Source of the DNA: a virus | DNA length: 34,833 nucleotides | Direction: 5' to 3' (one strand) | Virus record (IMG/VR): IMGVR_UViG_3300027386_000003 | In this document: one piece after another, positions 1-34,833 of the stretch | Layout of the letters: the number at the start of each line of letters is the position of its first letter | How positions within the stretch are numbered: the first letter of the stretch is position 1 | Translations under genes and position numbers: made by a program | The notes under the pieces: generated by a model | The model's input: the letters and a program-made list of their open reading frames with translations, nothing else | Told to the model about the DNA's origin: nothing | The model's database searches: none

Positions 1-99
1 ATTCGTGTGCCACAGATCCGCGGCCTTGGAATCAGGCGCGAGCGTCACTTCAGGGAATATGGAGAGGTGCGATTGGTGGGTCATTAGATTCCTGACCCG
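1..99. repeat. Terminal direct repeat. Bases 1-99 are identical to 34735-34833, an end overlap of a circularly closed contig with a unit length of about 34,734 bp.
   Basis: Read base by base, attcgtgtgccacagatccg...gattcctgacccg occurs at both ends. The terL reading frame runs through the junction. Confidence 0.9.
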
Positions 100-384
100 C
101 CTCCCGAATGTCTGTGCGAGCCGTCCTCCATACGCCCCATGGATGATTTCCTGCTTCGGGTGCCTGCCGATGTACCAGGCCGGGAATCGCTGGCTGGCCG
201 TCAGCGATTTTCCGTGTCTTGGGGGTTCTACGATAATCAGGCGATCCACCTCGCCTCTTTCCACCATTTCCAAATGGTCGTTGATTTCGTCCAGGTGCCT
301 TGCTTCCTCGTAATGAGGCGTGGTGGCCTGTATGTACGCTTTCAGGCTATTCCGGCAACGCCTCTTCCTCTGCTCCGACAACAT
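1..384 (-). CDS. terL: Terminase large subunit, N-terminal part. It continues into 33676..34833 across the circular junction; bases 1-99 duplicate 34735-34833.
   Basis: Manual minus-strand translation in frame with the 33676..34818 ORF gives MLSEQRKRRCRNSLKAYIQATTPHYEEARHLDEINDHLEMVERGEVDRLIIVEPPRHGKSLTASQRFPAWYIGRHPKQEIIHGAYGGRLAQTFGRRVRNL-MTHQ... The Walker A motif GKS is at about 205-213. The frame stays open up to a stop at 451-453. ATG 384 is chosen; ATG 447 is an alternative. Confidence 0.8.
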   Translation of the reverse strand, partial: MLSEQRKRRCRNSLKAYIQATTPHYEEARHLDEINDHLEMVERGEVDRLIIVEPPRHGKSLTASQRFPAWYIGRHPKQEIIHGAYGGRLAQTFGRRVRNLMTHQSHLSIFPEVTLAPDSKAADLWHTN

Positions 385-946
385 GGCCCGGAATCGAGTC
401 TCGTCGCTTTTGCTCCAGCTCGAGGAGTTCCCGTTGTAATTCGTCATCCGTCAATTCCGAAAAGGCCCCTGGCGCTCCTACTTCATGTCGTTCTATGAAC
501 ATGGCCAGATGCTGTCCCAACATCCTCAGCGATTCCGGCTTACTGTGCATTTTTACACGAATCCCGAACTTGGTCTCCTGTATGGACTCCACTGCGGCCC
601 TCTGCTCCTTCGTCCACTGTTCGGAATCCAGAATACTCGCCCTTCCGTCCTTGACGGTCACAATGTCGCTGATATTGGTGAATGCGATCCTGGCCAGCTC
701 CCGGACAACGTGCTCGACCCGTACGCCACTCATGACCTCCAGGCGGTCCCTGGCCTCGCTCAGCGCCTGTCTTACGTGGACCTTGTTCAAAAGAATGTGC
801 GCCTGTTGCTTGGCGCTCTTGACCGCATAGCCCGCATCGACCGCGGCCTGGGCTCCCTGCCCTCCATTCTCCAGGTAGTGGGTGACGAAGTCGGCTTGCC
901 GGACGGTCAATACAGGCCTTTTGGGGTTTTTCTGTTTTCCAGTCAT
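347..946 (-). CDS. terS: Terminase small subunit (P27 / Terminase_2-like)
   Basis: LTVRQADFVTHYLENGGQGAQAAVDAGYAVKSAKQQAHILLNKVHVRQAL matches the N-terminal HTH signature of P27-family small terminases. The gene lies immediately upstream of terL and overlaps it. Confidence 0.8.
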   Translation of the reverse strand: MTGKQKNPKRPVLTVRQADFVTHYLENGGQGAQAAVDAGYAVKSAKQQAHILLNKVHVRQALSEARDRLEVMSGVRVEHVVRELARIAFTNISDIVTVKDGRASILDSEQWTKEQRAAVESIQETKFGIRVKMHSKPESLRMLGQHLAMFIERHEVGAPGAFSELTDDELQRELLELEQKRRDSIPGHVVGAEEEALPE

Positions 947-1044
947 TCTGAAAATTATAGATTATTCAGGGAATCAGGGAGTTGGGGTCGGTCATTTCCA
1001 GTCGGAACGAAGCGCTCTATCTATCAATAATCGGAAGATTGATA

Positions 1045-1098
1045 GTGGTTGATAGTTATGTGTCAATCCTTCTGGTTCGCTTTCTTCCATTCCTTTAT
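1045..1098. repeat. Copy 1 of a 54-bp direct repeat (51/54 identical to 1487..1540), containing TTGATA/TATCAA hexamers
   Basis: gtggttgatagttatgtgtcaatccttctggttcgctttcttccattcctttat compared with gtggttgatagttatgtatcaatccttctggttcgcttccttccattcctctat. Extra TTGATAG (1039-1045) and TATCAA (1022-1027) copies lie next to it. Confidence 0.85.
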
Positions 1099-1443
1099 AT
1101 CGTATTCCGGCAATGGCACGGTCTGCCCCTTCAGCGGGTGCGTGCAGTCGTGGAGAAACTGGATCTGCCCATCCGTCACGTATGAATGGCACACGTGGAG
1201 ATGATCGAAATAGTCGATCTCGCACTTGATGGAAGGTGTGAACGTGGGCTTTTCCTCGTTCCCGTTGAATTCCCAAATCGGCCGTCCCTCGCTTTCAGGG
1301 AACCGGGCCATGCGAGCCACCGTGATGTAGTGAACCGGAATGAGGCGCTTATTGGTCTTGGCCGCCTCGGCGCACCCGGGACAGACGAACCGATACCCGA
1401 CCAGCACGTCATCCAGATCCTTGACCTTCTGCAGGATTTCCAT
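1063..1443 (-). CDS. DUF6527-like zinc-binding phage protein
   Basis: FVCPGC...WEFNGNEEKPTFTPSI...CHSYVTDGQIQFLHDCTHPLKGQTVPLP matches my recollection of the DUF6527 signature. The last 12 codons (EWKKANQKD) lie inside the 54-bp repeat. Confidence 0.65.
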   Translation of the reverse strand: MEILQKVKDLDDVLVGYRFVCPGCAEAAKTNKRLIPVHYITVARMARFPESEGRPIWEFNGNEEKPTFTPSIKCEIDYFDHLHVCHSYVTDGQIQFLHDCTHPLKGQTVPLPEYDIKEWKKANQKD

Positions 1444-1486
1444 GTTTCAGTCTCCCATGTACATCGACTCTACCATGTCCAGGACC

Positions 1487-1540
1487 GTGGTTGATAGTTA
1501 TGTATCAATCCTTCTGGTTCGCTTCCTTCCATTCCTCTAT
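1487..1540. repeat. Copy 2 of the 54-bp direct repeat (see 1045..1098). It contains a perfect TTGATA-N6-TATCAA inverted repeat.
   Basis: Direct comparison of the two copies shows 3 mismatches and a 442-bp spacing. Confidence 0.85.
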
Positions 1541-1789
1541 CTGGAGGGCCAGTCGGTCCAGATCCTCCACCATGCGGCCCAATAGTGTTTCCAGTGCGTC
1601 CATGTCCAGGACCTTGGGCTCGAGCGACTGGTTCACTGTGCTTTCTCCCCTGCGTGGGGTTCTGATTGCGTCTTTCTGTCGATCTGTTGCAGACGCCTCC
1701 AGTTTCTCCAAGGCGCTCTTGAATGTGGCCGGATCTCTCGCAACGGTATTATAAAAATCGTTCAGCAATCGCTGGTGTTCCTTGCCCAT
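1505..1789 (-). CDS. Hypothetical protein (94 aa, coiled-coil). The C-terminal EWKEANQKD is encoded by the repeat.
   Basis: ATG at 1789 is preceded by GGAGGG with a 6-nt spacer. The longer track ORF (start 1921) would overlap the HNH gene by 160 nt. Confidence 0.55.
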   Translation of the reverse strand: MGKEHQRLLNDFYNTVARDPATFKSALEKLEASATDRQKDAIRTPRRGESTVNQSLEPKVLDMDALETLLGRMVEDLDRLALQIEEWKEANQKD

Positions 1790-2397
1790 TCGGTTCCCTC
1801 CAATGCCTTTTCGACTTTCAGTTTCCAGGCCTTCGGGGCCCTCTCGGTGTTCCTGTCCGCGATCTCCTCGAGTTGCGGGTACGGTTCCGCCCCATGGTGT
1901 TTCCTGTGGTGGCTCTTGCAAAGGGTCACCAGGTTTTCCGGTCGGTTGTCCGATACTTCCTCATTGATGTGGTGGACGTCCAGGTATCCGGACTTGCCGC
2001 AGAGGACGCAGGAATGTTGGTCTCTTTCCAGTACCAGAGGTCGCATTCTCTGGTGGGCTCCGGTGTTGTAGGAATGCCCATGCTTGTAACTTATCGAGTT
2101 GGGGCCTATATGATTCCGGCGATAATATTCGTTGGCGCATTTCCTGGAGCAGTAGACTTTCCGGCCGTCTCCCTTGAGTAATCGCTTCTTGACCTGACCC
2201 ATTGCCATTTTCACCTGGGTTCCGCATTGGGGACAATGGAATCTTGACCACAATGCGGATTTGCTGTGGCCTCTTTTCAGTTTCCCTTCAGCGGTGATGT
2301 TCCCAGGGTATTCCTCTCTTACCCGGTCGATCAGCTCGGCCACGTCCCTGGGGAAAGGGGCCAGGTCGATCCATTGGGTGACGTCTGCCGTGTTCAT
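1762..2397 (-). CDS. HNH endonuclease (terminase-associated type)
   Basis: The HNH core is CVLCGKSGYLDVHHINEEVSDNRPENLVTLCKSHHRKHH. An N-terminal CPQCG...CSRKC zinc ribbon is also present. The gene sits in the packaging neighbourhood. Confidence 0.85.
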   Translation of the reverse strand: MNTADVTQWIDLAPFPRDVAELIDRVREEYPGNITAEGKLKRGHSKSALWSRFHCPQCGTQVKMAMGQVKKRLLKGDGRKVYCSRKCANEYYRRNHIGPNSISYKHGHSYNTGAHQRMRPLVLERDQHSCVLCGKSGYLDVHHINEEVSDNRPENLVTLCKSHHRKHHGAEPYPQLEEIADRNTERAPKAWKLKVEKALEGTEWARNTSDC

Positions 2398-2412
2398 GTT
2401 TCCTCCTGGGTC

Positions 2413-2679
2413 TTATTTCACTCCACACAGGGACATGGCCAATTCCTGCTGAATATTGCCTTCCTTTCTCACCTTGTTCAACAGAGCCAGCAATCCGGCA
2501 ATTCCTACTATTGTCCCCTCCTTTTGCTGGTGTTCGATCTTGCCCCAAATCATCTCCTCCACTTGCAACATAACATTGAATCTGAAGGCACTGGATTCAC
2601 ACAAAGTGAATTGACTGTTGGCCATTGCTGGTGAAGCGATCACCACAGACAGAATAATTGACAATGTCAGTTTTCTCAT
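2413..2679 (-). CDS. Small secreted protein (88 aa) with a signal peptide
   Basis: ATG 2679 is preceded by AAGGAGGG with an 8-nt spacer. MRKLTLSIILSVVIASPAMA-NS looks like a Sec signal with an AxA cleavage site. The track start at 2706 is a TTG. Confidence 0.65.
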   Translation of the reverse strand: MRKLTLSIILSVVIASPAMANSQFTLCESSAFRFNVMLQVEEMIWGKIEHQQKEGTIVGIAGLLALLNKVRKEGNIQQELAMSLCGVK

Positions 2680-2711
2680 AATGTCGTCCCTCCTTAATTG
2701 AGACAAAAAAT

Positions 2712-2740
2712 AGACTACACTAAAATGTAGTACAAGTCAA
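2712..2740 (-). promoter_or_regulatory. Candidate sigma70-type promoter TTGACT-N17-TAGTCT for the secreted-protein gene
   Basis: The minus-strand reading is TTGACTtgtactacattttagtgTAGTCT. The site overlaps the ACTACA-N6-TGTAGT palindrome and shares TAGACTACA with the 14527 promoter region. Confidence 0.4.
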
Positions 2741-2780
2741 GGGAGGCCTGTACGGGACATTTTCGTCGCTTGTTGAAAAC

Positions 2781-2877
2781 CTGAAATCGCTCGCTGGGTG
2801 GATTCCTTTCCCCAGTGGTAGGAATATGCGTATTTCAGTAAAGATCGCACCCAGCGAGTCCAGGTGCAGGATTTCAG
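2781..2877 (-). terminator. Long imperfect hairpin immediately after the stop of the 552-aa gene; candidate terminator or structured RNA
   Basis: CTGAAATC-g-CTCGCTGGGTG (2781-2800) pairs with CACCCAGCGAG...GATTTCAG (2849-2877). An inner ATTCC/GGAAT stem is also present. On the minus strand the hairpin is followed by GUUUUC. Confidence 0.4.
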
Positions 2878-2880
2878 ACG

Positions 2881-4539
2881 TTATTGGCCTTGCTGGGCGT
2901 TCTCTATCCGTCCGGCCTGGAATGCGGCCATGACCTGCTCCGGAGTCATTCCTCCGAATGTACGTCCGGCATAATGCGCGGCCTCTCCGACCAGCCGAGG
3001 ACTGAATGCCATGAGTCCGGCCAAGCCCATAGGGCTGACCGACCCTCCTATCGCTCCGATTCCACTGGCTCCTGCCGCTCCGGTTCCAGCGAACCTCGCC
3101 GTGATTCCCCGAGGCAATGCGGACGACACGGCCTGCCCGGCCAGTCCGGGCATCAGGAGCTCTCCGCCTCCTTCCCCTTCCAAACGCGCCGCCATCTGCG
3201 CCCTCTTTCCGAATGCCGAAGATGCGTCCTTGCGGAGAATCGCCTGCAGCTTCCTCAGTGCGGTAGCAGAGCCCGCCGCCTTGCCTAGGCTGAGCTCTTT
3301 CTCCACATCATCCAATGCCTGCCTCGCCTTGTGATAATCCCCCATTGCTTTCGCATATCCGGGGGACTGAAGATCAATGCTCTTGCGGATGGCGTAGTAG
3401 ATTTCCCCAGCCATCTTCCGCTCCGGAGTGCCGTACTTGAGGGAGTTCATATGGTTTCCCACCGCCTGCCTGAGCTCGTCCAGCCCCTGCACGGTATGGA
3501 ACCGGGCCGGGTCTCCGGCCTGCCACTCCGCCAATAGCGTACTGATTTCCTTCCGGACCTTGCCCAATTTCTTTGGAATGGCAGAGGGGGCTTCCTTCTG
3601 GAGCGGACTGCCGTACTTATCCATAACCTTGCCCACCTGAGAAAGCACAGATCCAAAATTCAACGGTTCTCCGGGGGCCGCTCCCATTGCCTGCGCCTTT
3701 CCAGTCTTGAACTCTGCCAGATTCTTGGCGCGCATGGCGGCCAAGGCCTTCTTCGCCTCGCCCACCACGGTCTCCATAGGAATCTCCTGCCTCATGGATT
3801 GCAGGAACATTCGAGATTTCGCCGCGCCTCTACTCCTCGGAGATGCGACTTCCCCAGCTTTCGAGGTCATCCAGTCCCCATCGTCTGCTTTCTCTATAAC
3901 CCTCAGCGGAACCGGGCCTGCTTCCTTGCCAGTCTGGGCGGCGATTCTCAATGCGTCCGCTCCGGCCCCGGTAGTGAATCCAAGAATGTTGGAGATCATT
4001 TTTCCTGTAGGGGCGGCCACTGCACGAATTGGGTCTACCGCCCGTCCGGCGGTCTTTGCCTTCTCCGCGGCCTTGGCGAATGCAGGAACCTTGGAAGCCG
4101 CCACGCCTCCGCCCAGCAACACCACTGACGCATCCGCCAGGAATCCTACCGGATCGGTCGCAATCGTATTCTTGACTTCATCTTCCCCACCATAGCGGTC
4201 CGCAAAAAATTTCCCGACTGCCTCGGCTTCCTCCTCGGTATTCTTGAACCACCTATCGGACTGGCCAGGAACCAGCTTCTGCACTCCGCCCTTGACCACG
4301 TTGTACAGGCCGCCCATCGTATCCAATGGGTTGAATACCGCCGTGGCAATATCCGATCCGAATTGCATGGCAGAGCCAGGAATATTCTGCAGGGCCTCTC
4401 CCGGCACCTGCGTCCACGAACGTTGAGGGGTTTGTGAGACTCCGGAAGCCTTTGCCTCCAGCTCGGACTTGCGCTGGCGCATAGTTCCAAGCTGCTGAAG
4501 ATTGTCCCGTCTAGCGCGGAGCTCTTCCAGAGTGGCCAT
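2881..4539 (-). CDS. Large internal virion / ejection-protein-like protein (552 aa)
   Basis: This is the last of four consecutive large low-complexity genes after the hub gene, the position held by P22 gp7/20/16. A TAATG overlap couples it to the upstream gene. I recognised no enzymatic motif. Confidence 0.5.
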   Translation of the reverse strand: MATLEELRARRDNLQQLGTMRQRKSELEAKASGVSQTPQRSWTQVPGEALQNIPGSAMQFGSDIATAVFNPLDTMGGLYNVVKGGVQKLVPGQSDRWFKNTEEEAEAVGKFFADRYGGEDEVKNTIATDPVGFLADASVVLLGGGVAASKVPAFAKAAEKAKTAGRAVDPIRAVAAPTGKMISNILGFTTGAGADALRIAAQTGKEAGPVPLRVIEKADDGDWMTSKAGEVASPRSRGAAKSRMFLQSMRQEIPMETVVGEAKKALAAMRAKNLAEFKTGKAQAMGAAPGEPLNFGSVLSQVGKVMDKYGSPLQKEAPSAIPKKLGKVRKEISTLLAEWQAGDPARFHTVQGLDELRQAVGNHMNSLKYGTPERKMAGEIYYAIRKSIDLQSPGYAKAMGDYHKARQALDDVEKELSLGKAAGSATALRKLQAILRKDASSAFGKRAQMAARLEGEGGGELLMPGLAGQAVSSALPRGITARFAGTGAAGASGIGAIGGSVSPMGLAGLMAFSPRLVGEAAHYAGRTFGGMTPEQVMAAFQAGRIENAQQGQ

Positions 4540-6032
4540 TAGGAACCTCTCTCAAGCTGCTCCAGTCTATCAATCTCCTGCTGTAGCTGCGTAAGCTCGG
4601 AGGATTCTTCTGGAGTCAATCCTGTTCCAGCCCCAGGCCCTAAGTCCGCCGCAAAGTCGACCACTTCCTCAGTATCGGACTTGAAGCGACTCAAAGGATT
4701 AGCGATAAAGTCCTGCTCGGTCGGAACCGTGATTCCCTGATCCAGGAAGTATTGCCGCCGGCGAATGGTCGCGTCAATCTCGGCCTGCGCTCCCTCGAGC
4801 TTGGACATGAACTCGGTCGGGCCGTCACGAGACGGGTCAGGAATGGCCTTGCGGATACGGTCCGCCTCTTTCTCTGACATCTGTGCGCCGGTGATCTCCT
4901 TGATATACCGGTTCATCGCATCGTAGGAAGATCGTTTCCAGGTCGAAAAGTCGGACAGCTCTTTCCGGGACTCTTTCGACAGCGTGGCTCCGGCCTTCTC
5001 CTGCAAATCCAGAGTGGTCAATCTGATTTTGCCTGGGATAGTCAGATACTCCGGCTTCACAGTCTCCCGGATCTCCGCAAACTTGGCGGCAGAGTCGGCC
5101 AGCCCAATCACCTTCGTCTGTTCCTTGCCTTTAACAGATGCCTCCAGGCTGGTCTCTGGAGCAAACGTCCAGCCCTTTGTAGTGAGATCATCCGCCTGTG
5201 CCTGCGTGGTCACTGCGCGGACTTCCCCATCCGGGGACACCATGTTCCGTCCCTCCTTCAATCGGGCCGGGGCTTCTGCGGGCAGCTCCAATTCAGGTCT
5301 TACCAATTCCGAAGTTCCGTCAGGATTCAAGAAATACTTGCGGCCGTCCGCCAGCTGCACGATCTTTCTATCAGCGCTACCCGGTTTCTTTTCCACCAGC
5401 TTCACAAGCTCTGCCTGCCTCTGCTCAGGAGTCATGGCCTCCAGAAGCTTCGGATCGTATCCGCCCTGCGTATGCAGAATATCCGCAATCGCTTGCTGTT
5501 TCTGCAAGGTCTCTGCCTTGCGCTCCGCTCGGCGAGTCCCTTCCTTGCCTTTCAGGGCTTCCATATCCTTGGCCTGCTTCCAGTGCATCAGTCCGCCCGC
5601 TATGAGGCCTCCAATGCCGCCGGTCTGGAGATTCTGCAATCCAGCCCCCCTGCTCTCCAATGACTTTCTCTCCTGCACAAGAGCATCCACTAGCGGATCT
5701 CCTGTAGAGCCGGGCGCGATCACCGGGCCTGTGGGGGATGCGCCCGGAGCTGCCGGTGCCGTGCCTGCGGGAATCGTTCCTGGGCCGACACTGACCATCG
5801 GGCCAGCTGGAGTCGATACCGGGGCCGCCGGGGCTACTGTGCCTCCCGGCATTGGTGCAGAACTGCCCGGAAGGGACGCCATGATTGAAGCAAGCCCTGG
5901 CATGGGGCCTGCGAACCCTCCTGTGGAGATCGGCAACCCTCCTGCTCCAGCCATCGGGGAAGGCCCCATGGGGGAACGCATAGCGGGATACGGCAATCCC
6001 ACTGGACCTGCGGCTGTATTCAGGACTGGCAT
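4539..6032 (-). CDS. Internal virion / ejection-protein-like protein (497 aa) with a 110-aa Pro/Gly/Ala-rich N-terminus
   Basis: ATG 6032 overlaps the end of the upstream gene. The call rests on composition and gene position only. Confidence 0.5.
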   Translation of the reverse strand: MPVLNTAAGPVGLPYPAMRSPMGPSPMAGAGGLPISTGGFAGPMPGLASIMASLPGSSAPMPGGTVAPAAPVSTPAGPMVSVGPGTIPAGTAPAAPGASPTGPVIAPGSTGDPLVDALVQERKSLESRGAGLQNLQTGGIGGLIAGGLMHWKQAKDMEALKGKEGTRRAERKAETLQKQQAIADILHTQGGYDPKLLEAMTPEQRQAELVKLVEKKPGSADRKIVQLADGRKYFLNPDGTSELVRPELELPAEAPARLKEGRNMVSPDGEVRAVTTQAQADDLTTKGWTFAPETSLEASVKGKEQTKVIGLADSAAKFAEIRETVKPEYLTIPGKIRLTTLDLQEKAGATLSKESRKELSDFSTWKRSSYDAMNRYIKEITGAQMSEKEADRIRKAIPDPSRDGPTEFMSKLEGAQAEIDATIRRRQYFLDQGITVPTEQDFIANPLSRFKSDTEEVVDFAADLGPGAGTGLTPEESSELTQLQQEIDRLEQLERGS

Positions 6033-7228
6033 GGAATCACCTTCGAGTAGTCCACTGCGAGCCAGCGCCCGATCCGCTTCACTGCGTCAGGCATGACCTT
6101 GGCCACTTCCTGAGCCATCACTCCCAGCCTCTCCGGGCCGCCCCAGATGTACTTGAAGCGATAGACATTCAGCCCGTTGCTCATTCTGCCCACCTTGCGG
6201 ACCTTCTCTTTCAGTCTCGCATCGGAGAGTATGAACGGCGCGGCCGCCATAACTGTATTCTGGAAGTTCTGCATTCCCTGGTTGTACTGATTCAGGCGAT
6301 TCGCGTAGTTGCTCTGAACCATTCCGGTAATGTCCGGGGCCTGCATATTGTACTGCGGGGTCTGGTGGAACTGCGGCATGGTCGGATTCTGCACAGTGGC
6401 GAGAATACTGGCCAGCTCATTGAATGGTTGCTGTCTCTGCGTCAGCAATTCGTCTCTGGACATTCCACGCATGGCCATCTGCTCCCTCAATCTGCGGGAG
6501 GCTTCATCGCCGGCGAACTGACTGGCCTGCATTCGCTGGTTGAATAGCCTCTGCTGGTCGCCGGCCTGGAACTGAGATCCGGCCAAGCCCTCGCCGAACT
6601 GTCGGGCGGCTTCTCCTGCCTCGAATCCGGCCACGCCCATTTCCTCTCCGAACCTCTGTCCTCGGAGTGCCGATGCGAGCCTGGTCAGGCGATCCTGCTC
6701 GGCGCGTCCTGCGCCCACCGAGGACAGGGCCAGATTCTCCAGCGCGTCTCCGCGCTCTCTGCCATACCTGTCCATTTCCCGTTCATAAGCTTCACTGCCT
6801 AGTGCGATTCCCCGATTCGCCAGCATCGAGGCCAGCTGATTCTCCCGGTCCTCGAATTGCGGACTCAGGCGATTGAATCCTCGGTCATAGGTGGCCTGCT
6901 CGAGCGAGTCCCCCATGCCCTGGAACTGGCCAGCAGTCGGCATATCCGGCAAAGCGCCCAGATCCGGCGCTTGCACAGGCCCAGATGAAGTCGGCGCGTT
7001 GACTGCCGCGCCTCTCCCCATGCTGGCCAGATCCGCCGGGTTCATCCAAGACCCTTGAATTTCAGGCAAGCCGCCAAAGTCCAAAGGCTTACCCCATTGA
7101 TCTCCCAGCTGCTTCAGCGTTCCCTGCGTCGCTGAGCTGGCTCCGGGAGTCTGCGTGGTCGTCTGCTTGAATGGCGTATCCGCCTTCTTGGGCGGGGTAA
7201 TCTGCAAGCTGGTATCCGTTACGGCCAT
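6020..7228 (-). CDS. Fiber/needle-like protein with a C-terminal intramolecular chaperone auto-processing domain (Peptidase_S74)
   Basis: The C-terminal 68 aa are SDARLKEKVRKVGRMSNGLNVYRFKYIWGGPERLGVMAQEVAKVMPDAVKRIGRWLAVDYSKV. They match the S74 pattern SDxRLKxxI...FxYK...GxxAQEVxxxxPxxV...VDY. Confidence 0.75.
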   Translation of the reverse strand: MAVTDTSLQITPPKKADTPFKQTTTQTPGASSATQGTLKQLGDQWGKPLDFGGLPEIQGSWMNPADLASMGRGAAVNAPTSSGPVQAPDLGALPDMPTAGQFQGMGDSLEQATYDRGFNRLSPQFEDRENQLASMLANRGIALGSEAYEREMDRYGRERGDALENLALSSVGAGRAEQDRLTRLASALRGQRFGEEMGVAGFEAGEAARQFGEGLAGSQFQAGDQQRLFNQRMQASQFAGDEASRRLREQMAMRGMSRDELLTQRQQPFNELASILATVQNPTMPQFHQTPQYNMQAPDITGMVQSNYANRLNQYNQGMQNFQNTVMAAAPFILSDARLKEKVRKVGRMSNGLNVYRFKYIWGGPERLGVMAQEVAKVMPDAVKRIGRWLAVDYSKVIPCQS

Positions 7229-7229
7229 A

Positions 7230-7907
7230 TCAATACCCTCCCTTGCCGAACACTCGCCTGACCGGCTGTTTCGTAACCGGCTGTCTCACAACAGGCTGCG
7301 GCACCACCACCACAGGCTGTTTCGGTGCCGTCTGTTTCGGAGTTCTCTGAGGCACCACCACGGGCTGCCTGTATTGTCCCCCTTTCTGATACCGGATTCT
7401 ATCCAATTCAGCCTGCCTCTGTTGGGGAGTCATAACCACACCGCCGCCACCTTTCGCATAAAAAGTACGGGTCTGGACAGGCTGCTTCACCACTGGAGTC
7501 TGGGCTACGGGTTTCTGGACTGCCGGAATCTGGGGCATGGGCCTCTTGGCAACCTCCCTGGATACCCTTGCGCCCGTTACCCCTGTCTGCGGGAAGAATC
7601 TAGCCGATTCCAAAGGCGTGGTGCGCCCGGTCAGCAAGAGATTCAAGAGACCAGAACGAATCTGCCTGCCTTGATCCAATGCGCCTTGGTCAGCAGGATC
7701 AAGGGCTGTGTGCATCGTCCGTTCAGGACTGCCGATTTCTCCCGTATACTGAATCGTGCCGAAAGGAGTTTGCTGACCGATCTGACTATGCAGGGCCTGC
7801 TCTCGAACCGCCTCTTTATTGATAGCGGCCTGCGCCTGCGCCGTTTGTGTGGGGTCAGGCGTAGAAGGCTTGCTTCCCCCTCCAAAAATTTTGCTGACGA
7901 ACCCCAA
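7230..7907 (-). CDS. Internal virion-protein-like protein (225 aa) with QPV-rich C-terminal repeats
   Basis: A TTG start at 7907 is preceded by AGGAG with a 6-nt spacer. The N-terminus is MGFVSKIFGGG. The region PVAQTPVVKQPVQ...KQPVVVVPQPVVRQPVTKQPV is low complexity. Confidence 0.55.
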   Translation of the reverse strand: MGFVSKIFGGGSKPSTPDPTQTAQAQAAINKEAVREQALHSQIGQQTPFGTIQYTGEIGSPERTMHTALDPADQGALDQGRQIRSGLLNLLLTGRTTPLESARFFPQTGVTGARVSREVAKRPMPQIPAVQKPVAQTPVVKQPVQTRTFYAKGGGGVVMTPQQRQAELDRIRYQKGGQYRQPVVVPQRTPKQTAPKQPVVVVPQPVVRQPVTKQPVRRVFGKGGY

Positions 7908-7964
7908 GATGCTCTCCTAGTGATTTTCGGACGAATCCATATCAATATCCTATACCAAATTTCC

Positions 7965-8810
7965 TCATTGACAGGTGGACTCAGCCAGTTCGCATAAACC
8001 CGAAAATTCACTAATGTCCTCAGCCACCTCCGCCGCCAGCAAACACCGCTCCAGCCCCATGCCGTAATCAATGGAACGCTCAGGCCAAACCACAGGAATC
8101 TCAACGCCTCTGCACTTCAAATCGTCCGAATCCAGGTTATGCTCATAAATATTCGCAATTTCCATTGGCATTTTCTCGTTCCTGCGAAAGTTGTAGACCT
8201 CGCAACGCTTTCCGGTACGGGATTCTGTCGGTGCGTATGGGTGAGCAGGCATATTCTCCAGCACCAGCAACCGGTGCGGTCCTCCGGGAATCAAATCGAA
8301 ACAGGACAATGCGGAGTCCAGACGAAGCAGGTAATCGCCCTCTTCCTGCTTCACTTCCGGGATAATGTCCAGCTTCTCCCCTCTGAAGCAGACCGGATCT
8401 CCCACTTCCACAGACCGACTTTCATCCCGGCCTTTCTCGGCGCACTCGTTGAAGTCGTATTTCAGGATTTCCAGATCCTTTCTCTCCAGGCCTGCCAAGA
8501 GACTGTATAGGCGAAGCACCTCCTCCAGCGCGGATGCAACCGTCGGCCCCACCCGTCCTGCGCCTTTCCACCTGCGGGCGCACTCGACCATCGTAAATTC
8601 TTCCAAGTGCCTGGGAATATTGTCCGCTCCCCTTCTCCGGCATCTGCCGATTGTCCATACATCGTTGCCCTCGTATCTATCCTGATACAGAGCACGCTCA
8701 TTGCAGTATTCGGGCTCATCCAGGCCTTTTACCTGAATCGCCGCATAATCGGATTGAAAGTGAAAATTCAATCTCTTTATCACGGATTCTGCAAGTTCCT
8801 TCAGCTCCAT
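7965..8810 (-). CDS. Stand-alone class IIb aminoacyl-tRNA-synthetase catalytic-core paralog (LysRS / EpmA(PoxA,GenX)-like), 281 aa
   Basis: The conserved blocks appear in the correct order. EPEY is at aa 32-35. Motif 2 is WTIGRCRRRGADNIPRHLEEFTMVEC (compare FRNE...RHNPEFTMLE). LVLENMPAHPYAP corresponds to fItEYPaevSPLA. EVYNF..MEIANIYEHNLD corresponds to FEffigGrEiaNGFsELnD. Motif 3 is SIDYGMGLERCLL. There is no anticodon-binding domain. Confidence 0.7.
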   Translation of the reverse strand: MELKELAESVIKRLNFHFQSDYAAIQVKGLDEPEYCNERALYQDRYEGNDVWTIGRCRRRGADNIPRHLEEFTMVECARRWKGAGRVGPTVASALEEVLRLYSLLAGLERKDLEILKYDFNECAEKGRDESRSVEVGDPVCFRGEKLDIIPEVKQEEGDYLLRLDSALSCFDLIPGGPHRLLVLENMPAHPYAPTESRTGKRCEVYNFRRNEKMPMEIANIYEHNLDSDDLKCRGVEIPVVWPERSIDYGMGLERCLLAAEVAEDISEFSGLCELAESTCQ

Positions 8811-9238
8811 TTTCCCTCCCTAAATTCGTTGTCCAGCATGGAGTAAATCAAAACATCGGAAGCCCCATCATAGGCCCTGCGGATAATTCCCTCCTTCCTG
8901 AAGCCCAGACGCTCATTGATGCGCTTCGCCCTGTCGTAGTCCCGCTTCACCACCGACTGCAGGCGATTCACCCCCATCTCGTCGAAAGGGAAGGAAAGTA
9001 TGCTTTTTATGATTCTCCGGTTCAGCCAATACGGGGTACTGGAGGCCACTGTAATCTCCACCCAGCTCCCGTATTCGAGTTCCGTGTACGAGTGGTAGAC
9101 GATTCCAGCGACCATCTTCCCGTCCCGGCATATCGCGTTCGTCCAGCACGGTTTCAGGTCGTCCGGCTTGCAGTTGCCCAGTCTTGCGGCAATGAACTCG
9201 AGGACTTCGTCCGAATCGACCTTGCAGAAGTCGATCAT
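8801..9238 (-). CDS. GNAT-family N-acetyltransferase (RimJ/RimL-like)
   Basis: GVNRLQSVVKRDYDRAKRINERLGFRKEGIIRRAYDGASDVLIYSMLDNEF is the typical GNAT C-terminal half. An ATGA overlap couples the gene to the hub gene, and a 10-nt overlap couples it to the aaRS-like gene. Confidence 0.75.
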   Translation of the reverse strand: MIDFCKVDSDEVLEFIAARLGNCKPDDLKPCWTNAICRDGKMVAGIVYHSYTELEYGSWVEITVASSTPYWLNRRIIKSILSFPFDEMGVNRLQSVVKRDYDRAKRINERLGFRKEGIIRRAYDGASDVLIYSMLDNEFREGKWS

Positions 9239-10797
9239 GCCTGCGGGCTAAGCACAGAGCCCTTGGACTGGTCATACAACACATCACTTGAGAAAAACGA
9301 AACCTGGTCTCCAGAGGATAAAGCCGCTATCTGAATGGAGATCGCCGAACCATACAAATTGACAAGCCTCCACCCTGCATAACGCACAGCACCAGCGCCC
9401 CACTGGAACGAGTCCCACTCGCCAATATCCCAGGGAGTCCCTGATTCCTGCGAGGGCAACCCAATTGGGTCTATTGGAGACAGGTTGAAGTCCATGTTCG
9501 CCCCAATACTGACGCTGCTTCCTCCCCCAGATTCAAGATGACTGCGAAGAGCCGTAATTCTCTTATCGTAAGGACTCCGAAGAAAATTGTACGCAGTCCT
9601 CAATTCAGCAGCAACCGGCTCTCCAGCATCGGCAGTTCCCTGGTCGGCCTGCATCACCCGACCATCCGAAGTGCCGAAATAAAGCCCGTCATTGAAATTC
9701 TCCCAGCACTGGGCATCCATGCCGGTAAAGCGGCACCAGGCCCCGGTTTGGGAGTTCATAACGTGTTGGATTGCCCGATTCCCTGAAATAGGAACATTGA
9801 ACAACAGCCAATTCGCTTTCGGATAGAGAATGCCTCCCCAGCCCGGATCGTTTCCTCTATTCCGAATCTGCTCGGTGGCCGCCTCTGAAATGGTATCGGA
9901 CAATGCCAGCTGCCGTCGGGCCCTGCCGTACTTCAGGAATTGAAGCAGGGGAATGTATCCGTCCTGTGTAATGGCGATCAAGTCGGCCCCCAAGTCCACT
10001 AAAGGGGTATCTCCAACAACTCGGCCCACATGAAACCGTCCGGTAATCGACCAGGCAGACGCGTCGGATGGGTCCAGGCCGGAATAAACCAGCACGTCCC
10101 CGGACTCCGTGAATATCGCCAGCATATCGTCCGGGCCGTCTCCGCCATCCAGCGTCAGCGTCCCCAAAGCCAGGATATTGCCGCCCTGCCCATGTACCAG
10201 AGACAGGTCGATTTTCTCCAAGGGGCCTCTCACTGCGTCAATTCCCGCATACCAGATATTCGGAGTCCCTTTCTCTGCAAAAAACAGTCGGTGCTTGAAA
10301 GGCAGGACCTGAAACAGGCGAGAAGGCGTAAGCCCCTCTCCCTCGAATCCATGAGGCGTCCAATTCCCGTCCGCGTCGATTCTCAAAGGATCATCCACGC
10401 CATTCACCAGGATTCCATTCCTGCCGAAATTCGCGCCTCTCCAGCGCACATCGGTCAGGCCGGAAACAATAGCCCCTCCAGCCGGGCCTGCTCCAGAAAC
10501 ATCATAAATTCCATTCCCGGCCGCGGCGAACAACTTGCTGTTGGTTCCGGACCTCCAGTTGAACAGGGTGCCGACATTCCCTGTCGGCAGCTCGGTGACG
10601 TGAGGCACAAATCCCCTACGGGTAGTGACTCGCCCAAGCTCGGGAAAGAAGTTGTCCAGCTGGAGGGCAAATTCCGGGCTCATATTGCTCTCGGCGTCCC
10701 GGGTGTTCCAGCCGCCCACCGGGGCCTGCATGATTCCACGCAAGCCCTTGCCCATTGCTGGCAAGCCGCGCACTCGATAGTCTTGTGAAAGTTCCAT
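9235..10797 (-). CDS. Tail hub protein, P22 gp10-like (520 aa)
   Basis: The start was re-derived to ATG 10797 (MELSQDY...), 8 nt after the upstream stop. The track start at 11028 would overlap the upstream gene by 220 nt. GLPAMGKGL near the N-terminus and the repeated beta-rich blocks resemble my recollection of P22 gp10. The profile match is unverified. Confidence 0.5.
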   Translation of the reverse strand: MELSQDYRVRGLPAMGKGLRGIMQAPVGGWNTRDAESNMSPEFALQLDNFFPELGRVTTRRGFVPHVTELPTGNVGTLFNWRSGTNSKLFAAAGNGIYDVSGAGPAGGAIVSGLTDVRWRGANFGRNGILVNGVDDPLRIDADGNWTPHGFEGEGLTPSRLFQVLPFKHRLFFAEKGTPNIWYAGIDAVRGPLEKIDLSLVHGQGGNILALGTLTLDGGDGPDDMLAIFTESGDVLVYSGLDPSDASAWSITGRFHVGRVVGDTPLVDLGADLIAITQDGYIPLLQFLKYGRARRQLALSDTISEAATEQIRNRGNDPGWGGILYPKANWLLFNVPISGNRAIQHVMNSQTGAWCRFTGMDAQCWENFNDGLYFGTSDGRVMQADQGTADAGEPVAAELRTAYNFLRSPYDKRITALRSHLESGGGSSVSIGANMDFNLSPIDPIGLPSQESGTPWDIGEWDSFQWGAGAVRYAGWRLVNLYGSAISIQIAALSSGDQVSFFSSDVLYDQSKGSVLSPQA

Positions 10798-10804
10798 TAT
10801 TGCC

Positions 10805-11626
10805 TCAGAAACCGATTCTCCACAAGCGGTCAGGATCTTCACCAACCACATAAACAGAATCGGAGTGTACGGCCCCTCCCTTAGGATCGTCCAGAGTGTC
10901 AGGGAACTCAATAACCTGACCGAATTGCCCACTGGTGTCGCTAGGATTCGACAAATTGATTCGCCACAGACCAGGCTTGATTCTGAAACCAGGCCCAGCC
11001 GAACCGCCATCCACAAGATATAAGGCACCAGAGTACGAGATTAGCCCCTCTGTATTTCTCGCTCTCGCAGGAAGATCACCGACTCTCCCAAACGCACCAC
11101 TAGTATCGCCAGGATTTGCCGGGTTGATATTCCAAAGGCCTCCACTACTACCGCGTGCGGCAAGATATAAATTGCCTCCATGCGAGACCACGCCTCCGCC
11201 TGCACTAATATCCGCTAAAGAAGGAAGCCTTCCTATCTGCCCAAACGAGCCGCTTTCGTCGCCAGGATTTGCCGGATTGATTAGATACAAAGTATTGGAA
11301 TCTGCCCCATAAAGAGATCCAGCGTGTGAGGCAATCCCTCTAATACCTTGTAGGTCCCTAGAAAATACCCCTACTTGCCCAAATGAGCCGCTTTCGTCGC
11401 TAGGATTTGCTGGGTTGATGTTCCACAATGAAAAATTGGCTCTGTTAACAATATAGAGATTACCTCCATGCGAGGTCATTCCCTCAGGCAGAGACAATGC
11501 CGAGGGCAACGCCGCAGATATAGTACCTTTTGGAAAAACCTCCAAATTGCCCAGGTACACTTTATCCGCTTCCGTGCTCCCCACATAAATCTTGGAGATT
11601 CCCGTATTGCCGACTGCTATGGGCAT
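10805..11626 (-). CDS. Tail-associated repeat protein with five ~47-aa repeats (beta-propeller-like)
   Basis: ATG 11626 is preceded by GGAGG. The repeat unit is SHGGNLY...LWNINPANPxDxSGxFGxxGxxP, present five times. The DNA-level periodicity of about 140-150 bp is visible at 10942, 11110, 11262 and 11400. Confidence 0.7.
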   Translation of the reverse strand: MPIAVGNTGISKIYVGSTEADKVYLGNLEVFPKGTISAALPSALSLPEGMTSHGGNLYIVNRANFSLWNINPANPSDESGSFGQVGVFSRDLQGIRGIASHAGSLYGADSNTLYLINPANPGDESGSFGQIGRLPSLADISAGGGVVSHGGNLYLAARGSSGGLWNINPANPGDTSGAFGRVGDLPARARNTEGLISYSGALYLVDGGSAGPGFRIKPGLWRINLSNPSDTSGQFGQVIEFPDTLDDPKGGAVHSDSVYVVGEDPDRLWRIGF

Positions 11627-11637
11627 GGTGTCCTCCG

Positions 11638-12441
11638 TCAGCCGGTAATGATGTAGACGGTTGAATTATCCTTGCTGGAAATAGCATCGTATTGCGCTTG
11701 CGTTCCTCTCCAGAGACTCAGTCCGTCCACCTGGGCCGCATTCACGTCCAGCGACGGAGTGCCGGACAGGCCATTCAGCAAGTTCCGTATCTCGGTCCCT
11801 GTCTGGTCTCGCGTGGCGTTGTCCTCGATTCCGTCCAGCTTGGATTCATCCGCATCAGTGAAGGGGTTCTCCACCTCAGAAACTTCGGCAGTGACGTTCG
11901 ACCTGAACTCCTGTCCGTTGTAGACCACCACAAGATACCTGCCGGGCGTGATCTCGCCTGGAGCAATCGGCGTCCCGTTGGCTCGCACTAAAGGTACGGC
12001 AGCCCTGGAGGACAATACTATATTTACAGCGCGTGTATTTGTTTCCTTGGCAAAAAAGGTGTAGGTCAATCCAGGCGTCAGCGTTATCGGAGCAGGAGAA
12101 ACTGTCAGGGCAATAACATCGCCCGTTCCCCCAACATCAGAGGCTTGAATAAAGTCTCCCGAGGATTGATCTCGAACCTGGGCAAGCGTGGCGTATTGAT
12201 TATCCTCTGTTGCCTCGCCGCAATTCAGGAGTTTGAATCCTGACATTGGAAGGTCCTGAATAGGCGCGGTCTGCCCATCTCGGGTCAGGCAATTCTCAAG
12301 TCCGTCTGCCAAGTCGTTATCGTGCGTATCCGAATCAGCGGCATTTACCAGTGCTCCCGCATCACGGGCCTGCGCCCATACGTCCCGCCCCCTTCTGCTT
12401 CCGTCCGTCCGGTTGAATGTTCCAGATCCGTCCCAGGCCAT
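11638..12441 (-). CDS. Tail fiber protein (267 aa) with a conserved fiber N-terminal domain
   Basis: ATG 12441 is preceded by GGAGG with a 5-nt spacer; the track start at 12453 is a TTG. MAWDGSGTF...[22 protein letters not shown]...DNQYATLAQV is paralogous to the N-terminus of the 862-aa fiber. Confidence 0.75.
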   Translation of the reverse strand: MAWDGSGTFNRTDGSRRGRDVWAQARDAGALVNAADSDTHDNDLADGLENCLTRDGQTAPIQDLPMSGFKLLNCGEATEDNQYATLAQVRDQSSGDFIQASDVGGTGDVIALTVSPAPITLTPGLTYTFFAKETNTRAVNIVLSSRAAVPLVRANGTPIAPGEITPGRYLVVVYNGQEFRSNVTAEVSEVENPFTDADESKLDGIEDNATRDQTGTEIRNLLNGLSGTPSLDVNAAQVDGLSLWRGTQAQYDAISSKDNSTVYIITG

Positions 12442-12487
12442 ATCCGCCTCCAATTCAGGTGATACAGCTCCATTCTAAACCAGAAAA

Positions 12488-12871
12488 CTAGTTGCAGAAT
12501 CTACTCTGGGCTCTCTTGTATCTTGATATCCGGACCTCAACGGCATTCAGAATCCGGTCAATATCCTTCAGCGCTTCCTCTTGCTCGGGACTCAGCGAAT
12601 CAAAATCCACTCTCTGAATAATCTGTGTCACCATATCGTCCTTCGCCCCAATCAGGGACTTCAAATTCGCCGCCACCACCGAACAATCCGGGGGACCGGC
12701 CGCACCTTCGAGAATCAATTCCTCCTTGCGCTCGAGCAGATAGGCCATGTCTAACTCTATCTCCGAAGCAGGTTCGGCCAATGCCTTGGCCAAAAATCCG
12801 GCCGCCATGAACAGGGCCACAGCAAACAATGCGCCCTGAATCAGGCAGTGCGCCACTTCTTTGGGTTTCAT
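12488..12871 (-). CDS. Secreted or periplasmic protein (127 aa)
   Basis: ATG 12871 is preceded by AAGGA with a 7-nt spacer. MKPKEVAHCLIQGALFAVALFMAAGFLAKALA-EP is signal-peptide-like. Confidence 0.55.
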   Translation of the reverse strand: MKPKEVAHCLIQGALFAVALFMAAGFLAKALAEPASEIELDMAYLLERKEELILEGAAGPPDCSVVAANLKSLIGAKDDMVTQIIQRVDFDSLSPEQEEALKDIDRILNAVEVRISRYKRAQSRFCN

Positions 12872-12891
12872 CGACATTTCCTTGCTCCAGT

Positions 12892-13146
12892 TCAATAATG
12901 ATTGGGGTTGTCCAGCACGGATTCATCCAGAGGATACGGGGGTTGTTCATACCATCCGCAATCCTCCCAGTATTCATCGCCTCGGCGGGATTTCCAGATC
13001 CGCTCAGATTCCGCATACAGGCGCTTCATGTCCAGCACTGGAGACAGATCCAGAGATTCGCGCTCCTCGTCGCCGAGGCCGCAGACCTGCTCGTCCAGAA
13101 GCGCGAGATACCGCTCCTTCGTCCAGCCGATTGAAAACATTGCCAT
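12892..13146 (-). CDS. Hypothetical acidic protein (84 aa)
   Basis: ATG 13146 is chosen because the track start at 13158 is a TTG. A candidate TTGACG-N17-TTGAAT promoter ends 6 nt upstream of the ATG. Confidence 0.5.
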   Translation of the reverse strand: MAMFSIGWTKERYLALLDEQVCGLGDEERESLDLSPVLDMKRLYAESERIWKSRRGDEYWEDCGWYEQPPYPLDESVLDNPNHY

Positions 13147-13177
13147 GCGCTCATTCAATCACAATGTAGTACAGCCG

Positions 13178-13393
13178 TCAAGCCTCTCCCTGCGCCTGAC
13201 TCAGCAAAGCCCTCTTTTGCTCAATGTCGAGAATCTGCCTCTGCACCAGATATTCCACCATGCCCTCAGGGGTCAATCCCATCTGCTTTGCCGAAGAATC
13301 CAGCCAGGCATGAAAAGCGTCAGGGAGTTCGAGATCGTATCTCCGGGTTACCAGCGAAGTCTGATTTTCCGGGGTTTCATTATTCTCATTCAT
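13178..13393 (-). CDS. Small ribbon-helix-helix-like protein (71 aa)
   Basis: ATG 13393 is preceded by GGAG with a 6-nt spacer. RRYDLELPDAFHAWLDSSAKQMGLTPEGMVEYLVQRQI fits a beta-alpha-alpha RHH layout. The alternative ATG 13477 lies inside palindrome A. Confidence 0.45.
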   Translation of the reverse strand: MNENNETPENQTSLVTRRYDLELPDAFHAWLDSSAKQMGLTPEGMVEYLVQRQILDIEQKRALLSQAQGEA

Positions 13394-13455
13394 GTCTTTC
13401 TCCAGTAATCCGCCTTGCGGAGGGTCAGAGCTGTCCCCGCTCTGTGGGGTTTTTA

Positions 13456-13580
13456 CTATGGGTAATTGGTTACCCATAGAACCTATTGAGTACTTTTTAA
13501 TCTTAAAACCCCTTTGAAACTTAAAACCCCTAATAAACCTTTAAGTACTCTATAGGTTTATGGGTAACCGGTTACCCATA
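13456..13580. promoter_or_regulatory. Origin/operator-like element: two copies of the palindrome TATGGGTAA-N4-TTACCCATA flanking an AT-rich core with two CTTAAAACCCCT direct repeats
   Basis: Palindrome A is at 13456-13479 and palindrome B is a perfect 22-mer at 13559-13580. The inner inverted pair is AACCTATTGAGTACT (13480-94) and AGTACTCTATAGGTT (13544-58). The direct repeats are at 13502-13513 and 13520-13531. Confidence 0.6.
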
Positions 13581-13585
13581 GTAAA

Positions 13586-14017
13586 TCAGGGGGTTTCATC
13601 CTCTGAAAAGTCCTTCAGGGTGTCGTAGTAGTCATCCATTCCAGTCAATCTGTAAATGTTGCAGTTCCATCCCTTCTGGCATTTCTTTCCGGTTTTCGAG
13701 GGTTTTTTCACCCAGTCAACATAATCCAGTTTCCTCAGCCTGGTCAGCCGGTTGTAGATTGTTTTCCGGGAGACTCTCAGCTGCACGGCGATTTCCTCCT
13801 GACTCCACCAGATAAATTCCTTTTTTCTATTCAGCTTGGACACCAGGAACCCCAGCAGCTCCTTGTCGCCTGAACTTAGTCGGGAATCGAGCACGGCCGT
13901 ATCTATGATCTTCGTTCGGTAGGTGTTGAAATGGTTAGTCCAGGAACGTTTCCCTTCCTCTCGAATCTTACTTGGAAACGGGATGACGTTCCTGGATGCT
14001 GTTGTATTCTTTCCCAT
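13586..14017 (-). CDS. Winged-helix/HTH DNA-binding protein (HTH_36-like); candidate replication initiator or regulator
   Basis: ATG 14017 is preceded by AGGAG with a 6-nt spacer. WSQEEIAVQLRVSRKTIYNRLTRLRKLDYVDWVKK is a typical wHTH. The gene is directly adjacent to the palindrome/iteron element. Confidence 0.6.
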   Translation of the reverse strand: MGKNTTASRNVIPFPSKIREEGKRSWTNHFNTYRTKIIDTAVLDSRLSSGDKELLGFLVSKLNRKKEFIWWSQEEIAVQLRVSRKTIYNRLTRLRKLDYVDWVKKPSKTGKKCQKGWNCNIYRLTGMDDYYDTLKDFSEDETP

Positions 14018-14076
14018 GACGATCTCCTGCGCCGCGGCGCGGATGTCGCTGAAGGGGCCTTTGGGGACGGGAGTTG

Positions 14077-14182
14077 TATAATGTTCCCGTGATTTGCTGG
14101 CCTTTTCAGCAGATTGCTCTCGCTGCCCTTATCAGCGAATTTGATTCCCCGGCATAGCCTATCCATGCCGGGGATTTTTATT
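14077..14182 (+). ncRNA. Candidate small antisense RNA of about 80-90 nt, bracketed by a perfect TATAAT and an intrinsic terminator
   Basis: TATAAT is at 14077-14082 with no good -35. The terminator is at 14147-14182. No credible plus-strand CDS lies between them. The element is antisense to the RHH-to-wHTH intergenic RNA. Confidence 0.35.
14147..14182 (+). terminator. Rho-independent terminator (plus strand)
   Basis: The stem CCCCGGCAT, loop agcctatcc and stem ATGCCGGGG are followed by ATTTTTATT. The complementary strand has no U-tract after the stem. Confidence 0.6.
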
Positions 14183-14209
14183 GGTTGGAACTATAACACA
14201 GGGGAAAAC

Positions 14210-14473
14210 TCAATCGAATCGCTCTACAAAGTTGTGGGGATTCCAGTTTCGCCGGCGAAATTCCTTCGCCTTTTGCTCCCTCCCCTTTTCCTGTTTCAGT
14301 GCCGCTTGCAGGCCCAACCGAATCACTTCCTCGAATCCCCCTTTGTGGTTTCCGTGAAAATTCTTTCGCCTGGTCAGGTAGCGTTCCAGTGAATCCTTCA
14401 GCGCAATAGAGACGGCCCCGCTGACCACTCGCGTGTTTTCTGCAGTGCCGTCCGTCAGATAAGGCCGAGCCAT
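14210..14473 (-). CDS. Ribbon-helix-helix-like regulator (87 aa), divergent from the plus-strand operon
   Basis: AVSIALKDSLERYLTRRK...GGFEEVIRLGLQAALK fits an RHH layout. It is the first gene of the minus-strand block at the divergent intergenic region. Confidence 0.5.
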   Translation of the reverse strand: MARPYLTDGTAENTRVVSGAVSIALKDSLERYLTRRKNFHGNHKGGFEEVIRLGLQAALKQEKGREQKAKEFRRRNWNPHNFVERFD

Positions 14474-14503
14474 GCGCCCAAGTTTATCAGTCGGGGCGAG
14501 GGG

Positions 14504-14532
14504 TTGCGAGGACTCTAAAAAAGTAGTAGACT
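14504..14532 (+). promoter_or_regulatory. Candidate promoter TTGCGA-N17-TAGACT for the plus-strand operon; the ATG lies 7 nt after the -10, giving a leaderless geometry
   Basis: The sequence is TTGCGAggactctaaaaaagtagTAGACTacaggacATG. The -10 overlaps the GTAGT-AG-ACTAC palindrome and an opposite-strand TAGTCT hexamer. Confidence 0.4.
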
Positions 14533-14539
14533 ACAGGAC

Positions 14540-14689
14540 ATGGCACACAGAAACGTCATTTCCCTCCGCCTCAGCGACCGGCTGAAGAAGGCCGTCGCCG
14601 AATATTCGGAGAAGTCCGGGCTGTCGGCGAACAAGGTCATCCGGCTGGCCCTGTACAAGTTCCTCGGCATCGAGGAAGAATCCCGATGA
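14540..14689 (+). CDS. Ribbon-helix-helix (CopG/Arc-like) regulator, 49 aa; absent from the ORF track because it is under 60 aa
   Basis: Manual translation gives MAHRNVISLRLSDRLKKAVAEYSEKSGLSANKVIRLALYKFLGIEEESR, a textbook RHH. An ATGA overlap couples it to the next ORF. Confidence 0.75.
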   Translation: MAHRNVISLRLSDRLKKAVAEYSEKSGLSANKVIRLALYKFLGIEEESR

Positions 14690-14787
14690 ATTTCACACCC
14701 AGATCGCCCTGGTCGCATTTCAGTCCACCGCCGCTAGAATCCTCCAGCGGTCCTTCTCGGGTGCGACCAGCGGCGTTACACGCATGA
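14686..14787 (+). CDS. Micro-ORF (33 aa, Pro/Ser-rich), coupled by ATGA at both ends
   Basis: The product is MNFTPRSPWSHFSPPPLESSSGPSRVRPAALHA. The start overlaps the RHH stop and the stop overlaps the next ATG. Confidence 0.35.
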   Translation: MNFTPRSPWSHFSPPPLESSSGPSRVRPAALHA

Positions 14788-14924
14788 ACGAGTTCGATAG
14801 AGAACACCGCTTCGCCCATCTAGGCAGCGACTCGGATTGTCCGGCCTGCGGGGTCGAAATGGAAGCACTGGAGGATGGGCAGGTCTGCCCGTCCTGTCTT
14901 TACGCCACTCCGGAGGAAGAATGA
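14784..14924 (+). CDS. Zinc-ribbon mini-protein (46 aa)
   Basis: The product is MNEFDREHRFAHLGSDSDCPACGVEMEALEDGQVCPSCLYATPEEE, with CPxC-N15-CPxC. Confidence 0.55.
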   Translation: MNEFDREHRFAHLGSDSDCPACGVEMEALEDGQVCPSCLYATPEEE

Positions 14925-14928
14925 ACCG

Positions 14929-15120
14929 ATGACCATCAGCAGATTTGACGAACTGAAAATCACCCGCCTCCCCACCGAGGAAGAGCTCAACTACAGGGAC
15001 ATAGCGGCCGCAGGAGAAGTCCTGTCCATCAATGCCCTGGAGCGATACCTGGTGGATCTGGAGAGGCGGATCAAACGTCTTGAGAAAGCCGCCGCCGAAC
15101 ACGGGCTCACGCACCGATGA
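14929..15120 (+). CDS. Hypothetical coiled-coil protein (63 aa), paralogous to 15629..15832
   Basis: ATG 14929 (MTISRFDEL...) follows the zinc-ribbon stop. Its C-terminus LERYLVDLERRIKRLEKAAAEH resembles LEALLRSVDDRIESLEKETHRE in the paralog. Confidence 0.55.
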   Translation: MTISRFDELKITRLPTEEELNYRDIAAAGEVLSINALERYLVDLERRIKRLEKAAAEHGLTHR

Positions 15121-15632
15121 ACCGCATTACCTCTGTCCGGCATATCGAGCCCTGGCTGGAGACACTGGAGCGCGTCTGCTCAAAAGGAGCGGACGCTCAG
15201 GGCCAGGGAATGGCCTGGTACTTCCGGCCTTTCGACTACGACCATATTGCCAAGTCCATTGTTATCTGCATGAACAATGAGGGACAGGAATCTGGCCATT
15301 TCTGGATCTGGAATGAAAACGGGTGCCTGTGGGGCTGCGTCATAAAGGACCTGTTTACCCCTAATTTCCGGTTTCTTCATGAGCTGCTTTTGCGGGTTGA
15401 TCCAACGGTCAAAGGAGCGACTCGTCCATTGAGAGATGAAGCGGCCCGAATTGCCGGTATGGAGTACGGGGCCAATATTCACTATGCGGTCAATGTTCAT
15501 CTGACGCGGCCCGGACTCTCCCCTGAGAAGGAATCCGAAGTGATGATCGAGAGACAGGGCTACAGCCCTCTATCCATGGTCTGGGTCAGGGGAATCAATG
15601 GAGATGCCCCACAGGAGAAATCAAGCGGATGA
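15117..15632 (+). CDS. Hypothetical protein (171 aa), possibly a GNAT-like fold
   Basis: ATGA coupling is present at both ends. LHELLLRVDPTVKGATRPLRDEAARIA...MIERQGYSPL weakly resembles GNAT motif A/B. The resemblance is not decisive. Confidence 0.6.
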   Translation: MNRITSVRHIEPWLETLERVCSKGADAQGQGMAWYFRPFDYDHIAKSIVICMNNEGQESGHFWIWNENGCLWGCVIKDLFTPNFRFLHELLLRVDPTVKGATRPLRDEAARIAGMEYGANIHYAVNVHLTRPGLSPEKESEVMIERQGYSPLSMVWVRGINGDAPQEKSSG

Positions 15633-15832
15633 ACGACCATCAGCTCTCGTTCAAAGACCGGCTTGCCTTGGCGATCCGGCTGGCCCAGAACGGAGAAACC
15701 GTTGTCAACCAGAGCCATAGTGGAAGAATGGTGCTGGACTTGAGCTGGCTGGAAGCCCTGTTGCGTTCGGTGGACGACCGAATAGAATCATTGGAAAAGG
15801 AGACTCATCGTGAACAAGAGACAAATGATTGA
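15629..15832 (+). CDS. Hypothetical coiled-coil protein (67 aa)
   Basis: ATGA overlap with the upstream gene. It is a paralog of 14929..15120. Confidence 0.55.
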   Translation: MNDHQLSFKDRLALAIRLAQNGETVVNQSHSGRMVLDLSWLEALLRSVDDRIESLEKETHREQETND

Positions 15833-16094
15833 TCGGGTGACTGGCTGGGACTGTATTGAAATGAGATTCCCAGAAAGCTACACTCTTTACGGAGTACACA
15901 CGCACACGAAGCCTCTGGATCTGGTGCGATCTGGTTTCATTCGCCGGCGAGACCGAAAGAATCTGGTTCGATTCGCTTTTGAGTTCCAGGAGAATGCCAG
16001 AAGAACCCATATTCAGCAGTCTTTGATGGCGCAGGCTCTTAAACCTTACAAGGGCTATTATGATGGGCAACTTCCAAGAATGGGGCTGTATTGA
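15810..16094 (+). CDS. Hypothetical protein (94 aa)
   Basis: A GTG start is preceded by AAGGAG with a 7-nt spacer. Confidence 0.5.
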   Translation: MNKRQMIDRVTGWDCIEMRFPESYTLYGVHTHTKPLDLVRSGFIRRRDRKNLVRFAFEFQENARRTHIQQSLMAQALKPYKGYYDGQLPRMGLY

Positions 16095-16097
16095 GAC

Positions 16098-16352
16098 ATG
16101 AAAATCCGATTCATGCAGACAGGGAACAAGGGCCGCTGGGGAGTCGTCGCCGGCCGTTCCCCTCTGCTATTCGACGGCGCTCCGGTATTCGTCCATGCGA
16201 CCCGATACGGCCCGCATCGCCGCTTCTACTGCAATTTCTGCGGGGAGTTCCAGGGACGGCGTCTGAAGGACGTGGGGAACGAGATCAGGAACCGAATATT
16301 CAAAATGAGAAAACCCAAAAAGGAGGGAAACCGTGCTATTGATTCTATCTAA
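16098..16352 (+). CDS. Hypothetical basic protein (84 aa)
   Basis: ATG 16098 lies 4 nt after the upstream stop. The C-terminus is basic. Confidence 0.5.
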   Translation: MKIRFMQTGNKGRWGVVAGRSPLLFDGAPVFVHATRYGPHRRFYCNFCGEFQGRRLKDVGNEIRNRIFKMRKPKKEGNRAIDSI

Positions 16353-16563
16353 TGCGGAGACTGGGGAGATTCTCTTGCGAATTGAGAATTATGATGGGGC
16401 TCTGCCTGCTATAGAAGATTCCTTGGTGGTGGAGAATATGTCTTTATCGGATAACGCCAGCCCGACCCAAACGGTCGCTATGTCCGCGGCTCGAGTTGTC
16501 TTTAGACAGTTTTCTATAATCAGGGGCCTTGAATCCGTACAATTAGGGCTGAAGCCTCTTTGA
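16333..16563 (+). CDS. Hypothetical protein (76 aa)
   Basis: A GTG start is preceded by AGGAGG with a 6-nt spacer. Confidence 0.5.
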   Translation: MLLILSNAETGEILLRIENYDGALPAIEDSLVVENMSLSDNASPTQTVAMSAARVVFRQFSIIRGLESVQLGLKPL

Positions 16564-16568
16564 AACCC

Positions 16569-16883
16569 ATGAGAACTTTCCTCCGCGCCAAGATTCACGG
16601 CGCAATCGTCACTGGCATTCAGCCCGACTATGAGGGGTCAATCGCGCTCGGCCCTGAACTGATGCACCAGGTCGGAATCAAGAAATACGAGCAGGTCTAT
16701 ATCTACAATCCCAGGACCGGCTCGGTGCATACCACCTATGCCCTCAAGGGAGAACCCGGCATGGTGGAGGGCAGAGGCGCTTCGGCCCGTCGCATGGAGA
16801 TCGGGGATTCCCTGATTATTTGCTGCTACGGGCAATACCCGGATGAAGGGCCTTTTCCGAAACCCAGTCAAATCGTTCTTTAG
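16569..16883 (+). CDS. panD: Aspartate 1-decarboxylase (PanD)-like pyruvoyl-dependent decarboxylase, 104 aa
   Basis: MRTFLRAKIHGAIVTGIQPDYEGSIALG aligns with E. coli PanD [29 protein letters not shown]. This covers Lys9, His11, Tyr22 and the Gly24-Ser25 self-cleavage site. The TTY (Thr57/Tyr58) and GDxxII blocks are also conserved. ATG 16569 is preferred over the TTG at 16560. Confidence 0.75.
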   Translation: MRTFLRAKIHGAIVTGIQPDYEGSIALGPELMHQVGIKKYEQVYIYNPRTGSVHTTYALKGEPGMVEGRGASARRMEIGDSLIICCYGQYPDEGPFPKPSQIVL

Positions 16884-16887
16884 GATC

Positions 16888-16961
16888 TGGTTGCGAGAGC
16901 AGGAATCGAACCTGCGGTGCTGGAACATGAAACCAGCGTGTTGCCACTACACCATCTCGCT
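16888..16961 (-). tRNA. tRNA with anticodon CAU (Met, fMet or Ile2 type) and an encoded CCA end
   Basis: The reverse complement folds as a cloverleaf. The acceptor is AGCGAGA/TCTCGCA with an A1-A72 mismatch. The D arm is GTGT-AGTGGCA-ACAC. The anticodon arm is CTGGT-TTCATGT-TCCAG. The T arm is GCAGG-TTCGATT-CCTGC. The 3' end is ACCA. Confidence 0.8.
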
Positions 16962-17108
16962 ATGAATCATTCCCCCGGCCACATCGCGTCGAATACCAGG
17001 TAGGCCAGCCACCCGGCAATCACCCCAAGGAACACCCACAATGCCGGGTCTGACGGCTCCGGAGGGATAGGGCAATGGGCCGGATTCATTTCTCAACACT
17101 ATCGCTCA

Positions 17109-17516
17109 TTAGTTTCCCGTTGAGGTCTGGGTAGTTCGTCTCCAAACCTTGGTCTCCCTCTGTGCCGCCTGTAGTGCCTGTTTTCGTGCCGCCAGCTCGT
17201 CATAAATGGCTTTTGAATACTTATTCGCATTCCTGGATTCCTTGGTTCCTATGCGCCCCTCTTTTATTAGCCTGCTTTCTATTTCTGCTATTCGCAGGCG
17301 TTCTCTGTTGAGCGCACTGGTGGACAGCTTGCCAAGGTTGCTAGTGTCGTAAGTGGGTGGCTTCGGTTTTGCGTTTGCGCCTTGCATCCTACTCCCTTTA
17401 ATATTACCTAGGCCAGTCCCTCCGCCGCCTCCGAAATATTTACGCGGGTCCTCGAACCTGGAATAATGCTGTGGCACAGCACCAGCAAGTATTTTCGCCA
17501 AAACATCGTCATTCAT
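17109..17516 (-). CDS. Hypothetical protein (135 aa) with a Gly-rich N-terminal half and a basic coiled-coil C-terminus
   Basis: ATG 17516 is preceded by GGAG with a 6-nt spacer. Confidence 0.6.
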   Translation of the reverse strand: MNDDVLAKILAGAVPQHYSRFEDPRKYFGGGGGTGLGNIKGSRMQGANAKPKPPTYDTSNLGKLSTSALNRERLRIAEIESRLIKEGRIGTKESRNANKYSKAIYDELAARKQALQAAQRETKVWRRTTQTSTGN

Positions 17517-17525
17517 ATCAGTCTC

Positions 17526-17636
17526 CTATAGCACTGCCATAGCCAGTGATCCTATTCCCGATACTAACATAATAAGGATCAGAAGAGCTCCCCAGTATTC
17601 AGCAGTACGGATTAGGAGAATGCGGAATCGGGTCAT
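17526..17636 (-). CDS. Hydrophobic micro-protein (36 aa, single TM)
   Basis: Manual translation gives MTRFRILLIRTAEYWGALLILIMLVSGIGSLAMAVL. An ATGA overlap couples it to the upstream gene. Its stop sits inside the SD of the next gene. Confidence 0.4.
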   Translation of the reverse strand: MTRFRILLIRTAEYWGALLILIMLVSGIGSLAMAVL

Positions 17637-17848
17637 TGGTATCCCTCCGGCATTTCAATCTCTGTCCAGTATTCGGGAGTGGCGGACTTGTGCTCGTGAT
17701 CCAGCCACCTTTTATCCTCCGTCCTGTAGAAAAGCACCTCGACGTGAAGTATCTGGGTTCCGTCCTTCGGAATGGGCGGGTATCTCCAGAAGCACAGATA
17801 ATTATCCGGCTCCTGCGGCGGGCTGTCCTTGACGCTTTTCCAGTTCAT
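17633..17848 (-). CDS. DUF551-like phage protein (71 aa)
   Basis: ATG 17848 forms an ATGA overlap with the upstream stop. NWKSVKDSPPQEPDNYLCFW...YWTEIEMP resembles the DUF551 pattern W.s..d.lP. Confidence 0.5.
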   Translation of the reverse strand: MNWKSVKDSPPQEPDNYLCFWRYPPIPKDGTQILHVEVLFYRTEDKRWLDHEHKSATPEYWTEIEMPEGYQ

Positions 17849-18165
17849 TTTTGGATATGCCCAAGTCCCTGGCATTTGTGGCATCGCTCCACCTCCAGAG
17901 CATCTTGCAGATACACATCAAGCCCGCCCACTCCCGTGACCTGGGCCGCCCTCAACGCGGCGATCTTGCCCTGTTTGAAGCCTCTCCGGTATGCGGCCCT
18001 CTCCGCCTCGGTCGTCTCATTATCGACATACTCACGAGTGACCATCTCCATCCAGGGGCCTATCCGTCTCAAGACTACACGAATGCGCCCATGACCGTCA
18101 GGCTTCCAGCCCGTAGCGGCCATCTGGCGAATCATCTTTCTGGACGTTACGATCAAACCTTTCAT
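17845..18165 (-). CDS. Hypothetical protein (106 aa) ending in a DnaJ-type CxxCxGxG motif
   Basis: ATG 18165 forms an ATGA overlap. The C-terminus is CHKCQGLGH. Confidence 0.55.
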   Translation of the reverse strand: MKGLIVTSRKMIRQMAATGWKPDGHGRIRVVLRRIGPWMEMVTREYVDNETTEAERAAYRRGFKQGKIAALRAAQVTGVGGLDVYLQDALEVERCHKCQGLGHIQK

Positions 18166-18371
18166 TGTTTCTGTATCAGTCTTGCGCCCTTGCACCTGGG
18201 GCAGGCATCCTTCCAATATCCAAACCCGCCGGCGAGCGTTCTTGAAATCAGGATATTTGCAAATGCAGGCACTTTGGAACCTGTCCCTTTGCAGTCAGGA
18301 CACGGTATCCGAACATCATCCGTCCGGGAGCTGGTGTAGAGATAGGGTGCGGCTGTGGAAGTGGTGATCAT
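18162..18371 (-). CDS. DnaJ-type zinc-finger mini-protein (69 aa)
   Basis: CPDCKGTGS...CPRCKGARL gives two CxxCxGxG-like motifs. ATGA overlap with the upstream gene. Confidence 0.6.
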   Translation of the reverse strand: MITTSTAAPYLYTSSRTDDVRIPCPDCKGTGSKVPAFANILISRTLAGGFGYWKDACPRCKGARLIQKQ

Positions 18372-18550
18372 TTTCTTTTTGCTCCTGTTCGGTTATATTG
18401 CCCCAGGCTTCCAAACGCCGCGTCCCACAATCTATTGGTCGGCGGAGTATGAGGATCACCTAAACACAGGTGCTTGTCCGGGTCTAGGGTTGGGTTTTTT
18501 ACTCTCCATTCCCTGACCATTTGCGGAGTCCAAGAACTCGCGTCAATCAT
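18368..18550 (-). CDS. Hypothetical protein (60 aa)
   Basis: ATGA overlap with the holin gene stop. Confidence 0.5.
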   Translation of the reverse strand: MIDASSWTPQMVREWRVKNPTLDPDKHLCLGDPHTPPTNRLWDAAFGSLGQYNRTGAKRK

Positions 18551-18960
18551 TTGACAGACTCCGACTGCACACCTTTGTATTTCTCATACGACCTCATGCC
18601 GCCCAGGCCCAGCATCGCAAAGGCCAGCGACATGAGCGCGCCGGTGTCCAGATCCGGCGTGTCCACCTCAATCCCCATTGAGTAGAGGATCAATTCTGCA
18701 AAAGGCTCAAGAAAGAACGAGTAAAAGAAGCCCAGGGCGCAAGTCCAGCCCATCGCCGGTCTCCAGCCCGCTACGAATACGGATTTGTGCTTCGCTTCCT
18801 GGAGATTGATTTCGAGCTGCCCTTCCTGGAGACGTTGTCTCAAGGTCTCCAGCTGCAATTTCGCTTCGGCTTTCTCTTTGTCGCTGGTGAACAGGTCGTC
18901 CACCAGATCAAAGCCCTTATCAATAAGGGTGCCTAGAATCGGTGCGGTAAAAAGTGCCAT
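18547..18960 (-). CDS. 3-TM holin (GTA_holin_3TM-like)
   Basis: ATG 18960 forms a TAATG overlap. KEKAEAKLQLETLRQ...VFVAGWRPAMGWTCALGFFY matches the AGWRPxxGW signature of 3-TM GTA-type holins. Confidence 0.7.
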   Translation of the reverse strand: MALFTAPILGTLIDKGFDLVDDLFTSDKEKAEAKLQLETLRQRLQEGQLEINLQEAKHKSVFVAGWRPAMGWTCALGFFYSFFLEPFAELILYSMGIEVDTPDLDTGALMSLAFAMLGLGGMRSYEKYKGVQSESVK

Positions 18961-19184
18961 TACGGCCACACCCAGATGATGGTGACGATGCCGGCGATCA
19001 CGCCCAAGAGTGAAATTCCAGCCCAGACCAGAAGCCCGGTCGGATCACCATGTTGCCAGCCCATGATCCGGCTGTTGGCCAGCCAGTCCACCAGTACATA
19101 GCCGAGCACTGCGAACAGGGCGAACACGGCCGGGCCGGACAGGATCGCGTAGACGTACTTCAAAACAACCCCCACGCGCCCCAT
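18960..19184 (-). CDS. Small membrane protein (74 aa, 2-3 TM); holin or antiholin candidate
   Basis: Hydrophobic segments are AILSGPAVFALFAVLGYVLV and LLVWAGISLLGVIAGIVTIIWVW. The gene lies in the lysis cluster. Confidence 0.5.
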   Translation of the reverse strand: MGRVGVVLKYVYAILSGPAVFALFAVLGYVLVDWLANSRIMGWQHGDPTGLLVWAGISLLGVIAGIVTIIWVWP

Positions 19185-19336
19185 ACGAGCAGCCCGTAAG
19201 CAATAAAGCCACTCGAAAACTTGGCAGCATCAGAATGGCTGGATTGTTCGGTGAGGCCCAGGACGAAAAGGGCCAGCCCAATATGCCACAGGACAACGCC
19301 TGTCCACCAGAGAATTTGAAGCGTCAGCAGTTCCAT
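19160..19336 (-). CDS. Small 2-TM membrane protein (58 aa); not in the ORF track
   Basis: Manual translation gives MELLTLQILWWTGVVLWHIGLALFVLGLTEQSSHSDAAKFSSGFIAYGLLVWGAWGLF. A TAATG overlap couples it to the DUF5675 gene stop. Confidence 0.4.
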   Translation of the reverse strand: MELLTLQILWWTGVVLWHIGLALFVLGLTEQSSHSDAAKFSSGFIAYGLLVWGAWGLF

Positions 19337-19755
19337 TATGTTGCGGCATCCTTGATTTTCAGTACAAAATTCTCACGGCGCATCAGTGCAGAAAACTCAC
19401 GCATGGCGGCCGCACTTTGCTCCACCTTGAAATGCCTGTCAGTGTGCCACTTGCCTAGCAGGACGCAACCCTTCGTGTCCCTCACCCAGTTTCCAAGATG
19501 AATCAGGATATGGGTGCGCGGCTCGGTTTCGTCATTGTCGAAATGCCAGCACCAGCCCTTGCTCGGGGATTCTGCCCAATGCAAATTGTACTCGCCCGCA
19601 GGGATACAGGACTCATTCAGTCGGTTGTCCTTCCAAGGTTGCTCCAGAGTGGCGAACTCCATATCCCTGCATCTTGGAAACGGCAGAATCAATTCGCCCG
19701 GAGTCCCTCTTTGGTCAGGGTATTCCGGCATCCTCTGCAAGATTACTACGCTCAT
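19336..19755 (-). CDS. DUF5675-like protein (139 aa); the only endolysin candidate I can see
   Basis: ATG 19755 forms an ATGA overlap. TLEQPWKDNRLNESCIPAGEYNL...THILIHLGNWVRDTKGCVLLG matches the DUF5675 pattern. Its H-x-GN...T-x-GC motif is reminiscent of YkuD L,D-transpeptidase folds. Confidence 0.55.
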   Translation of the reverse strand: MSVVILQRMPEYPDQRGTPGELILPFPRCRDMEFATLEQPWKDNRLNESCIPAGEYNLHWAESPSKGWCWHFDNDETEPRTHILIHLGNWVRDTKGCVLLGKWHTDRHFKVEQSAAAMREFSALMRRENFVLKIKDAAT

Positions 19756-19940
19756 TTCGATGTTTGCCCTCGAAGGAAGTTCAAATCTCTCTCGCATTGT
19801 ACTATTCTCGGCCAGACCTCACTGCTCATTTTATGCGCGTCCTGGGTGTTCTCCGAAACCTGCATTTGCAAAGACCCGTAGCCCACGGCCCCGCTAATCG
19901 CCGCCAGCCCAAGTCCGATCATCCAGGCTTCAATCTTCAC
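19752..19940 (-). CDS. Small N-terminally anchored membrane protein (62 aa); lysis accessory or spanin-like candidate
   Basis: A GTG start forms a GTGA overlap with the upstream stop. The TM segment is WMIGLGLAAISGAVGYGSL. Confidence 0.45.
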   Translation of the reverse strand: MKIEAWMIGLGLAAISGAVGYGSLQMQVSENTQDAHKMSSEVWPRIVQCERDLNFLRGQTSK

Positions 19941-20203
19941 CAGGGCAATCCCCAGGCCCTCAAGGCGGCCTGCACCGCCGTGTCAATCCCGAAGAGCTCG
20001 GCGAAGATCAATATGCCGACCATCCAGATAATAATCTTTATCGAAGATTCCAGCGTGTTGAATCGACTCTCACTGTCGGCATGGGCCTTCACACAGCCGA
20101 TCTCGTGCTGTCCTAGCGAGCTCTCCACTTTGTCAATCGCCCGGTGAAGCGAACCAATATCGTCCCTCAAACGATGAATCTCTGTTTGAGTCTCCGTGTC
20201 CAT
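19937..20203 (-). CDS. Tail-anchored coiled-coil membrane protein (88 aa); lysis accessory candidate
   Basis: ATG 20203 directly abuts the upstream stop. The C-terminal TM segment is IIIWMVGILIFAELFGI. Confidence 0.5.
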   Translation of the reverse strand: MDTETQTEIHRLRDDIGSLHRAIDKVESSLGQHEIGCVKAHADSESRFNTLESSIKIIIWMVGILIFAELFGIDTAVQAALRAWGLPW

Positions 20204-21043
20204 TCAGCCCTCCTGAGCTCGCTGGTGCGCCTCGGTGCGCTCTTTCGTGGTGATGTCAGGCATTCCTGCATGACGGCGTAAGGGGCGCACCCACGGCATC
20301 CTACGGCGGATTGTGCGCCGTCCTGTGTAGGTTCTCGTTGCGTCCACGATCTTGTCCATCCGGGTCGGAGGGGGCGGGGGCGGTTCGCCGCCTTCCAGCC
20401 TCCAAAGTACGTCCGCGATGCGGTCCCATGTGATTCCAAGATGCGTCAGTTCCTCCGCCTCGGCTGCCGACATGGGCGGATTCAGCGGTGAAACAGGCGG
20501 GCGGGATGCGTGGCCTCTCTTCGTCTCGACGACGCCGAGTGCGGCCAGCACACGCCGAAAGCGGTTCACGTATTCCTCGCCCTTGTCCGTGCAGGTGCAG
20601 TAGTACCGAACACGGCTCACGAGATAGGGGAACTCGCCCGGTGTCGCTTCGACTACCGGACTGTAATAGTGCTCCGGCCCGGCCATGTCGTCATAGTACG
20701 CTTCCACCCGTGCAGGCCCGTCTCCGTAGAGCTGCGCCTCTCTTGTGTCGTTCGGCTGATAATCGCCGTGATAATACCAATTTCCGCCGGGTGCCTTTTC
20801 GGACACCCAGAATCCGGCGGGCTTGAGCTGGTCGAACGTCTCCGGCGGCTCCCAAAGCAGTGTGCGTCCGATTCTCCAGACCTTCGCCGGCGGACGGCGC
20901 AGTGCCTTGATACGCGCTCGCTCGGCTTCCTTGTCCAGCCCTTTCCGGCGGGATTCCTCCTGCATCCGGGCTTCCTGGTCTGCCATGAACTTCGCCCGCC
21001 ATGCTTTCAGGCGGGCGATCTGGCGCTTCATCGCTTCGGTCAT
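20204..21043 (-). CDS. Hypothetical protein (279 aa) of the GC-rich cassette, containing a PPPPPP tract
   Basis: ATG 21043 is preceded by GAGGGA with a 6-nt spacer, 2 nt after the upstream stop. I recognised no family. Confidence 0.6.
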   Translation of the reverse strand: MTEAMKRQIARLKAWRAKFMADQEARMQEESRRKGLDKEAERARIKALRRPPAKVWRIGRTLLWEPPETFDQLKPAGFWVSEKAPGGNWYYHGDYQPNDTREAQLYGDGPARVEAYYDDMAGPEHYYSPVVEATPGEFPYLVSRVRYYCTCTDKGEEYVNRFRRVLAALGVVETKRGHASRPPVSPLNPPMSAAEAEELTHLGITWDRIADVLWRLEGGEPPPPPPTRMDKIVDATRTYTGRRTIRRRMPWVRPLRRHAGMPDITTKERTEAHQRAQEG

Positions 21044-21045
21044 TT

Positions 21046-21906
21046 TCAGTCCCTCAGCACGTCGATCTTCTGGTAGTTGACGTTGTCGAAGATGGCCGTC
21101 CACCGGAGCGGCTGCATATCCCGCTCCGGAGCCACGGCAACGATCTCGTTGTGACTCAGAGGATTGTCCACGAACTTGTCCGCCAAGTCCCGGTCCAGCG
21201 GGGCTTCGCCGCGAAGCACCATCATCAGTTCCTCAAGCGAGTTCCAGCTGTACAGCAGGGTTTCGTTATCGTAAATCTCGATCTGATGCTCGAACTTCGG
21301 CGTGACCTCTGCCGTGCGGCTGACTTTCGCCAGCGACCGCTCGGCAATGTACTTGCCGTGGAACGGCCCGGTGATGTGGATATTTCGCTTCACCGTGTCG
21401 GTGTGCGTATCGGAGCTGCCCCAGTCCCGGCCGTACTTCGCGCTGATCTCCGCGCTGAATTTCGCGCCGCCGTAGAATCCGCCTGCGGTTCCGGCCGCGT
21501 ATCCAAACTCCGCTTCCACAGCGACCTTCGCGCCCACTTCCATGCTCTCCTTGAGGCTGGTGGTGCGGCTGAACGTATGCTCCACCACTTCATCGTAGGT
21601 TGCGCCCGAGGCCACGTTGATTCGGGATTCGGCGCGTTCACCTACATCTTCGGAGATTACGACAGTCGGGCCGAACTTGGCTTCGTCCGTCGCCGTCATC
21701 TGGAGATTCTTGAGCAGGATGCGGCCGGTCTTGTGGTGCGGTCGCTTGTACTCGATGGTGGTGTCGTCGATCAGGTAGCCGCCGAGCCAGTCGGTCAGCG
21801 AAAAGGCCCACCACGGGCTTGACGAATTGTGGACGTGATCGGTGCGTTGCAGTGCGAAGGTGCAGGCAATCGCCGTTCTCCGCATCAGTGTGTTCGCAAG
21901 ATTCAT
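21046..21906 (-). CDS. Hypothetical protein (286 aa) with an aerolysin-like amphipathic beta-hairpin; possible pore-forming or membrane-inserting protein
   Basis: ATG 21906 is preceded by AGGAG; the track start at 21957 is a TTG. VGAKVAVEAEF-GYAAGTAGGFYGG-AKFSAEISAKY shows strict hydrophobic/polar alternation around a Gly-rich turn. Confidence 0.6.
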   Translation of the reverse strand: MNLANTLMRRTAIACTFALQRTDHVHNSSSPWWAFSLTDWLGGYLIDDTTIEYKRPHHKTGRILLKNLQMTATDEAKFGPTVVISEDVGERAESRINVASGATYDEVVEHTFSRTTSLKESMEVGAKVAVEAEFGYAAGTAGGFYGGAKFSAEISAKYGRDWGSSDTHTDTVKRNIHITGPFHGKYIAERSLAKVSRTAEVTPKFEHQIEIYDNETLLYSWNSLEELMMVLRGEAPLDRDLADKFVDNPLSHNEIVAVAPERDMQPLRWTAIFDNVNYQKIDVLRD

Positions 21907-21949
21907 GGTGTTTTCTCCTGTGTTTGTTGTAAAAGTTTTGCTGGTTCCA

Positions 21950-24661
21950 TTATCCAACTAATGCGTAGCAGTTACCTACAGAAGACACTGAAATATCAGC
22001 GTCCCTATGGTCTCTATAAGGTCTAACAAGCAAAGTCGAGCCAGATAACCAAAGTTGCGCCCCAACCCCATAAATATTTTGAGCGCTTTCCTTCCTAACA
22101 AAAGTAACAGGCCATTTATCTCCACTAGAAGTTATTTCCGCAAAAGGAGCAGCCAATATTTTTTTAGTTATGTCGCGCCCGCCTGTTCCAGAGCCGCTTA
22201 CGTTAAGAACAATATCCACTTTCCTGGTATTGCTGGGAATTGTGAATTGGTAATTCCCGTCTCGATTTTGTCCAAGCGCAGCTAGCGCCACATACGAAAC
22301 TCCTCCGCTTGCTGCATCTCCGGGATCGCCTTTGGGGCCTGCCGGGCCTGCCGGGCCTTGAGCACCAGCATCACCCGGATCGCCTTGCGGTCCTGCCGGG
22401 CCTTGAGCACCTGCCGGGCCTGCCGGGCCTTCCGGGCCTTGCTCGCCTTGCGGAGCCGCATCGGAGGGCATCCAACCGGTAATCGCATGGGCGCGGCCGG
22501 CCTTGATCTGGCACTTGATATAGCCCGCCTGTGCATCCGACGACCGCGTGATGTTCCCCGCCTGCGTGGCAGTGATTGGAATGGCGAGGATGGTTCCTAC
22601 ACGATCCAGTGCCGCCAACCCCTCGGACGGGTTCACATTGTTGATCGTCTGCCCGCCAATGGTGACAGTCGCATTGATGCTGGTACTTACGGCCTCCAGC
22701 GGACGATATGCGAATAACAGGGTGCGGGCTTCATTGTTCCTCACCCACTTGGATAGCGGCCTGAATGCGGCCGTGCGGGCAATCGTATCGTCGATCCGCG
22801 TCCCCAGTGCAGTATCCGCATTTTCCCGTGCCGTTTCCTCTGCCGTCAGATTGGCCGTGGTTGCGTATCCGCCCAATACGCGAGCCAAGACCCTGCGAAT
22901 CCCGTACACCGTGGCGGATCGGGTGTTGTTGAAACTGGAATTAGCGTCATAGTCCGCATCTCTTGCCAGTGCGACAATTCCGGCGGTGGAACCAGTGGCC
23001 AATTTGAGAATGCGATCCAGGAATCGAGCAACCTTCCGAACCGATAGATAGCCCGTATCATCCAGCGCGTTTCTCGCCGCCTGATTGATTCCAGCCAAGT
23101 CCGTCTGATTCGACTGATTCCTGACCGCATCGACCTGTATGTTCGTGGCCTTCGCAATAGAGGTTCCAGTACCCGTGCCAACCTCACTCTTGGTAGCCGG
23201 ATATTCGCCCCGGTCTCCGAAAGGTGAAACATACTTGTTCGAGAAGCCCACTCTCCCGTTGCTGTTCATGAACTCAAGAATCCAGTCCGCCGCCTGTCCT
23301 GCGCCGGTGCTTCCGATATTCCTTGCTTCCTCTGCCGTGATCTCGAAGCGTATCCGCCGGTCTCCCCCTGTCAAAGTCCAGTTTTCGGTATGCACCAGGA
23401 CTCCATTGACCGTCAACCGGATCTGGCTGATTTCAGGACTGGTATTCAGCAAGACATCGTTCAGGTCGCTCAACACCAGCGTATGCGTCCCGATCAAAGC
23501 GGCCGCATCGTCGAATGTCAGGGGATAAATCCGAATCTTGCAGAAGGTAATCTCGGTCAATACCGCATCCGGCATCTTGACCAGAGGGAACTTGTTGTTG
23601 GGTCTGTCCCTGCGGGCGGCCAGTTCCACCCGTTCATTGATCCGCGCATCAATCTCACTGTTCCCGACTCCCGACACGACCTCCAGGCTGTAGATAGCAG
23701 AGAATAGCTCCCCATCCGTAGAGTTCAAAAGCCTGACCACAATATCGACATTCGAGCCAACCGCCCTGCCATTCAGATAAGTTCGGATAGCCGTATTCAC
23801 GGCCAGTTCAATGACCCGCTCCGTTCCTGTCGGGTCAAATGATCCGGTAATCCGCTCGGAACCGATTTGCAAAACCCACTGCGTAGCGGTGGGGAAAGCG
23901 TTCCTTCTGGTATGCAGTGAAACCCTGAATCTTCCCGGCAAATTCTGTTTGTCCACCATTCCGGGTGAAATGTAGGCAATCAGCTTGATCTCATTTGCCC
24001 TGATCTCGGCAATATCGTCCTGGTCGGCCAGCAACAGATGCTCGTAAAAGGGTTGCGGCATCGTCCCTGGGGTATAGCGAATGACCTCCTCCAGAGAGCG
24101 AGTGGAATCAAGGAAAAACAGGTCTCCGACTGCCCAAGAGATATGAGAGGCCGTATTTGCTTCGGTCTGGTCGGCGAAACTGCCTCGATACGGCTTGTTT
24201 CGCGTCTCTGCTATCAGGCTAAATTCAGTCTGCCGGAATACCTTCTCGCCGCCTGGATCATTCACCGGGTCTCGGTCCACCACGACATAAGGCTTGTGGT
24301 TGAGGATCTGGTATGCGTATTGCCCTTCGACATGGTTGTTTGCCGTCAGCGTGGAAATATCCAGTACGGCCCCAATGTAGTCCGCCGACGAATAATTGCG
24401 GCCGGATACAACCGGGTCTCTGCCATGCGAAGTTCCCGTTTTCGTCAGATACGCCTTTTCATCGGTAATGTCCAGCTTCCCTACAGTATCCTCCGAAGCC
24501 CCTGTATCATTCAGGACTCTCTGTTCCGTCTGTGCTGGAATATCAGGGAAAGTCCGTTGCTTGGTGACGAAAGCACCGCTTTCCCTCCGGTCAGCGGCAA
24601 GAATATCGCCGGACTGGAGTTCGCCGCCCTGATCAAGATCACCAAAATTTACGTCAGCCAT
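21950..24661 (-). CDS. Large tail fiber / receptor-binding protein (903 aa) with a 45-aa collagen-like linker and an AT-rich C-terminal tip domain
   Basis: The Gly-X-Y run [45 protein letters not shown] is at 22313-22447. The gene follows the other fiber gene. Confidence 0.7.
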   Translation of the reverse strand: MADVNFGDLDQGGELQSGDILAADRRESGAFVTKQRTFPDIPAQTEQRVLNDTGASEDTVGKLDITDEKAYLTKTGTSHGRDPVVSGRNYSSADYIGAVLDISTLTANNHVEGQYAYQILNHKPYVVVDRDPVNDPGGEKVFRQTEFSLIAETRNKPYRGSFADQTEANTASHISWAVGDLFFLDSTRSLEEVIRYTPGTMPQPFYEHLLLADQDDIAEIRANEIKLIAYISPGMVDKQNLPGRFRVSLHTRRNAFPTATQWVLQIGSERITGSFDPTGTERVIELAVNTAIRTYLNGRAVGSNVDIVVRLLNSTDGELFSAIYSLEVVSGVGNSEIDARINERVELAARRDRPNNKFPLVKMPDAVLTEITFCKIRIYPLTFDDAAALIGTHTLVLSDLNDVLLNTSPEISQIRLTVNGVLVHTENWTLTGGDRRIRFEITAEEARNIGSTGAGQAADWILEFMNSNGRVGFSNKYVSPFGDRGEYPATKSEVGTGTGTSIAKATNIQVDAVRNQSNQTDLAGINQAARNALDDTGYLSVRKVARFLDRILKLATGSTAGIVALARDADYDANSSFNNTRSATVYGIRRVLARVLGGYATTANLTAEETARENADTALGTRIDDTIARTAAFRPLSKWVRNNEARTLLFAYRPLEAVSTSINATVTIGGQTINNVNPSEGLAALDRVGTILAIPITATQAGNITRSSDAQAGYIKCQIKAGRAHAITGWMPSDAAPQGEQGPEGPAGPAGAQGPAGPQGDPGDAGAQGPAGPAGPKGDPGDAASGGVSYVALAALGQNRDGNYQFTIPSNTRKVDIVLNVSGSGTGGRDITKKILAAPFAEITSSGDKWPVTFVRKESAQNIYGVGAQLWLSGSTLLVRPYRDHRDADISVSSVGNCYALVG

Positions 24662-24685
24662 AATTTTATTTTATCCCTCTATTCC

Positions 24686-27274
24686 TCATGCAGCGCGAGC
24701 AATCAGATTGTCCCCGCTACGGGTGGTGAGGCGATCTCCGCCTCGTGTCGTCAGGTATAGGACATCGGCAACCGGCGGCGCTTCTGCCGTCCCCATGACC
24801 AGCGTGGCATAGTTGAATCCGGAGACTCTGCCTGCCGCCGATATGGTCTTGGTGGCCGCATCGTAATTGATTCGATTGTCTCTGTCCCTGCCGTATCCGG
24901 TGAAGTCCTGCGCGAATGCCTCAGTGGGCAACATATGGGAGCTTTCAACACCACTCCCTCCAGTAACCCCCACAAACAGGAACAGGAAGTCCTCGTAATC
25001 GTCCGGCAGGACGAAACTGGTTGCGGTGCTGGCCAGATCCCACGCGAGAATCTCTCGTGATGGGGAACCTCCAGCCATTCCCGGAGCGCCTGCGTCTCCC
25101 TTCGGACCTGGCGGTCCTCCAGGGTCTCCCGGGTCTCCCTTTGCTCCCGGAACTCCTGGATCTCCCTTTGGGCCGATAGGACCTGGTGATCCGTCCGTGC
25201 CGTTACTTCCGTCCGCACCAGGAGCGCCTGCGTCTCCCTTGAGTCCCTGAATCCCTTGTGCGCCCGGATCTCCCTTTGCTCCCGGAGCGCCTGTGTCTCC
25301 TTGTACGCCCTGTGCGCCCTGAGGGCCCTGAGGGCCTTCTGGGCCTGGATTTCCCTTAGGACCTGGTGATCCGTCCGTGCCGTTACTTCCGTCCGCACCA
25401 GGAGCGCCCTGTGCGCCCTGAGGGCCTTCTGGGCCTGGATTTCCCGGAGATCCTTTATCCCCATCATCCCCATCGGAACCAGGAGCTCCAATATCGCCTT
25501 TCGGGCCTTGATTCCCTCTGGGGCCTGCGTCTCCCGTATCCCCTTTCAATCCCTGCGGACCTTGCGGGCCTGGCCCGCCTTGTGGGCCTGTGCCTCCATG
25601 ACGTCCGCGTTCTCCCTGTGGGCCTGGATCGCCTTTCTGGCCTGTCTCTCCTTGAATGCCCTGAGTGCCTTCTGGGCCTTCCGCTCCTCCCTGGAGTTGG
25701 TATAGAGAAACATCGGCAGTAGTTTCAAGTCTGTTTCTGGCTCGCACCAGCAAAGTCCCACTGGCGGATCTTCCATATCCCAATCTTGGGGAACTTCCAA
25801 GAAACAGAACCTGCGTATCATCATTAGGGCCTGTTGTGGTCGCTACTCTTTGATTCAAGAGCTCCGATGCTCGAAAAAATAGAAAATCGTCCTGGGCGGT
25901 ATCACTGAGCTGCCCGGTAATATCGGCAAAATTCTGTTTGATTGCCCAAACTTCTCCGTTCTCCCCAGATGGGAGCGGGATTCCAGTATCCCTGAACCAG
26001 AACTCCGTCCTGTCTTGTGTCGGTGCAGCCAGGTCATAAGTATCCCCGATTTGCTTCAAGCTCGCTGGGCCTGACCCTTCCACTCCTTTGGGACCTTGTG
26101 GGCCTTGTGGGCCCGCAGGCCCTGGGCCTCCCTCCGGCCCTATGTCTCCTTGCGGGCCTGCAGGCCCGGTATCTCCCGTGTCTCCCTGCGGGCCAATATC
26201 TCCCTTGACTCCCTGTTGGCCTCGCTCTCCCCTTTCCCCTCTGTCTCCCTTGCTTCCTTTCAATCCCTGAGGGCCTGTGTTTCCCGTGTCTCCTTTCGGG
26301 CCTTGAGCTCCGTCATGGCCAGAGGGCCCTCTGTCTCCGGGTATGCCCTGAGGGCCTGTGTTTCCGGTATCCCCTTTCGGGCCTGCTTCTCCCTGAATGC
26401 CTTGCGGGCCGGTATCGCCTTTCAATCCCTGAGGGCCTGTGTCTCCCGTGCCTCCTTTCGGGCCTTGGCCTCCAGTATCGCCTTTCGGGCCTTGCGGGCC
26501 GATATGCCCGCGTTCTCCCTGCGGGCCTTGGAGCCCAGCAGGGCCTTGATCGCCTTTCAGGCCTTGCGGGCCGACGTCTCCGGTATCCCCTTTCGAGCCT
26601 TGAACTCCGCGCACTCCGACAACGACAGCCAGATAGACCTCCAGCGTGGAATCGGACGGGAGCTCGTCCCCCTTTCCAAAAGGAGATAAAGTCGATCTGC
26701 CGCCATGGGTAACAGCATACGAAACATTCAATAATCCCGGTCCGAAGCTGAGACCCGCATGAGAAAAGGTAAGATTCTCACGTGCAGTAAAACTTGATCC
26801 GGCCCCAAGTCCCCAGGGAACGAACGAGGTGTCTTTCTCGACACCTGCCACCTTTGCAACCAGAAAGAACCCTATGACTTTATCGGAAGGGGGATTGTTT
26901 GGAACTCTCAGCCCTGCGTAAGTGGTTTGAAAATCACGACTAAACCCCGAAGGAATGCCGGTCTCCAATTCGAGGCTGAGCCCTCTATTATTTCTAGTAT
27001 AAACCCCGCTATATGCCGCCGTGGGGAGAGTGAGAGTGCCGATTTTCTGGCCTCTGGCAGAGCTCGATCCGCCGCCTTCATCCTGAAGCTGGCCATAGGT
27101 GGCGTATTGATCGCGCTCGGTGGCCTCTGCGACTCCCGTATGCTTGTGACCATCCATTGGAAGGTCGGCAGTCGGGCTATTCTGCCCGTCACGAGTCAAA
27201 CAGTTTTCCAGCCCTTCCTCGAGCTCGAAAGGAACTTTCGCTTTAGGGAAATTCCCTTCGCCGTCCCAAGCCAT
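24686..27274 (-). CDS. Collagen-like tail fiber (862 aa)
   Basis: The N-terminus MAWDGEGNF...[22 protein letters not shown]...DQYATYGQL is the conserved fiber N-domain. Two long Gly-X-Y blocks lie at about 26075-26617 and 25067-25690. Confidence 0.85.
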
Positions 27275-27289
27275 GAGACTGCCCCGGAA

Positions 27290-28042
27290 TCAGGAAGTGG
27301 CTGGCGGAGCGTTCACAACCACCCCAGGCCCGTATTCATCCTCTTCGGTCGGAAGTATTCCGGCCATGCTGACCGTCCGCATCCCGGACTCCAGTGCGAA
27401 CCTCTGGTCTCGCTGCATCTCGAACTCGGCCAACTCCGCCTGGAACGACAGGCCGCGGGAACGCTTGAATCGCCATTCCAGATCCAGTTCCATCAGGTCC
27501 TGGTCGAATATCGGCACCTGCGAATCCGCCGTAATGGAGGAATGGATGATCGGCGTCCCTTCCCCATCACTCGCCCAATTTCTCGAAACGTACTCGAAGG
27601 CGATGATTTGAGAACTGGACGGGACCGGGTCCAGGGCCAATACCAGGCTTCCGGTGGCCGCATTCAATCGAATCCGATACAGGGGACTCAGTGAGACGGT
27701 CTCGGCCAGAGAGGACTTGATGGTTTGCCATTCCTGAGGGGAAAGCGGGCCGGTTCCCTCGTAATAGGTCGATCGGTCCCAGGTCGTATCGGAAATGAGG
27801 TCGGCGAAGTCCGCCGGCAACGGATAATTCTCCACTCCCGGTTCAGTGGTAATGGAATATTCCTTGGTCAGCTTCGGCCAGGACTGTCCGAACGATCCTC
27901 TTTTCTTGGATAGCAGGGTCCCGCTTCGATTGAGCAGAACCAGCATTGAAATAGCTAACGGGTCCCGATTCCCCCGTAAATGGGTCGGAGCCACGAAGCC
28001 CGACACCGACGCCACATTCTGGATGATTTGCAGGGCGGACAT
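27290..28042 (-). CDS. Putative head-tail adaptor / neck protein (250 aa)
   Basis: The call rests on position between the head genes and the fibers, with no motif I can name precisely. Confidence 0.4.
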   Translation of the reverse strand: MSALQIIQNVASVSGFVAPTHLRGNRDPLAISMLVLLNRSGTLLSKKRGSFGQSWPKLTKEYSITTEPGVENYPLPADFADLISDTTWDRSTYYEGTGPLSPQEWQTIKSSLAETVSLSPLYRIRLNAATGSLVLALDPVPSSSQIIAFEYVSRNWASDGEGTPIIHSSITADSQVPIFDQDLMELDLEWRFKRSRGLSFQAELAEFEMQRDQRFALESGMRTVSMAGILPTEEDEYGPGVVVNAPPATS

Positions 28043-28051
28043 GGCTCTGTA

Positions 28052-28567
28052 TCAGGCATCCTTGGCTGGAGCCTTCTTCCTTCCACGACCTGTTCCGGCC
28101 GCCGCCTTCTCCAACTCCTCGATTCGAGCGGTCAGGTTGGCGATAACCTCATCTTTCTCTGCGGACGAAGCGGCCAATACCTTTTCCTCGATCATTTTCT
28201 GCGCTCTCTCGCGCATGGCGGATGCTCCAGGCCCGATATTCTGCAAGCCCCCATCCGTGACTCCGGCCAATGCTTCGACTGTAAAGATGTTGAGTGATTT
28301 CAACTGCAGGAGGGTTGCCTGGTCGATCCAGGCCACTTCCTCCAGTCGAATCTGTCCCTTGGACTGGTCTAGGCTCTGTTTGTACAGCTCCCACTGTTTG
28401 GGGAACCGTGCCTGGTATTCCTCCGTAGCCTCGAAGTCAGGCGCATAGCTGGCATCTCCGGGAATGCCCATTCGGACATGATCCTTTCCGTCTACCGGGT
28501 TTTTGTAGAACTCCGCATAGACTTTCGATTCTCCCCCTGAGTTTCCGGTTAGGTGATCCAGTTCCAT
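28052..28567 (-). CDS. Hypothetical virion-module protein (171 aa) with a basic tail
   Basis: The ORF has an ATG start and lies in the head-module operon. Confidence 0.55.
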   Translation of the reverse strand: MELDHLTGNSGGESKVYAEFYKNPVDGKDHVRMGIPGDASYAPDFEATEEYQARFPKQWELYKQSLDQSKGQIRLEEVAWIDQATLLQLKSLNIFTVEALAGVTDGGLQNIGPGASAMRERAQKMIEEKVLAASSAEKDEVIANLTARIEELEKAAAGTGRGRKKAPAKDA

Positions 28568-28594
28568 GATTTCTCCTGTCTGTGTTATCGGAAT

Positions 28595-28622
28595 GGAAGG
28601 GGAGACTCATTTCTCCCCTTCC
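28595..28622. other. Perfect 11-bp stem-loop between the decoration-like gene and the next gene
   Basis: GGAAGGGGAGA-ctcatt-TCTCCCCTTCC. A T-run follows only on the plus strand, so on the coding (minus) strand it would be a stabiliser or attenuator rather than a canonical terminator. Confidence 0.4.
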
Positions 28623-28642
28623 GGTTGGTTTTCCGTCTGCGC

Positions 28643-29101
28643 TTACGCCTCGAACACTCTTGGGTTCTTGGCAAAGGCCGCTGCCGGCCCGTTGCCGCTT
28701 CCCCGTGCGACAGTCAGGGTAATCCCGACCACCGGCGAAGTATTGCCATCGTCCAGCCGTCCACCTGTACCAGTCGTGTTCAGCTCGGTATGAGCGGCAC
28801 AGTTGGCACCGGCATTCACCATGCAGGCCCCATAAATCTGGAACCAGGCATAGCTGCCGCTGGGGACTTCCATGTTCGCCACTGCCACCAGCTTGCCTCT
28901 GCCGGTTCCGGCAGCGACGAGCGAGTTTTCAATGGGCGAACAAGTCTGGTCATGATTGATAAGCACGGCATCCGCCGCGTCGCAATCAGCACCAGTGCGG
29001 AGATAGACATACTCCTTGCCGTCACCATGCTGGGCGCGAAAGCCCAACTGGTGCTTGGAAGAAGTGTCAACTCTTGACGGATCAAAGATAATGTCACCCA
29101 T
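28643..29101 (-). CDS. Putative head decoration / cement protein (DUF2190-like), 152 aa
   Basis: The gene is immediately downstream of the capsid gene. It is Gly/Ala-rich and beta-type in composition (KLVAVANMEVPSGSYAWFQIYGACMVNAG). The family call is tentative. Confidence 0.4.
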   Translation of the reverse strand: MGDIIFDPSRVDTSSKHQLGFRAQHGDGKEYVYLRTGADCDAADAVLINHDQTCSPIENSLVAAGTGRGKLVAVANMEVPSGSYAWFQIYGACMVNAGANCAAHTELNTTGTGGRLDDGNTSPVVGITLTVARGSGNGPAAAFAKNPRVFEA

Positions 29102-29103
29102 AA

Positions 29104-30063
29104 TCAGTTACCCCTCAATACGCCTTGCAGCGAAGCGTTGCTCATGGTCAGGTTGCCTGCCCATACGATCAATCGTATGAGCGCGTCCTGATTAACCGCT
29201 TGCCGGTCGCCCGGCAGAGTACGGAAATTACGATCCTTGTGAGGCCGCCAGTGCAGGTAGTCGCAATTCAGGAAATACATATGATTTGCCGGAATTGAAC
29301 CTCCCACTCCACCGTCCAGAACAACGGGTGCCGAATTGAACTGGATATTTTCAAATCCAGCATTCGCCATGTCCTTGTTCACGAATCGCTCCTGTGCCTG
29401 TACCGCACTCCAATAAGTGGTGTACAGGGCATTGTCAGCGAGAATCAGATCGGGCTTGTCGGTGCCTCTGACCAGCTGCACCCAGGTCGCCTGCATCTTT
29501 CCCTTGATGTTATCGCTGGTCAAAGCTTCAGCCGCCGGTGCAACATTGCGCCAGAAGTTCCAAATCGCCCTGTTGATACCCCCCACAATTCCGGCATTCG
29601 GATTCCCGGACACCAAAGCCCGCAGACCATTGATCTGCTTGCCGTCGTCCGCCGTGCCGTCGCTGTGAAGGTCTGCCGAGATGTTGTTCCTCATGGTGCT
29701 CTCCGCTACCATGATTCGACTCTCCAGCAGGTCGATCATCTTTTCACTGCCGCTGTTCTGAAGCTGCTCCAGACCAGAAATAGTCACCGCAACGGCCGCC
29801 TGTTTCCAAGCGTACTGCGCCGAGGTAATTACATCTGAAGGACTCACGTTCAAAACCTCATACCCGGAATAGCGCTTGTAGGTGCTATTCTCGGCATACG
29901 ACAGTTCCTGATTGATCGCTGTGCCTCCGTCCACTGTGCGAATCTTGCCGCGTTTCTCCAGCTTCATCAGCAACGCGTTGTTGTGCGTTACGTTGTCAGC
30001 CAGTCTCTTGGTTCGATTCTCAATGGCGGAAGTGACAATTTCCGAAATATTCGGGTTTGCCAT
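29104..30063 (-). CDS. Major capsid protein (HK97-fold type), 319 aa
   Basis: A strong AGGAGG lies 6 nt upstream of ATG 30063. The gene follows the scaffold gene, and its size and composition are typical of a capsid protein. Confidence 0.7.
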   Translation of the reverse strand: MANPNISEIVTSAIENRTKRLADNVTHNNALLMKLEKRGKIRTVDGGTAINQELSYAENSTYKRYSGYEVLNVSPSDVITSAQYAWKQAAVAVTISGLEQLQNSGSEKMIDLLESRIMVAESTMRNNISADLHSDGTADDGKQINGLRALVSGNPNAGIVGGINRAIWNFWRNVAPAAEALTSDNIKGKMQATWVQLVRGTDKPDLILADNALYTTYWSAVQAQERFVNKDMANAGFENIQFNSAPVVLDGGVGGSIPANHMYFLNCDYLHWRPHKDRNFRTLPGDRQAVNQDALIRLIVWAGNLTMSNASLQGVLRGN

Positions 30064-30086
30064 TTTCAGCCTCCTAAAAGGTTAGG

Positions 30087-31220
30087 TTATGCGTGTTGCT
30101 GGAATTGGTATTCCAGCTCCTGTCGAAGACTCCTTGGCTGTTCCGCTGCTGTGCCGTTGCCGCCCCCAGTCAGACTCCCGTTTGCTTTCTTCGCCTTGGC
30201 GGCGGCTTCCTGTGCCGCTTTGCGGGATTCGATTTCAGCGCGGTTTTTCTCCGCTGTCCGAACCTTCTCTCGCACGGCTGGATTCGCCCATATCGCCTTG
30301 TCGTAGAGTTCCGGGAGACTCACTTGAACGCCATTGGCCGCTTGGGCCTGCGCTAACTGAATCATGTCATCGTAGACTTCCTGGAAATGAGGATGCTTCA
30401 GGTTGCCCTGCTCATCCTTCTCCTCCCGGAAAGCCCCGATCTCTTGAACCGCCTGGGCATTGCGAGCTTCAAACTCCTGCTGTCCCTGCGATTGAAAACC
30501 ATATTGCATCTGTTGGACCTGCTGTGCCAGCGGCCCCAGTGCGTTCTGAATCTGCTGTTGAATCCCTAGCGGGTCTTCCTCGACCGGCGGCAGCTGCTCC
30601 TGCGCGGTCTGGACCTGCACCCCATATTCCTGTGCCAGGGACATCAGTGCGCCGTATTTCTGTTCGGGGGTGCCGACACGGAGGATATTCTCCGCCTGCA
30701 TCAGCCGCTCGAACATGATTTCCGGGGTCGTTCCGATCTGCTGGGTGTAAGGACTCCATCGCTCCATCGCCTGACGGATAGGGGCGATTTCCTGCGAGCG
30801 CCTGGTGTGCGCCGCCTCCATTTCCTTGTTCCGCTCCATGAGAAACTGCTTCGCTTGAGGGTCGAGCTTCTGGAACATCTCCTGATGCTCCTTGGCCCAA
30901 TGCTCCGGAGCAATCATGTCCTCCGGGGCCTGGGCAGAAGATTGCTCCACCAGCGATTTCTCTTCCTCGCTGAGCTCCTCGCCTTTCTCGGCTTTCGCCT
31001 TTGCGGCCTCTACCGCGGCTTTCTGGGCCTCGGCGGCTTCGGCGGCGGCATTGGGGTCTGCCTCGGCTTCCTCGGCGGCCTGTTTCTCGGCATCCTGTTC
31101 CACCGCAGATTCCAGGGCTTCGCGTAACGAGCCCTCGGGAGCAGCTCCCTCAGGGATAACCGGCTCGGCCCCGTCGGCAACTGCCTCTGGGGTCAATGTC
31201 TCTGTCTCTTGGTTGTCCAT
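30087..31220 (-). CDS. Scaffolding protein (377 aa)
   Basis: The protein is highly acidic and Ala/Glu/Gln-rich with helical composition. It lies between the portal and capsid genes. Confidence 0.65.
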   Translation of the reverse strand: MDNQETETLTPEAVADGAEPVIPEGAAPEGSLREALESAVEQDAEKQAAEEAEADPNAAAEAAEAQKAAVEAAKAKAEKGEELSEEEKSLVEQSSAQAPEDMIAPEHWAKEHQEMFQKLDPQAKQFLMERNKEMEAAHTRRSQEIAPIRQAMERWSPYTQQIGTTPEIMFERLMQAENILRVGTPEQKYGALMSLAQEYGVQVQTAQEQLPPVEEDPLGIQQQIQNALGPLAQQVQQMQYGFQSQGQQEFEARNAQAVQEIGAFREEKDEQGNLKHPHFQEVYDDMIQLAQAQAANGVQVSLPELYDKAIWANPAVREKVRTAEKNRAEIESRKAAQEAAAKAKKANGSLTGGGNGTAAEQPRSLRQELEYQFQQHA

Positions 31221-31239
31221 AACAATATCTTACTCCAAA

Positions 31240-31524
31240 TTATCTATTGAACTGGTGACGTAGAAATTCCCTAGGGGATTCCATTTCTACGGGTTTGTGC
31301 GGGTACTTCCCTGGGGGCATATCATTCCCCACATCTTCCACGCCGTTTCGGGCGTTGTGTGCGCGTAACTTGGCCCTGGAATCAATCACGGACCCATCCA
31401 CAGGGGATTTGAATTGGTACGGGAGATCGCCGTGTACCTGCAGGGAAGTCCTCTCCCTGCGCGGCTTATCCAGGTCTTTTTTCCGCTTCCAGCGGCCTGG
31501 GGACACTTCCACCCACTCGGTCAC
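31240..31524 (-). CDS. Hypothetical basic protein (94 aa)
   Basis: A GTG start forms a GTGA overlap with the portal stop. Confidence 0.45.
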   Translation of the reverse strand: MTEWVEVSPGRWKRKKDLDKPRRERTSLQVHGDLPYQFKSPVDGSVIDSRAKLRAHNARNGVEDVGNDMPPGKYPHKPVEMESPREFLRHQFNR

Positions 31525-33659
31525 AGTACAGAGGCCTCCAACGCCATCTTCTGTTCCTTGTGCTGGAGATCCATGACCATCATTTGCAGTTCCAGCTCGC
31601 TTCTGGCCAGGTCTGATTCCATTCTGGCCTGCTCGCGTTGCAATTCCACAACGTCCTGCTGGGCTTCGGACTGCATCTTGACCTGCTCGGCCTGAGCCTT
31701 GAGCTGAAGCCTCTGCAATTCAATCTGGGCCTTGGCCTGCTCCACCTGCATCCGCATTTTCAGGGTTTCCATTTCGGCCTGCGCCTTCATTTCCTCCGGC
31801 GAGGGCTGGTCGGGCTGTTCCTTGGCCTGCGTCTGCTTCTCCTCGAATTTCTGCAGGAACTCCTCGAACTTGGACTCCATAGAGCGTCCGGCACGGAAGC
31901 CCCGAATCGTGAACATCATCATTTCACCGAGCAGCGGCGTCATTTCAGGCACCTGCATCATCATGGGGGCCATCTGCGTCAGGTAGGTTCCGGCGGCATT
32001 CAGGAACTCGGTGCGCTCCTTCTGCATCAGCTCGGCATTCATTTCAATGGTGCTGTCGGTCTCGATGTCAATGCGGGTCTGGCGCATCTTTTCATTCTTG
32101 AGCAGGTCGGCAACACTCGCCCACAACTGCTCTTTCTGCGTTTCCTCCATTTCAGCCACTTCCGGCATCATGTCGAATCCGGCTTTGTCCCTCAGGGTGG
32201 CGGGTTGGAACAACTCCACCATCATTTCCGCCTGAATCCGCAATACGTCCCTGGAAACCCGCTCCACTGCCCGCCGGCGCTGATCCAGGCGCTGCGTGGT
32301 GAACGAGGTCTTGATTCTCGTGGCCGTGGCCTTCTCCCTGGGATCGGTCTTGCCTCGGGCCGCGTCCGATATGCCGGAGACCTCGTAAATCGTGGACTTG
32401 ACCTGCTCTCTCGCCGCATACAGGCCGGACAGCGTGTTGACGACGAATTCCATGGGCAACCATTTCACCATTCCCCCAAGACTCGAGCTTCCCGGCGCAC
32501 TCTTGCCCAGCAGCGCCGCCATGTTCGACACCGGCACCATCTTTCCGTCATTGCTTCCCTGCAGGACTTCCGCCAGCCCCTCCGCCGAGGCGTCGTACAC
32601 GCCGACCAGCCTCAGGGCCTCGGTCAATCTCTGGATTCTCCACGAGATGGTGTCCAGTTCGTCCGCCAGATCCACGTACATCTTGTAATCCGGTATCGGG
32701 AACAGGGATTTATTCGTCAGCGTGGCGAATGCGGGTCTTGGGCAAGGGAAGAACTTCTCCAGTCCGTAAGGGTCCTTGGTCTTTTCAATCCACTGGTCGA
32801 AGTCCTTCGACAGGAACATTCGCTGCCTGGAGCGCATATCCCATATCTCCCACACCTCGGCCATTTTCAGGTCCTCTTTGACCTTCTCCTTATCGGATGC
32901 CATGATGGACGCCGTCCTGTTTTCTCCAGCTAACGGGACCTGCCTGAATATCTTCCCGAACCGGGCTACCCCTTCGTCACGGGTGAGCATGGTTCTCCGG
33001 GCCACCCATCCGTTGCGCTCGATTTCGGCCCAGCTTCGGGCCTGACTGTGCGCGAAGTCCATCCAGTAGACGTAATCAATGATGGTGCGTTCATTGGCTA
33101 CCCGCTCTTCCTCGATAATCCAGCGCTCGCCCTCCGGCATCACCTGGTCTGCCTGGACCTCCGCGCCATACCGGTCACGGTAAAGCCCGTCCACGTCCAG
33201 GCTCACTTCCGTCCGCATCTTGATAATGTCCGACTCGAATACCACCCAGGGAATGCCCCGGCCGACCAGCAGATTGTCCAGCACGACCTGATTCATGCTG
33301 TCCTCGAGCCCGGAAGTCTCGGTCTCGAACTCCACCGCTCTTTCAATGACCTCGGCCGCCGCTCGGCCCACAGCGTCAGGGTCCTTGTTCCTGCGCTCTG
33401 CCACGATGCGAGGCACCCGGGAGAATACAGAGGGCTTGAGGGTCTGGATATTGCTCCAGAGCAGATTGAAGATGGGCTTCTTGGCCTTGGACTTGCGCGT
33501 TCCCAATTCCTGCTTTTCAAGGCTGAATCGCTCCTCGATCATCTTGGCGTCTTTCATCCAGGACTCGGCGGATTTCTGGTACGCATCCAGAGAGGCCTTC
33601 CAAAAAAGCAGGCTGTCGCGCGGATTCGTCGGGACTCTTTCCTGTTCCATGATTTCCAT
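31521..33659 (-). CDS. Portal protein (about 712 aa) with a long C-terminal coiled-coil
   Basis: It is the first large gene after terL. The start was re-derived to ATG 33659 because the track start at 33710 is a TTG that overlaps terL. About 110 C-terminal residues are Gln/Glu/Ala/Met-rich helix. Confidence 0.75.
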   Translation of the reverse strand: MEIMEQERVPTNPRDSLLFWKASLDAYQKSAESWMKDAKMIEERFSLEKQELGTRKSKAKKPIFNLLWSNIQTLKPSVFSRVPRIVAERRNKDPDAVGRAAAEVIERAVEFETETSGLEDSMNQVVLDNLLVGRGIPWVVFESDIIKMRTEVSLDVDGLYRDRYGAEVQADQVMPEGERWIIEEERVANERTIIDYVYWMDFAHSQARSWAEIERNGWVARRTMLTRDEGVARFGKIFRQVPLAGENRTASIMASDKEKVKEDLKMAEVWEIWDMRSRQRMFLSKDFDQWIEKTKDPYGLEKFFPCPRPAFATLTNKSLFPIPDYKMYVDLADELDTISWRIQRLTEALRLVGVYDASAEGLAEVLQGSNDGKMVPVSNMAALLGKSAPGSSSLGGMVKWLPMEFVVNTLSGLYAAREQVKSTIYEVSGISDAARGKTDPREKATATRIKTSFTTQRLDQRRRAVERVSRDVLRIQAEMMVELFQPATLRDKAGFDMMPEVAEMEETQKEQLWASVADLLKNEKMRQTRIDIETDSTIEMNAELMQKERTEFLNAAGTYLTQMAPMMMQVPEMTPLLGEMMMFTIRGFRAGRSMESKFEEFLQKFEEKQTQAKEQPDQPSPEEMKAQAEMETLKMRMQVEQAKAQIELQRLQLKAQAEQVKMQSEAQQDVVELQREQARMESDLARSELELQMMVMDLQHKEQKMALEASVL

Positions 33660-33675
33660 TATATGAGAAATTCCC

Positions 33676-34833
33676 CTAGTACAGGCCTCTCCTCTGCTTA
33701 TCCTCTTCAATCAGATCATTCAGGGTCAAATGATATGGATTCGGTTGGCTGAAGTCCGGCTCAGGCGGGGGCGGCTTGGGCGCTTCCCCACTCTCCATTC
33801 CGGCCAGCATCATTCCTATGAGCGCCAGCGAATCCACCTGGTCGTCATGCTTGCCTCGGGGGAACTTCAATAGCTCCTTCACAAGATCCGGAGCCCAATG
33901 CGCGTGTTTGGGCAACCACAGGCCCAGCCCGGACATTCTCGCCTGCATCGAACGCGCCGACACCACTTTGTCCCGGGTCCTGGCCAGCTGGAGACGTCGC
34001 CCATGAATTTTCCTCTGGCTCTGTCTCTTGGTCAGGAAGGGGCCGATTCCCTTGGTAATCTGCCCTTTCTCCTCGGCCCAGGCAATGGTGCCGTATTTCT
34101 CCATCATGTCCAGCATGGGGTCTATCCACTGATCGGACTGGACCTGCTTCCGCCACACGTCCAAGAGCCACATTCGATCCTCCTGGTCGATTCCAACCAC
34201 CAGATGCACCGTGTAGTCCCCATCGTCGTCGGTCAGCGCGTAGTCCGATGCGCCGTAAGTCCGCATATGAGACAGGGGCGGGGGGTTTCCATACCGAATC
34301 CACCCCTTCTCGAAATACACGCCGCCCTCAGGATTCGGGTTGCCTTGGTACAGGCTCGCCCATCCTCTGGCACCGATGATTCTCTTTCTACGCTCCAGAT
34401 AGTCCAAAGGCCTCTGTTCCGGCCACAGGGCCTCCCCTTTGTCATTGATCGCCGGATGATGCAGGACCGTCCACTGGTCGCCCCCATTCTCCTGGTCCTC
34501 GAGCAGTCTCCCGATCAGGTCATCTTCGTGCCAGCGGGTCCCGATTATCACTACCCTCCCTCCGGGCATCAATCGGGTGTAGGCGTCGTCGGTGTACCAG
34601 CTGTAGATTTTGTCTCTCATAATGAGAGAGTCCGCATCCTCCCGGCCTTTCACGGGGTCATCAATGACCAGCAAGTCCGCTCCGAATCCGGTAATCGGGC
34701 CGGTTACGCCGGCGGCGCAATAGACTCCGCCCTGATTCGTGTGCCACAGATCCGCGGCCTTGGAATCAGGCGCGAGCGTCACTTCAGGGAATATGGAGAG
34801 GTGCGATTGGTGGGTCATTAGATTCCTGACCCG
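33676..34833 (-). CDS. terL: Terminase large subunit, main part. It is open at the window end; the N-terminus is encoded at 100..384 after circular closure.
   Basis: Walker B is LLVIDDP. The coupling motif GTRWHEDD and the C-terminal nuclease-domain acidic residues (VVGIDQ...HDDQVDSL) are present. The frame stays open upstream of the M at 34818. Confidence 0.85.
   Translation of the reverse strand, partial: RVRNLMTHQSHLSIFPEVTLAPDSKAADLWHTNQGGVYCAAGVTGPITGFGADLLVIDDPVKGREDADSLIMRDKIYSWYTDDAYTRLMPGGRVVIIGTRWHEDDLIGRLLEDQENGGDQWTVLHHPAINDKGEALWPEQRPLDYLERRKRIIGARGWASLYQGNPNPEGGVYFEKGWIRYGNPPPLSHMRTYGASDYALTDDDGDYTVHLVVGIDQEDRMWLLDVWRKQVQSDQWIDPMLDMMEKYGTIAWAEEKGQITKGIGPFLTKRQSQRKIHGRRLQLARTRDKVVSARSMQARMSGLGLWLPKHAHWAPDLVKELLKFPRGKHDDQVDSLALIGMMLAGMESGEAPKPPPPEPDFSQPNPYHLTLNDLIEEDKQRRGLY
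34735..34833. repeat. Second copy of the 99-bp terminal overlap (identical to 1..99)
   Basis: Direct comparison with bases 1-99. Confidence 0.9.

Follow-up and report, generated by a model that had tools for sequence, protein, structure and literature searches.

Why would a phage carry, among the genes of its tail and ejection proteins, a gene resembling the bare catalytic core of an aminoacyl-tRNA synthetase, and with which partners would its product act? The question is raised by X281, a 281-residue protein encoded in a viral sequence of 34,833 nucleotides (IMG/VR record IMGVR_UViG_3300027386_000003; this whole stretch is referred to as the window). The features that bear on it are as follows.

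7230..7907, minus strand: 225-aa Pro/Gln/Val-rich protein in an IVP-B-like position, matching the N-terminal part of phrog_6121
7965..8810, minus strand: X281 (281 aa, ATG start), stand-alone class IIb aminoacyl-tRNA synthetase-like catalytic core, inserted between the IVP-A and IVP-B-like genes
8801..9238, minus strand: GNAT-fold protein, IVP-A counterpart (145 aa, ATG start), phrog_4470 (6.5e-27)
9235..10797, minus strand: tubular-tail-B-like gene (520 aa by gene callers), phrog_5107 (4.4e-93)
15117..15632, plus strand: P171, orphan 171-aa protein, putative partner of X281; homologues are fused or adjacent to the cores of X281 relatives
16560..16883, plus strand: PanD-type aspartate 1-decarboxylase, Pfam Asp_decarbox (89 bits, cut-off 25)

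The initial annotation of this locus had described a 10-nt overlap between X281 and the GNAT gene, and this is borne out by the positions of the X281 ATG (8810-8808, with a GGGAGGG Shine-Dalgarno sequence ahead of it) and of the GNAT stop codon (TGA, 8803-8801). It had also described the GNAT gene as ATGA-coupled to a 'hub' gene. The junction exists, the GNAT ATG (9238-9236) overlapping the TGA of the upstream gene (9237-9235), and the 'hub' is the tubular-tail-B-like gene. The longest ORF of the latter reaches 11028, versus 10797 in the gene calls; its tblastn matches are labelled 'tubular tail B protein', 'amidase' or 'phage stabilization protein', and phrog_5107, to which it belongs, bears the label 'tubular tail B' in one Sulfitobacter phage. 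On the other side, the gene for the 225-aa protein begins 57 nt past the X281 stop codon. The proposed tail/ejection surroundings are thus found on both sides, with phrog_5107 upstream and virion structural proteins of phrog_6121 downstream. No promoter or terminator signal above chance was detected inside the operon, and base composition (GC 0.53 and GC3 0.61 for X281, GC 0.56 for the genome) gave no clear mark of recent transfer.

The adjoining GNAT had been taken as the functional partner of the synthetase core. Its identification as a RimJ/RimL-like GNAT stands: a five-member family profile matched PDB GNATs with E about 1e-6, the single sequence giving 0.018 against Pfam, below the cut-off. 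The functional pairing is not supported, as the GNAT sits in the same slot without X281 elsewhere. Its family is present in 111 phage records, and the order tubular-tail-B-like gene, GNAT, structural protein is seen in Brucella phage Pr, Sulfitobacter phage pCB2047-C and Bradyrhizobium phage ppBjS10J-1; in the four phage neighbourhoods that were read, these three included, no X281-like gene lies beside the GNAT. Because related phages have the GNAT directly before the structural gene, X281 is regarded as an insertion. In the literature, the position that separates tubular tail B from IVP-B is assigned to IVP-A, an assembly factor that has an acetyltransferase fold and is a homologue of T7 IVP-A (PMC4819975). 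Synteny and fold both place the window GNAT in the podovirus IVP-A group; like T7 IVP-A (gp13), it is small (145 aa), has a GNAT fold and occupies the tubular tail B/IVP-B slot, and on these two grounds of likeness nothing notably different from gp13 was seen. The GNAT is the ordinary resident IVP-A of a podovirus operon and a positional neighbour of X281. The survey of co-occurrence gave the same answer, X281 relatives never adjoining the GNAT family. Assignment of the GNAT as the Rac protein of phiKMV-type phages was considered and rejected on position, since the Rac gene comes after that of the phage RNA polymerase and ahead of the structural genes.

In order to place X281 itself, single-sequence, profile and structure searches were performed. 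The expectation of a class II synthetase match was borne out in part: X281 alone gave nothing significant in Pfam, PHROGs, NCBIfam or PDB, with sub-threshold motif-2 traces only, whereas the profile of its four-protein family matched class II synthetases. A word-indexed search of 5.8 billion proteins retrieved X281 only, and exhaustive phmmer returned three distant relatives. In about 15 billion proteins the family thus forms no more than four clusters, all confined to phage or tail-fibre-flanked contigs and adjoining tail-fibre or ejection genes. Against the PDB, its profile matched PylRS (5e-9), GenX/EpmA (8e-5, running from motif 2 to motif 3), PheRS (2.9e-4) and LysRS (1.2e-3). The resemblance of the X281 motifs to those of class II synthetases is, by this profile measure, not due to chance, since the PDB class II synthetases are matched with E 5e-9 to 8e-5. 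Run against 5.8 billion proteins, the profile found as sole additional matches bacterial EpmA-type PF00152 proteins, one of which, P0005, is a bona fide EpmA that adjoins an EF-P gene. The relative P0003 passed Pfam tRNA-synt_2d (2.5e-12), and X281 scored 13.0 bits against TIGR00462 (EpmA/GenX), short of the cut-off of 286.9.

An AF2 model of X281, computed with an alignment that included EpmA sequences and hence biased to the EpmA fold, reached a pLDDT of 80.4 and a pTM of 0.84; single-sequence AlphaFold (pLDDT 33) was not usable. The best 50 Foldseek matches of the model comprised only AspRS, LysRS, AsnRS and GenX (E 1e-9 to 5e-8, probability 1.0), GenX itself giving E 1.5e-8 and a TM of about 0.5. 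Membership of the class II superfamily is accordingly seen in the family profile and the fold, the single sequence staying sub-threshold. EpmA (GenX, PoxA) is a LysRS paralogue which, with no tRNA involved, attaches beta-lysine to EF-P. The description of X281 as a stand-alone class IIb core nearest EpmA/LysRS agrees with the family profile, the fold search and the catalytic arginines; as judged from sequence comparison and modelled fold, X281 is a class IIb-type core whose nearest large family is EpmA/GenX, yet it is no EpmA orthologue. The class IIb affinity also separates X281 from the amino acid:carrier-protein ligases, for which a class IIa SerRS-like affinity and a carrier gene nearby would be expected; no carrier-protein domain was found among the neighbours of X281.

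X281 relatives were absent from 50,697 phage records searched by megablast and tblastn with X281, P0002, P0004 and the 267-aa core of contig L009 as queries, and a scan of IMG/VR with the family alignment returned none. A hand-made pattern, ExANxYxHNx[DN], gave 0, 47 and 25 loci, on all of which the family HMM was negative. The claim that no phage counterpart has been described is in line with these searches, X281 having no match in PHROGs or INPHARED and BFVD returning giant-virus synthetases and two weak unnamed matches.

The motifs of X281 occur in the order that had been reported: EPEY, RCRRRGADNIPRHLEEFTMVEC, LENMPAHPYAP, EVYNF...MEIANIYEHNLD and GMGLERCLL. The catalytic core fills the whole 281 residues, in agreement with the reported lack of an anticodon-binding domain, and the N-terminal OB-fold domain of LysRS, AspRS and AsnRS is absent. 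A deletion ahead of EPEY had been noticed as well; it is present, but alignment with EpmA puts its size at about 28 rather than about 35 residues, X281 F18..P33 aligning with EpmA F14..P57 such that the segment linking the N-terminal helix/strand to the 'SPE' helix is gone. About 20 residues before motif 3 are also missing relative to EpmA. In the region of motif 1, the AF2 model has a helix (3-19) and a strand (23-27), and the EpmA 'EVET' columns are gapped, with no conserved Pro. The motif-2 Glu is absent (A62/G61 in X281), its position not being conserved across the family. The loss of this Glu and a motif 1 that is degenerate or partly deleted make dimerisation and activity less certain and count against the ligase explanation favoured below.

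Residues of the ATP and Mg site were examined together with those of the amino-acid pocket, and the two gave different answers: the former are kept and the lysine-pocket residues are replaced. The arginines of motifs 2 and 3, R59 and R255, are both retained in the alignment. No member of the X281 family departs from R59 (the motif-2 Arg for the ATP alpha-phosphate), from F72 (the adenine-stacking Phe) or from the motif-3 residues G250, G252, E254 and R255. R59, F72, G252 and R255 are invariant in 18 bacterial EpmAs too, the position of E254 being Asp there, and R59, H68, F72, E76, R202, E204, E217, N220, G250, G252 and R255 of X281 match residues or positions conserved in EpmA. In the pocket, W97-Y98 of EpmA correspond to C77-A78 of X281 and E234 to H224 (P0005 numbering); the family carries A/I/A and H/Q/H at these positions, with His in 3/4 family members at that of H224. 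EpmA Y98 and E234 are the equivalents of LysRS Tyr280 and Glu428. Because these pocket residues are replaced, X281 would not be specific for lysine. The ATP/Mg-type residues are nearly invariant among four to five family members of 23-31% identity (H68 being Asp in P0004), and the second core of L009 (267 aa) retains them. Such near-invariance despite strong divergence speaks for selection on catalysis, and X281 is taken to be a genuine class IIb core that is probably competent in catalysis.

A candidate partner, P171, is encoded 6.3 kb from X281. It matches residues 261-422 of the relative P0002 (BLASTP E 3e-10), which shows that the P0002 core continues at its C-terminus into a P171-type domain. 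It also matches P156, a 156-aa protein of L009 (E 6e-8) whose gene immediately follows that of the P0004 core. The P171 family consists of just these proteins among 5.8 billion clusters and, as far as homology searches can tell, the P171 and X281 families are both orphans. P171 has no Pfam, PDB or DUF2156 match; one of the three family members weakly matches an acetyltransferase PHROG (E 0.002), and hhalign gave a probability of 0.3% when the profile of the P171 family was compared with that of the IVP-A GNAT. A possible GNAT-like beta4-alpha3 pattern is visible by eye in P171. Homology to the window GNAT was also considered for the C-terminal extension of P0002 (E 1.8) and for the 156-aa L009 protein (E 1.2) and was rejected in both cases.

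The second associate is PanD, a pyruvoyl enzyme that forms beta-alanine. The window protein matches PDB 3oug (6e-13) and E. coli 1ppy (9e-11), and alignment to 1ppy shows K9, H11, Y22, E23, the self-cleavage pair G24-S25, T57 and Y58 to be present. The position of R54, which in the E. coli enzyme binds the distal carboxylate of the substrate, is Val in the window PanD and Arg in its L009 homologue; this Val counts against the beta-alanine proposal. PanD and P171 belong to one plus-strand gene run, the first gene of which encodes an RHH regulator. PanD is found in both long contigs that bear an X281 family member, the L009 homologue lying two genes from the core, and otherwise in 15 of the 50,697 phage records and at 18 IMG/VR loci. 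None of these 18 other PanD viral contigs has an X281-like or P171-like gene within 10 kb (0/18), and PanD therefore also occurs independently of an X281-type ligase. X281 is a late gene, and since P171 and PanD stand in an opposite gene run, the times of expression may differ. The consistent associates of X281 thus appear to be P171 and PanD elsewhere in the genome, and not the adjoining GNAT; the P171/PanD link is drawn from only two or three independent loci, which counts against it.

The explanation that we favour, with a confidence that stops a little short of even, is that X281 is an EpmA-like, tRNA-independent ligase inserted in a podovirus operon, with P171 and PanD as partners and beta-alanine or a related acid as substrate. 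PanD, identified as such from its profile matches and residues, would convert aspartate to beta-alanine. X281 would bind ATP at motifs 2 and 3 and at a Glu/Asn Mg site whose residues are in place, and would adenylate a small carboxylate, for which beta-alanine or some other acid derived from Asp is the likeliest candidate. The acyl group would then be handed without tRNA, in the manner of EpmA, to the amine of a protein lysine or of a small molecule, P171 possibly supplying acceptor binding or the transfer step. Both partner genes lie on the opposite strand, at a distance of 6-8 kb. The fully specified version, in which PanD, the minimal EpmA-like ligase and the orphan domain together attach beta-alanine, tRNA-free, to an acceptor in a protein or in the envelope, is doubtful.

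Among the alternatives, the one that survives best, though unlikely, takes X281 for an AsnA-type synthetase of small-molecule amides, with beta-alanine or another PanD product as the amine and a dipeptide-like or pantothenate-like metabolite as the outcome. AsnA (aspartate-ammonia ligase) is an AspRS-like, core-only amide synthetase that works without tRNA, activating a carboxylate as an acyl-adenylate and coupling it to an amine. It is the other known core-only class IIb paralogue, and the best fold matches of X281 include AspRS and AsnRS. Moreover, the relatives lie in small, metabolic-looking clusters with PanD, a 3-His cupin (phrog_4786, 'cysteine dioxygenase') and a 2OG-Fe(II) oxygenase. 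Against this, X281 matches neither PF03590 nor an AsnA structure, neither the cupin nor the oxygenase occurs in the window phage, and no transporter or further biosynthetic genes accompany X281.

It is quite unlikely that X281 is a minimal tRNA charger which reads the acceptor stem and feeds P171 as a GNAT-fold aminoacyl-transferase. Comparisons for such a system are PylRS, minihelix charging by AlaRS, the LysRS-MprF (LysX) and AspRS-DUF2156 (ErdS) proteins and the Fem/Aat transferases. The top sequence-profile matches of X281 are indeed anticodon-independent PylRS catalytic domains of 267-291 aa, the fusion of a core to a P171-type domain resembles synthetase-transferase fusions, and the weak acetyltransferase PHROG match of one P171-family member would fit a transferase. 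The fold and the C-terminal motifs are, however, class IIb/EpmA-like and not IIc, and the GNAT fold of P171 finds no PDB, Pfam or profile match. As for tRNA, the window encodes tRNA-Met(CAT) only, right next to PanD, a position that could be read in favour of a charger; no suppressor tRNA, tRNA-Pyl or other unusual tRNA was found there, and L007 and L008, which carry X281 relatives, have no tRNA. EpmA and AsnA, both core-only class IIb paralogues, are tRNA-independent. A suppressor-tRNA or recoding function was considered and rejected, tRNA-Met being the only tRNA of the window.

Improbable, too, is that host EF-P is the protein which the phage beta-alanylates, or acylates in another way, with a viral analogue of EpmB/EpmA, thereby boosting translation of proline-rich fibres. 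EpmA is the nearest large family of X281, its natural substrate is a beta-amino acid, and PanD would provide one. Immediately ahead of the relatives stand genes that finish with Pro-rich or polyproline stretches (PPPPPPPPGPPPPKGK in L008, PTPPAP repeats in L009), and the window has a gene for a collagen-like fibre as well as an ORF in which PPP occurs four times. The lysine pocket and possibly the EF-P-contact surfaces are nevertheless not conserved, with about 28 and about 20 residues deleted; X281 is a late gene, and the proline content of the structural genes in the window is unremarkable.

To the same improbable degree, X281 could be the remnant of a dead enzyme with a structural or decoy role, for instance as a binder of a host factor or as a packaged internal protein. 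The lost motif-2 Glu, the degenerate motif 1, the large deletions, an extreme divergence with no single-sequence match and a location among internal virion protein genes would all suit such a remnant, whereas the near-invariant ATP/Mg positions of the divergent family, kept also in the second L009 core, argue against it. Finally, a dedicated X281-GNAT module with a virion or ejected protein as the target of its aminoacylation or acylation, for which the 10-nt overlap, the shared late operon (inside which promoter and terminator signals do not exceed chance) and the position among internal-virion/ejection genes could be cited, is very improbable given that the GNAT, a tempting yet wrong partner, is the syntenic IVP-A of podovirus ejection operons, that its family is found in 111 phage records from a collection in which X281 relatives are absent, that the relatives in L007, L008 and L009 do not lie beside that family (L009 neighbour, E 1.2), and that the P171 family is unrelated to the GNAT by profile (hhalign, 0.3%).

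To our knowledge, core-only class II synthetase paralogues are rare, and each one that was characterised gave an unexpected chemistry (EpmA, AsnA, HisZ and the amino acid:carrier-protein ligases). Among those compared here, X281 is the most stripped-down class IIb core. The catalytic domain of PylRS gives the best raw profile match (5e-9), with a near-identical motif 2 (C-Y-R-x-E...HLEEFTM) and a similar length of 267-291 aa, but the match is limited to motifs 2 and 3, and the fold and the ExAN and xMPxxxxP blocks of X281 are those of class IIb. With LysX and ErdS, P0002 shares the fusion of a class IIb module to a second, presumably acceptor-handling domain. Those enzymes keep an anticodon-binding domain and act through aminoacyl-tRNA with a tandem-GNAT DUF2156 of about 300 aa, whereas the P171-type domain has about 160 aa and does not match DUF2156. 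As in AsnA, X281 is a stand-alone class IIb core, linked to aspartate through PanD; it differs from AsnA in giving no sequence or structure match to it, and its specificity position, assigned by eye, is His and not the Arg of the Asp/Asn enzymes.

EpmA/GenX/PoxA (TIGR00462; PDB 3A5Y, 3A5Z and 3G1Z) is likewise a core-only class IIb protein and has in common with X281 the SPE-helix and the blocks R..HxxEFTMxE, xxP....P, ExY...ExAN.....D and GxGxER, the ATP/Mg-site residues being matched with the exception of the motif-2 Glu. X281 is about 40-45 residues shorter, without the hairpin that follows motif 1 and the helical P-x-D-E...L segment that precedes motif 3, and its pocket Tyr and Glu are replaced (A78, H224). 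It is a phage gene set beside tail genes and not beside efp or epmB, both of which are absent from the phage genome, and an orphan domain and PanD would take the places of EpmB and EpmC. The X281 family is undescribed and so, if our reading is true, is the phage modification pathway to which it would belong: an active X281 would define a new phage ligation or modification pathway and show how small a class II scaffold for adenylation can be, and the PanD route would be a viral analogue of EpmB/EpmA beta-lysylation, a new phage-directed post-translational or surface modification.

X281, the 281-aa synthetase-like product of the window, is homologous to the class IIb core. All sequence blocks that the initial annotation had quoted were found in it, in the order stated. 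The gene and its neighbour are:

7965–8810, minus strand: X281, ATG ORF, 281 aa
8801–9238, minus strand: GNAT, ATG ORF, 145 aa

Searched alone, X281 matched no Pfam or PHROG family and showed sub-threshold motif-2 likeness to the PylRS, AsnRS and EpmA models. A word-indexed search of 5.8 billion clusters returned X281 only, and nothing was found in 50,697 phage records. Three distant relatives emerged (E 4e-12 to 1e-7) when 1.84 billion representatives were scanned exhaustively with phmmer:

P0002: 424 aa
P0003: 486 aa, two tandem cores
P0004: 289 aa

P0003 passed Pfam tRNA-synt_2d (2.5e-12). When the family profile (A2) was run against solved structures (PDB), it matched PylRS catalytic domains (E 5e-9), E. 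coli and Salmonella GenX/EpmA (E 8e-5 to 2.7e-4, profile positions 53–263), PheRS and LysRS. In the 5.8-billion database its sole additions were EpmA-type PF00152 proteins of about 280–330 aa, one of which (P0005) is 3G1Z-like (E 4e-61) and encoded beside EF-P. The AlphaFold model of X281 (pLDDT 80.4, pTM 0.84), whose 22-sequence alignment included EpmA sequences and which is thus not fully independent of that family, gave AspRS, LysRS, AsnRS or GenX throughout its best 50 PDB matches (E 1e-9 to 5e-8, probability 1.0). In a viral structure library the clear matches were giant-virus synthetases, with two weak unnamed matches besides, and no phage analogue was present there.

EpmA-conserved columns were set against the X281 family residue by residue. 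X281 has retained the ATP/Mg site and lost the lysine-pocket residues, and it carries no tRNA-binding appendage. The motif-2 Arg (R59), H68 and F72 within an H-x-x-E-F-T-M-x-E block, E76, P188, R202, the class IIb acidic/Asn Mg-ATP cluster (E204, E217 and N220), D227, R234 and motif 3 G250, G252 and R255 are all kept. Since this retention occurs amid pairwise identities of just 23–31%, the ATP site looks intact and under selection. EpmA W97-Y98 is replaced by C77-A78, and E234 by H224 (His in three of the four family members). These positions correspond to LysRS Tyr280 and Glu428, which hold the lysine epsilon-amino group. With these residues changed, the amino-acid pocket cannot be lysine-specific, and X281 scores far below the EpmA family cut-off (13 vs 287 bits). 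The motif-2 Glu is lost (A62), EpmA K62 is replaced by an invariant E38, and X281 lacks the 'EVET' motif-1 strand columns with about 28 residues following, as well as the helical P-x-D-E...L segment preceding motif 3.

All-against-all comparison of the window with the relatives' contigs gave exactly three common gene families, namely the core, a gene like that of aspartate 1-decarboxylase (PanD) and the gene of the orphan protein P171:

14540–16883, plus strand: rightward gene run, opposite to the rest of the genome
15117–15632, plus strand: P171, 171 aa, common to the window and the relatives' contigs
16560–16883, plus strand: PanD, Pfam 89 bits against a cut-off of 25
16888–16961, minus strand: tRNA-Met (CAT), sole tRNA gene of the window
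10642–10977 of L009, the P0004 contig: PanD, Pfam 91 bits against 25

P171 is linked to X281. Its full length aligns to P0002 residues 261–422, the C-terminal extension of that core (E 3e-10), and to the 156-aa product of the gene immediately following P0004 (E 6e-8); among 5.8 billion clusters it occurs in window and L009 proteins only. Core and P171 are fused in one phage, adjacent in a second and both present in a third. This is the classic pattern by which the Rosetta-stone approach recognises functional coupling, and the association holds among phages otherwise without common genes. Each of the three relatives is encoded immediately downstream of a fibre-like gene that has Pro-rich tracts within it or at its end.

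The product of 16560–16883 is PanD. Lys9, His11, the Tyr-Glu-Gly-Ser self-processing site, Thr57 and Tyr58 are kept in the window and L009 proteins, and the Gly-Ser self-cleavage site is intact in the former. In E. coli numbering, Val stands in place of Arg54 and Arg in place of Asn72, so the substrate range of the window enzyme may be altered. PanD is rare among phages (15 of 50,697 records, several being unannotated fragments, and 18 IMG/VR loci). No X281-like or P171-like ORF lies within 10 kb of PanD at any of these 18 loci, so PanD can occur without them. Its presence on both long core-bearing contigs, the window and L009 (two genes from the core in L009), is unlikely to be due to chance. 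The first gene of the rightward run encodes a 49-aa RHH/CopG-like regulator, and the run also contains P171, four unknown ORFs (67–94 aa) and PanD. A gap of 5 nt separates the PanD stop from the tRNA gene, which is on the other strand.

The composite model that we prefer, at somewhat less than an even chance, is that X281 would adenylate a small carboxylate. The most economical candidate is beta-alanine: EpmA, the nearest homologue, has a preference for a beta-amino acid, and PanD makes one available. The acyl group would pass directly to an amine, and P171 would bind the acceptor or act as the transferase. Candidate acceptors are host proteins, virion proteins, lipids and metabolites. X281 is rather unlikely to be an AsnA-like small-molecule amide synthetase; in favour of this reading, AspRS and AsnRS are among its structural matches. 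Slightly less probable is tRNA-dependent charging by X281, feeding a GNAT-like transferase. An EF-P-directed version of the preferred model is improbable. That X281 is a pseudo-enzyme is equally improbable; loss of the motif-2 Glu favours this reading, and the ATP-site residues listed as kept count against it.

Least probable of all is the initial annotation's model of X281 and the GNAT as a coupled pair in the tail operon. The neighbour is indeed a RimJ/RimL-type GNAT (phrog_4470, 6.5e-27; family profile against PDB, E about 1e-6), and the 10-nt overlap (X281 ATG 8810–8808 within the last GNAT codons, GGGAGGG ahead) and the ATGA junction with the upstream gene were confirmed. A dedicated partnership did not hold, as the GNAT occupies the IVP-A slot of the internal virion protein operon, and related phages carry it without a synthetase-like gene. 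Members of the GNAT family were found in 111 phage records, from phages of Brucella, Ralstonia, Burkholderia, Sulfitobacter, Rhizobium, Klebsiella and Pseudomonas. Tail protein, phrog_5107 gene, GNAT and virion structural protein follow one another in Brucella phage Pr, Sulfitobacter phage pCB2047-C and Bradyrhizobium phage ppBjS10J-1, with no synthetase-like gene at this locus. The phrog_5107 gene is labelled 'tubular tail B' in a Sulfitobacter phage, and the gene after the GNAT in ppBjS10J-1 encodes a Gly/Ala/Gln-rich structural protein. Hardies et al. describe, between tubular tail B and IVP-B, a small non-structural gene, usually of acetyltransferase fold and homologous to T7 IVP-A, found also in P22 and epsilon15 (PMC4819975). 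X281 has therefore been inserted between IVP-A and the IVP-B-like gene, and none of the related phages examined has it at this slot. By eye, '...TPYWLNRR...' replaces the canonical Q/R-x-x-G-x-G/A acetyl-CoA loop in the IVP-A GNAT family (alignment A6), and the protein may be a non-catalytic assembly factor.

The window is essentially an entire phage genome of about 35 kb, with terminase, portal, major capsid, collagen-like fibres and holin. Judged by its capsid protein, it is closest among annotated phages to Myxococcus phage Mx8, ppBjS10J-1, Stenotrophomonas phage BUCT555 and the Brucella Tb/Pr group. Across the run from 12.6 to 7.0 kb, no promoter-like or terminator-like signal rose above chance, so X281 is likely co-transcribed with the flanking late genes. 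Further structural and proline-rich products are:

6020–7228, minus strand: 402-aa ORF, phrog_6121 profile positions 97–388, C-terminal Peptidase_S74
7230–7907, minus strand: 225-aa ORF, phrog_6121 profile positions 7–53
10805–11626, minus strand: 273-aa protein with four to five '...NINPANPxDxSGxFGxxG...' repeats
20204–21103, minus strand: 299-aa ORF without family match, nine PP and four PPP motifs
24686–27274, minus strand: 862-aa collagen-like tail fibre, 22% Gly, many collagen-like fibre PHROG matches

Two consecutive ORFs thus divide the phrog_6121 'virion structural protein' profile between them; Peptidase_S74 is an intramolecular-chaperone domain typical of fibre and spike C-termini. 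The repeat protein, just upstream of the tubular-tail-B-like gene, has a weak DUF6923/beta-propeller match, and the 299-aa ORF is the genome's most polyproline-rich product. The tail module lies in two parts about 17 kb apart: the phrog_6013 tail protein (27290–28042, minus strand) and two fibre genes come after the head genes, and the tubular-tail-B-like and IVP genes (within 9235–12453, minus strand) are placed beyond the lysis and early regions. This order recurs in independent contigs from other samples and is therefore no assembly artefact.

The relatives' contigs carry cupin and 2OG-Fe(II) oxygenase genes near the cores and, in L009, a second core, none with a counterpart in the window. 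The coordinates of the cupin, the second core and P0003 are:

1882–2448 of L007, 2116–2775 of L008, 10968–11546 of L009: 3-His cupin
11533–12336 of L009: second core, 267 aa, more EpmA-like
425–1885 of L007: P0003, a full core fused in tandem to a compact one without insertion domain

The conserved cupin (phrog_4786, labelled 'cysteine dioxygenase'; E 9e-16 to 3e-4) directly follows the synthetase-like gene in L007 and L008, and in L009 the genes of the 156-aa protein and PanD. In L008 and L009, 2OG-Fe(II) (prolyl-hydroxylase-type) oxygenases adjoin fibre genes with abundant PTPP or polyPro; possibly the oxygenases and the cupin modify fibres. The window phage has one core, whereas the paired cores of L009 and P0003 suggest a pseudo-heterodimer.

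The X281 family has been found at very few loci. PHROGs, INPHARED, BFVD and the literature searched contain no description of this family, of its reduced architecture, of its restriction to contigs that are phage or tail-fibre-flanked, or of the link to P171 and PanD; a core-only class II paralogue is a known kind of protein.

Follow-up and report, generated by a model that had tools for sequence, protein, structure and literature searches.

Results

A PanD-like gene ends the plus-strand block of a circular phage genome

The window, by which we mean the whole stretch of DNA that was analysed (34,833 nucleotides; IMG/VR record IMGVR_UViG_3300027386_000003), is a complete circular genome of ~34.7 kb; TerL reads across the junction and a full phage structural module is present. 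Its only plus-strand gene block ends with a small gene resembling panD, which encodes aspartate 1-decarboxylase in bacteria. The features discussed below are as follows (positions 54 and 72 in the text refer to the numbering of E. coli PanD).

14540 to 16883, plus strand: block of ~8 small, tightly packed ORFs, overlapping or abutting, with the PanD-like gene last
16569 to 16883, plus strand: PanD-like ORF, ATG start, 104 aa plus stop (ORF list, PF02261, matches to PanD in the PDB, AF2 and Foldseek)
16590 to 16598, plus strand: codons of K8-I9-H10, with K8 and H10 corresponding to E. coli Lys9 and His11 (HMMER alignment)
16629 to 16640, plus strand: codons of Y21-E22-G23-S24, the predicted self-cleavage site, aligned to E. 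coli Y22-E23-G24-S25
16725 to 16727, plus strand: GTG codon of Val53 at the position of E. coli Arg54, the one anomalous residue (HMMER alignment)
16734 to 16739, plus strand: codons of T56-Y57, corresponding to E. coli Thr57 and Tyr58 (HMMER alignment)
16773 to 16775, plus strand: AGA codon of Arg69 at the position of E. coli Asn72, after a 2-residue deletion and directly before G70-A71-S72 (HMMER alignment)
16888 to 16961, minus strand: tRNA-Met (anticodon CAT; ARAGORN), convergent with the PanD-like gene, 4 nt past its stop, at the end of the plus-strand block

Public gene callers chose a TTG at 16560 as the start of the PanD-like gene, which gives a product of 107 aa. An initial sequence-only reading had placed the gene last in its operon, and both the packing of the ORFs and the convergent tRNA-Met directly downstream bear this out. 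GC skew becomes positive over 15-17 kb. Between 13.9 and 17.6 kb no promoters or terminators were found above shuffled expectation, so the operon boundaries are drawn from ORF packing and strand only. The block is presumably early.

All members of the block (approximately 14540-16883) are ORFans except the PanD-like gene, and the neighbours gave no matches to Pfam, PHROG, or PADLOC. The first large ORF of the block (171 aa) had no homologue among 5.8 billion proteins, and its single-sequence AF2 model reached a pLDDT of 37. The PanD-like protein itself matched no PHROGs family and no PADLOC entry. Scans of the complete genome with Pfam and PHROG, together with the Pfam records of the public gene calls, revealed neither panB, panC, nor any other pantothenate-pathway family, and likewise no EpmA or class II aaRS-like family; the link to EpmA-type ligases that had been proposed for a β-amino acid product thus has no support in this circular genome. 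The same sources held no partner gene that would hint at a new substrate or at the use of a product. The PanD-like gene is an accessory gene that stands alone, closing the only plus-strand block, which is non-structural. A GNAT-like ORF at 8801-9238 (phrog_4470) was considered as a PanZ/PanM partner and set aside: it lies in the tail module, and its PDB matches are generic acetyltransferases, none of them PanZ.

The product is a divergent member of the PanD family

Aligning the protein to the Asp_decarbox HMM (PF02261), a check that the sequence-only reading had put forward, gave 89 bits against a gathering cutoff of 25 (E=2.6e-25), with residues 2-94 matching profile positions 3-97 of 115. 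Solved PanD structures were also matched, from Francisella (3oug, E=6.8e-13) and E. coli (1ppy, E=1.1e-10). The AF2 monomer prediction has a pLDDT of 97.4 and a pTM of 0.88, and Foldseek superimposed it on the 107-residue chain of Francisella PanD 3oug over 105 columns (TM 0.95, rmsd 0.9 Å); the best 37 PDB matches of the model are all PanD chains. The protein is thus predicted to adopt the double-psi β-barrel fold of PanD. The initial alignment with bacterial PanD had been confined to the N-terminal 60 residues; these do align, but so does the whole protein, from residue 1 to 94 in the sequence comparison and over 105 columns in the structural one.

Membership in the family did not extend to the TIGR00223 PanD equivalog, for which the protein scored 58.3 bits (cutoff 106). 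Because it falls below this threshold, by the measure that the sequence-only reading had itself named it is not an ordinary PanD. The score was the lowest of all relatives tested: the nearest relatives that carry Arg54 reached 103-156 bits, and those with an arginine at position 72 reached 92-120 bits. The description of the gene as encoding a divergent, phage-borne PanD-family protein is upheld by the 89 bits to PF02261 and by a pyruvoyl-forming site and catalytic residues that are all intact. The GC content of the gene (0.559) matches that of the genome (0.560), which, together with a valine codon at least two substitutions away from any arginine codon, argues for long residence in the phage.

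Cleavage and catalytic residues are retained

HMMER alignment confirmed the catalytic Lys and His, the Tyr-Glu-Gly-Ser site (G23-S24), and the Thr-Tyr pair that had been picked out by eye. Among 239 homologues, the columns of K8 and H10 are 99% and 96% conserved, those of Y, G, and S in the Y-E-G-S site 99%, and those of T56 and Y57 100%. In characterized PanD enzymes, Lys9 and His11 bind the α-carboxylate and are supplied by the neighbouring subunit (PMC3314653, PMC10743139), Thr57 is required for activation, and Tyr58 is the proton donor (PMC3975893). The residues predicted to serve self-cleavage (G23-S24, T56) and catalysis (K8, H10, Y57) are all present in the phage protein at the spacing that is fixed in the family.

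Conservation among the 239 homologues reaches at least 80% in 23 columns, and the phage protein departs from them at four (I28L, N51T, R54V, and N72R). At columns that are at least 95% conserved, Arg54 is the sole departure, even though no relative is more than 51% identical, which argues for a targeted change and not for general decay.

Arg54 is replaced by valine

The proper alignment (HMMER against PDB PanD sequences) showed that Arg54 and Asn72 are both replaced, as the by-eye alignment had it. The spacing between K-x-H, Y-E-G-S, and T-Y is constant across the family, so the assignment of position 54 is unambiguous; a fixed-spacing pattern finds the PanD-like gene once, with 0 matches expected by chance. 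Since the GTG codon of Val53 is at least two nucleotide changes from any arginine codon and the identical protein is found on at least four contigs (ENA, JGI, Logan), the valine is not a base-calling slip. It is a true outlier: Arg54 is present in 153/157 of the closest representatives, in all 108 matches of the first IMG/VR motif scan (108/108), and in 75/75 relatives from GTDB genomes, while valine at this position was unique to the phage protein among more than 400 homologues inspected. R54V is the only unusual change in the protein.

Arg54 of PanD binds the β-carboxylate of a substrate analogue and has been named as responsible for substrate specificity (PMC3975893, PMC3314653). It is listed as strictly conserved and acts across the subunit interface (PMC3314653), and the R54A mutant of M. 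tuberculosis PanD is described as inactive, with pyrazinoic acid binding lost (PMC6969166). As the title of Cui et al. 2014 has it (cited in PMC10743139), Arg54 is important in self-cleavage of the C. glutamicum enzyme, and because of this statement, self-cleavage of the phage protein may be impaired.

Arg72 is a recurrent variant, and the short C terminus leaves the fold intact

The replacement of Asn72 by arginine after a 2-residue deletion, noted by eye, is real as a residue change, but it is not special to this protein. Nine others among the closest representatives have Arg72, as does one clade of viral homologues, and all of these carry Arg54. The closest homologue, P0010, has N72R with the same 2-residue deletion, keeps Arg54, adjoins panB, and scores 120.5 bits with TIGR00223; Arg72 is therefore compatible with aspartate decarboxylation, and since it is found in homologues that pass the equivalog cutoff, Asn72, which lies beside the pyruvoyl group in PanD, is not strictly defining for the enzyme. 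The PDB holds structures of processed E. coli PanD with N72A and N72Q mutations (3tm7, 4d7z). The ligand carboxylate in M. tuberculosis PanD is bound not only by Arg54 but also by two backbone amides, those of Ala74 and Ala75 (PMC6969166). By alignment, Arg69 of the phage protein sits 2-3 residues before Ala71 and Ser72, the equivalents of that alanine pair, and a relocated arginine, with Arg69 in place of Arg54, is possible.

The C terminus had been judged about 20 aa shorter than that of PanD, and the protein indeed stops 22 aa short of the E. coli end, at the last core strand (~E. coli residue 108), but the fold is not truncated, given the TM of 0.95 and rmsd of 0.9 Å. PanM/PanZ binds to the tail of the E. 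coli enzyme, Ala118-Ala126, a region confined to Class I gammaproteobacterial enzymes (PMC4537548). The phage protein and genome lack the tail and partner that mark a Class I PanD.

A singleton sequence in a family that recurs in phages

No relative more than 51% identical was found among ~15 billion proteins. The best identity, 51%, came from an exhaustive HMMER search of 1.84 billion representatives, and a word-indexed search returned the protein itself and otherwise matches at no more than 45% identity. A single-protein scan of IMG/VR gave no close relatives; in a scan of GTDB genomes the best identity was 45%, with neither a prophage copy nor a cellular copy above 45% identity. No related phages were reached in IMG/VR through the DUF5675 protein, and blastn of the locus against phage genomes gave no match. 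The PanD-like sequence is thus a singleton.

PanD had been supposed to be rare in phages, but the family at large is not: two scans with fixed-spacing DNA motifs found PanD homologues on at least 170 IMG/VR contigs, several of them in clear phage contexts with T4-like baseplate genes, ribonucleotide reductase, or PhoH. Most of these phage homologues are ordinary-looking enzymes encoded by stand-alone genes without pantothenate neighbours. A separate viral clade has histidine at position 54, within the pattern A-H-W-E-T-Y ... L-N/H-G-P-P (for example P0141 and loci L128, L130, L142, L145, L146, L154, L167, L169, and L183). The literature searched contained no functional study of a phage PanD or of a pantothenate auxiliary gene in phages.

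Members of the His54 clade lie beside genes for a radical SAM protein and a PP-loop ATPase resembling QueC, which suggested a link to 7-deazaguanine DNA modification; this link was rejected. DpdL, the proposed CDG decarboxylase, is a QueD paralogue (PMC10516641) and not PanD-like, and the window is without QueC-like or radical SAM genes.

Discussion

PanD has been treated as a family with one function, the conversion of aspartate to β-alanine for pantothenate and CoA; it has industrial uses and serves as a drug target in M. tuberculosis. To our knowledge, it has so far been known only as an aspartate decarboxylase. Our results suggest that PanD may have been neofunctionalised in phages, here into a pyruvoyl decarboxylase that processes itself and acts on a non-aspartate substrate, and that the His54 clade may be another case; we assign this reading a probability of roughly 0.4. 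Its parts differ in strength. By analogy with PanD, the protein is probably an active pyruvoyl decarboxylase, while the residue changes leave it just short of an even bet that aspartate is no longer its preferred substrate, such that it would no longer be a standard aspartate 1-decarboxylase.

By the same analogy, the proenzyme would cleave itself between Gly23 and Ser24 with the assistance of Thr56, and the α chain would carry at its N terminus a pyruvoyl group formed from Ser24; a helper of the PanZ/PanM type would not be needed, as the C-terminal tail that binds such a helper is absent. The assembly of subunits would be that of PanD and would place the active sites at the interfaces, where the pyruvoyl group would form a Schiff base with an α-amino acid whose leaving α-carboxylate is held by Lys8 and His10 of the neighbouring subunit, and after loss of CO2 Tyr57 would reprotonate the intermediate. 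What sets the protein apart is the far end of the pocket. The arginine with which the neighbouring subunit clamps aspartate by its side-chain carboxylate (Arg54 in E. coli) is replaced by valine, and Asn72, which caps the carboxylate-binding stretch of backbone, by arginine; because of these two changes, the distal pocket may be regarded as rebuilt. The likely new substrate would be a small α-amino acid with a side chain that is not gripped by the Arg54 clamp.

The protein might instead still be an aspartate 1-decarboxylase, encoded by an auxiliary metabolic gene for β-alanine and CoA, with Arg69 doing the job of Arg54 from the same subunit. Because it lies near Ala71 and Ser72, the equivalents of the carboxylate-holding amides, Arg69 could take over the clamp, and position 72 adjoins these backbone amides in M. 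tuberculosis PanD (PMC6969166). Such an enzyme would fit with the retention of every cleavage and catalytic residue, with the ordinary, stand-alone appearance of most phage homologues, and with P0010, where the same arginine and deletion occur next to panB in a protein that passes the equivalog cutoff. We nevertheless regard it as unlikely. All of the ~19 other Arg72 homologues (nine representatives and 10 viral contigs) retain Arg54, so that Arg72 is not in general a replacement for it; loss of Arg54 alone, as R54A, abolishes the activity of M. tuberculosis PanD (PMC6969166); and the TIGR00223 score of 58.3 bits is far below the 92-120 bits of the Arg72 relatives.

The same mutant lends some weight to the idea that the phage protein is catalytically dead or decaying, either as a relic of a captured PanD or as a binder without enzymatic activity, such as a subunit that poisons PanD tetramers of the host, since an essential residue has been lost and its R54A counterpart is inactive in M. 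tuberculosis (PMC6969166). Arg54 works across the subunit interface (PMC3314653), and because it contributes to the active site of the neighbouring subunit, a subunit without it would disable the site of its neighbour. The gene is moreover a singleton whose nearest relatives do not exceed 51% identity, none of the relatives tested scores lower with the equivalog model, and its neighbours are ORFans such as host-takeover modules typically contain. This remains improbable in our view: at ~50% divergence the protein retains every other invariant residue for catalysis and cleavage, which is unexpected for decay or for a mere binder, the ORF is intact with a highly confident model and the composition of the genome, and a heteromer with a host enzyme at ~35-50% identity is speculative. 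That the resemblance to PanD is a chance match, or that the gene is a frameshifted or misassembled fragment of host panD in a viral contig, was prompted solely by the many "phage" PanD database matches that are unannotated or come from a bacterial genome record and may be host-derived, and it is refuted, to the point of near certainty, by an E value of 2.6e-25 over residues 2-94 of an uninterrupted ORF, by the identical sequence on at least four independent contigs, by a phage contig that closes into a circle with TerL across the junction and a full structural module, and by the failure to find any cellular copy above 45% identity in GTDB.

A neofunctionalised, non-aspartate decarboxylase therefore remains our preferred reading. 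A natural PanD with its pyruvoyl machinery and without its specificity arginine offers a simple test between activity on other substrates and rescue by a second-site arginine at position 72. The scans further reveal PanD homologues that recur as stand-alone phage genes and a viral His54 clade, and the neofunctionalisation, if true, would bring a new activity to a very small and easily assayed enzyme scaffold. The gene discussed here is a singleton from an uncultured phage, and its neighbours are uninformative.

Comparison with known systems

Among characterized enzymes, the phage protein is most readily compared with Class II PanD (EC 4.1.1.11), with which it shares the fold, the Gly-Ser cleavage site, and the equivalents of Lys9, His11, Tyr22, Thr57, Tyr58, and Gly73. 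It also resembles this class in having no PanZ-binding tail (PMC4537548), and its size is near that of short PanDs (~105-115 aa). It differs from bacterial PanD in having valine for Arg54 and arginine for Asn72, the latter a minority variant, in its equivalog score of 58 bits against 106, and in being encoded by a phage with panB and panC neither nearby nor elsewhere in the genome.

The stand-alone PanDs of other phages, namely a marine T4-like "NRHTTY" clade, the Arg72 clade found beside ribonucleotide reductase, and the clade of Gordonia phage Jace gp87, are likewise single phage-borne genes with no other pantothenate genes adjoining. The marine T4-like clade is among the best matches (44-49% identity), and His55 and a D-x-L-I-I-C-x-Y stretch are common to both. 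Arg54 is kept in all of these clades, in contrast to the valine of the protein studied here, and two viral-clade representatives come out at or slightly under the TIGR00223 equivalog cutoff, with 106.6 (P0013) and 92.1 bits (P0023) compared to its 58.3.

The His54 clade is likewise phage-encoded, is located in non-structural modules, falls below the equivalog cutoff (93.3 bits for P0141), and has kept Gly-Ser and Thr-Tyr while losing Arg54. Its histidine, unlike valine, can still bind a carboxylate. It also belongs to another lineage, with Trp-Glu at 55-56 and Gly-Pro-Pro after 72, is a recurrent clade in contrast to a singleton, and has genomic contexts unlike the locus studied here, with a radical SAM gene, a PP-loop ATPase, or DNA polymerase A as neighbour.

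Homologues of SpeD/AdoMetDC in phages, which are also pyruvoyl enzymes, have been shown to act on ornithine or arginine as decarboxylases that arose by neofunctionalisation (PMC9992855, PMC10407285). Their fold and family are unrelated to PanD, and their new activities have been measured, while that of the PanD-like protein is a prediction. In both cases, a phage carries a pyruvoyl decarboxylase (a predicted one for PanD) that processes itself, with its cofactor-forming and catalytic machinery kept and its substrate-recognition residues changed. A neofunctionalised PanD, if true, would run parallel to these enzymes, and by this analogy the mechanism that we propose would have a direct precedent in phage SpeD.

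Identity and predicted fold of the PanD-like protein

The protein under study (the query) is the product of the following ORF.

16569-16883, plus strand: PanD-like ORF, 104 aa, N terminus MRTFLRAKIHGAIV

Public gene callers took a TTG three codons upstream of its ATG as the start codon; the family N terminus fits the ATG. Membership in the aspartate 1-decarboxylase (PanD) family, proposed in the sequence-only reading, was borne out by the family HMM, as residues 2 to 94 match PF02261 (Asp_decarbox) with 89 bits against a cutoff of 25 (E = 2.6e-25). The query also matches solved PanD structures (Francisella 3oug, 6.8e-13; E. coli 1ppy, 1.1e-10). Its AlphaFold2 model, with 42 homologs as input, has a mean pLDDT of 97.4, and the best 37 Foldseek matches of this model in the PDB are all PanD chains, led by 3oug (TM 0.95, rmsd 0.9 A, 105 columns). 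The GC content of the gene (0.559) is that of the genome (0.560). The gene is genuine, and the model predicts the complete PanD fold for its product.

Loss of Arg54 is the outlying change

Residue equivalences read from HMMER alignments are the same as those of the earlier by-eye alignment, including the replacement of Arg54 by Val and of Asn72 by Arg. The Ala75 column was left out of the family-wide comparison.

Residue correspondence between E. coli PanD and the query
Lys9: K8
His11: H10
Tyr22-Glu23-Gly24-Ser25: Y21-E22-G23-S24
Arg54: V53 (changed)
Thr57-Tyr58: T56-Y57
Asn72: R69 (changed), after a 2-residue deletion
Gly73-Ala74: G70-A71
Ala75: S72

The family has a fixed spacing, K-x-H(10)Y-E-G-S(31)T-Y, and a DNA pattern with this spacing has one match in the window against zero expected by chance, so the Val at position 54 (E. 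coli numbering here and below) is no alignment artifact. Nor is it a sequencing slip, because turning its codon, GTG, into any Arg codon would take at least two substitutions and because at least four contigs (ENA, JGI, Logan) carry an identical protein.

When 1.84 billion cluster representatives were searched exhaustively with HMMER, 1470 matched at E <= 1e-3, the next best match after the query itself lying at 44-51% identity. The query was aligned with 156 other retrieved sequences, mostly top matches of that search, and with E. coli PanD; Arg54 is present in 153 of these 157 others, and Val occurs in the query alone. Arg54 is likewise found in all viral contigs of the first IMG/VR motif scan (108/108) and in all relatives from GTDB genomes (75/75). 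Conservation among 239 non-identical homologs reaches at least 80% in 23 columns, of which the query deviates at I28L, N51T, R54V, and N72R; in columns at least 95% conserved, Arg54 is its sole deviation.

Of the altered pocket described earlier, the loss of Arg54 therefore stands as an outlier, but the change of Asn72 to Arg with its 2-residue deletion recurs in homologs that bear Arg54. Arg72 is present in nine representatives and one viral clade, every one of which keeps Arg54, and the closest homolog, P0010 (51% identity, exhaustive search), shares both Arg72 and the deletion; its gene adjoins a panB fragment, and it scores above the cutoff of the NCBIfam PanD equivalog model TIGR00223. 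The C terminus is indeed shorter, but the fold is not cut, as the missing part is only that beyond the last core strand. In E. coli, PanM/PanZ binds to this tail (Ala118-Ala126), a feature of Class I enzymes, which occur only in Gammaproteobacteria; the tail is dispensable for Class II maturation (PMC4537548). As judged from the alignments, the catalytic apparatus is well preserved apart from this one targeted change, which is the anomaly.

The query fails the equivalog model, scoring 58.3 bits where the cutoff is 106, and is the lowest-scoring and most divergent of the proteins tested. This score and the absence of Arg54 agree with the initial view that it is not an ordinary PanD.

TIGR00223 scores of retrieved homologous proteins (bits)
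P0011, Arg54-bearing neighbor: 156.2
P0009, Arg54-bearing neighbor: 123.1
P0010, Arg54-bearing neighbor: 120.5
P0029, Arg54-bearing neighbor: 117.5
P0012, Arg54-bearing neighbor: 114.6
P0013, Arg54-bearing neighbor, marine viral clade: 106.6
P0016, Arg54-bearing neighbor: 103.4
P0141, His54 form: 93.3
P0023, viral Arg72 clade: 92.1
P0144, His54 form: 63.5

Genomic setting

Bases 1-99 and 34735-34833 are identical, and the ORF of the large terminase (TerL) at 33676-34833 runs across the junction into 1-346 (minus strand), Walker A motif PPRHGKS included, so the window is a complete circular assembly of ~34,734 bp. TerL is listed as 380 aa; its true length is ~490 aa or more. Nearly all genes lie on the minus strand, including those for the small and large terminases, portal, major capsid, tail proteins, collagen-like fibers, a holin-like protein, a DUF5675 protein, and a replication-initiator-like HTH protein. 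For the major capsid protein, the counterparts in Myxococcus phages Mx8 and Mx9, Bradyrhizobium phage ppBjS10J-1, and Stenotrophomonas phage BUCT555 share 51-54% identity; a scan of GTDB genomes turned up no prophage copy.

Several further genes were seen on the way. An HNH endonuclease (1762-2397) and a DUF6527 protein (1063-1443) lie ahead of the small terminase, a 402-aa protein at 6020-7228 (minus) has Peptidase_S74 (public gene call) and virion-protein and tail-fiber PHROG matches, and a pair of very large proteins with collagen repeats (903 and 862 aa) at 21950-27274 (minus) look like tail fibers. In the tail module, a 145-aa protein at 8801-9238 (minus) matches phrog_4470 (acyl-CoA N-acyltransferase; E = 6.5e-27) and no Pfam family; its PDB matches are weak and to generic RimJ/RimL-type acetyltransferases only, PanZ/PanM not among them, and we therefore do not tie it to the PanD-like gene.

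The surroundings of the PanD-like gene are as follows.

~14540-16883, plus strand: the sole plus-strand block, about eight small abutting ORFs, the PanD-like gene last
15117-15632, plus strand: 171-aa ORF, the first large one of the block
16888-16961, minus strand: tRNA-Met (anticodon CAT), the genome's only tRNA, 4 nt past the stop codon of the PanD-like gene

All genes of the block except the last are ORFans. The 171-aa ORF has no homolog among 5.8 billion protein clusters, and its single-sequence AF2 model (pLDDT 37) is unusable. A promoter and terminator scan gave nothing over background; from the gene layout, it is a reasonable inference that the block is an early operon. Neither panB, panC, an EpmA-like ligase, nor a recognizable DNA-modification gene was found in the genome, and the query is a singleton of an uncultured phage, without informative partner genes.

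PanD homologs in other phages

PanD had been described as rare in phages, a view contradicted by 108 IMG/VR contigs that carry the Y-E-G-S motif and by at least 66 more that match a relaxed motif, in phage-like contexts. The phage GenBank collection holds few credible cases (e.g., Gordonia phage Jace gp87 and Achromobacter phage 2-1), the remaining matches being mostly unannotated records and one a Salmonella genome record. Arg54-keeping homologs recur as stand-alone genes at loci L018, L021, and L009 and at about 170 or more other IMG/VR loci. They are flanked by T4-like baseplate gp53 and gp5 genes (L018), follow both ribonucleotide reductase subunits and precede a SegE homing endonuclease (L021), or adjoin PhoH (L009), surroundings that are truly phage-like. 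No pantothenate genes were found beside phage PanD at the inspected loci, and no functional study of phage PanD was found in the searchable literature. Phage PanD is thus recurrent, unstudied, and stand-alone rather than rare.

Loss of Arg54 in phage PanD-like proteins is not unique to the window, since a viral clade carries His54 (among the relaxed-motif matches listed, L128, L130, L142, L145, L146, L154, L167, L169, and L183, together with P0141 and P0144), with the motif A-H-W-E-T-Y, then L-N/H-G-P-P. Its members lie in non-structural modules: the gene for P0141 (L111-L113) belongs to a replication module and immediately precedes DNA polymerase A, L128 adjoins a QueC-like PP-loop ATPase, L130 has a radical SAM gene nearby, L169 adjoins an NMO/IMPDH-like gene, and P0144 (L115-L116) adjoins a TupA-like ATP-grasp gene and a methyltransferase. 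A tie to 7-deazaguanine pathways was dropped; the decarboxylase proposed there, DpdL, is a QueD paralog (PMC10516641).

Separately, the 280-aa protein P0104 from the representative search is an apparent tandem of two PanD-like domains, the second with Met at position 54, Thr at 72, and L-Q-G-S versus Y-E-G-S at the cleavage site; the protein may thus represent a duplicated fold without catalytic function.

Proposed activity and competing interpretations

Arg54 is among the strictly conserved residues and has been called responsible for substrate specificity (PMC3314653). The neighboring subunit supplies this arginine, to which the substrate analog isoasparagine binds through its beta-carboxylate, and malonate likewise (PMC3975893). 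Pyrazinoic acid bound to M. tuberculosis PanD has its carboxylate gripped by Arg54 together with the backbone amides of Ala74 and Ala75, and the R54A mutant, called inactive, loses ligand binding (PMC6969166). A title cited in PMC10743139 names Arg3, Arg54, and Tyr58 as significant for self-cleavage of the C. glutamicum enzyme. Thr57 is the only residue whose need for activation has been demonstrated in E. coli PanD, and the proton donor is Tyr58 (PMC3975893); the query keeps the equivalents of both.

We regard the family, fold, residues, and uniqueness of the query as established. The proenzyme would cut between Gly23 and Ser24, with Thr56 helping and a PanZ-type helper unneeded, to generate the pyruvoyl group, in an oligomer expected to have its active sites at the interfaces. 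A Schiff base could then form between the pyruvoyl group and an alpha-amino acid, the leaving carboxylate probably being held by Lys8 and His10 and reprotonation coming from Tyr57. Side-chain recognition would have to differ from that of PanD, since the query lacks the Arg54 clamp and its Arg69 would cap the carboxylate-binding backbone stretch.

Our favored, still tentative interpretation, to which we assign a probability of roughly 45%, is that the specificity of the query has changed. It draws on the retention of Arg54 in every other Arg72 homolog, the inactivity of R54A in M. tuberculosis PanD, the distance of the query from the equivalog model, and the precedent of phage SpeD homologs, neofunctionalized pyruvoyl decarboxylases with measured activity (PMC9992855, PMC10407285). 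We consider it plausible but less likely that aspartate activity is retained with Arg69 as a relocated clamp: position 72 does adjoin the Ala74/Ala75 amides that grip the same carboxylate (PMC6969166), but the other Arg72 homologs all have their Arg54 as well. That the gene is dead or decaying, or encodes a poison subunit, is improbable, as the remaining invariant residues all survive ~50% divergence.

A change of specificity, as we favor it, would have arisen within a known enzyme family, to which the query adds a Val-at-54 member. The marine phage PanD clade, which has His at position 55 in common with the query, is among the query's best matches at 44-49% identity. The query, with Val54, represents a lineage separate from the His54 clade.
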